A DNA stretch of 63,937 bases, the filler included, from Hausera hauseri (taxonomy: Eukaryota), in assembly GCA_046269625.1 (NCBI GenBank). It is 13 parts of 13 records of this genome, joined end to end, with 100 filler letters (N's around TTAATTAATTAA, not from the genome) between each part and the next. Parts side by side here need not be neighbours in the genome. Positions count along the whole stretch, not along the records: positions 43,944 to 50,432 come from JBJURY010094320.1; 12 more parts are not named here. The stretch is one strand, 5' to 3'. The translations under genes and the position numbers were made by a program. The notes beneath the pieces were generated by a model. The model saw only the letters and a list, made by a program, of their open reading frames with translations. It was not told where the DNA came from and made no database searches. This document shows positions 1 to 63,937 of this stretch, in pieces (position 1 is the stretch's first letter; each line of letters starts with the position of its first letter).

Positions 1-563
1 TCTAAACGAAACAAATGTATAGATATCTCATGGAACAAAAATGTACTAAACGAAACAATTTCTACGCAACGTTATCTTCAAGTAATAAATAATGTGTTCG
101 GTCCAGTAAGTTTGGGCATGTGCCTTCCCTTAGGTAACGGGTCAGAGCATAGAGCATAAGGCGATTAGCCTTGCGTTGCCCGACCGTTTGATCGCGCCAA
201 GCTCGTAAGGTCCAGGCCCCTGTTTAGTCCTCTTCGGCAGCCAGATTTAAAGGGCCACCGTCACTGCATATCGAATCAATTTCATAAGTCTCCCTGTCGT
301 GCGAGCACTCAAAAGTATCGTATAACAGTATACGAACTAGAAAATAGACTAGCAAATTTCACATTCGAACTGTCGTGGTGATGAATTCTGTGTTTTTCTA
401 GCAGATCTCTCTCACTCTATTCCATGTCAGACACATACCCCATATCATGACCAGATGAAAGTTTTTTTTCCTTGAAGATGGCAGAAAAAGCTGTTTTGCT
501 AAACATGTAAAAGATTAAATAAATTTATTGTATATGAAAAAAAAAGCAGAAGATACAGTTAAA

Positions 564-615
564 ATGGAATTAGATGAACATCATTCTCCATGGAATTAGA
601 TGAACATTATTCTCC
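564..615 (+). repeat. 26-bp tandem duplication
   Basis: atggaattagatgaacatcattctcc followed directly by atggaattagatgaacattattctcc (1 mismatch). Confidence 0.9.
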
Positions 616-949
616 ATTTCCTATCTTGCGTTCTGAAACAATAGCTAAAAATGTGTTCTCTGCAGGAAGCTCATGCGACAATCAGTGATGAAAAACAAAA
701 GGAATTCACTGGCACGAAAACGGACTGCAAAACCAATAACAAGGACATGTTTCCGGAAAGTTCGATCTATAAGCAAATCTTACAGTGTATTCTGGCCTCA
801 GTAACCAAGAAACTCATTTCCCGCAGCGGAAATGAAGATGTATACACTGCTTTTAAAAACGACGATGGAGATAGATTGGATATATTACCAGGAAAGATCC
901 AGATGCGCTGGACACGAAAGGGAAAGAGACAAATGAAGAACGAAGACAA

Positions 950-1350
950 CATGACGTTGAACAGTTTGTTTGTTTTGTTTCGCGTTCGGACAGGTCCACT
1001 TCGCAATTTGCGTTTTCCTTCCCGTGACAGCACGCGGGTACTAGGCAAATCAGGAAGCTTATCCTCGTGGGTCCGATTTTGAGTGCACCCTTCAGCTGGG
1101 GCTCCACATTTTCTGCTTTGCCTTTAGTGCTTAAAGTCCCGTGCAGCCGTCTTCGGCACAGTCTAGGCTTTACTAATTGAACCACTATAGGGACAATCAG
1201 TAGGAACGGCCGATCGAGTGCAGGAAGAGGCGGCAGAGCCCTGTCTGTTTAAACGGGGAGCGCCGAGAGATCCGTCGGACTCCGTTAAGTTAGTGTTACC
1301 TTGGCTGACTCACCTAGCACTGTCAGCCCTTTCACCCCGTTGAACAGTGA
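950..1350 (-). mobile_element. Possible 5' UTR/N-terminus of a non-LTR (RTE-like) retrotransposon
   Basis: GC-rich island in AT-rich DNA. The minus strand ends in a basic peptide (RKLRSGPVRTRNKTNKLFNV) like those preceding the endonuclease in RTE ORFs. No catalytic motif is visible. Confidence 0.3.
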
Positions 1351-1844
1351 AAGCAAGTGTGGACAGTCTACAGTACAGCCGGGCCACTATTCAGAAACTG
1401 GCTGACAATTTAGAGAAGTCAAAGCATTTTGTTGCTGCTCTATGCGAGGCCACCGTGCGTGCTGGATACACACCCAACGTACTTCTCATAAAGTTTATCA
1501 TCACGTATGGCTTGTCATGAAGTTTGTCATAAACATTTAAGGGAGTCTTCTCTTTCATTGTGTATTTGACAACACTCTTTTGTTCTAACATCGTCAACAT
1601 CTTTCGTTTGTTGAAGACTATCACACCAGTCATCATCAACACTCTGTTTCTTGCGCCTGATCTCAAGTTCCTCTTGATTTATTCTTAAGCCTTGTTGTCA
1701 AACCGTCTAAGTTTCCTGTGTCTTCCTTTGACTTTCTTCCATAACCTTTGTCTGCTGTTATAATGTGGTTCATGTTCACTCCCTCATCTTCTTGTTCTTG
1801 TTTCATCTCCACATCACTGAACATCAGCTCTTCTGGATGAGCCC

Positions 1845-2030
1845 TGATAAGGGATGTTGCAGTCTTAAGAAGGATTATAAAGGAGGGTAGCTGAGCTTTC
1901 CTGCTATCCCGATGGTGTCTAGGAGGTGGACAAAGGTCCTCAAGGCTTTAATACAATGCGTGACCTCCTAGACGTTGTCAACTACTCAACTGGGGACCAT
2001 CCCGAGCCTCCGCCCGTTAGCCGGCATTTT
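1845..2030. repeat. Interspersed repeat, copy 1 (also at 50533-50720)
   Basis: Aligns by eye with 50533-50720: aagaagga.tata.aggagggtag.tgagctttcct ... ggtcctc.agg ... cctcctaga ... actcaactggg.ac.atccc.agcctc.gcccgttag. Confidence 0.8.
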
Positions 2031-2529
2031 CTATCATTTTCTATCCGTAATTAACTTTAAGTCAATAGTATTGGTATAATAAAGCTCTGCAGAACCTAAT
2101 TTTTGTTGTCAACGACGAACTGCAAAAGTTGGTTTTTTTTTTTTTTTTTATTAATTTTACGAAATGTTGATTTAGCTTGATTCTGATAATTACCTGATGA
2201 CTGATGGTCGGCCAAGCCTTCTTTAGTTTGCAGGCCACCGTGACATGGGCAAGGGAATTGAAATTTACCAGCCAGCGAACAAAGAATTCTTCAGAAGAGT
2301 GATGGAACATTTCTAGGAGTCAAAGCACTACACCCTCACCTGGAGGACCTCCGACAATGCTTCTATAATACGGCATGGATGGCAGAAAGTTGTATCCCCA
2401 ACCCAATAGAGGAGGACAAAAACAGCCCTCCTCAGGGCTCAATGATAGGAGCTAATGACTCGGTGATATGATAATCCCAAAAAACAGCATTCTCGTTAAA
2501 TTTACAATGACAGTGTTAATAACAAGCCA

Positions 2530-3060
2530 ACTAATAACAGCATTGCATTTAGTGCGCTCGTCTGGCGATCTTGTGGTTGTGGCTTCAATCCCAGCTGTGG
2601 GCATTGGATTTTTTTTCGACCGAAATGGCTCCAGGGGCCCCACCCAGTCTCAAAAATGGGTACATAAGAAATGCTCTGGGAAAGTAGGGGCGGCCTGGCG
2701 TTATGCTGACAACATATATGATAGCAACTGAATGATGTATTAAACTCAGGATATGCTTATTATTATTGTATTGTTGGTCTTCCTAACTAGGTTATTATTT
2801 GTCATTGATATTTGTATACATACGAATCTCTTCTTGTCATGTAACCAATTACGTGTGGATGTGTGAGATGTTGAAAGAGTGTAAGACTGGAAGCACAGAA
2901 TGTAAGACGGGTCTGCGTGCCCAATTCTCAACCCCTTGAAATGAAAGTTTCTTATTATTATTATTATCCCATCATGTGCCGATGTCATGGAAAAATGTGG
3001 ACACTAACTCTACATTTCCCTATTCGCCTTATGTAGGCGTGTAGTGGACTTTACTTTTTA
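2530..3060 (+). mobile_element. tRNA-derived SINE with Nin/Deu-like central domain, interrupted by an insertion
   Basis: Decayed tRNA-like head (ttcaatcccagc), core ggccccacccagtctcaaaaatgggtac, 3' part catgtgccgatgtc...tggacactaactc...gactttac. Collinear with the inverted copy at 3755-4030. Confidence 0.75.
2718..2965 (+). mobile_element. 5'-truncated retroposon 3' end with (TTA)n tail nested in the SINE
   Basis: This segment is absent from the second SINE copy and ends in ttattattattatt. Confidence 0.55.
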
Positions 3061-3221
3061 CGTACAACTAATAACATCAATAACCATAACAGTCATAACA
3101 GTCATAATCATAGATTTACTCGTAATCGAGCACAACTTCAAAACAACATAAATAATTCCTCTGACAATTTCACACTTATCATAACATGGTCGTTTGTTGT
3201 TATTTTTATCGCCCAGCCAGA

Positions 3222-3517
3222 TGTACGACAGATTATCGTGACATTACCGGATGTCGCATCTGACATTACAACAATAACGCCAGGACGTTTAACTCCAGAA
3301 AATTGGTGCCGTCAAAAGTCAGCATTTAGCCGCTGAACTCTGGGGTATAAAACTGATGCGTGCAGCAGCTAGTCTGTCAGACTTCGTGGAAAGTTGCTGT
3401 AAACAGGTACACACTGACACTGAGAACACATTTACTATAAATATATCCTGCATGCTTGTTAGTTTTCTCATGTCTTAATATTAATGTTTGCATTGATCTT
3501 TCAAATGAAACTCTACA
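3222..3517 (+). mobile_element. Possible solo LTR
   Basis: TG...CA ends (tgtacgac...ctctaca) and an internal ggggtataaaa TATA-like motif. No clear target-site duplication. Confidence 0.3.
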
Positions 3518-3754
3518 TGTCGTCAGCTGTAGGGTGATTCGCTCGCATGTAAGATATTAATATTCACAACTCTACGGAATCGCACCACTGGTAGAGTCTG
3601 ATTCATTTACAGAATGGCTTAGATAGATTATTAACTGGAAATGTGAGATTGCCCAGAGTTCGAGCAAGGCTGAACTATAACAGAGCTTTATAGAAACTCT
3701 GAGAATCTTTTGTTAAGATGATATAATTGTTTAAAATCTCAGTAGTAAATACGT

Positions 3755-4030
3755 ATATAAAGTCTATTTCACGCCTCAAGGCAGGCAGATAGGGAAATAT
3801 GGAGTTAGTGTCCACATTTGTCTTGACATCGGCACATGGTCTGGGTTATGTTGTCAACATTACGTCAGGATGTGTTTACTTTCCGATAAAATTTCTCGGA
3901 TACCCATGTTTGAGGCTGGGTTGGCCTCTGAAGCTGTTTCGGTCGAAAACAAAATCCAATGCCCACAGCTGAGATTGAACACACAACCATACGATCGGTA
4001 AACGAACACACTAACCACTACGCCACCGCG
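3755..4030 (-). mobile_element. tRNA-derived SINE, second copy (uninterrupted)
   Basis: The reverse complement starts cgcggtggcgtagtggttag (A box), has a gttcaatct B-box remnant, then acccagcctcaaacatgggta and the same 3' tail as 2530-3060. Confidence 0.8.
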
Positions 4031-4045
4031 CCTCTCTCTCTCTCA

Positions 4046-4930
4046 TGTAAGCTATTAATATTCACAATTGTACGGAAACTGGTACAGTCCGTTAAGGCAG
4101 CGGCACCAGAAAAGCATGATAAACATCTTCGAGAAGCGCATGGAGTACAGCGTCGACCTTTACACGTGTTTCATTGATTACACCAAGGCTTTTGACTGTG
4201 TGCAGTATAACAGGTTATGGAACATCATGAGAGACATGGGGTTTCCATCACACATAGAACACATAATTGAATCACTGTATCAAGAACAACAAGCAGCTGT
4301 AAGTATATCGGGAGAAACACCCGAATGGTTTGAGATTCTAAAAGGAGTCAGGCAAGGATGTATACTCTCCCAGTATCTGTTCAACATCTATGCCCAAAAT
4401 ATAATTCAGATACGCGGGTGATACAGTCATACTGTCAAATAGTCCTGAAGGTCTGGAACAACTGATACTGGCGGTTAAAAAAACACAGCGAAGAACAGAA
4501 CCTCTTCTTGAACACAAATAAAACAAAAATAATAACTGACAAAAGTAGTCGCCAACACCAAAATCATCATAGACAATGAAGAAATAGAGAATGCTACAAA
4601 TTCTGAATATCTGGGATCCACAATACACAACATTGGAGACTGTTCAAGGGAAGGAGATTAACCATAGCAATGCAGAGATTAACTAGTATGAAGAACCTAT
4701 GGCACAACACCATCAACCCATCAAAATAAAACTTCTAAGAACACGTATTTTTCATCTGGCGACCTATGAGAGTGAATCATGGACCATCACACAAGCAATA
4801 AAGAAAAAGTTAAATGCATTCGAGTTAAGGTGTTACAGAAAATTCCCAAGAATATCATGGACTAAAAAGATAAAAAAAAAAACATAGATATACTCCAAGA
4901 ACATTAACAGAATTATGTCTCGAAAACTGA
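4046..4930 (+). pseudogene. RTE-clade (BovB-like) LINE reverse transcriptase fragment, decayed
   Basis: Motifs CFIDYTKAFDCV, KGVRQGCILSQYLFNIY, RYAGDTV (from YADD) and TYESESWT...LNAFELRCYRK. Frameshifts and an internal deletion. Confidence 0.92.
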
Positions 4931-4955
4931 ACCAGGTGTAATGGCAGCTAATTGC

Positions 4956-5055
4956 NNNNNNNNNNNNNNNNNNNNNNNNNNNNNNNNNNNNNNNNNNNNT
5001 TAATTAATTAANNNNNNNNNNNNNNNNNNNNNNNNNNNNNNNNNNNNNNNNNNNN
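4956..5055. other. Artificial contig-joining spacer (N44-TTAATTAATTAA-N44), first of 12
   Basis: Identical 100-bp spacer with stops in all six frames at 4956, 9952, 14779, 19425, 23724, 29669, 34057, 38357, 43844, 50433, 55208 and 59838. Plain N gaps also occur at about 29069-29329, 35588-35597, 38959-38968 and 61349-61358. Confidence 0.98.
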
Positions 5056-6130
5056 GACTTACTGCTCGAAAGAATTTCCGATGAACGACTTTAAAAAAGA
5101 AGTGTTACTAGGAAAATGATAACGCCGTGGGTCAGAGATATTGCAAATGAGCTTGGCCATTCAACTGTAAAGCATCAGTTGGGTGGTTGGATAAATTTCT
5201 TAAAAGAAATGACCTAACCATGAGACAAGAAAACAGAATATGCTGTCTTAGTGACGAAGAAGTGATTAGAACAGGATTATGCTTCGTAAATCATGTTAAA
5301 AAGGTTATTAAAGATTATGGCATTTTGGCAGAAATATTTATAATTTTGATGAAACGGCCATATTCATTGAACATGATTAGTTTAAAACAATCGAGCATTT
5401 TGGCTCAAAAATGGTTCCTGTTGTTGCGGCTGGACTATGCAGGTTGAGATTTACCAGAATTTTTGCTGCATCAGCAGCTGGTACAAAGCTTTTGCCAACG
5501 GTTATTTTTAAAGGAAAGGCAGAGTCTATTTGCATCAAAGATGGTGTTATCCACCTCACAGCTTTAAAGTCGTTGGTTAGTACAAAAGTTTTTAAGATGT
5601 GGATCGACTGTGTATTTCCTGCTGTTACAATACGGCCTAATGAAACACTTATTGTCTTTGGCAGTGCTAGAAGCCATCTTTCAAATGAAGCAAAAGAACA
5701 TTTACAAAAACGGTACATTTTATTTTGTGTTAATCCAGGCGGTTTGACGAGTCTTCTTCAACTAGCAGATATGTTTTAATTCAAATCTTTAAAGATGTGC
5801 TCGCGTTCTCAAACATCACAATGGTTCCAACCTGATGCTTGTGAGCGTACTAGATCTAGCAGAATTAAATCACCATCATATGAAATAATTTCAAAATGGG
5901 TCAGTACTGCTTGGAACGCACTCGATCATATCATTATAAAGGGCTTTAATGAATGCTTTTTAAATAGGCCAAGTAATTTACTCATTGCGAAAGATGCAGA
6001 GTTTGGTGCTAAGTTCATAGAAGAATGTTCCCATCTAAATCACGAGGTTTTTGATGAAATTCATGGTGATGAGTATGCAGAATCAGGATTTTCAAAAATT
6101 GATGAAAAAATTTCGATTTATGTATTCTAA
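5056..6130 (+). pseudogene. pogo/Tigger (CENP-B HTH + DDE_1) transposase remnant
   Basis: KASVGWLDKFLKRNDL (HTH), NFDETA, ASAAGTKLLPTVIFKGK, PGGLTSLLQLAD and KWVSTAW, spread over several frames with stops. Confidence 0.88.
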
Positions 6131-8485
6131 AAATGTATTCTAATAGTCCGCCATGCTCCAATTTTTCATATATTTTAAAAAAATTGATAAGCTCTGTGGT
6201 GCCGCGGGCTCGGGCACAACCACAATCCATTGCGGACAATTTCAGGTTTTATTCCTATTCAGCCTACGTTTATATCTACAATCAGTCTTATCCGTGCTCC
6301 AACACACAATATGTTAACAGATTACACTCATATTATTACTCCATTGTGCTATCTGGCTCAAATTCAAATTCATACTCCTGATGAATCAGTAAATTTTCTT
6401 ATACCGAATGTAAGTAGTAAAGTTCCCATTGTGTCCCAATTTACGAATACAATCCGAACATTAGAAGGTCAATTGGGATATATTAGATCAAAATGTGATA
6501 CTACCTCCGAGAATAGTGGAAAACTGTCAATCAAGTTCGATCTGAATTAATGGAATTTTATCGATATGTAATAGCGTATGACTCTTGATTACTTTGCTTA
6601 ATTTTGTCAACGGGCTATGGAGTTATTTAAAGTATGGTAAGAGGAAGAAGTTGCTATGAGTGACTCACTTCATTTAGCTCATGATTTAACAATTTTTTAT
6701 CGACCATTAGTTGATGAACCGATTGGATGGCAACCCATCCCGAATACTGGTTACCACCACCCAGTTCCAGAGATCCTCTGCTTTTGCCTAGAATTAATGA
6801 CTTTAGCCTTATATGTACATAAAACAAAAATTGTAAACATTGATTATGACGTTTTACTTTTTAATAATTTAAATTTTATTACATTTTAGATGCAAGTGTC
6901 AACTATGTTAATTATTTCTTGTAATTAACTTTGTTCATTAGTGAGGAAAGAACACTGTCAGTTTGAGATACACTGGCTAACATTTACTGATCATGGGTAA
7001 TAGGTATACATATTTTAAGAATAATGTGTATAAAACTTGAATGAATTTCAACAAATGGTATCCTTTTATGGATAAACCAAGAACGAGATGTATTCTCTGA
7101 TACAAAATATGTAGTATTCAGTAATTGAAATTAGAAATTTTATCATTAACTTCTGAAAACTCTGAGGGAAAAATACTATTCTTAAAATGAATTTCAACAA
7201 CACGATATTTTTCCGAATATTTATTCCATCCAATAAACCAATAAGATAAACACCGAATAACAAATAAAACAAGAATAAAGTTTACCCACAATTAATCCAA
7301 ATGAAACCCAAAATTTTATAACTTAACTAGCCCGTTAGGAGCTGTATAAAAATTCGCTACTTGCCTTTTTCCTAAAAAGCAGTGCTACTTTAAGTCTCTC
7401 GAACAAAGTCCGGAGAAAAAATGTTCAAGTTAACTGAAATTACTGCTAGTTTATATAATTGAAATTCACGCGACCTAGCCAAATTAAACCAATTAAAATG
7501 TAGGCTATGCGTGATTTAGAGAATGTGTGTGAAATAGTAGATTAAAACAATTACTAACTAAAACTAAGTACCTGATTCCGTTACTGCTCTAATTTATTAT
7601 TCTTCATACATTTATTAATTTTATAAATTATATTTACAAAAATTCTGCAGAATGATCTTAATAAATTTTATCATTACTAATTTACTAATTTACTAACACA
7701 TAGGTTATGAGTATACGGTTTTCAAATTTAATTCGAATATTAGCTCAAATCTAGCTGTTGGAAAAATTGTTGTGATTAACTATGCTTCCATTAGTTTTTT
7801 AATCGATATTTGGATGACTGCTTTTTGAAAATGTAATTACTAACAAAAAAATTATCATTGCAGTGACCACCTTCCAATCGTAAAAATATTTATGTACGTG
7901 GATAATATCATCAGGACTTCATACCTACAATCAAACAATGCGGAGGATGAAAATTTATGGAACAAAAGGACAATAAATATTTCACGGATTCCCGAAATGA
8001 AATAATTTTATGTTTCGAAATAATAAGTTGCGTTATAAGTCATATTTTCTTGCACATTTTGTGAAAAATATATTTTCCACCGCTTCAATGCAATATTGAT
8101 ATTTTGGTGATGTATTTGTCGTATGGAACACACACCGTGTACCTTTTTAATTGTTACATTCAAGGTTTTGTTTGTTTTAAATTACTAATTTAGTCACTTC
8201 ATATCACATGGAATATCAGTAATATAATATACATAAAATAGACAAAATAATAGGCAATTTATTGCACTTTATATTACATAGGGTAATAACTTATTAAATA
8301 AGTAATTCTAAACAAACAAAATCCCCGAAAATAACACCTAAAATTTACACACTGTATGTATGTTGCTTTGATCCTATTTCTAATGCAAAATATTTTAAAA
8401 ATGTCGTGTACGTGTGTGTATCATATTCTAACTATATACATCAAAAATTAAGCAAAATTTGTATTACGTTATGGTTTTCTTGCCA

Positions 8486-9010
8486 AGAATCCTTTAAATA
8501 TTTTTGACAACTTCCTGGCTTCATCATTGATTAAACGAATTTCCTGAAATTAGATGCGCAACTTTGATGATATTATTTACGTACATGAATATTTTCACAA
8601 TTTGAAGTTTCCTTGTAAGAGTACGTAACTAAATTGACATATCAGATTTGAATTAAAGATACCATCATATAAAAATATGGAAATAGTCAAAATCATCCGA
8701 ATTTTACAATTTCTATTAACCAGAATGGATCAGTGAAATCAACAAAAAATAAGGATTGTGTTATAAAAAAGAAAAATACAAATTGGCTACTTTTTGAAAA
8801 ACTTTGGTCTTGCTTACCTTGGCCAAATTGTCCCGATTTTCCAAAGTGAATGATTTCTTGTCCTTGAACTGTTTTCATAGATAAAATCTTTTGAGTTGAT
8901 GTAGAAATCCTTCTATTTCGAGCAAAAATTCTTAGCTTTTCGTAGAATGGAAAACAGTCTGGAATGTTATAATCGTAAACTGTTGATTCCATCATTAGTA
9001 GCTGAGATGC
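8486..9010 (-). CDS. Candidate multi-exon host gene of unknown function (possibly a pseudogene)
   Basis: The ORF at 8693-8995 has a strong donor (CAAG|GTAAGC) near 8818, followed by short GT..AG intron-like segments of about 34-41 nt. The frame cannot be joined cleanly. Confidence 0.3.
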
Positions 9011-11459
9011 TAGAAATAAATTGTAGATAAATGCTAGAAATTGAAAATTATTTGTATACTTGTGTAATTTATTAATAAGTAACGGTGTGAGTAAATTTGA
9101 TCATTTTATTGAAATCGACAAATAAAAAGAAGACATTTCGTTCAAAACGACTTAAAACAATACAGTTTAGTTTTTGTGACAATTGACAGAATTTTCACAA
9201 CGATTCTCTTTAAGATCCACTACATTTCTTTACTGTAAAACGATTGCGCAGGTTAAATGATTGGTGCTAAAGTTATTTTCGTTGGAACATATGGCTTACA
9301 ATTTTGCTTTTCGGATTTTTTATACGTATTTTAAATTTATGCAATCCTTAATATTTACATTAGATTTAATATTACTAACAACTGAAATCTGTTTTATCTT
9401 GTAAGATTTTGTACGTATTGTAATATTTGCCTTATGTTCCCAAATATCAATTATATTAAATTCAAATATTTTATTATGAAATCATAAATTAATTGTAATA
9501 GAGAACACTTTATCTGAATACGCAGTTTCAGAGTTGATATCGATAAATATTGATTGTAGAACCTCGTGAATTTATCGACATTTTGATTGATTATGCAGTA
9601 TGTCACCTAATCGGTGCTCATATGGGTAACTTTAATCATACTTAATAAAACAAGAGTTAATTAAATGTTAATTTTATTTATTATCTCCGAACCTCATTTA
9701 TATACTAGGAGCTATAAAACCAGAATATTGATTTTATTTAAATTATTTAAAATTAATGAAAGCAGGCTAAATGTTGTAACTCCTTTTATGAATAATATAT
9801 AGTGCATTTTACATTTATTAAATTACCTTTATAAATCAAATGGTTATCAATGAATTATTTTTTACTTCTAGCTAGATCATACTCAAATAAATATATTTTC
9901 TGAAGTTAGTGGCTTAAATAATCGAGATATTAAATAAATCAAACTATATTCNNNNNNNNNNNNNNNNNNNNNNNNNNNNNNNNNNNNNNNNNNNNTTAAT
10001 TAATTAANNNNNNNNNNNNNNNNNNNNNNNNNNNNNNNNNNNNNNNNNNNNCTATTAGTCAATAAATATCCTGTTCACGTAATTACTTGTAAAATTATGC
10101 AGTGATAACTAAAGCCGATTCGCCCTATTTGTATTTATCATGCTTTAAGCGATATATAACCATTAAGCTACAAAATATTCATCTCTAGTGTCAATTTTTT
10201 GTTATTTCTCCATAGCAACGGAATTATAATTTTAATCAAAACAAATTAAAATTTTCAAATTTTTGTAGAAATTAGAAGCTAATGCGAATAGGGCCCAGAA
10301 TGATTCTTTGATTTTTAGTTTAAAAATCTCTTGATTACTACAGGTTTATGAACACGTGGCACTCAAGTGAAAGCTTCACGCAAATCCAAATAATATTGTT
10401 ATTGAGAAAGTTGGTCATATAGCTCTGATGACATAATTGTGCTCTGCACAGGCATTTGGAGTACGTTGTCATCACTATTAAAGTCTTCTTTTGAAATGTG
10501 TTTTTGATCCAGCGGTATTTCGAAAACCTTGTGGAGACATCGCCAAATTTGTAGTCGGTTTAGAGATAATTCCATCTATACCGTAAATTCGGTCTGCAAC
10601 TTCGCATAACGAATTCTTTTCATAGAAATTTGCTGCAAATTGAAAGAAATCACCAATCGCATTATTAACTAGATTTGATGTCCTTTCAGTAATTATCTCT
10701 TGCAAAATAACAATATCAAAATCCAAAATTGCCAATTCGTCAGCATTGTGAATTACTATTGTAAATGTAAATATTATTCTAATAGAAATCGTTTGAATAA
10801 GAAAACGGAAAATTGTGAACTGAACAAATATCGAAGAAGTTTTACGAAATTGAATTTAATCGAAAACAAATATTGTACTGCAAGGTCAGAAGTTTACAAG
10901 CGAGAAATCACTCGACGACTTTAGAGCCGTTCGAATCAGAGAAATTTTCAAACTATCAATTTCAGTTATCTAATTTGAGTATACCTACGGTGATCATTGA
11001 AATTTTTGTGAAGAGTGTACGGAATAAATGGTGTTATTGTTTTCTAAAATCCCTATATAGTTTCTCATCGTCCCTTAAGGACGATTTGACTACCGTAAGT
11101 CTAAAATCTACTGTAAAATCTCAAAGTTAAGTCGAGAGAATATAACTTAAGACACGCAGTTTTCCTTGCAAGCAATACCCGTATCAGCATATAACTTATA
11201 AGGCACAAGCAGATTACTCGAGAACCTGCTGAAAAGCCATCTAACTTGAATTTAAATATTGTTATAGTGGGAAACTGTAAGCTGCCCCCCCCCCAGAACT
11301 GTAACACCAATATTTATTTTAACCAAATGAGTCAAAATGATTTCAAAAATAAAAAAAATAACAATCGAAACGAGTCAGTCACTAAAAATGTCTGCAATCG
11401 AATTACCTCAGAAATATGAATTGGAAAAACAGATATATCCAATTACAAAAACGTCAATG

Positions 11460-11482
11460 CACACACACACACACACACACAC
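11460..11482 (+). repeat. (CA)n microsatellite
   Basis: Direct reading. Confidence 0.95.
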
Positions 11483-11557
11483 AAACAGAATTGACACATG
11501 AATTATCAACTGTACTGTAATAACGATGAAATGATCCAATATCAGCAATTCGGAAAG

Positions 11558-11869
11558 TTAGGTAATTGTTAAAATAAACGTCTCAAATTTATCCTGCACC
11601 AACTCTGTCTCATCTACTGGAACCGTTTCCTTTTGATCTTTCAAATGACAAAACGAGCGGCAATAAATCATATTTTCAATTGGCTGATATGCTAAAATCT
11701 TAAACATCTTATCTAACGACTCACAAGTACGTTTGGCTTCCTCAATGCATGCACAAAAAGGCATGAAAAATACTTCCAGAATAGCCACAAAGAATGCCAA
11801 CGGCCACGTAAATAAAATCCAAACGAAAAACCATAAAATCGACCAGAATACATCTGGACATTTGCACAT
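11558..11869 (-). CDS. Small (103 aa) Cys-containing membrane protein, caveolin-like hairpin architecture
   Basis: Intact ORF from ATG 11869: MCKCPDVFWSILWFFVWILFTWPLAFFVAILEVFFMPFCACIEEAK... It has a long hydrophobic stretch broken by WP and PF, followed by an amphipathic helix. It resembles an uncharacterised invertebrate family; no search was run. Confidence 0.7.
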   Translation of the reverse strand: MCKCPDVFWSILWFFVWILFTWPLAFFVAILEVFFMPFCACIEEAKRTCESLDKMFKILAYQPIENMIYCRSFCHLKDQKETVPVDETELVQDKFETFILTIT

Positions 11870-13081
11870 CTCAATTCGTTTAACTGATACAGTTCCCTTT
11901 ATACAGATAATGAGAAGCAGTCTAACATCCAATCACACTGATATCGGTATTGATCAAAATTATTGACTGCTCAATGAATTCGTCTGTGTTCACGACGTGT
12001 TTGTATGCGTACGTTGTGCATGGAACAAATAACCATTTTTTACATACATTAAAAATGCATAAAGACTGCATGCTAACCAAATTCTAAGTAATCCAACAGT
12101 AATCCAACAGTGTTTTGGTTTCTTTGCTGTAAGGTATTACACTGCATTTAATTCATTTCACAAGAAAATTTACCGTAATTTAATACCTTATTTAGTGAAA
12201 ATCACAGAATCCATATAAAATATCAAAACACCAACATACAATGGTTCATATTTGAATTTATCGATTATGTTATTGAGTCATTGTTATTGGTATTGGACTT
12301 GTTACACTGCCAGAATTTCATGACATGTGATTGTTGTTGTGTTACTGACAAAAAGTACTGTCATTTGTTCGTAACAATTGGTTAAATCAAAAATGTTGAT
12401 GTCAGTTGACATTAATTGATTTTTATGACCAATTAACTGGTAATGTTACATAAATTCATGAGTTATCTGTACAAATAGATTGATGATTTTTATTTATTTA
12501 AAGTGTTACTGGCCTTTTTAATTCATTGCTTTGTTGCTTATTATATTTTATTGTGTTGTTCAATGGCTATGGTGTTGGTAAGAAGTTGAAACACGTTTTT
12601 AAATTAATACAGTTTGTTTTAAGACGTACGGGTCATCTGTTTATTTAAAGACGAAATACCATTCGGAATAAGGAGTGTTGAAGCAACATTGAGAAATAAG
12701 AATTATATTATCCTGCAGTGTTATTGTTTTTTCTATGGTTTTCTGTGTTTCTGATTAATTTACAATACTCCTCCATCGAATCCTATTGTAGGCAGGTACG
12801 CAACTGAACCCACAAGGTTTCTGGTTTTGTCGGTCGACAAGCGCATATCATCAGGATCTCATCTGTCCACGTTTTACGTGATCATTCACGGGGTCTTCTG
12901 CGTTCGGGTTATATTAGGGTTTTCTCTTGATCACTTAACTCAGAAATTCTCGAATATGAGAATGGCAAGTATTCGTCGTAAAATATTAATTTCATATCGC
13001 GAAACCCGCATCCATACTAAAAGACAGACATGATCGAAATTTGGAAAGCACGTATCTTTAAGTGCTAAATTAGGTACTTAG

Positions 13082-13730
13082 TCAATACGATTTTGGGACT
13101 CCATGTTTCTTAATACACTCTTTCAGTCTGGACGTCATGGACAAAGCTAACGATTCGAAATATTGCGGCGAGAGTTTCCGGTACCACGTTCTCAGGATGG
13201 CTTCCTTTAACTCATTAATATTTTTATACTTAAACTTTCCAACGTGATATTTTAACAGGTACCATGGGTTTTCGATGAGATTCAGATCCGCTGACTGAGG
13301 GAGTAATGAAAACCATCCAACCTTCTTGAGCAATCCATTCCTTTACAACTTTACTGCGATGACATGGAGCTACATCATTTTGCAACATCCAGAAATTCTC
13401 ATTCCCGAATGCATCCCCTGCAGTCCGGCGGATCTGACCACTGAAATTCTTAAGATACCATTGAGAGTTGAATGATTCTTTGTTTTCTTGAAATCGGATT
13501 CTTCCCGGACCTGATGTTTGACGGTGGGTTTGGTGAAATTCAATGTTTGATTTGGTCGTCTCCAAATTCTTTGACGTTTGGCATTATTTTTAATGGAAAT
13601 CACTGTCTCATCGGTAAATACAACACGTTTCCAGAGTTCTGGCAGATGATTAACATAACGATTAGCAAAAGCAAGACGCAGCTTTCTGTGCCATGCTGTC
13701 AGAAACGACTTGGTCTCGCTGCATGAATCT
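13082..13730 (-). pseudogene. Tc1-like (DD34E) transposase remnant
   Basis: VVFTDET, LQNDVAPCHRSKVVKEW, PQSADLNLIENPW and SMTSRLKECIKKHG. Frameshifted. Confidence 0.9.
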
Positions 13731-13913
13731 ATTCTAACTTTAATTTGTAATTAAGAGTATATTAATTAATCTTTTAAATAATTATTTTTCATTAATTTAA
13801 TTTCTGATTATTATTTTTCCAGTCATTAATTTCTTTATAATAGTTTGTGGTTTTTTGTTTTGAACAATCATTTAAATGAACTTTACTTCTGTATTGATTT
13901 AACATTTAACACC

Positions 13914-14778
13914 ATGACTGAAAGAGCAGCATTTACACAATTGAATACCGAGTCTTGGCATCATGTTTGTGGCATGAAATTGGTGACAAATCAAAACAAG
14001 CTATGGCTGAAGTTCGAAAGAAACTCAATGAGCGATTTGATGCCTCATCACCTCGTAAATCTGTCATTAGAAATTGGAAGGAGAAGCTGTTCACTTCTGG
14101 TTCCTTAGCAGATATTCAGAATAGTGGCAGGCCATCACGTGAAGATGAAATCGGCTAGAGCCTTTCGATCATCCTTTCTCAAAAACCAACCTCATTAATC
14201 CGTGGATTGGCTGCTGATATTGGAGTATCGACACAGACCATTCATAAGTATCCTCACAAAGAGGGATTCAAGCCATTTCACCCTACATTTACTCAGTATC
14301 TCTCCAGTGATGATGAGGAGGACAAGCGTCTTGCTTGTGGGGAGCTACTGACCAAGTATCCATCACCATTTGCACGTCGAAATTTTTTCTTCTCTGATGA
14401 ATGTACGCGAATGCCCGAACACCAAATCTCGTTTGGTGGAGAAAAGAAAATCCTCACTTCAACAAACAAATGCTACAATATTCACCATCCATTATGATAC
14501 GGACAGCCATGTTAGCCTCTGACCTTATCGGACCATTTATGATAAATGGTCATATAGCATCGGAAGTGTATATTGACCTCTTGGAGAATAGATTCCTGCC
14601 TGAATTGAGGCAGAGGAATCTCGGTCATAAAGCCATCTTCCAACAAGACAGAGCGCCTGCACACACTTCCTCCCTCACTACTAGAGAATTTCTCAACAAC
14701 CACTTCCCACACAGATGGGTTGGGAAATTCGGGCCAACGAACTGGCCACCGTGCAACCCGGATTTAACCTCCTGCAAT
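13914..14778 (+). pseudogene. Tc1/mariner DD41D (rosa-type) transposase remnant with DUF4817-like HTH
   Basis: IRNWKEKLFTSGSLAD..SGRPS, FFSDECT and FQQDRAPAH...RWVGKFGPTNWPPCNPDLTSC. There are 42 residues between the second and third catalytic positions. Cut by the contig end. Confidence 0.85.
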
Positions 14779-14878
14779 NNNNNNNNNNNNNNNNNNNNNN
14801 NNNNNNNNNNNNNNNNNNNNNNTTAATTAATTAANNNNNNNNNNNNNNNNNNNNNNNNNNNNNNNNNNNNNNNNNNNN

Positions 14879-16087
14879 CGTCACAAGCCAAGCTTAGACT
14901 ATTGGATAAATAAACCGCTTTAACACGTTAGTGATTTTGTTTTGCTGTAATGCTTTTTGTTTGTGTGAAAATGTTTGATTCTGAACCAAATAATCGTCAT
15001 TTGCGGGAAGTGTTGTTTTTGTTATTTCATTGGAAGAAAAAGGCATCTGAAGCGCATCGACAGCTACAAAAAGGTTACGGTAATGATGCTCTAAGTGAAA
15101 CAACGTGCCGTGATTGGTTCCGTCGCTTTAAAGACGGTGATTTCGATTTTGACGACCGTCCGCGTGAAAGAAGGACAAAAACCTTTGAAGACGCTGAATT
15201 GGAGGAATTCCTCGATGAGGATCCATGCCAAACGTGGGAACAACTTGCTTTAGCATTAAAAGTTATCCATCAAGCCATTTCCAAGTGATTACATGAGTTG
15301 GGAATGATTCAAAAGCAAGGAACTTGGGTTCCTTATGATTTAAAGCCAAGGGACTTTGAGCGTCGTTTTTCACCTGTGAACAACTGCTTTAGAGGCAAAA
15401 AGGAAGGGTTTTCTTGATCGCATCGTGACGGGTGATAAAAAATGAATTCATTACAGAAACCCAAAGAAAATAAAGTTATGGGGACTTCCCGGTCATGCTT
15501 CTACGTCGTTTGGTCGGCCGAATATTCACGCTGCTAAGGTTATTCTGTGTATTTGGTGAAATCAGGTCGGTGTTATTTATTATGAGCTGTTGAAACCGAA
15601 CGAAACCATCACTGGGGAAAGGCATCGAAATCAATTAATGCGAATGAGCTGAGAACTGCGCGAAAAACGGCCACAATACAAGCAGAGGCACGAAAAAGTG
15701 ATTGTACTGCATGATAACGCTCGGCTTCATGTTGCCAAACCCGTTAGAACCTACGTGGAAACGCTCAAATGGGAAGTCCTACCCCACCTTCCATATTCCT
15801 GTGATATTGCGCCGTCCGATTATTACTTGTTCCATTTGATGACACATGGTCTGGCTGATCAGCAGTTCCGCTCATATAATGACATCAAAAAATGGCTTGA
15901 TTTGTTGATAGCCTCAAAAGACGAACAGTTTTACCGTAACGGTATTCGAGCTCTGCCAGAAAGGTGGGAAAAAGTTGTAGCTAGTGATGGGAAATACTTT
16001 GAATGATTCAATTGTAACCATTTTTTCACAATAGAGTTGCATTTTCATGAAAAAAAAAACAGCCAGAACTTAGTTGCGCACCTAATA
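14879..16087 (+). mobile_element. Mariner element, Mos1/mauritiana-like (DD34D), inactivated; transposase about 14971-16006
   Basis: HLREVL..FHWKKKASEAHRQL, WVPYDL, IVTGDKK, LHDNARLH, LPHLPYSCDIAPSDYYLF, RWEKVVASDGKYFE. The 3' TIR ...ttagttgcgcacctaata ends in TA. The 5' end is cut by the contig edge. Confidence 0.96.
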
Positions 16088-16140
16088 TTTAAATACAGAA
16101 TACGGATTTCGATTTTTTTGATATCGGATTTTCTATTTAA

Positions 16141-16581
16141 TTGATGGTCTCGTGTTTTGAAGACGTTGCTTTGTTAAGATACAACAAGGGTTTCAAACTT
16201 TTCGATTTAGTTATTGATTATCTTGATCTCAAAATTGATATTTTACCTCATAAATTTATTCTGTACATAACAATTCAAAGCGGCAAAACATTGGACGTGA
16301 AATTCGATTTAAATCGGATTAATTGGTATTGTCTTGTCACACATAGAATTTTAATTGAAAGTGAAACGTGGAAAATTGGTAATTTCAATGTGCATTCATT
16401 TTTGTTGGGATTTGATGACGATGATGACGTACTAACTTTTTTTAAACAAATTGACTATTGCAAAACTGGAAAGTCCAGTCAGTATGAGTCTTATGGTAAC
16501 ATAAATTATTCTCAAGCTAATAATCAAACGACAAATAATGTGCCCTTGACACCTCAAGAAAAGACGTTTTTTGTATTTTGA
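16141..16581 (+). CDS. Unknown intronless ORF (146 aa), possibly a PH-like fold fragment
   Basis: Open frame with alternating beta-like segments ending in a helix (LLGFDDDDDVLTFFKQIDYCK). It lies between the mariner and the Gypsy fragment. Confidence 0.35.
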   Translation: MMVSCFEDVALLRYNKGFKLFDLVIDYLDLKIDILPHKFILYITIQSGKTLDVKFDLNRINWYCLVTHRILIESETWKIGNFNVHSFLLGFDDDDDVLTFFKQIDYCKTGKSSQYESYGNINYSQANNQTTNNVPLTPQEKTFFVF

Positions 16582-16589
16582 ATCTTCAA

Positions 16590-19424
16590 ACAAGTTAATT
16601 GCATCATCCTCCTCGAAACAACACTCTGAACACTTACGTTTGTTATTCCAACGCTTGACCAAAACAACTTGCAAATCAATTTTTCTAAATGCTCTTTTTT
16701 AACATAAGGTCAACTTCCTAGGATATGTTATTACTCCTCTGGATATTCACCTCAGCCAGACCACATCACACAGCTCAAAACCATACAACTACTACGTACA
16801 TCAACAGAAATGCGCTGTTTCCTCAGAACCTTGCACTTTATTCATAAGTACGTTCCACATTGCTCCGCTCTAAGTGCCCCATTTGCATCAGTAAGCTCTG
16901 GCAAAAAGAAAAAGCCTATTCAATGGACCGCCAATCTAGTCAATGATTTCGATCACCTCAAAGACAATTTAAAAACTGTAGAAATCCTGGCCTATCCAGA
17001 CTCCCATGCAAAACTATTCTTAACCACGGATGCATCCACAAGAGCTGCAGGTGCTGTCCTTCATCAAGTTAAATATGGATTCCATGAGCCATTGGAATTC
17101 TTTTCTCAAAAATTCACAGCACAAAAGCAAAGATATTCCACCTTTAACTGAGAGTTGCTTGCAATGGTCCTTGCCGTAAAACACTTCAAACATTTGCTAA
17201 CTGCACAAACTTTTACAATATAAACGGACCACAAGCCCTTGCTTCAAATTCTCACTAGGAAATCGCCTTCTCCTCGTCAGGAGAGGCAAATTTCGTACTT
17301 GTCAACATTTAATTTTGTAATTAAACATCTAAACGGAGTCAACAATTTAGTATCTGACTTTTTATCACGGTCGGTCAGCTTGATTGATTTTACACCAATT
17401 TTTCCTCAATCCAAACTTCAGCAAAACCAGCCACCTCTTGACATCCTTATATCTTTGAAATCTTGCAAAACCATCGACGGTGTGGCCTTTGACACCTCCA
17501 AACTTAATAATCCCAAAATCATTCTTTCTGAGTCGCTTCAAAAGCAAGCGTTCCACGGAGTACATTCGCTACATTATCCCGGTGCCAAGGCCACTTTTCG
17601 CTTTTCGCAACGCCAGACAGTATGGCCATCGATGCGCTCTGACGTGCAGGCATGGATTATGCAGTGTGTTGCATGCCACAAATACAAAGTTACTAAGCAC
17701 CTAAAGTTATCACTATTTCATTTGCCCTGCATGTCTTGTTTCGAATCTGTTCACATTGATCTTGTAGGCCCATTACCTCTAGACAACGGTCGTCAGTTCA
17801 TTTTCACAATGATGGACCGTTCCTCGCGGTGGCCAGAAGCCGTCCCGCTTCGGAGCACCAACACAGAAACCATCGCAGACGTTTTCATCCGCACTTGGAT
17901 CAGCAGGTTTGGATCACCTCGCCACATCATTTCGGACCAAGATCCACAGTTCGAATCCAATCTGTTTAAAGCTCTTGTCAATCGATTGGAAATTAACTAC
18001 ATTTACACATCACCATATCATCCCAAATCGAATGGCCTCCTGGAACGCTTTCACCGAACAATGAAAACGTCTCTCAAAATTCTTGATGAGTCCAATCGCA
18101 GCTTGAATACACTCTTTCCGTACGTTCTGTTTGGCTGGAGGAGCACACCATCTACTTCTACAGACTATTCACCTACAGAAGCATTATTTGGCACTTTCAT
18201 CAGATCACTATTCGAGCTGACAGAGCTCCTCAATACTCCTACAGACGAAACCATACAGGCGGCACAGAGACACTTCGTTGAGATCAGCAAAGACTCATTT
18301 TGCAGATTGTTACACGCAAATAAACCCTACATTCCCAACGACTTATATTCTGCCAAGTTTGTATGGCTAAAGAATCAGGCGTCATGTGGTTTTCAACCTC
18401 AGTATGTCGGCCCTTACAAAGTAATTCAATTACACTCCCACAACATCATCATTCTCAAAGACGACAAAGAAGTAGCAATTCACATCAACAATGCTAAACC
18501 GGCCTTCTTCATTGACGATACGCCTCCCATCGAAACCACTTCTCCATCAACATCTTTATACGACGCGCAGCAATCCAACAATTCATCTTCCATCTCTGCT
18601 CTATGTCTTAATCCACTTTTCCTTACGTCTTCTCTCAAAACTTCCACTTCAATTTCTTCTCACAATTCAGCCTCTTTCGCCCCATCCGATTTTGCACCGT
18701 CAAGCCTTCCAAAATCTCCTCCATCTCCTGATAAGAACCTGCTCACTCCTCTTACAATACCTCTTCTATCAAAGACTACTTCGACCTCACAAATCTCTCC
18801 ATATACACCTTTCATCATTCCAACCTCTGGCACACCATCTTCCAACTACTTTCCTTTGCCTTCTTTATCTTCTCGCTGTCTTTCGCATTGTACCTCTTCG
18901 CCATTTTCTCTTTCTCTCTATCCCTCTCTTTCCGCACCTACCTCATCTTCAGCGCTTTCTTCCCCCCTTTCTCCTCACAGTGGTGTCAGAAGCCCACATC
19001 TGTACACAGTAGCTGTGCAACGGGCGAAAGTTCAATACTGTATAACTGTCACAGATCCAGCAGGATCAAACATTTTCCATCAACCAATTAGCCCAGGAGA
19101 GACTGGTTGCCTCATAATCGAGGGACAACAAGTGGAATTTTACATTCCATATTTACATCTCGGCAAAAACCAGGAATTATTTCATTTCTCCATCAACGAC
19201 GCAGTCGACACCTCAGATACTATCAATGCAGCCCCTGTCGAGCCGAATAAAATACAAAATACCAACGATTGCTCAAGCAATTCTCATACCTCTTACTCAC
19301 CAGAATATAATTGTCGGGATATTGAAGGATCAAAAGAGAATGATTATACTATGCAGGCCTTTATGTGCTCTTCGAGATTGCTTAAAACCAGTCAGCTGCC
19401 ACTGGATACAAATCTGCCGTTCTT
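16590..19424 (+). mobile_element. Ty3/Gypsy pol (RT C-terminus, RNase H, integrase) with a long C-terminal extension, decayed
   Basis: VNFLGY, LTTDASTRAAGAVL, zinc-binding H..CVAC, VHIDLVGPLP, ISDQDPQFES, PYHPKSNGLLERFHR and YVGPYKV (GPY/F). An S/P/T-rich tract and about 150 further residues follow in frame. Confidence 0.95.
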
Positions 19425-19524
19425 NNNNNNNNNNNNNNNNNNNNNNNNNNNNNNNNNNNNNNNNNNNNTTAATTAATTAANNNNNNNNNNNNNNNNNNNN
19501 NNNNNNNNNNNNNNNNNNNNNNNN

Positions 19525-22039
19525 CTTTCAAATACATCTGTTAGCAGCAGCACATCGGTTTGGAGATATATATCACTATATTCTCCTAATGTTCTGCATT
19601 GAAATGTCTGCAGGACGTTCTGAGCATGTTGGTAGTCCTCATCACTAATATCACTATCCGACAACTGGCTGTAAAAACCATCCTTGGATGGTAATGAGGA
19701 CTCATCCAGTGTTTCCCATGATGTTATATAATCGTAGGGAAACACTCCTTTCCTATTAACCAAGTCAAAGGTATCCGGAAAGAATCGCTTCGTTTCTTTG
19801 AGTTCTTCGACAGGCAGGTTCTTCACTAAACTATCCAGTGAAGATGACATGAATCGGAAACTATCGATGAAGCGAAATCGGATTTTACCAACATGCGTAG
19901 TGAAAGTGATATATTTATCTTCACTGTTGGGGATGACCTAAATGCTTCCTTCAATGTTGCCTAAATCTCGGACTATGAAGTGGCTGTCATAGCCGCTGAG
20001 ATTGTGGAATACTACAGGCAGAAATTTGCATGTTTTGCAGCGAAAATTGCAGTTGTTACATGCTGCGCCCCGATATGCACCTGTAAAGTGGCAGTGATAC
20101 TTGACTTCCCAATTTTCCTCGGCGAAGAACTTGTCGAACAAATAGCATGATGTTGCCTTGCGCTATTCTTCTTCTTGCATCCAATACATGCTCATGTCGT
20201 ACTTATGTTGTTGCAGAATTTTTTCAAGCTTTTGAGCCATGTCTTCAAGTCTCTTCATGAAATGTTCTGCTGAACCTGGACCCCTGAATAGATATGGTTC
20301 ACTGTCCAATCCCTTGTCATACATACAATACGGCGATAATTTATGATATTGGTATGCCGTTGTACTGCTATGTTAAGGACTGGGACTGCATGAATGAACT
20401 GGCCTGAGAATGGCCTCAAAGTCGCAATAGTTGACAATTGGGACCTTGATCTTCCTTAAATTCGATATAGTTTTCTTCGGGAAATTCTGACTTTACAGAA
20501 TAATTGTTCTTGCAGTACATCTTGTACTCTTGCAGCTTCTCTACACCTAACCTACCGCTGAAATGTAATAAACATCTTTTACATATTTTGATTCCGTGTT
20601 CATGATTTTTTATTTGGGATCTGACTAGACGCTCAAAGTTCTTTATCCAAACATAATGTTTCTTATCGCCCTAATCTAGTAGCAGCAGATTCCTATGATC
20701 TTCCAATTCATCATCACATATTTGAAAGGGGTAAAATTTGTCCTACTCATCCAATCCAAAGATATTGATGGACATGTTGTTGATGCGGCTGAACCTCTTG
20801 ATTTTATCTATAGATGGAGGGAATGTGATACACTGAAAGTCGTAGTTGTGTTGGAGATCACTATATAGTAAAACACGGTAAGCACACTTTTGATCCGTTA
20901 CGGGTTTTGATAGAATGGCGTACAGGAAGCACATGTTATCATTATTATTTTGAACATTTACACATGCTTTTTTATTAGTGATACATTCCGGAAGCTGTAT
21001 ATATGAACTGCCTTGCATGGGGGAGTATCTGTGTACATATATAAGCAGTCTCTTGATGGTTGCCAGAGTCCATCCACTCTATTATCCTGGCTGTCATCGG
21101 CTTCACGGATTAGTTTCGTATGCTCTTCGTGCAACCATTCAGCTGTATTTGTGTTTTCCAATATGGACCTATTTTTGGTCTTGAAGGTCCTATTTGATTC
21201 TTCAGCTTCGACATTGACGTATGTGGCCTCAAGTTTCATATTAACTTTAAGGGCCTTGAGCTCAGTCATATTTTTTTGGAGGATCCCCTCTGTTTTTTCC
21301 TTTGCATATTCCAGAAACTCTTTGATTGTTCTTTGCCCAGTTGCATCAATGACATATTTGCGGACTTTTTTCTTTAATGCAGCAGCATCAACTTGCCGCT
21401 GTTTTTGGCTTTTTGGCAGAGCCGCTACGTCTGTTGAGCCTGAGGCATCTGATGGACCTGATGGGCGTGTTAATCCTGAATCTCGATGTACTTCTTCATC
21501 TGGCTGTACTGCAAACTGTACAACTGGCCTATGCTCATTAAATATGTTCTTCTTTGACTTTGATGCAAAGTCAGTCAAATGATGCTTGTGATCTTCATAG
21601 AACTGTATATATTGTTCATCACATACATTCTGACATCCTGGGCAAATATAATAGAGGATCCTATTGAATTTGTGACCATAATAGCTCCTCATGGTATTAG
21701 ACAATTCTCAGGTTTATGTATTGTACATGTGCAATACACATATGAACTGCACCTTTGGTTTTCTTTTGGCACGAAAGACGTTGTTGGCATATTGGTATAG
21801 AATATTTGTTTTTTCGACTTCGCGAAGGAAATCAAGTGCCGTTTATGGACATTGTAGAATTCCTCGTACTCTGTCCTACACACCACCTCACATTTAGGGC
21901 ATATATAATATTGAATCCTGTTGAACATATGGCCAAAGTATTTCTTCATAATACTATGGCAATTTTCAGGCTCATGGATTGGAGTTCGCACTGTAATGTT
22001 CGCTTTCTCTGTAAAGTTCGCACATCTAAAACAAAGCAA
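19525..22039 (-). mobile_element. Polinton/Maverick-type protein-primed DNA polymerase B, N-terminal part, pseudogenised
   Basis: GSSYIQLPECITNKKACVNVQN...CFLYAIL, HCHFTGAYRGAACNNCN, VVFHNLSGYDSHFI, RFIDSFRFMSSSLDSLVKNL, RKGVFPYDY and YLQTDVLLLTDVFE. Confidence 0.93.
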
Positions 22040-22339
22040 TTATTTGATGAACACAAAATAAAAAAACTTAACATTCGCGGAAGTGAATTTTGGAAATAAT
22101 GAAAAATATAGCTATGTCTAACTTGCACTGTCTAATTTTGATAATTGATGCAGTAAAACAAAACACATGTAAGGAAATAATTTTAATGGTGGGGTAAGTT
22201 GGGCACTGCATACTGTTGCCAATATGTTGTATTATCAACATAATGTACTTTTGTTTCAATGCATCAAATGCATGAACTTGTCACGTACTTATCGCTTGTT
22301 ATGCGTTTGTTTTAATGAATAAAATTATTTAAATGTGTG

Positions 22340-23723
22340 GCGGTGCCATATTCGAATAGGTTTTCATATATATCGAATCGAATGCCGTAATATGGTTCTT
22401 CGAACAATGCACACTTGATCGAGTTTTCGAGTTCGAATCAATAATTATTCAATTTCGAATAATATATTCGAATATCTTACATCAGATTCAGATTCTTCAT
22501 ATATGATTTCCTATCCATGTGCGCCTAAAGATTTATTGATTTTAGTGTGCTTCACCTTCAAAATCACCACAATTTCTTAATCAACATATGAATGACTTAG
22601 CATTTATTAAGTACTTTTTAACATTTTGACAAACCTTGTTTCTATACACCGCAATGCACTGCACTGCACTAATATTCATTGCCATATAGGTTTTCGACCA
22701 TGGGGATTCGAATTCCGTCATTAGATTCTTCGAATAATGCATGCTTGATCGAGTTTTCGAGTTGGAATAATGTTTCCGATAATCTAACATCAGATTCGTA
22801 TTTGCCATATATGCTTTCCTATCGGGTCCCGCTATTACATTTATCCATTTCCGCTTCACTGCGCTTTAAATGCACATTTTGCTTATTTCGAAATATTGAT
22901 TTTATGCCCATATAGTACATTTCTATGGAATAATTTTTATGTACATAGAGGTTTTCATAAACGATGAATCGACTCCCGCCGTTAGATTTTTCGAATAGTT
23001 CGAACTTCGATATTCGGGATCGAAAATCTTCGAATTTCGAATTTTCGACTCGAGATTCGAGTTCGCCATGGTCCATTCCCTATCTGCCGCCGCTCAATGT
23101 TATATCGAATTTTGCTTCCTTAGCACAAAACATATCGGAAATATGGCTTATTTGCACTTTGGATCGATATTGATCGATAGCTAATCGATAAATTAAAATT
23201 CTAACTGCACATTCATATACTACACCATGTTTCCTTTCGATTTCACCCGGTCACATGTCTCAATCATCCATATTGGAAATATCGGAAATTCGGTATTATT
23301 AATTTTTGTACACTTGCGCACATCTTTTTGCACTGCACACCACATATCAAGGTGCAACTAAATGTGCTCTATCTACCTGTACTTGACTCCATTCTATTCC
23401 ATCATTCCCCCGCTGCACAACTGCATTTGTGTGAAAAGTAAAAATGTACCCTGGCAACCGTATCAAAGCACACACCGCACTCGAATATCGCACTGATCCA
23501 AAGTACATCGTCTACTACACACGCTAGTATATGCGCCATATCGATTTTATTGATTTGAAATTTATACCGGAAAGGCCTGTGGCGGTTCTGCACCAATTGG
23601 AATTATTCGAAAACCAATCAATCGATTTAAATTCTAACTGTACATGCACACAGTCCATCATGTGCACTACTCATTTCACCCGGTCCTGAGTGCTAATCAT
23701 CTATTTCAGATTTATCGGAAATC
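22340..23723. repeat. TCGA-rich region with two pairs of imperfect direct repeats upstream of pPolB
   Basis: 22345-22520 matches 22680-22825 (ttcttcgaa.aatgca..cttgatcgagttttcgagtt). 23180-23292 matches 23618-23723 (aaattctaactg.aca...atttcacccggtc...aatcatc..tatcggaaat). Confidence 0.75.
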
Positions 23724-24871
23724 NNNNNNNNNNNNNNNNNNNNNNNNNNNNNNNNNNNNNNNNNNNNTTAATTAATTAANNNNNNNNNNNNNNNNNNNNN
23801 NNNNNNNNNNNNNNNNNNNNNNNGGAAAAACATTCTACTGAAGCTGCTTGTTACGGCATGAAAAAGGAAAAACTAAAAAAAAATACCTTGTTCCTTGAAA
23901 AATGAATGTGATTACCTGCCTGATTCAATTTTACTATAAAAATATTCTATGATTGGACAGAAAAGCCCGTTTACTTCATTCTAAAACAGGACAATCTTTC
24001 TGCTAGAATAGCATTTATCCTTCTTTTTGATTTGAAAATTATAACTAAAAAATGTTATTTATGAAATGTTTATCTTGATAATTATGTATCTAAAAATAGA
24101 TTTTATTTAGGGAAACCTGTATTTATCCTAAACCTCAACCCCTTCACAAACGCCAAGCTTTCCCATCAGAACAGATGATCTGTACATTTCAGAACCACTG
24201 GCTCCAGCTAAAACCAGCACAGTCCAGCCAAGGAGGCACGGACACGTGGGATTTCAACACAGACTGGTCTCAGAACAGCACAGGGTGGACCTGGAGTTCA
24301 TTCAGCCCATACAAAGTAAACCAGTAGTTCATCCTGACACCTGACACGCATGCTGCTCTTTACTCAAATTAAGCATGTTGCCTGAACATTCGCAGTAAAT
24401 CAAATAAAAACCAGCATTGACTTTAACTGATGCACATACCTGGACTTTCTTTCTCCGCTTCAGAAACACAGGAACTGAAAAAAAAAGATGATCATCATTA
24501 TAATCCAAATTAAACATTTATAACTTCAAAACAACCTCTTGTGCCACTTTTTGTTACTTCCTGTATCCGTTTCTTAACACCTGTAAGCACATGATGAAGT
24601 TTTAAAACCGTTTACTTATTTATTCCTTTTTTACAATACTAAGAAAAAGCAGGTCAAGAACTGTACATTGACCCAAGAGAGAAAATTTTCCAATTTAATA
24701 AAGCTCAAAACAAAACACCAGTGTCTGAAGTTAAGCTTTTTCTTCAAAAAGTTTGTAAAGGACCTAATGTTGTCTTGTCCTAACGAATTCATTTTTTTGA
24801 AACAATCACGTTGTAGAGTGCCACTGTTTTGACTGTAAGTCTCCGAGCAATAATACTTGAGGCACTTACTT

Positions 24872-27800
24872 GAGTCAAGATGGCGCCGACACTGGTGGCT
24901 TGCCGTCTACCTCTGTCCGCTTTGATTGTTTTGTTGCTATTTTGGTCGCTTCTTTTCAATGTGATCAACTCACTGCTGGTGTATGATCGCCAGCAACTCA
25001 TACATCTGCAGTTTTCCACCTCGTTGGGCAGCTTTAACCGAGGTTCTGGACCCCCACCGCATCTCCTCTCGAGCGTCCCTGGTTACCTGGTGCGCGAGGC
25101 CGCATTGCCCGCACGAAGACATCGCTCCAGGCGCCGTGGAAGACGTGCTGGTCGTCGTGTGAGGCTCAGAGCTAGCTTTGCTCTCTCCTCTGCTGCTGAC
25201 CAACGGACAATAAATCCTCCTCCAGGCTGCCTCGCGGACTCCTGCCTGCTTCAGGTGACCGGCTCTGATGCGCACGGCGCGCGAAGCTGCTGTGGCTCCG
25301 ACTGTGGCGTCTCTGACCGTCTCCAGGTGAACGAATCCAACTCGGGTCCATCTGCTGCCCCATCCCATGTCAACCCGTTGATTTCCCCAGCCAACTCTGA
25401 GGTGGCTCACGGCTCCCGGATCGAGGTGCTTCACCCAGGTCTGCGTAGTGGGCACACGCGCGCGCGGAGCTCCGTTTTCCCCGGCGAGCGAAGACGAGAG
25501 GTAAACAACCTGAAACAGCTGATCTGCGCTCCGTGCCCGACTCTTCCTCCAGCTGCTGGTCCTACAAGACTCGCGTTGTTAAACGTGAGGTCCCTGGCAA
25601 ATAAAACTTTTGTCATGAACGACTTTTTCTGCTCAAACGGACTGGACTTCATGTTCCTCACAGAAACTTGGCTTCCTCCTGGTGAGTTATCTGTTTTTTC
25701 TGAACTTTTGCCGGTGGATTGTTCATTTTTTAACACTCCCAGGCTAACTGGAAGGGGTGGTGGAGTTTTGGCTGTTTTTAAGAAACTCTGGAACTGTAGA
25801 CTGTTACAGGCAGCAACCTTTCAGACTTTCGAATTGCTGCATTTTGAACTGGGCCGCTCCAACCCCCTGCTTTGTGCTGTGATCTACAGATCACCTAAAA
25901 TCACCGGAGGCTTCATCAAAGAACTCTCTGACTTCCTGACTGGAATATTCTTGAAATATGACAGAGTTTTAATTTCAGGGGATTTTAATTTGCACGTCTG
26001 TTGCCCTGAGAAGCCGTTGGTTCATGATTTTCTAAACCTGATCCACTCTTTCAACCTGGTACAAAATGTTGTTGGTCCAACTCATCAGCAGGGCCACACA
26101 CTGGATCTGGTTCTGTCCCATGGTTTGTCTGTGGTTAATCTGGAGATTGGTGATGCTGTTGTTTCTGATCACAAACCCATCTCATTTGAAATATCTCTTG
26201 CACGTGTGTCTAAACCTCCCGCTCCAGCCAAGTGCTGTCGTATATTTAACCCTTCAACTGCTGCTCTTTTTTCTTCTGCGTTCACTTCCACTGCTGTTGT
26301 AACCCCTGAAACATCTGCCTGTGTCAGTACACAGGAGCTGCTCAGTAGCCATAATGAGACCTGCGCTAAGATCCTGGACCTTGTAGCCCCACTTACAGTC
26401 AGGCAGCCGAAGATGACAAAATACCCCTGGATAAATGAGACCACGAGGGCGGCGAGGCGGCTCTGCAGGAGAGCAGAACGCAAGTGGAAAAAGGACCACC
26501 TCCAGGTTTCTTTCATTTTATTGAAAAACTGTCTAAAGAACTATCAGTCCACAGTCAAATCAGAGAAAAACAAATATTTCTCCCAAATCATCACCTCTAA
26601 CAGACACAACCCCCGCATTCTTTTCAACACAGTAAATTCCATTCTTAATGCTCCTCCATCTGCCAGCATTGAGGCCTCTCCTGACTCCTGTAACAGCTTC
26701 ATTAAATTCTTTGTTGAGAAAGTGGAGTTCATTAGGTCCACCATCCCCCACTCGGCAGTCGACACCTCTCCTATTGTTTCTTGTTCTGCAACTTTCAGGC
26801 AATTCAAACCCATTTCACTCTCATTGTTAAACAGTGTTGTTGGTCACATGAAACCCTCAGGCTCCCCCATTGATCCCATCCCCCCATCATTGTTTAAACA
26901 GGTACTACCGTCGACTGGGCCCTCTGTTCTTAACATTCTGAATAGTAGCTTTGCTACATGCGAGGTCCCAGATGCCTTCAAGCATGCAGTGGTCACTCCA
27001 TTAATAAAGAAACCGGGTCTTGACCCTTCAGTCTGCTCAAACTACAGACCAATATCAAAACTCCCCTTTCTGTCCAAAATCCTTGAAAAGATAGTTTCCA
27101 CTCAACTAAATCAGTTCCTCAATGATAACAAAGTCTTTGAGGTCTTCCAGTCTGGTTTCAAGCAGCTCCACAGCACAGAAACAGCTCTGGTTAAGGTTTA
27201 CAATGACATTCTGTTGGCAAACGATTCTGGTCACTTTGTGCTACTTGTACTCCTTGACCTTACTGCTGCTTTTGATACAGTTGACCACAGTATTCTTATT
27301 TCACGGCTCGAACACTGGGTAGGGATCACAGGTGCTGCACTAGACTGGTTCCGATCTTACCTCACTGACAGAAGTTTTTGTGTCAAGGTTGGGAAAAATG
27401 TATCCACTTCAATGTCTCTCTCCTGCGGGGTCCCACAGGGCTCTATTCTTGGTCCACTTCTCTTCACACTGTACATGCTTCCGCTGGGATCCATCCTAAG
27501 AAAACATGGTATCTCGTTCCATTGTTACGCGGATGATTGCCAGATCTACCTGCCACTGAAACCAGCTCATGCAGGCTCCCTCCACCCTCTCCTAAAATGT
27601 CTGGATGACATTAAAACATGGATGGCTTCAAACTTCCTAAGTTTTAATGATCAGAAGACTGAAGTCATCATCTTTAGCCCTAGCTCAGCGGCCGCCTCGG
27701 ATCATATAGACCTGGACTCCCTCCAGCCCTATCTCAAACATTCAGTGAAAAATCTTGGGATGGTTTTTGACTCAGACCTTAAGTTTGATAAACAGATCAG

Positions 27801-28580
27801 TTCCGTTCTACAGAGAAGCTTCTTCCAACTGCGGCAGGTAGCTAAACTCAAAACAGTTTTGTCTAGACCTGACCTTGAGACACTAATCCATGCATTCATC
27901 ACAACCCGCCTGGATTATTGTAATGCACTGTATGCTGGGATCAGCCAGGCCTCCTTCTCACGTCTTCAGCTTGTCCAGAATGCAGCAGCTCGGCTTTTAA
28001 CCGGTACACGTAGGTCTGAGCACATTACACCAGTTCTCTCCTCCCTTCACTGGCTCCCCGTGAGAACTAGAGTTGACTTTAAAATTCTGTTGTTGACCTA
28101 TAAATGCCTAAATGGCCTCGCTCCCCTCTACCTCTCCGAACTGCTGGTACCATATGTTCCCTCGCGCACCCTGAGGTCATCTGATCAGATGCTTTTGGCG
28201 GTTCCAAAAACCAGACTAAAGCTCCGAGGAGATCGGGCCTTTTCAGTCATCGGCCCCAAACTTTGGAACAACCTGCCCCCCAACATTAGGCAGGCCTCCT
28301 CCCTTCACATGTTCAAATCAATGCTGAAGACCCATCTGTTCTCTCTGGCGTTTCATACTGTGTGAGCTGACTATATATTGTACCCTGTTGTTTTCATTTT
28401 AATGCTGTTCTTATACATTTTTGTTATATTTTTACTGCTGTTAGTTTCATAGTTTTACCATTAGTGCGTGTTACGGTTTCTGTAATTTTTTTATATCTCT
28501 TTGATGTTGTTTGTGAAGCACCTTGATAACAGTTTATCTGTTTTAACTGTGCTATAGAAATAAAATTGACTTGACTTGAA
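24872..28580 (+). mobile_element. L2-clade LINE, apparently full-length, teleost-like
   Basis: 5' caagatggcgccg, one long ORF, and a 3' UTR ending aataaaattgacttgacttga (short tandem tail typical of L2). Confidence 0.9.
24880..28365 (+). CDS. L2 LINE protein: APE endonuclease + reverse transcriptase (1161 aa, uninterrupted)
   Basis: LLNVRSL, FLTETWL, GDFNLH, GHTLDLV, SDHKPI; NYRPISKLPFLSKILEK, LDLTAAFDTVDH, GVPQGSILGP, CYADDCQIY; C-terminal HITPVLSSLHWLPV and GDRAFSV. Confidence 0.97.
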   Translation: MAPTLVACRLPLSALIVLLLFWSLLFNVINSLLVYDRQQLIHLQFSTSLGSFNRGSGPPPHLLSSVPGYLVREAALPARRHRSRRRGRRAGRRVRLRASFALSSAADQRTINPPPGCLADSCLLQVTGSDAHGARSCCGSDCGVSDRLQVNESNSGPSAAPSHVNPLISPANSEVAHGSRIEVLHPGLRSGHTRARSSVFPGERRREVNNLKQLICAPCPTLPPAAGPTRLALLNVRSLANKTFVMNDFFCSNGLDFMFLTETWLPPGELSVFSELLPVDCSFFNTPRLTGRGGGVLAVFKKLWNCRLLQAATFQTFELLHFELGRSNPLLCAVIYRSPKITGGFIKELSDFLTGIFLKYDRVLISGDFNLHVCCPEKPLVHDFLNLIHSFNLVQNVVGPTHQQGHTLDLVLSHGLSVVNLEIGDAVVSDHKPISFEISLARVSKPPAPAKCCRIFNPSTAALFSSAFTSTAVVTPETSACVSTQELLSSHNETCAKILDLVAPLTVRQPKMTKYPWINETTRAARRLCRRAERKWKKDHLQVSFILLKNCLKNYQSTVKSEKNKYFSQIITSNRHNPRILFNTVNSILNAPPSASIEASPDSCNSFIKFFVEKVEFIRSTIPHSAVDTSPIVSCSATFRQFKPISLSLLNSVVGHMKPSGSPIDPIPPSLFKQVLPSTGPSVLNILNSSFATCEVPDAFKHAVVTPLIKKPGLDPSVCSNYRPISKLPFLSKILEKIVSTQLNQFLNDNKVFEVFQSGFKQLHSTETALVKVYNDILLANDSGHFVLLVLLDLTAAFDTVDHSILISRLEHWVGITGAALDWFRSYLTDRSFCVKVGKNVSTSMSLSCGVPQGSILGPLLFTLYMLPLGSILRKHGISFHCYADDCQIYLPLKPAHAGSLHPLLKCLDDIKTWMASNFLSFNDQKTEVIIFSPSSAAASDHIDLDSLQPYLKHSVKNLGMVFDSDLKFDKQISSVLQRSFFQLRQVAKLKTVLSRPDLETLIHAFITTRLDYCNALYAGISQASFSRLQLVQNAAARLLTGTRRSEHITPVLSSLHWLPVRTRVDFKILLLTYKCLNGLAPLYLSELLVPYVPSRTLRSSDQMLLAVPKTRLKLRGDRAFSVIGPKLWNNLPPNIRQASSLHMFKSMLKTHLFSLAFHTV

Positions 28581-29530
28581 GACACGTTCACATTCGGATG
28601 ATGTTGTTTCAAGTGTGTTAACGAGTTAAGACATGTTGCCTGCGGCAGATCCAATCTCCGTGAAACAACGTCGAGACACAGCTTTGGATTTGCACTCGTC
28701 TTTTAAGAAGAAAGCCGTAACATATGAAGAAACACCCATAAGAAAGCCATGACATTTGAAAGACTGTCCACACGAAAGAAATGTATCTGCAAAATCTTCC
28801 ACAAGATCTTCTGAGATGTCAGGCATCAAGTCAGCATTGTAGAAATCATGGTCGATACCCTCTATGTATGTCAATCATGACAACCCTACCTTGATGTGAT
28901 CCTCTCGTGGTTTCGAAACTCCCCATTAGGAACATGAATGGGAGCATTTTGTTGCCGATCCTAATGATTGTTCATGACCTGTTAGATGATATATTCAGAC
29001 TACACCGCCAGGATTCGGCTGGATGCTACACGGAGGCAATTTGGCTCTAAAGCTATGTTACACGTTTANNNNNNNNNNNNNNNNNNNNNNNNNNNNNNNN
29101 NNNNNNNNNNNNNNNNNNNNNNNNNNNNNNNNNNNNNNNNNNNNNNNNNNNNNNNNNNNNNNNNNNNNNNNNNNNNNNNNNNNNNNNNNNNNNNNNNNNN
29201 NNNNNNNNNNNNNNNNNNNNNNNNNNNNNNNNNNNNNNNNNNNNNNNNNNNNNNNNNNNNNNNNNNNNNNNNNNNNNNNNNNNNNNNNNNNNNNNNNNNN
29301 NNNNNNNNNNNNNNNNNNNNNNNNNNNNNGAAGATTAAACTCGTAAATAAAACTCAGATTTTTTTTGTCTAGTATACACGTGTTATGCCAAATTTCAGAG
29401 CAATTGGGCTATTCCCGAGGTTACCGGGATGCATGAAAATCTGTATGTATTTTAAGCATTGAGGCAGCCATATTAGACGGCTAATTTCCATAAATTATGC
29501 AAATTTAATGTCTCACTATAATTTTCTTTC
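28581..29530. mobile_element. Probable DNA-transposon remnant of fish type
   Basis: ccccattaggaacatgaatggga and gccaaatttcagagcaatt motifs resemble non-autonomous fish DNA elements. There is a short minus ORF at 28626-28874. Weak evidence. Confidence 0.3.
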
Positions 29531-29768
29531 TATGCTGATAGCATGTGCGTAGTTATATAAGAGAGTTGACAACTAACGATTTGGACCCCCGAGGGCTAAT
29601 ACCACCTAGTCTTATCTTGTCTTTGATACACAGTCATCGAGCGCCAGCTCTTGTTGTCTTTGATGCCANNNNNNNNNNNNNNNNNNNNNNNNNNNNNNNN
29701 NNNNNNNNNNNNTTAATTAATTAANNNNNNNNNNNNNNNNNNNNNNNNNNNNNNNNNNNNNNNNNNNN

Positions 29769-30090
29769 CATGAAAGCAGGTGGGGATCAAACCCACAGTG
29801 TCGAATCGACACTCGCTCATTCCGCTTTTTATAAGCGATGAACACGCCACACACAACCACGCGACTCATTAGAAGCTCGCCGATAAAATCAATCCCCCTC
29901 CGTAGTGATCGAATTTCGTCTCTAAGTCATCGACACGGCCTACATCTGTACCAGTTACTCATATACCTTGTTGCACGTAGCGCAAACGCTGCACCAAAAC
30001 AGGTGGGGATCGAACCCACAGTGCAGATACCGGCACTCACTCATACCGTTTTTTATGGGCTGCGGTTGCACTCCATGCATCCATGCTACG
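29769..30090 (-). repeat. Two tandem tRNA-like (SINE-head) sequences
   Basis: Both copies have a T-arm/B box (gtgggttcgatccccac; gtgggtttgatccccac) preceded by a variable-arm-like hairpin (gtgccggtatctgcac; gtgtcgattcgacac). No complete cloverleaf. Confidence 0.6.
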
Positions 30091-31113
30091 TGCAGAATAA
30101 CTTGAATAAAGAACAAATATACAAACACTGTCAATGACGGAAAATAAAGGGAAAGGTTCAAGATATTTTGTTAGAGCACATTGTGCAAATACCTTTCCGG
30201 TGAACTAAAACCTAATATGCATTTCTAATGTATACATGAAAGATATTTTTATGGTTAATTGAACTTGAAACCGAATTGTAGAGAAGTATGATAAAAAACA
30301 CAGCGACCCAAATAGTAACATTTTACATACAGGTGCAATAATAACATGGATGGGTGCTACACAAGTACCGCTTCAGACAATCATAATGAATCATTATTGT
30401 AAATTAAATTTTGTAAATCTGAAACTAAGAGCAAGTAAATTTGAAATTCGCAAAATTTCACATTATGAACCCTAGTGCCGTACAACAGAACTTACATTTA
30501 TTATGCAAGAAACTTTTGGTATTGTGCGATAGCACTAGAATAACTATTTCATTAAGCCCCCACTAAAAAAAACCTGGACACACCACTATAGGGAATCACA
30601 TTTTGTCATACTGTTAACTTTGGAAAATTCCAAATCCGTAAAGAACGAAACCAATCCCAATTTAATCTGGTGACTGTAGAGAACCCTGCCGTCCCATTTG
30701 ATACGATTCAATGAACCGTCGTCGTCAGATACGATTAAATCTTCTCGATAAAGACATAGGCTATAATGAAAAAAGGATGTTAAACCAATAATTAATGGTG
30801 TGTGTTTGTGTGAATTATTCGAGGGTTGTATGAAAAAGAAGAAACAAATTGAATGTTTGAATAATTAAATAAATCTATATTGAAAATACTCGCATACACA
30901 AAATCAGCAGAATTACGAATTTTATCCCAGACGTATGATACATTCATTAAAAATATGCCGATTATATTTTAAATAGATATTTAAAAGATAAAAATGAACT
31001 CATTATCTAAAAAGACCAACACAGCAAAAAGAATAACCACAGTTTATTTAGAAAAATCTGTGGAAAATCCACACTTACGCACATTAAATTATAAAATGCA
31101 TGAATACACATAC

Positions 31114-31690
31114 CAATTAATTTTACTGCTGAATGAAATAATATCCACCAAAACAATTGAACCGTTAAAAGGTTTTCAAAGGCGCTGTTAAATCACTAAT
31201 GTCAAATAAAATCCAGGTTGCAAAAAATCATGCTTCTTACCTTCCAATTTGTACACGTGTCAATTGAAATGAAAAGACCAACAAAAATCCTCTCGACGTC
31301 TAAACAGCGAATATCAAGAAAACCATCAACAAAAAACATTAATCATACTCCAACAGCAAATGTGGTTGAATCGGGACTCCATTCGAAATACTGATTTGTC
31401 CCATAGACATCCAAAGACTCTGTTGATCTGTCACAACATGACAGAACTGTAATCGACTAAAACAGAATGATAAATTCCATATGATTCTACCCTACCTTGA
31501 AGTCATACAAAAATTTTGGGAATATTTCCAATTTTCTTTGGCAATTTGAATATTTTCGTTTGGCAAAATGAATTATCCGTCGCTTGGATTTGGGAAACTA
31601 CATTAACGTATTTGCTTTTGCTGTTTGAATTAAATATATGAACGACTAAATTATTTCTCCACTGAATGGGTACTTCGTCAAACAATGAAA
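31114..31690 (-). CDS. RIC1: RIC1 (RAB6A-GEF complex partner) N-terminal exons; two apparent 1-nt frameshifts
   Basis: Splicing introns 31457-31495, 31300-31348 and 31196-31240 gives LYDFK|SITVLSCCDRSTESLDVYGTNQYFEWSPDSTTFAVG|TSRGFLLVFSFQL. This matches the RIC1 motif G...EWRPDS..IAVSTANGYILFF. Upstream PIQW resembles the MYF..GWP start. Confidence 0.7.
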
Positions 31691-32628
31691 TCGGTGTTCT
31701 CCGTAAAACCGATTCATTTAATGTGCCAATCTTAAATAAATTCCCATTTTCAAACGTATTTACCACTGAAATATTCCTTTAAAATGTCCACAATTAGTAA
31801 TTACTAAAAATAGTAATAAAATTTACTCCAAATTTCCTTGTTTCGAAAAATCAATAAACTACTAACATTACCATTCAAATTAACTAATTCATCAAAATCT
31901 AATTGAAATACGTAACTAATGAACTCCTGTAAAATGCTATTTGGTTCTTTTCGTTCTAGAAAAATGTCAAACGATATAAGAATTTGAAAAAACTTAAATT
32001 AAAAAAATATAAATAAACAAATAAATATTTAAACAAATTTTACGACATGAATTAGTGAAATTCAATTTACTTAAACAGAGTTATGTTTGCATTCCACAGG
32101 ACATCGTATTTTAGTAAGTAGCTGAAAAAGACAGTTTTTAAGCAAATTGAAGAAAAACTGAATAAGTGATCAAATTCTATAGCCTGATAATTTACGTATA
32201 TAGAATGTAAATTAAGTGTGCATGGGCACAATTAACTTTTCAATCGTGCCTACAAACTGGTACGTAATTTATTAATTTTACCACAATTTTGTCACCAAAA
32301 TAAATTCTATACATTTCAAAAATGAAAGACAGACGACGTAACACATATCTCTGTTAACAAAATATCAAAATAATTGCAAAATTTTATCCCGCAGATTCCC
32401 CTATTAGGAAAACTTATTTTTTCACTCCAAAATTTTGTTGGCATTTGTTAATCTTATACAAAAATTAGCCAACATGAATAAATGTGTTGCGTAAAGTCGG
32501 CAGGATATTTAATTATAAATTTTAGGTCAAAATATAAATGTTTTATAAATTTTAAATTTTATGAACGTTCTAACTAATTATGCAATCTTAAAAAATTAAA
32601 ATCAACGGATAATTTTAATTTTTCTTTT

Positions 32629-32662
32629 CAGGCGGGGGAGCCTTGTAAGGTTCCACCTTACA
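32629..32662 (+). other. Possible polypurine tract and LTR start
   Basis: aggcgggggag followed by tgtaagg-ttcca-ccttaca, a perfect 7-bp hairpin. Confidence 0.35.
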
Positions 32663-33101
32663 AAAAAAATTAAATAAATAAAATCAGTAAAATTAAAGGA
32701 CCACATACTTTCAAAATTTATTAGCAAAATATTATTTACTAATAACAAATTTTAAATCTCTCAATATTTAAAATAAAATAGCAAAATCAAAAATTTAAAA
32801 TCACAATACAAAATCACGGGTTCGCCCAACATAAAACCAAAGTACATACAAATATATCAAAATAAAATATTTCAAACAAAATCTTCTCCCAAATTCTTAC
32901 TAAAAGCACAAAAATAAATCACAAGTGCTGAAATAAGCAGCACTTACAAAATGAAAAACAATCAAGATCTGTGGATTTAATACATTTGTTTGAATCCACA
33001 GATCAAGGATCGAAGAGTTTCTTTCAAACAGAAAACCGAAAAGTCAGTCGAATATTTTCCCAGAAAAGAAAAAAGAAACATTCAAGAAAAGAAAATATAA
33101 A

Positions 33102-33905
33102 ATGTCGGAAATCACGACAGATTCAACCAGCAGCCACGAAAAAAAACCATTATGCTCAACCAAGACTACCAAACCCGGCGAACCGCACGCCCGGAACAAA
33201 ACCACGGCCATCCCAGCCAATACCATCCTTTGCGGAATTACGGCATCACGGATGGCGGGGTATCGTATCCCAAAGATATCCTGATCAACAAGCACGGATC
33301 ATGCAAACCAGATAGATGAGCACATCGTCTCCAGAAAACAAATCTGGCGCGAAGATCGAAGCCGGGCCGCACAGCGAGACGCCGCCTCCCGCGGAAAACG
33401 CCGTTTCGACACCCGTAAACGAGCCGCGTGTCGGTTCTATTCGGAATTCCTGACTACACGGGAGTTGCTGGAACAAAGCCGCTTTGTTTGGCACCTAACC
33501 CAACTGGATCGGAACGGTCCATACGCCTTACCCAGAGGAACGCTACACCGATTTTATAAAGATGGGGAAAATCGGCGTCTTTTCGATTCGTCGACTTTCC
33601 TCCCGGTGTTTTTCCGGCTGATGACGGCCACCGACCGTCTGTACGAATCCGTGGTTCCGACTGAGAGCCGGCTGATACCCACCCAACGGGCTTCCTACCG
33701 ATCACGGGAAAGAGCAGCGAGCTCCAGTTCACACGATGGTCCCGTGCCGCTTCGTCGACGCCGGCTGCAACCGACGCAACAAAACACAACGTCTACCGAT
33801 TCCAGCTCGGACGACGTTCCGAGCAGCACGCTCCTACATCACCGGAGGAATCCTCATCTTTCCCCGACGGACGAGTCCTACGCATCGGCTGACGAGACAA
33901 TGATA
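33102..33905 (+). pseudogene. GC-rich, Arg/Ser-rich ORF of about 270 codons with one in-frame TGA; probably from a mobile element
   Basis: ORFs 33102-33284 and 33465 onward share a frame and are joined by 60 open codons. The only break is TGA at 33282. Confidence 0.5.
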
Positions 33906-34264
33906 AAACAAAATAAATGTCCTAACTTGTATTTGGCCTTTGTTGTGTTTATGTTACATTTTGTGTTTTTATTCGATGAATTTATTAAGCACAAAAGTAC
34001 TAAAGTGTCTATCGCATGTTTCTTTATATCAGGTACTGTGCTTAGAATATTTTCTTNNNNNNNNNNNNNNNNNNNNNNNNNNNNNNNNNNNNNNNNNNNN
34101 TTAATTAATTAANNNNNNNNNNNNNNNNNNNNNNNNNNNNNNNNNNNNNNNNNNNNAACATACAGGCAGGTCTAATCTGATAATGAGGAGTGGATTTCTT
34201 TAGCTTCTCAGTACTAGATGGGGTAGGCCCAGTTGTGTCGTGAATACGATTCCTGGCCACAAAC

Positions 34265-34465
34265 GTGTGAAAGTTTGTGTTTATATTCATCTCTGTGTGC
34301 GAGAGTTTGGATTTACATGCATCTCTGTGTGTGAGAGATTGCATTTACATGCATCTTTGTGTGGAGATTGTGTTTATTTGCATCTGTGTGTGAGAAATTG
34401 TGTTTATATGCATCCTTGTGTGTGAGAGTTTGGGTTTATATGCTTCTTTGTGTGTGTATATGAGA
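34265..34465 (+). repeat. TG-rich minisatellite, unit about 28-30 bp
   Basis: Repeated gtgtgagagtttgtgtttatatgcatctct-like units. Confidence 0.85.
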
Positions 34466-34564
34466 GACATATCAGACTAAAGTCCTGCTGTTATCTGTCA
34501 ATTAAATGACAGACAAAGGAAGTTTTAATGTCAGTATGGCTGTCAAATCTGCTAGTGAAAATGT

Positions 34565-37500
34565 ATGCGTTCATGTAAAAATATGGGCCCAAATAATGCG
34601 ATGGTTCCCATTGCACAAAAATGCACAGTGAGGAGGAGATTAAGTGCGCTGACGGATTGTGATAGCACAAATTGTGATCAGATTAAATTGATAAACGGAG
34701 TGAACGATTCTAGTCAAAAGCAGAGTGTTAATAAATTTAGAATTGAGGAAATGACCTCCCTTCAAATGTCAGATGATTCTGTAGAGGCAGATGAAAATAT
34801 AGTAACCAATGAAAATGATCAAAATAAATGCACACAGATGACTCCTGATTCTCAAAAGTGCACAGTTGGAAGAAGACTGAGTGCAACAGTAAATGATAGT
34901 GCAGATCATGAGCAAGCTTCGTGTATAAGTAAAGTGGAAGATTCTGGAAAACTGATGCGGCTTGATGCTGAGGAAGTCGCCCCTCATCCAGTGTCACATG
35001 ACTTCAAGAGTGCAGCTGAATTTCTGGTGGCTGATAAAAATTGTGCAAATGAATTCGTGATTTCTCGACCTCAGATGAGTACAAGTAAAAGATTGAGTGG
35101 GTCAACCAGTGCTGATGGTGCGTTGCGTGAAGAAGTTCATCATGTGAGTAAAGAGAAGAATTCTGTACAAGGAAATATGCTTCATGAACATGATGCTATG
35201 GAAATGACAGCTTATAAAATGTTGAATGTTTCTAAAGATAACAAGGATGATAAACATGATAACAGCGAATGCACACAAAATGTGATAATTCCAAATCCTG
35301 AAATGTGCTCAGTCGGGAGAAGATTGTGCGCATTTACAAATATTGATGGCCCAGGTCAGGTTCAGTGTGAAGTAACAGATTCTGAACAACAGACTAAGAG
35401 TGTTGAATGTGTCACCCATCATCAGATGCTCAATGTTTCCAATCAAATGGAAGCTGATGGAAATGATGAAAGCACACAAAATTTGATTATTCGTCGTTCA
35501 CAGAGAAGCAGAATCTGGAAAAGATTGAGTGCTCTGTCTAATTCTGAACATCAGAACCATGATCAGATTCATTGCATGGATGACTTGNNNNNNNNNNCTA
35601 TTTAAAATGGTTTAATTTTGTTTTCACCTTAACTCAAACATAAAAAAAAACGTTTAGGGCAGTTCAAGCATTGCTGTTTTGTGGATTTTATATTAATTTG
35701 AATTCTCCTTTGTTTTTTTCTGGAAGCTCTCCATCATTAATTTGGTCTTGATAAAGATTCTGTGAGAGCAGAAGCTAATGTTGATGAACAAGAGGCTAAT
35801 TGTTTATCCTTGCATCAAATGTGGAATGTGTCTCAAGATAAAAGTGTGATGGATGTGTCTCAAGACAAAGGTGTGATGGATGTGGATGTATCTCAAGACA
35901 AAGTTGTGATAGATGTACGTGAAGACAAAAAAGTGGTGGCTGCAGAAAATGTAAATCAGTGTTTACAAAATGTGATGAGTTCTGTTGGGCAGACACACAC
36001 TATCGAGAGCTTGAATAAACAGATTAGCTTTGATAAGACACAAAATGATCAAGTTCATTGTGTTAGTGATTCTGTACAGGGAAATGGGTATCAAGTTGAT
36101 AAACCTGAAGCTAAAGAAGCTGCAGTTGAAATTTGTGAAGAAGCAGGTGCAAAAATGGAGCCTGGTGGAAGTGAAACAAATAAATGCATACATGAGATGG
36201 TCTTTAATGCTCAAACTGACTTTGATCACCAAGACAAAGATCAAGTTCAGCTTGTAGTTGAAGTGAAGGATACTCACATAGAAGAAAGTGAAGGTGATAA
36301 ACTTGAATCTAAGAAAGTGTTGCCTCATGAAACGTTGAACATTTCTGGAGATGAAGTTAAAGATACAGAGGCTGATAAAAGCCACTTGACACACAAGATG
36401 GTCTGTAACACACAAACTGACTTTGATCACCAAGACAATGGCCAAGTTCAGCTTGTAGGTGAAGTGAAGGATGCTCAAACTGACTTGGATCACCAAGACA
36501 ATGGCCAAGTTCAGCTTGTAGGTGAAGTGAAGGATGCTCAATCTGACTTGGATCACCAAGACAGTGGCCAAGTTCAGCTTGTAGGTGAAGTGAAGGATGC
36601 TCAAACTGACTTTGATCACCAAGACAATGGCCAAGTTCAGCTTGTAGATGAAGTGAAAAATGTTCAAATAGAAAAAAATGAGGCTGATAACCTTGTATCT
36701 AAGAAAGTGATTCCTCATCAGGTGTTGAATATTTCTGGAGATGAAGCTGAGTGTGATGAAAGTGATACAAGCCACTTGACACACAAGATGGTCTGTAATG
36801 CTCAAACTGAATTTGATCACCAAGACATTGGCCAAGTTCAGCTTGTAAGTGAAATGAAGGATACTCGGATAGAAGAAATCGAGGGTGATAAATTTAAAGC
36901 TATGGAAGCGATCCCTCATAAAATATTGGATACTTCTGAACAAGCAAATATGGAAACTGATGAGAACTATAAAAATCCTTGTATATATATGGTGACCACT
37001 GATGCTCAGACCGACTTCAAACACCAAGACAACGACCAGGTTCATCTTATAAGCAAAATGATGGATGCTCGAGCAGAAGAATATGAGGTTGAGCTTGAAT
37101 CTAAGGAAGTAACTCCTCATAAAATTGTGAATGCTTTTCAAGATACGAAGGCTGATAGAAAAGACACACAAGTAACTAATCTTAATAGTTCGCATGACGA
37201 TCAGAACTGGTATATGAGTGAAGTTAAACATTCTGAACAAGATGAAGATGGTGGTGATAATTTGATCCCTCTTAAGGTGTTGGATTTTTCTAAGGACATG
37301 ATACAACTGGCTGTGAATTTAGATAGTCCAAGTCATGAACAGATTCAGTGTATAAATGAAGCAGAAAATTATCAGTATGGAGAAAATGAATACGAAGTAA
37401 CTAAAGCGACAGTCCCTCAGGAGTTTGATGATTCTGAAGATACAATTTTGTATCCTATCAGTTTTGATAGTCCAGGTCATGAACAAGATCAGTTTACAAA

Positions 37501-38356
37501 TGAAACAGAACAAAATCAGGTTGATGAGCCTGAAATCCAGGAGGCGGATGTGCAACAAATGTTTGAAGGTGTAACACAGAAGAATGTTTGTTTTAATGTG
37601 TTTGCAAGTAATAGGTGCAGCAGTTCGAAAATGCCACATGTGGGGATCACTGTTTCATTCATGGATAATAATGAGGACCGGCCTGGTGCTAGGCATGTGG
37701 AGTGTAAAATGGATCTGTTGGATGTTGCAAAACGAAGCTTGAGTAAAGGTCAGTCTAATAGATCTAATAAAATTGAAGAGTTGAATTTAATGAGGAACAG
37801 AAAGAAGTCTTGCAGTGAGTTACATTCATGCGATTTGGATATGATTCCTCTTACTTGTAGTGCTGACAAAGCAAAACAAAGAATTGAATCATATGATAGT
37901 AGGACAGAATACAAGAACACACAGCATAGTGGAACGGAAAGTTTTGCCAGCATAAATACAGTTTTTTCTACTCCAGAAGGCTACCAGGTAAAGAGTACTG
38001 AAAAATCAGCAATGATGGATGGGGGAGCTATAAATAAAAGATTAAAAGAATCGATTGTGAAGCAAGCATCCAACTTCTCTGAAACATTAGTGACACCTTT
38101 AACAAAATTTAATGAGGAAAGCAAAACTGGCATGTCTCCATTCATGGCCACGAGTAGTGGTGAAAAAATTATTTGCAAAGTCAGCAGACAGAGAGATGAA
38201 AAGAAAAGCAGAGTAAGCAGAAGTTTGTTCAAGTATGTTGGTGCCATGCAAACCTCTGATCTAACGAAAATGTTGACTGGCTGTGTGGTAAACCTAGGTG
38301 AAAAAATTGCTCACAACAGCCTACCTGAAAGTGACGGACATGGGGATAAAGTCAAT
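34565..38356 (+). CDS. Giant acidic, internally repetitive exon (over 1200 aa) of an unidentified gene, split at about 35588-35750
   Basis: ORFs 34565-35587 and about 35753-38356 share repeat motifs (QKCTVGRRLSA, DQVHC, HQMLNVS). Open to the contig end. Confidence 0.75.
36412..36663 (+). repeat. 63-bp coding tandem repeat x4 (QTDFDHQDNGQVQLVGEVKDA) within longer units of about 200 bp
   Basis: Units start near 36413, 36476, 36539 and 36602. Related single copies lie near 36212, 36803 and 37007. Confidence 0.92.
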
Positions 38357-38456
38357 NNNNNNNNNNNNNNNNNNNNNNNNNNNNNNNNNNNNNNNNNNNN
38401 TTAATTAATTAANNNNNNNNNNNNNNNNNNNNNNNNNNNNNNNNNNNNNNNNNNNN

Positions 38457-39225
38457 GACCTATTCAGCAGATTTTCAACAGTTTTGCCGTATAAGCTGTT
38501 GTTCTTAAGCTTACAAAAGTCTTTTACAAAAGGATTATTTGCTGCAGCCTCCTTTGAAGTGTTTAAATCAATTTAATCCTTAAAATTATATCCCTGGTCA
38601 AACTCAGCGGTCCAATGTACCTTTTCAACTACAGCACCTAACTCGATATACAACTGTAAGAGGCGATAGTGAACAACACAGTTGGACTTACGGTCATGTA
38701 CAAGTAGCTGTTGCTTAACTTTTGAACCAGGAGGACATTTATTAATTTGGGGTAGAGGTTGCTGCTCTAACTTTTCATGTTTGTCAACTGGAATGCTTAA
38801 CTCGACTTCAAAGACTAAGCCTCGTTTTTCCCTAACACCGTCAATATAGGGCAATTGTTCAGTTAGACTGTTTAACTTATTTTCATCACATATCCATACT
38901 AAATTCGCAAATGGCAGTGGTTGCAATAAAGCCCGGCCGTATAAATTATTTACATCTANNNNNNNNNNCATTCAACCGCGAATACCCGAATGAAAGAAAT
39001 AGTACATTTCAGGGTCGTGCACAAGTTTAATACGGCACGGACTGGTTTTCAGTGCAGTTGCCCAAGATAAACTGGGAATTGAAACGAAGTTAACGGCTTC
39101 TAATCCATCTTGCATCTTAACCTCCTTTCCAAACCGTTCAAAAACATCGCCTAACAAGTATACGTCGAGCTTCATGTATACCAACATATAATCTAAAAGA
39201 CAGCTACAACTGTATTTTGACTGAA
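38457..39225 (-). mobile_element. Second Polinton-type pPolB fragment (polymerase core), decayed
   Basis: KLDVYLLGDVFERF, SIPSLSWATALK, GIRG, DVNNLYGRAL and KLKNNSLYGKTVENL. Confidence 0.9.
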
Positions 39226-39499
39226 CCAGTTGTGCCTCCCCATAATCGGTATAATATATTATTCGGGATTAACATATCCAACAGATACGATTATGGTAAA
39301 AAATTCCAATGGAAATTTGACAAACTTCTATAGGCGATTGTCTGTGTTTGCCTCTTCAAAACTTTTAGAATATTACTTTGTAAATTCTTTCGATCAAATT
39401 TTTCTTCGAGATCCTTTCTACGCATTGACAAAAAGGGAATTAAAAACACACTACAGTATTCACGATAAGAGTTACAGAAAAGAACTTCAATATGGTATA

Positions 39500-40230
39500 A
39501 ACAGAATTCAAAAGCGAACTTTTCGAAGAATATGGTGACAATATTTTAATTTATAAACGCGAAAAATATGTATTATTTAAACAAAAAAATTGTGCAACAA
39601 TCAATGACATATAAAAGAAAGGGTCAGTAAATCCTGCACAATTAACGAATTTCGAATTTGAACGCAATTTTCCACTTAAAAACCATTTTACTGACGATAA
39701 TATTTATATTTGTATCAATTTCGGTATTACCGGAACGTTTCGAATAATTCTTTAATTCTCCCGGCATTCGGGTGGTTAACATTTGTGAGAAAATAATATT
39801 GGAATTTTTTGTTCGCGATGTAATGAAGTGATTCGTTAATGATTTGAAATTTCAATCGGTAACAACATCACCGTTGAGAAAAAAAGTTCTTTTCAAATTC
39901 TTCATTATGTAAAATACGAATGATTTCGAAAATACTAATTTTTGAGGACGAAAACGAAAATCGATTTTGACATCATCGTCAACGAATTCTTTGTAATTGA
40001 CACGTTTTAAGTAGGCTTTCAATTCATTTTCATGAGTCGATGAGATAAAATGAAATTTCTAAATTTCCCATCCAATAGTTTCAGCATGGTATAATGTAAG
40101 ACGGGGACGTTACCCAGTGGAACAAGACAGCGGGAGATTCGATACAGCATAGGTCGCAGATATGATCCATCGTCGTTAATAACAATAACGGCATTATTAA
40201 CTTTTTCTGCTAATTCACATTTTTTCGGCA
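39500..40230 (-). pseudogene. eIF2B-epsilon-like nucleotidyltransferase-fold N-terminal domain, intronless and decayed
   Basis: AVIVINDDGSYLRPMLYRISRCLVPLGNVPVLHYTM, then across frameshifts SIFEIIRILH and FLNGDVVTD*NFKSLTNHF. The pattern fits eIF2B epsilon/gamma. Confidence 0.65.
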
Positions 40231-40295
40231 TATTTGTGAACGGATCAGTGGAATTAGTCTGCTTCGTCAATGTTTCGTTACAAATCAATTTTTAT

Positions 40296-40790
40296 TTACA
40301 GTACTGACTTGTTCGATTTTTTTTGAGGCGAAAAGAAAAATTGAGATTGAGGATAGATATTGGCGGGAATCATGAATAAATTGGAAATAGGCATCAAAGA
40401 ATTCAATATAGGCACCATACCATTTGTCGATCCAAATGGTTCGGACATTTTAGTATTAAAATCCGATTTTGGAGTGATTACCTCTGTGTATGAAGTATTT
40501 GTTGATGTGGATGAACCACCAGAATTGGAATGTTCTCTTATAACTAAATTAACCGTATTGTGATCCATTGACAGAATATCCGATTACCGAAGATTTACAA
40601 TTAAGGAAATAAATTTTTTAAACGCGCCTTCAGCAAACCCTAAATTGTTAAGTCTTTTTTCACTTATGGAAAAGAAATATCCAGAAGTAATGTTGTTTAG
40701 ATAGGAATGACATTTGTGAAGTCTGACATGTTTTAACCAGTCAAGGAAATTTCCGATATGACATTGTGTTTGCTTGCAGAGTTTGAAGTT
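40296..40790 (-). pseudogene. Smaug/SAMD4/Vts1-type RNA-binding SAM domain fragment
   Basis: DWLKHVRLHKCHSYL...SEKRLNNLGFAEGAFKKFISLIVNL matches WLKSLRLHKY...TKGARHKI. It continues in frame past a TAA into 40296-40568. Confidence 0.72.
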
Positions 40791-40799
40791 GGGGAAAAA

Positions 40800-43700
40800 A
40801 TTGTCGGATTTTTGTGTAAGTGTTGCGTTGTGCAAAGACGAGGTAGAAAGGAGAAGGAGAAGGTGAAGGAGGAAGAGAGATTGTTGGTGACGGATGGTTG
40901 GAGGTGTTCAAGAGAGTGTTAGAAGACAATGGACTGACAGAAGGTGTAGTGGCGGATGGAGGAGGAGAGACGAAAATTGAAGTAGAAATTGGAATTGTGT
41001 TAGGCGAAAGAGTAGCAGTAGAAAATGAAACAGGGGTAGTAGTAGAGATAGGAATAGAAGTAGAAGGTGTAGAAAATGATAAAGCAGAACTATGATCAGA
41101 AGGAGGAGGTGAAACTGGTGTAGCAACGGATAGAGGAACAGCAGGAGGTGTATGAATGAGAAAAGAGGTTGACGTGTCGATTGGTGAAATGTTGTCGACG
41201 AAGAAGGCGGGCTTTAAGTTGGTAATACGCTCTATAAGTTCTTTGCCGTCTTTAGAAATAATAGCGTTTTGCGAATGTAGTTGTACCAGATTATAGTGTC
41301 CCAGATACCGCAATTGGAAACCGCACGGCGTTTGATTTTTTAGCCATACGAATTTTGCCGAATACATGTCTTCGGGTAAATATGTTTTGTTCTTGTAAAG
41401 TAACCTGCAGAACGAATATTTACTGACCGTAACGAAATGATTTTGCGCCGCCCGTATCGTTTCATCTGTAGGAGTGTCATCTAGGACAGTTAGTTCGAAT
41501 AGTGATCATACAAGATCTTTGAATAAGGCTTCAGTAGGTGAGCATCCCGTAGAAGTAGACGGAGTGTTCTGCCAGCCGAGCAGAACAAACGGAAGAAAAT
41601 TTGTCCAACTAGTGTTGGACTCTGCCAGAATTCTTAGTGACGTTTTCAATGTTCGGTGGAAGCGTTCTAGGAGGCCGTTCGATTGGGGATGATAAGGCGT
41701 ACTATGTATGTGATGGATCCCCAATCGCTTAGCAAGGGATTTGTACATTTTGGATTCAAACTGTGGACCTTGGTCCGTGATGATGAAACGAGGTGATCCA
41801 AACCTGCTAATCCATGTACGAATAAAAACTTCAGCTATAGTGTCGGTATTTGTGCTCCCCATAGGGATGGCTTCTTGCCATCGCGAGGAACAATCAATCA
41901 TGGTGAGGATGAATTGATGACCGTCGTCTGGAGGAAGAGGGCCGACGATGTTGATATGCTCGGATTCGAAACGCGATGTGCAGGGAAAGTGGAACAGTGG
42001 TGGCTTTAAATGCTTAGTTGTTTTGGAGTTTTTGCAAGCCATACACTCCTTAACCCATGCCTGCACATTGGAACGCATTGACGGCCAAATTACTTGTCCG
42101 TGGAGTAAACTAAAAGTGGCTTTAGCACCGTGGTGGTGTAGCGAATGTACACTGTTAAACGCTTGCCCTTGCAAAGGTGGTGCAAGAATTATTATGGAAT
42201 GACCTGATTTGGAAGTGTCTAAATCCACGCCGTCAACGATTGTGCAAGACTTGAAAGAATTAAGCATGTCTTGAGGTGGCTGGTTTTGTTGAAATTGAGC
42301 TGGCGTAAAAATCAGTGAAAAATTAATCGAACTAACCGACCTAGATAAAAAATCGGCAACTAAATTATTAACCCCGTTAATGTATTTTATGTCAAAGTTA
42401 AATGTCGATAAGTATGATATCTATCGTTCTTGGCGTGTGGAAGGATGTTTCATAGTCATGATGTTAAGTAAGTAGTTTGTGATCGGTCTGTATAGTAAAA
42501 TGGCGAGCGACAAGTAGGTGGGAGAAATGCTTTAAAGAAAGAACGATAGCCAATGATTCTTGATCGTACGTTGAATATCTAATTTCAGGGGATGTTAGCT
42601 TACGAGAGAAAAATTCCAGCGGTTGATTTTCGCCTTTGTGGAATTGGTGGAGTACACCACCTACTGCAGTGGTTGAAGCGTCTGTAGTAAGGATGATTTC
42701 CGCATCAGGCTTGGGGAAAGCAAGAATGTCGACGGTCTTGATTCCTTCGCGTAGCTTATCAAACTTGTCACCCAATTCAGGTTTCTACTGGATTGGCTGA
42801 TGTTTTTTACCGCCGCTTAAGTGTGAAAATTGTGCTGTCAATTCAGAGCAATATGGTACATATTTATGTACAAAGTATAGTGTACCAAGGAAGCTGCGCA
42901 TTTCCGTGGTCGTACGTGGTAACTGGATATTCTTAAGTGCTTCAACTCGGTCTGGTGGAGGAGAGTGGCCGTCGGGTGAAATAACATGGCCTAAAAAGTT
43001 GATGCACTTTTTGAAGAAATAGAATTTGTCGAAATTGAGTTGGAGATTATGGTGGTTAAGACTTTGGAATACTGCGCTAAGGTGTTCCTCGTGTTGTTTG
43101 GCCGAAGAGGAAACGATCAGAATATCAGCAATTTAATAATACGCAAAAGGAAAATCTGAGAGAATTGAGTCAATATGTTGCTGAAAAGTCTGTGCGGCAT
43201 TTCTCAAACCGAATGGCATAAACAGGTACTAGTAGAGGCCAAAATGGGTAGTGACAGCAGTTTTTTCTATGTCTTCGGTGCCACCGGTATTTGGTGATAT
43301 GCTTTGCTAAATCAATGGTCGAATAGATTGTGATTGAATTAAGACGATGCAAGATATCCTTGATGAGTGGCAGGGGGTACGCATCCATAATTGTTAAGTT
43401 GTTCAACGGTCGGTAATCACCGCATGGTCTAAAAGTTCCCTCCTTTTTTGTACGACATGTAAAGGTGATGACCAAGGAGATTTGGAATGGTGTACAATGC
43501 CGGAGCGTTCTAGTTCAAGAAATTCGGCTTCTACGGCTTGACTTTGACGATGTAACAGTGGTCGTACCTTTTGGCATATCGGTCGATGATGCTGTGTAAT
43601 TATGTGATGTACAGTGCTGTTTGCAGGAGTAAAAGTACGATCTTTTTTGAGTACTCGTGGATATGATGTGTTGACGAATTGCTGAAAAGTTGTAGACAAC

Positions 43701-43843
43701 TGTGAGAGATTCGGTGATGATGGTGAAGCGGCTTGAGTAGTAGTGGATGCAATGTGTAAATTGTTTGGTGATGTGCAGTCAAGTGGTATTTGGTTTAAGA
43801 TGGTTGAATTGAAAATGGTGTTGGATGAAATATTTTCGTCGAA
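40800..43843 (-). mobile_element. Ty3/Gypsy pol (RT, RNase H, integrase, S/P/T-rich tail), decayed; same family as 16590-19424
   Basis: SKSPWSSPLHVV, RPCGDYRPLN, MPFGLRNAAQTFQ, LTTDASTTAVGGVL, ITDQGPQFES and PYHPQSNGLLERFHR. Shares YSAKFVWLKNQ with the other copy. Confidence 0.95.
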
Positions 43844-43943
43844 NNNNNNNNNNNNNNNNNNNNNNNNNNNNNNNNNNNNNNNNNNNNTTAATTAATTAAN
43901 NNNNNNNNNNNNNNNNNNNNNNNNNNNNNNNNNNNNNNNNNNN

Positions 43944-44330
43944 GACGACTCTATGAATATAGCCAAAATCGAAATTTCGATAATAAGATGGATAAGAATC
44001 CCCTTTATGGGAACAAAGGCTTCGACAATAATCAGAATTCAAATAACGTGAACGCGAAGCCAAACTACAACGCGAACCAAGATGGTTATAAGGGCAATAA
44101 CAAAAATTTTAAATATGAGGCCGGAAACAGATACAATGATTTTAGAAACAATGAAAACAAATATGGCGGAAGTAGTCGGATAGAATTCTTAAATCAGGGC
44201 TATTCTACGAACGACTGCCGCTCAAAATCACTCATAAATGAGGACAGTCGACAAAGGATTGGTAGAAACGGGAATCTAATATGCTATACATGCGGCAAGG
44301 AAGGCCACATAGCACGATAATGCCCAAATC
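43944..44330 (+). pseudogene. gag: Gag C-terminus with CCHC zinc knuckle
   Basis: An N/G/Y-rich tract followed by CYTCGKEGHIAR*C (CX2CX4HX4C with a stop just before the last Cys). Confidence 0.88.
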
Positions 44331-44399
44331 CTCGAAGCGTATCGTTTACCGAACCGATTAAGGTAAGCTGAAAAGTTAACGAGAAACAAACAATCCGCA

Positions 44400-47300
44400 A
44401 ATCCTGATGGCTTGAAAGGAATATGAGGATAACGTACGAATATTAGAAGTATATCATGGACTAGTTGAACCTCGAACAAAATATGAGCACTTAATAGCGC
44501 CAGATAACAGTAATGTGGTTCGCAAGAAGAACGTGCCTGTAAAGCCCGTAGCAACAGAAGAGGCAAGCAAGGTGGAAGTAGCAGAGACATCGCCCAGCGT
44601 AGACTTGGACGCTGAATCTGAAAATCTGGCAAAAGGACATCAAGATGTGGCTGATGAAATCGAGAGTGAATATATAGCTCCATTAGTACTTAAAATAACG
44701 AAAAATAGAGGTCATAGTCCATCAATTAAAAGGAAGCCAAAAGGTCGATCAAGATCGCCATTAAAAAGAAATGCTCACATAGAGGACATCCCGAACTTAG
44801 ACACTCCAGATGTGGAGCTTGCTGAAGTTCCAGGTATTCCAAGTACAAGCGTAACCGTAGGAGACGCAAACAGTGAGATAAACGAGATATGTTTACTGCC
44901 AGATAATGAAGGCGAAACTGATTGTATGGAGCCAATTAAAAAGCTAGACGGAAAAGTGTGGAGGATCAGAAAGTCCTGGAAAAATGCAGATAAATTAAAA
45001 GAAATTAGGATGGCGCCAACAGATACGGAGACGATAAGTCACAACCTGAAAGAATTAAGGCATATAAAAACTCAAGTAGATGTGTCTGGAAAAGAACAGC
45101 ATTTCGCCGAAAGAATTTATAAAGAATTTAAACGATACCTTCAAGAAGACGTTAGCAGGGAGAAAGAAGCAGAGGAAGTGAATGAAATTGTGGAGAAAAC
45201 GATTAAAAAATGAAAAACAAAACTATATTCATGGGTAAAAAGCGGAATTGACTTCACCGCCACATGGAATAATCAAGAAATAGAAATTAAGACTAAAGTG
45301 GCGACCGCCCAAGGATTACTAAATGACGCTAGAAACGGATCCAAAACAGAAGCTAATAAAACGGAACTTAGAGAAATTAATGGTAGAAATAGAGAGTGCA
45401 GTAATCTATCACCTCAAAAATAAACCAATATACGAATTGGATGAAAACGAATTTTTAATACTAGGCATAGAACCGGTAGACATTCCTCTCATAATGGAAA
45501 TGCGTAAGATCGCGTACAGCGCACCCAAAGAATATGCGGACATAGGAATTCACATAGCCTTGCAAGATAAAAGGCGCTCCGAAATCTACAAACGTAGGAA
45601 TAAAATAACGTATGCAGAGAACCAAGAAGGACAAAACATAACGAAAACATGTACTTTAGAACTGGTCGAATACAAGAAGTAAGTTAACTACGTTAGAGGA
45701 GTAATGGACTATATTAAAGGTCCGGTCGATAAATTGAACGACGCCTGCGAACGATTAGAAAACGTAATAAACGCCAAACCAGTGATAGATAACCAACTCA
45801 AATAATGGATTGAACTGTTAGACAGATTAGTGAGTCTAAGGAAATATCGTATAAGGAAGTATTTGGAATGTGAACCAATATTAAAACAACAGTTAAAGGA
45901 AATACTACGTAACTTATATGCTTACAAAATAGAGGCAAACCTTTGGGTTGAATTTAACGCATTACCGAGACTAAGATTCATGAATAAAAATCAGTAAATA
46001 AAACTCACAGAAGAATTGTATACCATGAACGAAGAAATGGAATTATCGGCGAAACAGAAAAAGATCTCATCATTATCGATGAGACTAAAGGGTGTCCGTC
46101 TAGAAGGTGTACGACAATTGGTAACAAGGCCCATAGATGAAATATCCATATGTGATATATCGACCTTGGATATTTGCCCAAATCATCGGACCGCGTTAGA
46201 AGAAGTATTAAAATATCTACATCGTCCTTTTGAGTGGGCATCAGATACCGACTAGAATTTTCACGTTGAATTAATAGAAATAACCAAAGATCATCGCCTC
46301 ACACCAGATGACGCTAAATTCGTAAAGAGACTGATTGAAGAAATAGATCCAGAGTCGAAGACTCTAAAAGAAATGCGCGAAATAATATCACCACTATCGA
46401 CAATGGCAGAAATAGATAACGACAAGACACGACAACTAGTAACTCAAGTTAAAGATATAGAAGAATTGCGACTTCGCACAAAGCAAACAACTACGAAGCT
46501 AGATGAATTAGGCAAAGAATTGGAGACTTATAAAAATAAATATAAGATCACGCAATCAGAGTTGACGAATAAAAGACAATTCGTACAAAGAAGGTTAACG
46601 GATGTAACGACAAAATTAACAAAATATGAAAGAAAAGGACTGTTTCCTACAGACGAACTAGGTCCAACATTAAAAACGATACAATTGACATGTGGGATCG
46701 GAGCAGAATTTAGGACCAACTTAATGAAAGAGGTACAGTCAAGATTAAATGAGATCCGCAAAAATGTACGAAGTACGTCCACGATATTACTTGATTATGG
46801 ATTACCAGACGTCGCAGACGACATGGGATTGAATGCTTATTTGGAAGATATGTACAACCAAAACCCAAAAACACCCATCCAACTTTAACAAAAGGATATT
46901 TTTTTAACAGACCGATGATTTAATATGGAGATGCTCTTGGATCCCACACGGGCCGAGAGAGAATTAATTGAGCAGATTAACGTCAACATGATGGAGAGCA
47001 AACTGAGTCAGTGGATCCCTACACTAACCAACTTTCGAGCGAAAATACCATTTATAGCTCAGTACCCAAACTGTTGATAAAGAAATACGCTGATTTCTTG
47101 AAATCTAAACCCGAAACAACCATTAAGGTTAAAATATCAGCTGAATGGATGGAAGAGAAATTGAATGTACAACGATAACATTGGGTAGAGAAGTAAAACA
47201 ATGAATAGTACAAAATAGTGGGAAAGGCGAAGTAAATTATCGGTTATATTTCCGAGGTAAGATACTGGACGAACCTGAGCTACTAATAAACACTGGAATT

Positions 47301-48056
47301 ATTCTAGAGGAATCTAATCGAATAATGGCTATAATTACTGACGAACAGACAAAGGACGAGGCTGTAAAGAAAGTGAGAGGCGAACATTACGCAGGACGCA
47401 TTATGGGAATCCGAGACCCTGCCATGTGTTTTGACTACCTCCAAAGTGAGGAAGATAAGGAACAATATGATAAGAATCTAGTACAGATTAGCGAAGCAAT
47501 AACAACTGCGCCGGAACAGAAACGACCAGTTAGAAGGCCGAGGAAAATAAGAGATGATATTGACCAAAGTGCAGCCCCGATACGAGAACTAAGGCAACTA
47601 TCCATGCCCGCGATTAACTCCGATAGCGAAGAATTAAACAAGTTGCTGAGAAACATTATAAAAATAGTGAACTATTCGGGACCAAGAAACGAGATGTTGG
47701 GTGAAAAAGAAAAGGTAATATACGACGCAGCAAGGATAATCAGAACATTTCGGTTCAAAATAAACAAAAGCAACTTACCTGATGAAGTTTTAAACTAGAA
47801 AATTATGACATAGAATACTAAGGAAGAACTAAGGAAAGTAATATTGTACTTGGCGATAAAAACAAATCCCTTAAAGGAAAATGAATTCAGTAGAACCATT
47901 GGATTAATCAGAAAAGCTGCTATGAAAAAAAAGAGAGAGATAAATTGGTCAAAGCTATTTGATGACGAAGATGGAAACAGGGCGACCACTCGAATTGAAA
48001 ATGTTGTAAGAAATTTAATACCAACTGACTCAGCGCGAGGTATTGAATCAAATTGG
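44400..48056 (+). pseudogene. Large unknown coding region (about 1200 codons) between gag and env, with a coiled-coil segment
   Basis: Chain of same-strand ORFs (44515, 45323, 46016, 46373, 47325, 47844) broken by stops and frameshifts. K/E-rich heptads at about 46420-46630. No PR, RT or IN motifs. Confidence 0.75.
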
Positions 48057-49892
48057 ATGATTAAACTAACAACACTTATGATGTTAATAAGACAACTCGG
48101 TGCAATCACGGTATATGACTATGATAAGTTTAAAATAGGTCAGACATATTTCCTGATGGATCTGGAGTTGTGTGAGGATGCCAGACTCCACAAGTTAGTA
48201 ACCATTGAGAAAAAGTACTTCTTGTACCAGCAACGCGAACTGATCGCAATAGATGGGATAGAGTGTATGTTACGACGATCGCGAAGCATTTTCCACTGTG
48301 CAAATATGCACGGACATTTGTCAGTCGTAAAACCAACGACACCGCTAATTCCTATGGATTTAGATCGACAACAATGCAAACAAGCCAAGGAAACAGGAAG
48401 ATTGAGATGGTATGGGATGGAATTAGAAGCCCAACCAGGAAAGATAATTCGAGTGTACAAAGTAGCAATTGGGAAACTAGACATGCACACCGAATACTGT
48501 AAAGGTGGTAAATACTATACGGGAAAAGGTAGAGAAGAAGGAATAGTAGTGGTCGATTTCTATGAGACAGAGATGAGTAACCAAAAGATGATGTTCAATA
48601 GTGTCACAAAAACATATACCAAAAATCAGAAGTGTCACATCCAAGATGGTGCCTGTACCTTCAGGGACTCGATAGTCATTTGGACTCCACCACCTATGAA
48701 CGATTGTAACTTTATTAAAACAAAAGAATTAAACTTTAACGAAACCATAGGAAAAAGATATGTGGATAGAAGCGACAACAATGCTAGGACCAGAAAAGAC
48801 GTGGCTGTGCAATCTACCTCCACAATATTAATATCCGAGGACCGTAGATTAAAGTTCATTAAGAAGCAAATGCTTTCAGATGTAATGTAATAATGTACTT
48901 TACCAATTACAAAGCATTCTTCGTAGTAGAAGCAGCAATAAGTATTTCTGCTTTGAAAATACAAGATGTGAGAATAGAAGATTATTTAAAGAATAGAGAT
49001 GATTTTTTCTATTACAAAGCACAAATCGCACTAGCAGAATTATATCACAAGATGATCGCAAATGATTGTAAAGTGGATATGAAAATTATGAGAACCAAAC
49101 TAGCCTTAATCTATGCGAATCCAGAACCTAGCATCGCCCGTAATCCCAATGAAAGAAGGCATTTTTGGAAGAGTCACCGGAGAAGTCCTGTTGACCTACG
49201 AATTCGAAAAACGAGATGTATCCCTAAACGTGAAGGAAAAACGTTGTATCCAAGAATTGCCAATCATATATCAAAACGTACTCCCATTGGCTATGCCACT
49301 TACAAGAGTTTTGCTAGGAAACTCAACACAGCCAACAGTTTTGAAAAAATGTAAAGCAGGTTTAGGGGAACCTGTATTTAAGAGAAGTGAGACAGATTGG
49401 GTAAGTCTGCCAAATGGAGGAATAATAGCTACTCCTGGCAAATTAACTGGAACATATCTACTAAGGGAAATAACAGACGATAAGTTCGCTGACACGGCGA
49501 GCAAAGGGATTTACAGACCAAAAGAGATTGAAGCTTTCCGACAATTCCTAGCCGTCCATCGACAGCATACACACGAGCTGAATAGAGCCATGTTAACGGT
49601 GATGGATGACACTCGTTATCAAGCAAAATGGGAATCCCTACTTGGCGTTAATCATTATCAAAGAGTTACTACAAAGATATTACATAAAATTTCGGAAAGA
49701 TTTCTAATTTTCGGACAAGCTATATCAGGATTTTTAGCCATCAACTTTTTGGTACAACGCGTAAAGACTATAATTCAATCTATCATAAATGGCTATGAAA
49801 TATTTACTCTAACCGGATTTTCGTGCAAAATTCTGACCGCAATCATAACACCGTTCGGAAAATTTCTAAAGGCCTACGAAGAGAACAAATGA
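48057..49892 (+). pseudogene. env: Env-like fusion glycoprotein, chuvirus/Monjiviricetes (class III)-like
   Basis: Signal-like MIKLTTLMMLIRQLGA followed by ITVYD; ECMLRRSRSIFHCANMHGHLSVV; CHIQDGAC...IWTPP; GRVTGEV; CIQELPI; PLTRVL; SKGIYRPKEI; C-terminal hydrophobic helices FLIFGQAISGFLAINFL. The Cys and motif order recalls chuviral G. Confidence 0.85.
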
Positions 49893-50432
49893 AAAAGCGA
49901 CGTGGATAGACACGTTCGTTATTATAATCGGAAACGAAAGAGAAAACCTATATTTTTTATAGGAGAAAGAAATACAAAATTTCGAAAATACGATTCAGAT
50001 GATGATGAGCCTAAGAGAGGAGACGCAGCCTCCAAGGTAAGCAGTCGTAAGACGCTTAGGCCGCCTTTACTAATGCTGCCCCCTTCGGCACCGCAATACG
50101 AAGACAGCGATAAGAGATCTATTAACTCCTATAGTTCGGAAATTTATTGAAAGCCTTTCAATTATGAAGATCCATATGAAGTGACAAAGCAGTATGACAT
50201 GTTACGGAAAATGTAACGAGCCAGCGAAAAATCCGAATTATGCCGCCAGCCGGACGATGATCGCAAGGTAATATACTCCCCAAGGATCCCACGGAACATA
50301 TAAACCAAATCATTAATTTGGGATAATCCACGCATGCAATCCTTCCATAGCCAAGACAACCGAGAACCGCTAATCAATACGCCGGATCGAGACAACGAAA
50401 ACAGTGTAAATAACGGATTGTATCCCATTGAG
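49893..50432 (+). pseudogene. Post-env hydrophilic linker continuing in the env frame to the contig end
   Basis: Same frame as 49113-49892 with sporadic stops. It ends NNGLYPIE, like HGGMYPMY just before the protease in the 55308-59837 element. No PPT or LTR is visible. Confidence 0.6.
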
Positions 50433-50532
50433 NNNNNNNNNNNNNNNNNNNNNNNNNNNNNNNNNNNNNNNNNNNNTTAATTAATTAANNNNNNNNNNNN
50501 NNNNNNNNNNNNNNNNNNNNNNNNNNNNNNNN

Positions 50533-50720
50533 TGAGAAGGGTTTTTGCATCCCAAGAAGGACTATAGAGGAGGGTAGATGAGCTTTCCTACTGTCCAGGT
50601 GGTGTCTTGGAGATGGAATGAGGTCCTCCAGGTGGTAGTACAATCCATGGCCTCCTAGAAGTGATCCAGCACTCAACTGGGAACTATCCCAAGCCTCTGC
50701 CCGTTAGTCAGCAGGCTTCC
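50533..50720. repeat. Interspersed repeat, copy 2 (see 1845-2030)
   Basis: Collinear similarity to 1845-2030. Confidence 0.8.
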
Positions 50721-51842
50721 ATACCGCTGTCTGGAGACAAGGCTTGAACACAGGCAGAGTATATTGTCTATGGTTCATCAGCCCTGACATTGTGTATCAG
50801 GGCCCACTATCTCATGTTGACTTTCAAACAATGGAAGGAAAACTTACTGCCCAACAGGGAAGCACTGGCTGGTTATCTACCTCCTTGACTGCATTTATTA
50901 TTAAGCATGTGAATCAAAGAATGCTTACATTTGATTTACCATCTACATTTGTTCAACATGACTTTCCATTCTTTACTTGCGCATTAGGTTTTTTTTAACG
51001 AGCATAATAGATTGTGTAATAGGAATAAGGTGTATGCTCATGACGAGAACTCTGTATATTGCTAGTACTACTGTGTTCAGAAGGATGGTTATTGCGCGAG
51101 ACAGGAAGGGCAAAACATAAGACAGGCCTATGTGCCTAATTCTCAACAGTCTGAAAATAAAGTTTGTGAACAATCGTCCTGTCACACAGAAACATGGACC
51201 TTTGTCCTTAAAAGTTGAATAGAACAGGTAAGAGAGATCACAGGGTTGAGTTCATCATGTGAAACTAACACTGCTGCTAACAGTTTATTATGAGTATAGT
51301 CGAAGAACGTTAGAAGGAATTGCGATATAACCAAACCAGCGACCAGATTTTGTTTGGTCTAATGTGTTTGGTATGGTGATTAAATACTGTATAAAGACAC
51401 AGTGACTTACTGACGATGGGGCTGGTTGTGTCGGATCTAGAAGATGCTGCATGGCCTTGTAGAGAATGGGGTGAGCCCCTGTGTACAGTGAATCCCCTGA
51501 CTGAGAAAGATGTAGATTGTCGCCACCACTATGGAGGTCCACTGACTGAATGTGAACCAGCGAGTTGTCGCCTCTTCGTTCATATACATTCAGAGCACCG
51601 ATGAACGGTAGGTTCGTATATAGGTACCTGAAATAATTTGCGGTGTGTGGAGAAACCATTAAAATATTAACGGTTCCGAAAATACATAATTCGTAACAGC
51701 TGAGGTGACTACGGTATTTAAAACAAAAGTGGGAAATAATAATTTTTACACTTAGAACTCGCAAATGATTACAAAGCATTATTAAATATGTATATATGTA
51801 AATAGTAAAAAATTGATTTCAGAATTGATCAAAATAAACACA

Positions 51843-52636
51843 TTGTTTTTAACATCTGACGCTCAAATGGTAATATTTTAGTCAATATCGATTTTTGCTA
51901 TCATCTGGTCTCCATACCTTTAAGCTAAAATTTGCAGTTGTATTTTCAAAAGTTAACAATCCCTCTTGAATGCTGCTTGGTGCAATAGATAGACCTTTGG
52001 AAATTTTGAATTCAATTTTACAAGATTTCTATTCATTGGTCAACACTTGCTCCCTCAATAATCTTATGAAATTTTTTACATCATTACTGAAATCATTTTC
52101 GATTAAAATATTCATAGACTGCAAAGTGATTCGGTTTTTTGATTTTTACGTTTCAAAGCTGTCTTGATCGCATTCGATTAGGTTTAGAAGTTCCTTTGAA
52201 ATATCTGATTTTAAATCTGATTTTTCATAAGGTCTAGGCCTAATTTGACTGAGTTTAATGCTGCTATGTCAGATTCATCATTACTTTCAATATTTAACAA
52301 TTCTATAACAACTGATAAACTCTAGATTTAATGAGTTCAATTGGGAAAATTCTTTGGGGTTAATAAGAAAAAGATTTGTAACATCCTCAAACTTCAGATT
52401 TAGCATTTTAGAATCTTCGGACACCACTGATGTAGTACCAATGAGTTGAAATCTTGTAAAACTGAATTCAAAATTTCCAACGATCTATCTATTGCGCCAA
52501 AAAGCATTCAAGATGGATTGATATATTTTCAAATTACAGCTCAAAATTTTAGCTTAAAGGTATCAAGACCAGATTCTAGCAGAAAATCGACATTTTCTAC
52601 TATATCCGCATTTGAGCATCAAATGTTAAAAACATT
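51843..52636. repeat. Diverged inverted duplication of a coding-like segment (51843-52040 vs 52437-52636)
   Basis: Minus arm TNE*KSCKIEFKISKGLSIAPSSIQEGLLTFENTTANFSLKVWRPD; plus arm TNELKSCKTEFKISNDLSIAPKSIQDGLIYFQITAQNFSLKVSRPD. Confidence 0.88.
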
Positions 52637-52777
52637 AAAACATTCCAAAGATGTGATGACAGTTGTACAGAGTTTGTTCACAGATTTCGTTGTGAGTAAT
52701 TTGTTTGTCAATCAAAATGATTTACTCGCCATCGCACATGTCGGTAGAACTGAAGTTATAAAAAGTGGAATGCATTA

Positions 52778-55207
52778 ATGGAACTGGAAGAAGGAAAACA
52801 GTTGATACAATTGCTTAGCCAATGTTCTATTGATATTGCCGATATAGATGACATATTGCGATTCTGTACAATCATGATGGTCGCTGGATACAGGTGTTTG
52901 TTAGACTTTCTCTACGCCAATGACATTTTCAGAGCCCCTTGCCTTTGAAATAGTGCGGCTTATTGGTAAATTTGTGTTTTCCGTCGACAATTTGTTCCAG
53001 TCTCAATATGAAAAAGCCCGTCGGTCGTTGGCATCGTTATACGTGTTGGCGTTCCGCAGATGTACCATCAGATGTGAACTGATCAGTCTACTAGCTTAAT
53101 TGGTATCATTCATCAATATCCTATTCTCCACCAGTGCTATTGACCGTCAACTTGGTCTTTTACTATTCTCGAGACTGTCCATTCAGCTAACAGACAACGA
53201 ATCACACACACATGGAATTTGGTCAAGACCCATTGGAACTATTAACAGCTTTGCACGCCTGTGTTTTATTCATTGGGCAGATGACATTACCAACTGATGA
53301 CCAAACTAGTTGACTGACTAATGACAAGTTTATTCGGTAAATATGGGGTGCTTTGCTTCGAACCATTTCACACCACGTTACCGACAGTAGTACCCTTGGA
53401 TTCATCGACGTCCGTCAGAAACTACTTCAGCTATTCTTATTTATCTTTCATGGAGTGAGTTCCATCAGTGCTAAAACGGAAATCGTCGTTGGCGTTCTCG
53501 ATTGCGTTGAAACTTACTGCAGTTCTGGTCCACCCAATTAGGCACTGCTAATTGTCACATTTCTTCGTGATCAACTATTTCATGCATCACTTCTACGAAC
53601 AATCTGTGTTATTGCCAGATCAGTTACAACACAATTTGCTAATGCATAATTTTCCCGATGTGCCATCACCATTGCTCGACCTAAAACCTGTCATTTATGC
53701 GGAAATGCAAATTATCAACGGACAAACTACCACTGTATACTACTACATTGTTACTCCTTGGCTTGTAAACAAAAATTGTCTGCCCGGTGGCAATATGGAT
53801 TTCATCATGTCGAAACACACCATTAACCGAAATGACTATGATGAGGTATCCACTCGAATTCTTGATGCTGTCAGATTTGTGATTGAAAACAAAGACAAAC
53901 TTAACTTATGTGAACAAGATTTAGAGAGTGGGCATTTTGCTATTTCATTTTTCGGTTATCTATCTTGGAGACTTTTGGATGCAGTTTTTCCACCTGCACG
54001 ATACCTTGCTAGCGAAACTGACTCGGCGTTCACCGATCCCATTCGTTTTATCTACATTTTCAAATTGCTAAAATGTAAATAGTCAAGTTCAGCACAGTTC
54101 ATCAGTATCAAAATTGCAAAGTTCTTTCAACAGCTCTACTTCTTTGACCGTTTTTCAAGTCGAATTACTGATATCTGCTTGATATACTATGTGGAGAAGG
54201 ATCAAAAGCAGTTTACAGACATTCTTACGAACAATCATGATTGGCTAAATATGATTACGGAGTTTCTGGCGACTTTGTTAACGTTGGAATGGTTTGTTGA
54301 AGTTGCTGTTCATCCTCGTTGGAGAGGAAGTGTTAAAACAAGCGTCCGTATCAACTTAGAAAATTTACTTCACCGTAAATATTTGACGTTTATATTATTT
54401 TCTTGCATCATATGTTTGTACCTTCTGTTTCAATTGTGTCGGAGGATTCGGTTGCCTTGGTGATACATTTAATCCGCCTATTGCTATATGTAGCTGAAGT
54501 TCAGGAAGGCGGGGAAGAATCATCTGAATATTATCACACAATATTCCAGATAATCAGTATAAAGTGAATAATGCTTGTAGCAATTTGTGTTACAGAGTTG
54601 ATTTGTATTTCGAAATTCGGGGCAATTCTACGGATAATGATTTTGCCAAAGCAAAAAGTGAACTGCAAAAACGTCAACGACATTTGTATGTTGAATTCAA
54701 GGGAATAAACCCAATGATCCCGGGCTCTACAGATAATCTGGACTCAGGATTTAAAAAACGGTCGGATAATTTGTTATCTTTCTGTTTTGTTATACTTTGT
54801 AAAATCATACCAACCAGAGTACTTAAATCACTACATTTAATATCCCTCAGTAAATTCGGCTGTTTATTTGTTGGACTTATGAACAAGGGACTGAAACCAA
54901 AAAGGTACTTGCCAAACTAACTAACATACAAACAAAAAGAATTGACTTATCGTTTTCCGAACCAACTGATCGAATGTTCCAGGTCATATCCAAATCCAAT
55001 GTTCTTGATACCACCCTGATTGGGCAGATCAGCCATTACAACGCAGGGATTTTGGGCGCGCCCGTGTCTTATGCACCATATTGCACACCCGATTTATCTG
55101 ACAATTTCGTCCCACTTGTCTTGTTATTCGAAAATAAGAATACACACCTATTACATTCTCAAATCAGCAACAATTACAAGTTTGTCAGGCATGTTACAAC
55201 GACAAAC
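52778..55207 (+). pseudogene. Long decayed, mostly intronless ORF for a Leu-rich helical (possibly HEAT/ARM-like) protein
   Basis: Starts MELEEGKQLIQLLSQC and continues as successive plus-strand ORFs (53100, 53353, 53552, 54179, 54564, 54974) separated by single stops or frameshifts. Confidence 0.5.
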
Positions 55208-55313
55208 NNNNNNNNNNNNNNNNNNNNNNNNNNNNNNNNNNNNNNNNNNNNTTAATTAATTAANNNNNNNNNNNNNNNNNNNNNNNNNNNNNNNNNNNNN
55301 NNNNNNNTTTTAT

Positions 55314-55745
55314 TTATTTCGAGCTTATTAGGAACTCGTATGTATTTATTAAATTTAGTGTATAAACTGTGATAGTGATCTCCTTTTTTATGAGCGTAAG
55401 GTATACCACATGAGTCTCAGAGTTCTCTAATAGACATTGCGTTTCGTTTGTCGATAGATGAAGTATGCAATCATACTGTCGCTCGTTAGGGTTCCTCTTA
55501 TAGTCGTTCAACGGGATTATTTGTATTCCTATCATATATTCAACAGGTATTCGTTTCGTAGCATACCAAACTGCACTTTTCTGACCTCTCATGGAATATG
55601 TTATGTGATATTTTAAGCTTTTCAACAGTAGATCCTCGTTTATAGCCGTTGCATGTCGTATCTTGGCTTGTTCGATTTCTTGGTTCGTTAATTGACTCAG
55701 GACTTGTGGCATTAGCATTAGTATTATCAGGAGGAAGTACTTCAT
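55314..55745 (-). CDS. Signal-peptide-bearing domain in frame after the integrase
   Basis: MKYFLLIILMLMPQVLS-QLT... begins at codon 83 of ORF 55314-55991, whose start contains the integrase GPY/F motif (YKGPYEV...VHVNRCK). Confidence 0.65.
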   Translation of the reverse strand: MKYFLLIILMLMPQVLSQLTNQEIEQAKIRHATAINEDLLLKSLKYHITYSMRGQKSAVWYATKRIPVEYMIGIQIIPLNDYKRNPNERQYDCILHLSTNETQCLLENSETHVVYLTLIKKEITITVYTLNLINTYEFLISSK

Positions 55746-55829
55746 TTCATATGATTTATAATTTGGCTCTTTTGTGATTGTTTTATCATTAAAACTTCTT
55801 ACTACATATTGCCTAAGTTTACTTTCTTT

Positions 55830-58800
55830 GGCTGCTGTCTTACATCTATTAACATGAACTTTAAATATGGTGTTATTCTTTTTTAGGTAGAGATTAGGGA
55901 AGTCTACTTTTTCTACTTCGTATGGTCCTTTGTATGACCTATCTAGCTTGGACGTTTTTCCTTTCTTATTTAATAGTATATGCAACATCATCTTATCTCA
56001 TACTTTGATCTTAGGTTGTTTTGTCTTCATCATAATACCTTTTTATAGGTCATTTTAGTCTTTTTGGTTGTACTTTACTATTTTATAGGCTAATTGTAAA
56101 CGTTCTTGCATTAATAGTTTATATTCTTCTACCTCCATTAGGTGAGACGTGAGATTCACGTTAAAATCCAAATCAATAGGTAGTCTGGCAACTCGTAGAT
56201 ACATTAGATAAAACAGTGTTTCCTTTGTAGCTTCGTGTACGGATGTTCGATTTACAAATACTCAAGCGTTGATGTATTCGGCCCAGTCATCCTGTCGGGA
56301 GCTAACAACTGTTTGTAGCTTATATTTTAAATCGCCAATGTATCTTTCAACCATTCCATTGTTTTCTGGGTGTCCTGGTGTTGAAGGTAGCTTCAAGATC
56401 CGCATCATATCATATACCGCTTGCATTACATTGCCAGTTAAGTTAGACGCTTGGTCCGTTAATAAGATTCTTGGGGCTCCGTAGTTGAATATTATGTTTT
56501 CTACGAATTTCTCGGCGATTGTGTCTGCCTTCTCGAACGGAGCTGGTGGATTATACCATACTTTGAGGGGAGCTTTGAATTTTGATCCCGTGTTTTTACG
56601 AGTGGCGCAAATTTTACAACTATCACATCATTCTTGTACGTCCTTTACTAAGGTGGGCCAAAAATATTTCCTTTTTAATTTGGTTGTCGTTTTTCTTGCT
56701 GACTGGTGATCGCCCAATAGTCCGTCATGGTATTGTGTTAACAGAACGGTTCTATTTTTCTCCGGTATTACTAAAGTTGGTCCATTTTGATAAATATAGT
56801 ACAAAAATCCATCCTTTTCTTCATACGTTTCACTGAATCGAGCCAAATGTCCAGCTAACTTTTTATTTTATGGTAACATTTTGTTTTGTATATAATTTCT
56901 AATCGCTTTTATCTCTGTATCTTCTTGTTGATTGTTCTATTTTTTCTATGGACCCATCCATGCTCCACACTGCGGCGACTACTTCTCTTCTTGTCTTTGG
57001 TGCTTCAGGCATTCTTGACAAATAATCTGCATTCACATTCCGTGTTCCCGGATTAAAATGAAAATTTAACGTATAAGGTTGTAACTTAAGAGCCCATCGT
57101 AACAATCGGCTATTTGGATTTTCGTGTTGCTTCAACCATTGTAAAAGTCGATGATCTGTATATACCAATAGTGGTTTGTTCTCACTGATATATGGTGAGA
57201 ATAATTCCAGTGCTAATATTACGGCTAATTCTTTTTCAATAACTACGTAGTTCCTTTAATGTTTATTTAATTTCCTAGAGGCATAAGCTACTGGATGTTC
57301 TTTCCCATCTTCGCCTTATTGGGAAAGGACTGCTTCTACTCCGTAGTCACCTGCGTCAGTTGCCAGTATAAATGGTTGTCATATCTGGGTAAATTAAGAT
57401 CGGGGCGTTCAGTAGTCTCCCTTTTAATTCTTCAAAAGCTTTTTGGCAGTTACATGTCCATATCACTTTTTCCAAATCTTCACGTAGTAGTTCGTATAAG
57501 GGTTTGGCTATCTTGCTAAAATCTTTTATGAATCCGGTAATAATTTGCCAGTCCTAAGAATCGACGTAATTCTTGGACTGTAGTTGGTTTTGGGAAATCT
57601 TTAATCTTTCCTAACAGTTTATCTTGTGGTTTCACACCGTACCTATCGATTCGATGTCCAAGGAAATCGACTTCCGTTCGGGCGAATGGACATTTCTTTG
57701 GGTTTATCCTTAGACCCATTATTTCACATCTATCAAAGAGGTCTTGCAAATCTTTCAAATGTTGAAAATCCGATGATGCTATTATTACGTTATCAATATA
57801 GACCATGGCATGAGGTGCGTCTAAAAGTAGTAACTCAGTTCCTCTTTGAAAAGTTGGTGGTCCATTCTTTAATCCAAACGGCATTCTCTTAAATTCCCAC
57901 AATTCTTCGCCTATCGAAAAGGCTGTTTTGGATTTATCTTCCCTTACTTCCTCTTGCCAGTATCCTTTTTGTAAGTCTATGGTTGTGAATATCGTTGATC
58001 CATGCAATTTGTCTAATATTTCATCGATTCTTGGTAGCGGGTAGGTATCCGTCTCGGTTATTTCATTCAAAGCTCTGTAATCTATGCAGAATCTCATGGC
58101 TCCGTCTTTCTTGACCATTACTACGGGTGCTGTCCATGGAGAGCAACTTGATCTAATTATCTTATTTTCTCTCATTTCTTCTATGATTTTCTGAGCTTCC
58201 TGCTTTTTATCATAGGCAAGACGATATAGTCGTATTTTATCGGTTTATCTTGCCCTTCCTTCAACTTAATAGAATGTTGTATGACCTTCATCGTTCCTAG
58301 ATCGTAATCATTTTAAGCAAATCGTTCGTTATTCGTCTCTAATAATTGAATTAACATTCTTCTCTCATCCTTATTTAGTATTTTGCAGTCTCCTAATTTT
58401 TCATCCCAATTAATATTAGTGACTTTCTTGTTTCCCTTACCTTTATTTGTTTCTTTTTTCAATTTCTCCTTCATCATCTTTTCTATCTTACCTACATCTG
58501 ATATCACTGAATTAGGTTCTTCTTTTAGTGTTTCTTCGATCTCCGTTACTTGTCCCAATCTTGTATTTTTTCTCAATCGTTTTTCCTTCTTTCCAGTGTT
58601 ACAAATTCGTAGATGAATCTTTCCATTTCTCACTTTATCTACGTGTGGAGCGATAATGATATCGTATTTCTCCATTGTTCGCGAGAATGGTTCGAAGTGT
58701 ATATACGTGGTAAGTAGTTTACTTTTTATTCGGCCAGGCACTATTATTTCGGAACATGGAGGGATTGCGACATCCTCTGTTAATGAAATTGATCATTCGT

Positions 58801-59170
58801 ATTGATTTTTACTAAAGGTCTTTAACTGACCCGTCTTCATGTCGATATATGTATTTTCCAATTGATTTAATATATCGCATCCAATTAGTATATCGTTCGT
58901 GAAATTCTTAGCCACTCTAATAGTGTGATTTATTGTTTGATTGCAGATTTTAATTTTCGCGTCTAGGACCATCTTCATTTCCTCTTACATGCCAAATGCT
59001 TCCACATTAATTAATGTTGTGGTAGGTTTTCTTAGCTTCTTTCTTAATTCTTTGGGTAACTGGTCTTCTCCCATAATTGTGGTTGTAGACGCTGTATCCA
59101 ACAAGGCCATTAGTGGATATCCGTTTACTTCTATATCTATCTCTGGCCTTAGAGGTGATTGTGGCTCATT
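55830..59170 (-). mobile_element. pol: Ty3/Gypsy pol: protease, RT, RNase H, integrase; decayed
   Basis: VNGYPLMALLDTAS, ILIGCDIL; SPWTAPVVMVKKDGAMRFCIDYRALN, MPFGLKNGP, VYIDN; LATDA, VYTDH, RLLRWALKLQ; YHDGLLGDH, LTDQASNFTG, GHPENNGMVER, GPY. PR-RT-RH-IN order. Confidence 0.96.
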
Positions 59171-59600
59171 TTTTGTCGCCGTCTTGTACGTGGGCTCACG
59201 GTTGTATGGTGTGAAAATTTCGTCATAATTTCGTTTTATTTGTAGTACTTGATACATAGGATACATCCCTCCATGTCTCAAATATTGAGAAGCTGATGGA
59301 TTCGTCATTACTTGCTCGTTACAGACTCGTCCAAGGTATTCGTCTGCTAGGTCTAATAGCGGTAAGTCCGTTACTAATTGCTGTTTATTTTAGTTTTCAT
59401 GGTTTTAATGAAAGACTTCTCCATCTCCTTATATATTTACCGCCTTTTTGCTTGACATCGGGATCATCATCATTATCGTTTTTTATCGTTTATATTACTA
59501 TACGGGAAATTCCTTTCATTTCTTTCTTTAAACATTTTCTTTTTCCATTGAGCATCGTGTTTCGCTAGAAAACAACTAGCTACAGCCGGTATTACTGCTA

Positions 59601-59837
59601 TCAAAATCTTCCAAGACAACCTACTGCTGCGTGTATTCCATAAGCCTTACTAAGAGCGGTGAATATCGCACTAATAATAAAATATATCGCGAGAAATCCT
59701 GAGGCTGCTTGGCAAAAATACAAGAACTTTCCCCACATCTTTTCCATGATAATCCGTGTAACTTTCTTTAAATAATCTTTTCCCATCAGGTTTTCCCATT
59801 GTGGTGAGCCTTCGCCGTCCCACATTACTCTTCTTGT
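59601..59837 (-). pseudogene. env: C-terminal membrane anchor of a second env copy, directly upstream of the protease
   Basis: QWENLMGKDYLKKVTRIIMEKMWGKFLYFCQAASGFLAIYFI aligns with KWESLLGVNHYQRVTTKILHKISERFLIFGQAISGFLAINFL at about 49626-49750. Confidence 0.85.
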
Positions 59838-59937
59838 NNNNNNNNNNNNNNNNNNNNNNNNNNNNNNNNNNNNNNNNNNNNTTAATTAATTAANNNNNNN
59901 NNNNNNNNNNNNNNNNNNNNNNNNNNNNNNNNNNNNN

Positions 59938-60095
59938 GTGAGATCGGACGTCCGTGTACATTGTCATGCGCGTTAAAAATCTCTTTGCACCCTGTGCACC
60001 GAGCTGAGATCCTCCAACAAATGGATGAACATGACGCACTTCAGGATACATATCCGCTACGAAGATGTTGACTCTTAGACTAAGCTAAACTATTC
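59938..60095 (+). mobile_element. Possible SINE 3' portion
   Basis: ccgtgtac...gcgcgttaaaaatct resembles the Meta/V-type SINE core, with a short repetitive end (ctaagctaaacta). Confidence 0.35.
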
Positions 60096-60349
60096 TGATA
60101 GACTAGTTGGTAATATACTTTTAATCACACTTTTCTTCTTTTTGTCTCAATTTGTTTTAGAAAAATTTAATTTATTGAGGTCAAGGATGTTTGAGTCACT
60201 CACGGCAAGCATTTTTTTTCCTCTTTAAACTTAATTTCTTAGGAAGCAAAAAGTGAAATCGGTGATATTTCAAATTAAATGTCTTGTACAATCCGTACAG
60301 GTTGGCCAATTAAGGGCGCTACATAAAAATGTCACGAAGATGAGATATG

Positions 60350-61348
60350 GAAGCAAACCCTTGCATTGAAAATATAATTAACATACTATAACACACTTGC
60401 CTGGTTTAAAAGAGGAAACAATTTTTTTGTAAATTGAGAAGCCGCAACATCAGACATAAATTTACAGCAGAAATAAAAAAGGAAACAAAGCACTAGTATA
60501 CTTCAGGACAGTTTGGACCCAACAAGGTTAGACTTGAACAAAGCAATAATAGAAACCGAAAGAGAAAAAATGAGAAGTGGATCAGCAATACTATGAGGAA
60601 GAAAATATAAGACAAGAAGACTTCAAGACCAAAACTATTAAATACACAGTTACCACAGCTTAAGATACAACTCGCAAGGTCATACGCACATCAAGACAAA
60701 AAGTAACAAATGTATGCCAACAAGACAAACGAGAGTTCCATGATACTACGCCAGATAATAACAATATGAAAACATTTTACAAAATGAGAAACACGATGGA
60801 GAAAATGTTGGGACTGGGAATGAAGAACCACTTAAATGGGAAAATGGTACTACAGACAGCGGAGAGAATTTTAAAAAACTCATGTAATGGAAATGATACG
60901 ACAATAACTGAACAGACCTCAGCCACAAGTAGTGACAGATATAACAAACGTAAGATAGGAACTGAAAATAAACACCAGCCCAAAATTGCTAGAAGTGAAA
61001 GAAGTATTCCTCTGGACTCGGGGACGTAGAATAAATCTTATGTCATGGAGTGTTGGACTGCAAAATCTTTGGCCATTTACAGTTTTTCGAAGATATTATA
61101 TCTGGATGATTTCTCATACAAATCTCTGTTTCTGTCACAAAAGCAGATGGGTCTAGGCGCTGGCACACCACATCCTTGGTTTCCGTCAATTTGGGTTGTT
61201 TCAAAAATGTGTTTGTTCTGCTTAGTATTGTACATCTTTCTGATTATATCAAACATTTACCTTTACGCATCTGAACCGCACTACAACTAGCCTCTTAATA
61301 TTGTTGTAGGTGTTCATTTCCTGTAATCACACTTCTGAAGTGGGTCCA
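60350..61348. mobile_element. Highly decayed LINE (RTE-like) fragments in opposite orientations
   Basis: A-rich coding-like plus segment to about 61030, then a minus segment with GNQGWGVPAP (resembling GVRQGCVLAP). Confidence 0.4.
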
Positions 61349-61661
61349 NNNNNNNNNNTGAGACCATTATCCAGTTATATTAGTTCCTTCGGCAACTTAT
61401 TTGTTATCAGCAGCTTGGAAATTGTTTATTTATAAGTATCAACAGGTTCTGCAAATTCGATGGCAGTAATGTCTAATAATGTCCATGATCTAATTGCTGA
61501 TTGTTCTTGAATGATCTGTCAGCAGTCTATTTCTGATTATATACTACACAAATTTTACGCTACCATTCAGTAGCTTTAGAGTCTTTTCGGAAGAATGTGG
61601 TGAAACTGAAATTTATGTCATCAACTTTCTTCATTTTAATTACTTATCCCATAACTCAATA

Positions 61662-62753
61662 TATTTGGTGTGTCCAATAAGTAGTGAGACTCTTATAGAA
61701 AGGAGTAAGCGAACACATTGGGACTTGGTAATTACAGTAAGCAAGTCATGTAGACCTTATTTCTCAAAATAATTTCCATGCACATCGACACTTTTCCCAG
61801 GGAACGGCGAGTCTGTTGAATGTGTTTTTGAACAATTCAGACGGTTTCTCCTCCAAGCATCTTACCACAGCGGCTGTCAAATCCTCCTTAATGGCAATCT
61901 GACGACCCCACAAGAAAAATCTGAGGGAGCCAAATCCGAACTGTAGGGGGATGGTGGAGTAAATTCAGCCCACAACGCTCAATTGTGGCCATGGAAGCGC
62001 TGCTGGTGTGGATGGGAGTGTTATCGTATAAATAATATAGATCACACACTCTACTCTTGCATCCCACCTTCCTCGCTTGTTGCGCGAGATTGTAGTAATA
62101 AGAGCTGTTGATGAACACGCCAGATTTTCCGCATTTTCCGTGGAGATTTTTTCTGGTATTTTCCACTCTTGCGATTCTCTTTTATATTTCGGAACATACA
62201 ATGATAATGGTGTCTCGTCTATGGTCATGATGTTCTCCATGAAATTGTCTCCAACATTGAGCGTGATTTTCAGATTCTCCAAGCAGCACTGCAAACGGCA
62301 ATATTGCATTTCGGCAGTTAGGAACCGCAGTACAAAACAAGAACACAATTTTCGAATGCCATTTGCAGTGAGAAGATTGTATAGAGTGCCTTTGCTCATA
62401 TTTAGACAAATGGTGAGCTCTCTGGTCGTTGTTCTTGTCTCATTCTGCAAGGTTGTCTTCGGCTTCTCTGTTACTTTTTCATCAATCTCACAAAAGCCTT
62501 CCAGTTTTTTCATCATCCACCATGGATGTTCTACTACTCTGAAAGAACCTATTCTCTATTTTTGCTGTGGTACTGCACACTTTCCGGTGCCATTTTTAAA
62601 TATGCGCAAAAATTGACCAAACAAAAGGTGGTTTATTAAAACAAATGACATATCCATAGACTATATATTCTGAAGTTTAAATGTTATTCATCACATTGTT
62701 TTAGTATAATTATTTCTATAAGAGTTTCACTGCTTATTGGGCACACCACATGT
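61662..62753 (-). mobile_element. Mariner-family element with both TIRs, internally deleted
   Basis: TIRs ggtgtgtccaataagtagtgagactcttatagaaa and tttctataagagtttcactgcttattgggcacacc. Transposase motifs MTIDETPLSLYVP, LYDNTPIHTS and LLHHPP. Confidence 0.92.
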
Positions 62754-62795
62754 TATAAATCCAACACAAGAATAATCACTAACTGAATCATTTAG

Positions 62796-63713
62796 GTCCG
62801 AGCGATTTGAACGATGCTGGTTTTTTCTCAGGTTTGTCGTTATGCGTTCCGATAAAAGTATTATAATAGATAGACTCGAGTCCGTGTGGCAGTGAAATCA
62901 CTTTAAAGAAACTAGAGGATTTACAGGCCCAGTTTTGTCAAATGCAGAAAGACATTACATCATTGGTACAAATGCATATGTTCAATAAGTCTATTAGTAA
63001 TGGAAACTGTTCGTCGACGTTCATGCCAATCATGACGTCGTCACCCGCATCAGTTAAGTCCGTTCCCTACTGCACAGAAGTCCCACCATTCTTTCATAAT
63101 CAGTTTCTTCCGCCACCACCACCTCCATGTTTACCTCCCCCACCTCCGCCACCTCCTGAAGTCATAAATTTCAGGAAAGGCGCTAAGAAAGAGGTAAAAC
63201 ATCCTCATCCAATTAGCCTCGGATAAATAGTATTTAGGTCTTGAAAACGCTGCAAAAAGGAATGCCCGATATGAGTGAAGTTCTCAAGGGTATATCATCT
63301 GTTAAACTTCGACCGATTAAACGTGATGATGATGAAAATAAATCTCTTGAGAAGTTGAGTTTCGTCTTCTAGTTACTTCTGAAAATCGATTTCTAGAGCC
63401 GATGCTTTCAAATATCGTTTGCGGCCAATCACACGTCAGGAATCGATTATTGCTGACGCTCTTCGAGAACGATTCAAATCGTTTCGAATGTACAGAGAAG
63501 ATCGTGATGAATCAATTTCATCAGTTGAATGGGATGATTGTGGTTCAAACACGAGTCAAAATGTACGTTTCGGATGGAACTGAATCTGTTTATCATGTTT
63601 TCATCCTCTTTCAGGCGTACAGACATAACTTACGAAAGGTAGATCGATCTCAGTTGCCGTTCATTGTTTCCAAAGATTTCGATATAACCACCACCACGAA
63701 CAACAGTCAGTAA
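62796..63713 (+). CDS. MTFR1: Mitochondrial fission regulator (MTFR1/MTFR2, FAM54) family gene, 3' exons
   Basis: Exons 62796-62831, 62874-63193, 63238-63353, 63397-63562 and 63615-63713 (GT-AG introns of 42-52 nt) splice to an open frame. It contains TLKKLEDLQAQFCQMQKDITSLV, a poly-Pro tract, MPDMSEVLKGISSVKLRPIKR and IIADALRERF, in the MTFR1 motif order. Confidence 0.82.
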
Positions 63714-63907
63714 TTAGTATTAGTTTAAATTAGGATTCAGAATTTGCATTAATAATAAATGATGATGCGTTATTTGTTTTTTCTTTTTGTTTACTTTTTA
63801 CGAATGTTTTGATGACCGATCATTCTTAGTTCTCCGTTGATGATCTTATGGAACTTATTTTATTTGACATTTCGGCATGTTTAATTTGATAAATTTTATA
63901 TTTTGTC

Positions 63908-63929
63908 GTGTGTGTATGTGTGTGTGTGT
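63908..63929 (+). repeat. (TG)n microsatellite
   Basis: Direct reading. Confidence 0.9.
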
Positions 63930-63937
63930 GCCTGAAA

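Follow-up and report, generated by a model that had tools for sequence, protein, structure and literature searches.

A long coding module between gag and a gB-type env in a decayed element of Hausera hauseri

A 6.5-kb contig of the Hausera hauseri assembly carries a decayed coding tract of 1,242 codons, here called region X (44330-48056), between the CCHC knuckle of a gag tail and a gB-type (PF24664) env. X is selected at the amino-acid level, and it is an intrinsic part of the element, present across the family. We favour, with moderate confidence, the explanation that X is a conserved module in frame with env that would serve as a cytosolic leader of an Env polyprotein, with pol likely following env; the gag-X-env-pol layout of the element is, in our view, very likely. 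The window analysed (63,937 nucleotides from assembly GCA_046269625.1) consists of short contigs joined by N spacers, and the feature lies on the contig at 43944-50432 (JBJURY010094320.1). The artificial 12-nt spacers, flanked by N's, carry stops in all frames, and neighbourhood across them is biologically meaningless.

Layout and coding capacity of region X

On the plus strand of this contig the gag tail with its CCHC knuckle is followed by X, the gB-type env and a tail, in a copy that is decayed, being both dead and fragmentary; both ends of the element, where LTRs and a primer-binding site would be expected, are off the contig. The gag tail (43946-44323) comprises an N/G-rich linker and, in its 124 visible codons, one CCHC knuckle (44282-44323; zf-CCHC, E 7e-5) interrupted by a stop; the capsid part is off the contig. 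At the gag/X junction (44323-44415) there are stops in all three frames and X is offset by -1 from gag, with no length difference listed among copies at this point. The hairpin that follows an in-phase XXXYYYZ heptamer (44323-44329) is weak (z -1.85, matched or bettered in 10 of 200 shuffles). We regard a programmed -1 shift at this heptamer as doubtful, since the next 28 codons of the -1 frame contain three stops.

A preliminary description of this DNA had proposed a region of about 1200 codons between the gag knuckle and env, and such a region is real: the least-broken plus-strand path through 44330-48056 costs 17.4, compared with 32.2 on the opposite strand and 55.9 +/- 4.2 (minimum 45) in 200 order-2 Markov nulls. 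From 44416 onward this path contains 10 stops and three frame breaks. X1 (44416-45321, plus strand, one stop) passes from an acidic/basic low-order segment to a predicted helical part, and carries a basic NLS-like motif with an S-P-x-K site at 44728-44769. X2 (45323-47074, plus strand, six stops) is a predicted all-helical block with a heptad-rich stretch at about 46420-46630, while X3 (47154-48056, plus strand) runs from a short beta-rich part into predicted helices in the frame of env. Overall, X is charged (32-35% D/E/K/R) and cysteine-poor, has no membrane-spanning segment, and showed no internal duplication when its pieces were compared. Three loose NES-like matches were also found in X, although short motifs of the NLS and NES type often arise by chance. 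The coiled coil of the preliminary description would correspond to the heptad-rich stretch; its helical domains are read from composition and from a low-confidence model with a pLDDT of 36.

The same description had reported no protease, RT or integrase after the CCHC knuckle, and the scans bear this out. Pol families (PR, RT, RNase H, integrase) were absent from the X pieces in Pfam and NCBIfam scans, and the only protease motif that a six-frame scan picked up on the plus strand was one DTG adjoining a stop in a frame that is otherwise closed. Tudor-like and protease-like readings of the beta part of X3 were dropped because the spacing misfits and no profile matched. The X pieces fit no Pfam or NCBIfam family beyond weak coiled-coil matches, those of X2 being to Nuf2, spectrin, RecN and HmpF, which we read as generic coiled coil.

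In base composition X is close to env. Third-position A is 0.44 in X, 0.37-0.43 in env and 0.26 in an unrelated gypsy pol at 17224, and the dinucleotide profile of X is nearest to the env and to the pol of a sister family described below (distances 0.03 for sister pol and 0.06 for env, compared with 0.16-0.25 for four other contigs).

Several other contigs of the window hold sequences of separate character. At 14879-19424 (plus strand) and 38457-43843 (minus strand) lie gypsy pol fragments that belong to a different lineage and are related to each other (73% alike over 951 nt); in both, the integrase is followed by a long tail rich in Ser, Pro and Thr, and their base composition differs. An open, LINE-like ORF of 1,163 codons (24874-28362, plus strand) is higher in GC and depleted in CpG (0.55), whereas the X element is CpG-neutral (1.15); more than one organism may have contributed DNA to the assembly. 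Long acidic frames of 348 and 872 codons at 34559-38356 (plus strand), with 63-nt and larger tandem-like repeats, had no Pfam match, and stretches at 19527-21707 and 38573-39268 (both minus strand) presumably resemble Polinton/Maverick-type DNA polymerase B fragments.

Copies of the element, selection and homologues

Copies were compared through the contigs of the one public run found to contain the stretch, possibly of the source sample, in which depth is not a copy number; no RNA data set was listed with it, which carries no weight as to expression. Of these contigs, 4,792 align to the one at 43944-50432, with 30 of 30 bins covered, and 2,166 of them are less than 90% alike. Depth in the X bins (321-2,706) is similar to that in the gag and 5' env bins, and the 15 joints shown among copies, out of 46, skip 244 nt at most. 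The longest listed piece among the aligned contigs is about 600 nt, and in no other copy is gag-X-env bridged by a single listed contig. The case that would have undone the reading in the preliminary description, that X is an unrelated nested insert, is not borne out: we found no terminal repeats bounding X, the whole stretch is covered by related contigs, and there is a codon-position bias, given below. Coverage is thinnest at the NLS-like motif, where local depth is 26-89 as against about 500-1,000 in most bins, and the part of X bearing this motif is probably variable among copies. The disordered part with an NLS-like motif that had been described earlier is upheld in its charge and in the motif itself, with the reservation that the motif lies in a poorly covered, probably variable part.

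Length differences in other copies coincide with the frame breaks of the copy on our contig, and the break near 45.32 kb is missing from 220 of 238 depth. Similarly, the stops at 47796 and 47811 are read otherwise by 96% and 97% of depth in this one run; they are private to this copy, so that in the family X3 reads through in the frame of env.

For 47700-47960, all 29 listed differences were sorted by codon position, counting contigs of the one run rather than copies. Of the 18 distinct sites with shared differences (15-85% of depth), 12 are third positions (P 0.004); for differences private to the contig copy the figure is three of 10, as decay predicts. Fixed differences were ranked by support, and among the best-supported 40 of 1,283 rows 19 lie in X, two of which were dropped as belonging to a frame-ambiguous zone; of the remainder, none of 17 is at a third position (P 0.001). 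Two of the fixed-difference rows recur in the 47700-47960 set. The sites at which all other copies agree are therefore first and second positions, and the third-position bias indicates selection acting on the residues of X, beyond the mere avoidance of stops.

Searching 1.84 billion protein representatives with X2 (HMMER) returned exactly one match, P0004, which is homologous to 46373-46786 (plus strand; E 1.4e-13, 36% identity over 138 aa with one gap). P0004 is a singleton from a 2,157-nt ENA contig. Its score of 82 bits exceeds the best of 499 plain shuffles (26 bits) and the best of 500 heptad-preserving ones (31 bits). No viral protein was among the X2 matches in this set, no X piece matched a viral family in Pfam, and PDB sequence searches with the X pieces gave 0, 0 and 2 matches, the latter at chance level. 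Scans of the locus against viral contigs and metagenome contigs were empty, the ESM Atlas held no usable match for P0004 or 47205-47795, and word-based protein searches, which are weak negatives, were blank for the N-terminal and C-terminal halves of env (both against longer proteins) and for X3 with env (near length). Single-sequence AlphaFold models of X parts reached a pLDDT of 36, and Foldseek found nothing at E<=0.001 with them; the Foldseek rows were disregarded because the models are unusable. The literature searched gave no account of an X-like module, Repbase, Grohme 2018 and Sacco 2022 lying outside that search. Judged by these comparisons, the cargo X itself appears to be new, with no known family and one distant homologue. 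As for the earlier suggestion of a captured module, X does prove accessory in type, integral and selected, but a matrix or nucleoprotein origin, or co-capture with the glycoprotein, found no viral match to support it.

Env, a sister family and the location of pol

The gB-type env (48057-49889, plus strand; Monjiviricetes-like) begins at Met 48057, and its two main pieces match PF24664 with E 2e-15 and 4.5e-21. It contains membrane segments at about 49700-49870 and two frame breaks, and opens with a Met-initiated, weakly hydrophobic segment (48057-48104; 15-residue hydropathy 1.3) that is likely its internal signal or signal-anchor. In the env tail (49893-50432, plus strand), beyond the anchor, the frame of env has four stops versus eight and 18 in the other frames, and is the most open to the contig end, about 540 nt past env, where no protease has been reached. 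PSAP, a late-domain motif, occurs in this tail at 50082 (plus strand), together with a terminal LYP at 50418, and a similar PSA-x-QY occurs at 59299 (minus strand) between env and protease in the sister fragment; these may be budding motifs that reside in the Env tail instead of in Gag.

A fragment on another contig (55308-59837, minus strand) bears on the location of pol. Its env C-terminus shows homology to 49599-49775 (E 1.6e-10, 41% identity over 59 aa) and matches PF24664 with E 5e-7; the fragment, only about 40% identical in env, belongs to a sister family and is not part of the same copy. Past the env end lie a protease (E 4e-4), an RT (E 4e-25), an RNase H (E 3e-32) and an integrase with a zinc-binding domain (E 4e-17) and a GPY motif, and the spacer between PR and RT has a weak dUTPase-like match (PF00692, E 0.17, profile positions 18-99 of 129). 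The PR-to-IN span is about 3.4 kb, the frame from env to PR is broken, and the contig shares the A-rich composition of X. Downstream of the integrase and sharing its frame, 55317-55745 (minus strand) holds a small ORF (about 140 codons) with a signal-like hydrophobic start and no Pfam family, which possibly encodes a secreted accessory protein.

No contig shows pol downstream of the X family's own env; the sister fragment, however, establishes an env-before-pol order in the same assembly, and the pol of the X copy therefore most likely lies beyond 50432. This order would also explain why pol is missing after the knuckle. It follows that the earlier framing of X as an unusually large gag-pro spacer has to be abandoned, as protease comes after env in this lineage. 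The whole X element is estimated at about 11 kb, made up of the 6.5 kb on the contig, roughly 1 kb for the rest of gag, a figure based on typical gag size, and 3.4 kb of pol.

Known systems, rival readings and the proposed role of X

The gag-cargo-env-pol layout is already published for Burro (PMC6431247) and for the GAG-ENV-POL errantiviruses (PMC13524379). As described by Arkhipova and Yushenova (PMC6431247), the planarian element Burro/GYPSM1 encodes one polyprotein in which Gag with CCHC knuckles is followed by Smc/MATH/Ubi2/BIR/BCL2 cargo and an in-frame, mononegavirus-like env, with PR, a dUTPase-like domain, RT, RH and IN downstream. It shares with the X element the order of gag CCHC, long cargo including a coiled coil, and mononegavirus-like env, as well as an env in frame with the upstream cargo, given that the last two stops of X are private to its copy. 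The domains after env are matched here only by the sister fragment, the dUTPase-like one weakly. Burro/GYPSM1 has two or three CCHC knuckles, whereas one is visible in our gag tail; its cargo families (MATH, BIR, BCL2, Ubi2/SUMO-like, ankyrin) were not found in the X pieces with Pfam; and its ORF is 4,873 aa, whereas gag and X are perhaps out of frame in an element whose span from gag to the end of pol is put at about 11 kb.

In the sections of Chary and Hayashi drawn on here (PMC13524379), the errantiviruses of flatworms, bryozoans and nematodes are reported to have a gB-type env and the order GAG-ENV-POL. The association of this env with gypsy pol is reported there to be ancient, and the gB-type ectodomains of some elements to be flanked by two membrane segments. 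As in the X element, these errantiviruses have a gB-type env with a membrane anchor, many copies, and gag before env with no intervening pol, the capsid domain being off our contig. By eye, the H-C-x-x-H and C-x-G-G-x-Y motifs of the Schmidtea C1a env rows in that source are also present here, the closest rows being Smed_5 and Smed_6. An accessory module between gag and env is not described in those sections. We took the published coordinates (PMC13524379) to contain flanks of 3,000 nt and subtracted these; on that basis 14 of 19 flatworm and bryozoan GAG-ENV-POL elements span 8.3-8.9 kb and one is truncated where its contig stops, whereas Smed_5, Smed_6, Bsto_2 and Cpal_7 (four of 19) span 10.9-12.0 kb, close to the estimated size of the X element. 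Anakin has the same glycoprotein family in an LTR element but, in the portion of PMC7642597 consulted, differs in its BEL/Pao backbone, in having the chuvirus-like glycoprotein as an added gene and in lacking a long gag-env module. Troyka was set aside as a relative, as it has no env.

Three other accounts of how X arose were considered. It could be a remnant of mononegavirus N/P/M-type genes captured along with the glycoprotein, as might be suggested by an env belonging to PF24664 and by the similar base composition of X and env. The order of disordered-acidic, helical/coiled-coil, small alpha/beta and glycoprotein parts loosely resembles mononegavirus P-M-G. Mononegavirus genes are separate units, however, while X is in frame with env; no viral match was obtained for X2 among the 1.84 billion proteins or for any piece in Pfam, PDB sequences and viral contigs; the 14 shorter GAG-ENV-POL elements are too short to hold X; and because the shared composition extends to the sister pol, it indicates long residence only. 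We consider this origin improbable. Even less credit is due to the notion, already largely refuted, that X derives from an eroded pol in which stops were avoided solely to let ribosomes pass into env: its 1,242 codons do approximate a gypsy pol such as the sister PR-to-IN span, and its -1 offset from gag accompanies a slippery-type heptamer at 44323, but the third-position bias reflects selection on residues, the helical block is kept in the independent homologue P0004, tblastn of X against the three gypsy pol fragments in the window gave a best E of 0.45, and the lineage retains its pol after env. Least probable of all, to a degree that makes it barely tenable, is that X came into this copy by insertion of a host gene or of a nested element with no relation to the rest; colinearity in another copy is confirmed by no long contig, yet depth in the X bins is like that of gag and 5' env, X is not skipped at any of the 15 joints shown (out of 46), terminal repeats and introns are lacking, strand and frame are those of env, and the dinucleotide profile is closest to sister pol and env.

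A more serious competitor, though still somewhat unlikely, is that X is regulatory or host-modulating cargo cut from the polyprotein, in the manner of Cer1 CERV or of the apoptosis- and ubiquitin-related domains of Burro. The NLS-like motif with S-P-x-K and the three loose NES-like matches would suit such a role, but the basic motif is thinly covered by other copies and such short motifs are common by chance; MATH, BIR, BCL2, ubiquitin-like and ankyrin families are, moreover, absent from X by Pfam. Burro has regulatory domains at exactly the position of X (PMC6431247), and CERV is a novel helical, NLS-bearing, phosphorylated gypsy protein of Cer1 needed for the nuclear export of genomic RNA (PMC10309623). 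CERV can be compared with X in function only: it is a lineage-specific accessory protein, helical and NLS-bearing, with no demonstrated sequence relation to X; it is encoded after pol by a spliced mRNA, whereas X lies before env and has no cysteine cluster.

The reading of X as a cytosolic Env leader leads to a proposed course of events. X would be made with Gag or through a recoding step past the knuckle. Since X stands ahead of a luminal ectodomain, an internal signal is needed, for which 48057-48104 is the sole candidate; this hydrophobic segment would keep X cytosolic while the ectodomain enters the ER. It is weakly hydrophobic and Met-initiated, so env could also be translated on its own. 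X would be membrane-tethered until cleavage, after which X or its last part would stay on the cytosolic face of the membrane, and the env anchor would send the chain back to the cytosol for the PSAP-bearing tail and then Pol. X2-X3 could act as a matrix- or tegument-like adaptor joining the capsid to the envelope membrane, and X1 might be released as a nuclear accessory peptide. The adaptor role is favoured by this topology and by the precedent of the foamy virus Env leader, which is far shorter than X. In foamy viruses a cytoplasmic leader of Env serves budding by binding Gag (PMC3667135); this is a functional analogue only, with no demonstrated sequence relation to X. As a predicted function, we put forward that of an adaptor between capsid and envelope membrane tentatively, at somewhat less than even confidence. 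Bolder, and unlikely as a whole, is the idea that X founds a new family of internal matrix or tegument proteins, an approximately 1,240-residue cytosolic leader that, anchored through the internal signal of env, would tie Gag on one side and Pol on the other to the budding membrane and perhaps define a long class (11-12 kb) of GAG-ENV-POL errantiviruses.

Being dead and fragmentary, the copy itself makes this a locus of limited value; X is relevant to a wider question. How invertebrate gypsy elements with a gB-type env assemble and spread is largely unsolved, and the mechanism is described as elusive outside Drosophila (PMC13524379). If X is cargo of the Burro type, the slot between gag and env would have been refilled independently by unrelated proteins. 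If it is instead a capsid-to-envelope adaptor, X would offer a concrete handle on the assembly question, and as an internal matrix it would reveal the way in which gypsy elements with a gB-type env link their capsid and envelope.

Follow-up and report, generated by a model that had tools for sequence, protein, structure and literature searches.

With regard to the arrangement of its retroelement genes, the genome of Hausera hauseri contains a locus that raises the question whether an env gene precedes pol in a Ty3/gypsy element or whether parts of two elements have come to lie side by side. The window, i.e., the whole stretch of 63,937 nucleotides that was analysed, consists of short contigs with N spacers between them, and two of these contigs are considered here: contig A (43944-50432, plus strand) and contig B (55308-59837, minus strand). 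Each is a single contig without gaps, both ends of each fall inside the element, and no long direct or inverted repeats were detected in either. They have a strand-biased composition in common, with an A content of 39.6% in contig A and 39.8% in contig B, unlike four other contigs (26-35%).

Gene order on contig B

Contig B carries the following features, given in their order along the minus strand:

59554..59837, minus strand: C-terminal membrane-anchor part of a chuvirus-G/gB-type env (PF24664, hydrophobic segment, tblastn match to P0008 residues 900-993)
59147..59553, minus strand: env tail and pre-protease linker of ~400 bp with a hydrophobic-Y-P motif at 59266-59258
58856..59146, minus strand: retropepsin (aspartic protease) with an in-frame stop (RVP, E 1.1e-8 on the X-read)
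58547..58789, minus strand: weak dUTPase-like stretch in the protease/RT interval (PF00692, E 0.17, below cut-off)
57519..58244, minus strand: reverse transcriptase (RT) of the Ty3/gypsy type (RVT_1, E 3.7e-25)
57004..57532, minus strand: connection and RNase H, spread over two frames and interrupted by stops (PF17917, E 2e-32; PF17919, E 1.2e-19)
55773..56837, minus strand: integrase with zinc finger, core with internal deletion and C-terminal domain, five stops (PF17921, E 2.1e-17)
55314..55745, minus strand: post-integrase module in frame with integrase, a signal-peptide-like stretch followed by ~125 residues, the frame of which stops six bases short of the contig end

Only 234 bp of env are present on contig B, where the PF24664 (Monjiviricetes_fusion) match at 59604-59837 on the minus strand exceeds the curated cut-off (E 1.2e-7). 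The gene is truncated by the contig start and changes frame near 59620, and its homology to the env of P0008 continues in tblastn beyond the frame change as far as 59554. It is followed by protease, RT, RNase H and integrase, the pol order of Ty3/gypsy elements (Metaviridae), with the rve match to the integrase core restricted to profile positions 47-102. The RT has the catalytic motif YIDN and is 55-56% identical to those of four related proteins (P0006, P0008, P0034 and P0050). Its best solved relatives are Ty3 RT (4OL8, E 4.7e-53) and Ty3-G Gag-Pol, which rank far above caulimovirus-type and foamy RT, and in a seven-row RT tree without family references it groups with P0006, P0008 and P0034 on a long branch. 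The assignment of the element to Ty3/gypsy in the original prediction is borne out by these domains.

The gap of ~400 bp that separates env from pol is inside the 2 kb limit for GAG-ENV-POL errantiviruses, and no LTR is visible between env and protease, nor did a short list of motifs reveal a PPT or primer-site-like sequence there. An LTR or an assembly break at this place had been named beforehand as the sign of a nested insertion. The distance from anchor to protease amounts to 204 codons, compared with 140-217 in nine of ten relatives and ~365 in the tenth, P0004. A hydrophobic-Y-P motif is located 27-86 residues before the protease in eight of the ten, a count that none of 2000 shuffles reached (shuffle mean 1.0) for a motif that was chosen after being seen.

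All seven relatives that contain both env and RT (P0006, P0008, P0010, P0021, P0034, P0050 and L002) have env first, with protease and RT following in the same reading frame; none has it after integrase. As the relatives were retrieved at the protein level, an env placed behind pol in an ORF of its own would not have shown up as a fusion. L002 is a single ORF of 2693 aa with a capsid-like gag, the knuckle, env and the whole of pol, P0008 is a single protein with knuckle, ubiquitin-like module, env and pol, and P0050 has ankyrin and a frame of 4844 aa. The predicted order gag-X-env-PR-RT-RH-IN is thus found complete in single-ORF relatives and from env to integrase on contig B; gag, env and pol occur in one piece in L002 and P0008, and in the window across two families only. 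Because single-ORF relatives hold the whole order in one piece, a nested insertion is not needed to explain contig B. Locus scans of genome contigs with P0008 or A2 and of viral contigs with A2 returned no locus. One locus scan gave a weak, irrelevant RT match (L003).

Compared with P0008, the pol of contig B has accumulated 11 in-frame stops and four frame changes, and both copies, contig A included, are decayed and, judged by their sequence, have lost retroelement function of their own. To call the lineage possibly infectious, as was proposed, overstates the case. In two public runs, related contigs (13,623 and 1,871 aligned) covered 30 of 30 bins of contig B, including the linker and the post-integrase part in both runs; among the matches listed, none spans the whole of contig B. 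Depth shows a local dip near 59180, with loose ends there.

Contig A and its relation to contig B

The gag and env parts of contig A are arranged as follows:

44282..44317, plus strand: gag zinc knuckle, then a stop (zf-CCHC, E 7.2e-5; 27% identity to P0007 gag)
44416..46888, plus strand: first part of the X region, broken frames, acidic and then coiled-coil-like (weak coiled-coil families alone)
46999..47330, plus strand: helical and ubiquitin-like module of the X region, split by a frame change (profile from six relatives)
48048..49892, plus strand: chuvirus-G/gB-type env of a second family in three frames (PF24664)
49893..50432, plus strand: env tail and linker with PSAP (50082-50093) and LYP (50418-50426); the contig ends before any protease

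The accessory region between gag and env comprises about 3.7 kb. Its first part contains no named domain and gave no blastp match to the relatives, whereas the six-relative profile recognized the ubiquitin-like module on the X-read (E 3.2e-10, 26.0 bits, reached by 0 of 1000 shuffles), the counterpart of which in L001 is ubiquitin-like. A Bcl-2-like domain located just before env is a feature of Burro elements and of five relatives (L001, P0001, P0002, P0004 and P0023); four kinds of search for it in contig A, a decayed copy, gave no significant score (46 of 300 shuffles). The Bcl-2 part was misaligned in alignment A3, which was dropped.

Three pieces of the contig A env match PF24664 (E 2.3e-15, 4.6e-3 and 4.5e-21) and cover positions 9-599 of the 653 of the profile. 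Identity to any match is 21-33%, the best matches being retroelement polyproteins and the G protein of Wenzhou crab virus 2 occupying rank 32 of 33. The sequence stays unplaced in the env tree, a word-index search against longer proteins gave no match, and among solved structures a profile search with env yielded no glycoprotein. The predicted likeness to chuvirus G holds for both contigs above the PF24664 cut-off, and by this profile their env is of the chuvirus/HSV-gB type, where the link to gB rests on the account given in PMC13524379. No pol domain was detected in nine contig A ORFs, and the contig ends 239 codons past the env anchor.

The two contigs had been taken for diverged members of one family. 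This was rejected: blastn found no match between them, and their env sequences are 41% identical over 59 residues, as against 45% and 40% for contig B env and outside relatives. By sequence identity, contigs A and B are separate families of one lineage, no closer to each other than to outside relatives. P0008 connects to both: its env matches that of contig A, and its RT is 55% identical to that of contig B. The proposed resemblance of the contig A end (NNGLYPIE) to the linker of contig B (HGGMYPMY) found no support in tblastx and is plausible because a Y-P motif precedes the protease in most relatives.

Known envelope-first elements and rival readings

The order had been regarded as new, a view that has to be given up since Burro (GYPSM1), the giant gypsy-like elements of planarians, are already known to have an env that lies between gag and pol and is in frame with them; this env shows matches to mononegavirus-type glycoproteins (Arkhipova and Yushenova, 2019; PMC6431247). 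The arrangement is likewise known from GAG-ENV-POL Ty3/gypsy elements, termed "ancient errantiviruses", with an env of the HSV/gB/chuvirus type, which occur in several clades in Nematoda, Bryozoa and Platyhelminthes and are represented in the survey by 36 nematode, nine flatworm and ten bryozoan elements, where each row accounts for two occurrences (72, 18 and 20 in all; Chary and Hayashi, eLife 2026; PMC13524379). In open-access literature, this was the only paper found on gag-env-pol order and chuvirus capture by Ty3. The env-before-pol order of contig B is real and already described in flatworms, nematodes and bryozoans.

By description, the layout of Burro comprises a gag knuckle, an accessory region with a ubiquitin/SUMO-like domain, env, protease, a dUTPase-like stretch and RT-RH-IN (PMC6431247). 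As far as its sequence reaches, contig A fits this layout, with the ubiquitin/SUMO-like domain of Burro between gag and env, and the weak dUTPase-like stretch of contig B occupies the same position as in Burro. MATH, BIR and ankyrin domains are reported for Burro, whereas the ORFs of contig A, which are broken, had none listed up to E 1. The errantiviruses described in PMC13524379 share the Ty3/gypsy pol, the chuvirus/gB-type env and its position before pol; they are intact and often LTR-flanked, whereas contigs A and B are fragments with stops.

Taken together, the contigs are very probably decayed copies, each from a family of its own, of a Ty3/gypsy LTR retroelement that has the envelope first and is of the Burro or GAG-ENV-POL errantivirus kind. 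The order on contig B, its fitting spacing, the lack of an LTR or repeat between env and protease and the agreement with the Burro layout speak for this reading. That the 3' end of a gag-pol-env element has come to lie beside the pol of another element, or is nested with it, would agree with the shortness of the contig B env, the shift of frames between env and protease and the dip in depth with loose ends near 59180. Such an adjacency is nevertheless very improbable, given a 400-bp gap free of LTR, PPT and primer site, the collinearity of env, linker spacing and pol with single proteins, the Y-P motif in the linker and the coverage of all bins in two runs; a nested insertion was rejected.

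Somewhat more weight, albeit still little, has to be given to the reading of contig A as a pol-less, non-autonomous gag-X-env element or as an endogenous chuvirus-type glycoprotein inserted in a gag remnant, instead of the 5' half of an element like contig B. The contig passes the anchor by more codons than nine of the relatives need to reach their protease, and its env is distant from any match and stays unplaced in the env tree. On the other hand, the ubiquitin-like module of envelope-first relatives is situated directly upstream of env, LYP and PSAP motifs occur as in the linkers of these relatives, and the env matches favour retroelement polyproteins over stand-alone viral G. Mosquito BEL/Pao elements with a Chuviridae glycoprotein (Dezordi et al., 2020, as cited in PMC13524379) carry the same glycoprotein family (PF24664), and a BEL/Pao origin was also considered. 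It was rejected and has a negligible probability, as pol here belongs to Ty3/gypsy, another retroelement family, with an RT nearest Ty3 RT among solved structures and RNase H and integrase matching PF17917, PF17919 and PF17921; moreover, neither the contig B fragments nor the long relatives had a protease or gag family of the BEL/Pao type among the matches listed.

The module behind integrase

A signal-peptide-like segment follows integrase in contig B and in all six relatives with a frame past the integrase end, and none was seen after integrase in two ordinary gypsy tails of the window that served as controls. As P0006 and P0034 are near relatives, the six amount to at most five independent cases. 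In contig B the hydrophobic peak is 2.59, with 34 of 1000 shuffles as high, and no second anchor precedes the stop. Such a second anchor is present in P0008, P0034, P0050 and L002 and weakly in P0006. Four post-integrase modules have the motif C-x2-L-x-P-x-T-x-Y in common, which occurs nowhere else in 46,513 residues and might be fibronectin-III-like; the modules of L002 and P0010 are unlike the rest.

No homologue of the contig B module was found. Its frame had no match among proteins of 124-398 aa in a word-index search, the ESM Atlas returned no usable match for the modules of contig B and L002, and 541 of 1000 shuffles scored as high against the modules of the relatives, i.e., there is no sequence link. 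The AlphaFold model of the contig B module alone has a pLDDT of 47. Its best structural match, a nematode BEL/Pao envelope protein (Z 6.2, rmsd 3.2, 103 aligned), is no better than chance would give with a model of this kind and was discarded.

These features suggest a likely second surface protein behind integrase. That it is a lineage-wide one, an attachment or host-modulating partner of the fusogen instead of incidental cargo, appears possible but rather doubtful: the segment recurs in contig B and the relatives and is missing from the ordinary tails, four or five relatives add a second anchor and four the shared motif, whereas the contig B module has neither a sequence link to the others nor an anchor, its shuffle support is modest, the independent cases are at most five with L002 and P0010 divergent, and the controls are two only.

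In working relatives, a single long frame encodes gag, an accessory region with a ubiquitin-like and often also a Bcl-2-like part, env, protease, RT, RNase H, integrase and a second signal-peptide module. An internal signal peptide would direct the env ectodomain into the ER, and the env anchor would bring the chain back to the cytosol, so that pol would be made as a cytoplasmic tail of env, from which the element's own protease could free it. The Y-P and PSAP motifs of the env tail, presumably akin to retroviral late domains, may act as late-domain-like budding signals, and the signal peptide after integrase may start a second exported or membrane protein.

Non-canonical endogenous retroviruses of nematodes, i.e., metaviruses that have captured the glycoprotein of an RNA virus and in which env precedes pol, are said to have been presented by Sacco et al. 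in 2022 (J Gen Virol). These elements are reportedly restricted to Chromadorea and possess extra ORFs for a small hypothetical protein or a helicase. Their small ORF could be the post-integrase module. A signal-peptide module behind integrase, as in contig B and its relatives, is not mentioned for Burro in section 7 of PMC6431247, and the main text of PMC13524379 contains none of the terms "Burro", "late domain", "fibronectin" and "downstream of integrase". No report of a signal-peptide protein downstream of integrase was found in open-access literature. The likely second surface protein is the only part for which no counterpart was found there.

Since contig B is one more broken example of a described group, the env-before-pol order itself changes little. 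The finding ties together the literatures on Burro and on errantiviruses, the latter represented by a survey that never names Burro in its main text (PMC13524379). As a tentative and, on balance, improbable extension, envelope-first Ty3/gypsy elements might constitute a lineage with two surface proteins, one being a class III fusogen encoded before pol and the other a membrane protein with a signal peptide behind integrase, with pol recruited as an env tail with late-domain motifs. The second protein, by its motif fibronectin-III-like in four relatives and different in others, might then occupy a swappable attachment or host-modulating slot, and the window may add a new, possibly fish-associated, host group. 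If the second surface protein is real, a single polyprotein of these retroelements would be cleaved into one protein for fusion and another for attachment, two tasks that are likewise separate in some enveloped RNA viruses and in herpesviruses, and this would offer a handle on how gB-type errantiviruses enter cells.

Order and condition of the env-bearing contigs

The window is made of 13 short contigs with N spacers, and the two that bear env, contig A (43944-50432, plus strand) and contig B (55308-59837, minus strand), are both gap-free. They carry the following features:

59604-59837, minus strand (contig B): membrane-proximal portion of a fusion glycoprotein of the Monjiviricetes (chuvirus) type, Pfam E 1.2e-7
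55745-55314 (contig B): signal-peptide-like stretch and about 125 further residues, in frame with integrase
44282-44317 (contig A): zinc knuckle
about 48050-49890, three frames (contig A): env of the same family as contig B env

With regard to contig B, the Pfam order on the minus strand, in which env is followed by retropepsin, RT, RNase H and integrase, bore out the original prediction of an env upstream of pol. The likeness of its env to P0008, one of the related proteins (P) and loci (L) from a library search, extends to 59554 and crosses one frame change. In agreement with the originally noted absence of visible LTR, PPT and PBS between env and protease, no long repeats are present in either contig, and neither a purine tract nor a primer-site-like motif was seen in this interval of contig B. 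Related contigs from two public runs (13,623 and 1,871 placed) cover all 30 bins of contig B, including the linker between env anchor and protease and the 3' end, so that the whole stretch is part of a repeat family; none of the related contigs listed from these runs spans all of contig B, and read-run depth drops near 59180. Contigs A and B both hold decayed copies; with P0008 as reference, contig B pol has 11 in-frame stops and four frame changes, and its integrase core contains an internal deletion.

The assignment to Gypsy was upheld, as the best solved relatives of the RT are Ty3 RT and Ty3 Gag-Pol (E 5e-53, others well below) and RNase H and integrase match Ty3/gypsy-type Pfam models; a BEL/Pao identity was rejected on the same grounds. 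On contig A, the gag knuckle lies upstream of env without intervening pol, as had been described, and no pol domain was found on this contig. The claim of one family for both contigs did not hold: blastn gave no match between them, and their env sequences are 41% identical over 59 residues, compared with 40-45% for outside relatives (B-P0014 45%, B-P0004 40%, A-P0008 40%). Judged by sequence, they are different families; the coding strand of both is rich in A (39.6% and 39.8%).

All contigs of the window but one are AT-rich and full of repeats; with the fish-like LINE frame on the exception, one might guess at a fish-associated invertebrate as host. An intact LINE endonuclease-RT frame of 1163 aa (24874-28365, plus; Pfam RVT_1 and Exo_endo_phos), which we take to resemble a teleost L2-type element, lies on a contig of higher GC, and a fish-like LINE in this setting suggests that the assembly contains DNA of two organisms. 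At 34559-38404 (plus) lie long acidic frames and a tandem repeat of 63 bp, with an opposite-strand open frame at 35963-37318. A fragment at 62870-63226 (plus) resembles members of PF05308 (mitochondrial fission regulator; E 3.4e-5) and adjoins a mariner-like remnant recognized by eye (61965-62555).

Gene order and accessory modules in relatives

The full-library search with contig A env as query yielded 33 proteins, 17 of which, picked by length, were scanned together with P0034, P0050 and loci L001 and L002; the relatives are metagenome proteins from which no host is inferable. Env stands ahead of RT in a single frame in all seven that have both (P0006, P0008, P0010, P0021, P0034, P0050, L002), a count obtained with a protein-level search that is blind to elements in which env is encoded separately downstream of pol. 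The gag-env-pol order, originally stitched from two copies, is seen in one piece in L002, where one 2693-aa ORF contains capsid-like gag and a knuckle, then env, followed by protease, RT, RNase H and integrase. P0008, which starts N-terminally with a CCHC knuckle as read from its sequence, matches contig A in env and the contig B RT at 55%. Env anchor and protease are 204 codons apart in contig B vs. 140-217 in nine of ten relatives and about 365 in P0004. A hydrophobic-Y-P motif occurs 27-86 residues upstream of the protease in eight of ten relatives (0/2000 shuffles, post hoc), as well as in contig B and at the extreme end of contig A, which also contains PSAP; this pre-protease motif was not found in the literature searched and may appear in figures or supplements.

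Between gag and env, six relatives share a helical and ubiquitin-like module, with a Pfam ubiquitin match in L001 (E 7e-5) and weak PDB matches, nine of ten to ubiquitin-like domains. The six-relative profile matches contig A at 46999-47330 (E 3.2e-10, 0/1000 shuffles) when this region is read across a frame change, the break point having been picked after both halves were seen. Directly upstream of env, five relatives feature a Bcl-2-like domain, for which Bcl-xL and Bcl-2 account for every one of the best 60 PDB sequence matches shown (E from 1e-4); the first 31 structural matches of its model (pLDDT 75.7) are Bcl-2-fold proteins, the best with Z 8.5, rmsd 3.2 and 113 aligned. In contig A, a search for this domain gave no significant score.

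In L001, a single TGA (3058-3060) parts the gag-accessory frame from env without frame change, the matching place being open in P0004; it may reflect read-through control or damage. L002:1-500 is an LTR-like stretch with AATAAA, after which a primer-site-like sequence beginning with TGG lies near 497; that contig has no second LTR. P0008, an animal-type retroelement polyprotein, is deposited as Flavobacteriaceae MAG protein HBK71150.1, probably through bin contamination. Aspartic-protease domains are repeated in the env-first polyproteins P0050 (4844 aa), P0006, P0034, P0007 and P0004, where C2H2 fingers and ankyrin repeats occur as well; P0050 has up to seven aspartic-protease stretches and an additional signal-peptide-like segment between env and RT.

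A candidate second surface protein behind integrase

A signal-peptide-like stretch follows integrase in all six relatives whose frame passes the integrase end, P0050 included (P0021 and P0051, whose frames end earlier, were excluded), and for five relatives the hydrophobic peak of the tail was equalled in 2-26 of 1000 shuffles. A second hydrophobic anchor is found there in P0008, P0034, P0050, L002 and, weakly, P0006. The modules of four relatives share C-x2-L-x-P-x-T-x-Y, which we take to resemble fibronectin III; its four occurrences in 46,513 residues searched all lie there. As controls, two tails of ordinary gypsy elements from the window contain no signal-peptide-like segment behind integrase. 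Their family is env-less, has a long Ser/Pro/Thr-rich tail behind integrase and is present in two copies, 14879-19424 (plus) and 38457-43843 (minus), 72% identical over 1.27 kb.

Several results count against the contig B stretch as such a module: its relatedness to those of the relatives is undetectable by sequence comparison, no anchor lies upstream of its stop, 34 of 1000 shuffles equalled its hydrophobic peak, and a search for a homologue or fold found none. The module was not found in the literature searched and may appear in figures or supplements; nematode elements reportedly contain a "small hypothetical ORF" that may be the same.

Precedent and possible mode of spread

The supposed lack of precedent for the env-first order was contradicted: according to Chary and Hayashi (PMC13524379), where Sacco et al. 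(2022) is cited for the nematode elements, GAG-ENV-POL Ty3/gypsy elements with gB-type env are known in Nematoda, Bryozoa and Platyhelminthes and are not monophyletic, and chuvirus-like glycoproteins adjoining gypsy pol are described. As this order has already been described, the headline is known; the order in contig B is real and correctly given, and the copy is a decayed new member.

Hydrophobic segments flank env on both sides, and another lies behind integrase. On grounds of membrane-protein topology, env would be carried into the ER by the first internal signal peptide, and the env anchor would bring the chain back to the cytosol. Pol would be synthesized as the tail of env and freed by the protease, and motifs in the env tail could attract the machinery for budding. 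A second exported protein would begin with the last signal peptide. Cell-to-cell spread of this lineage, though putative, is plausible.
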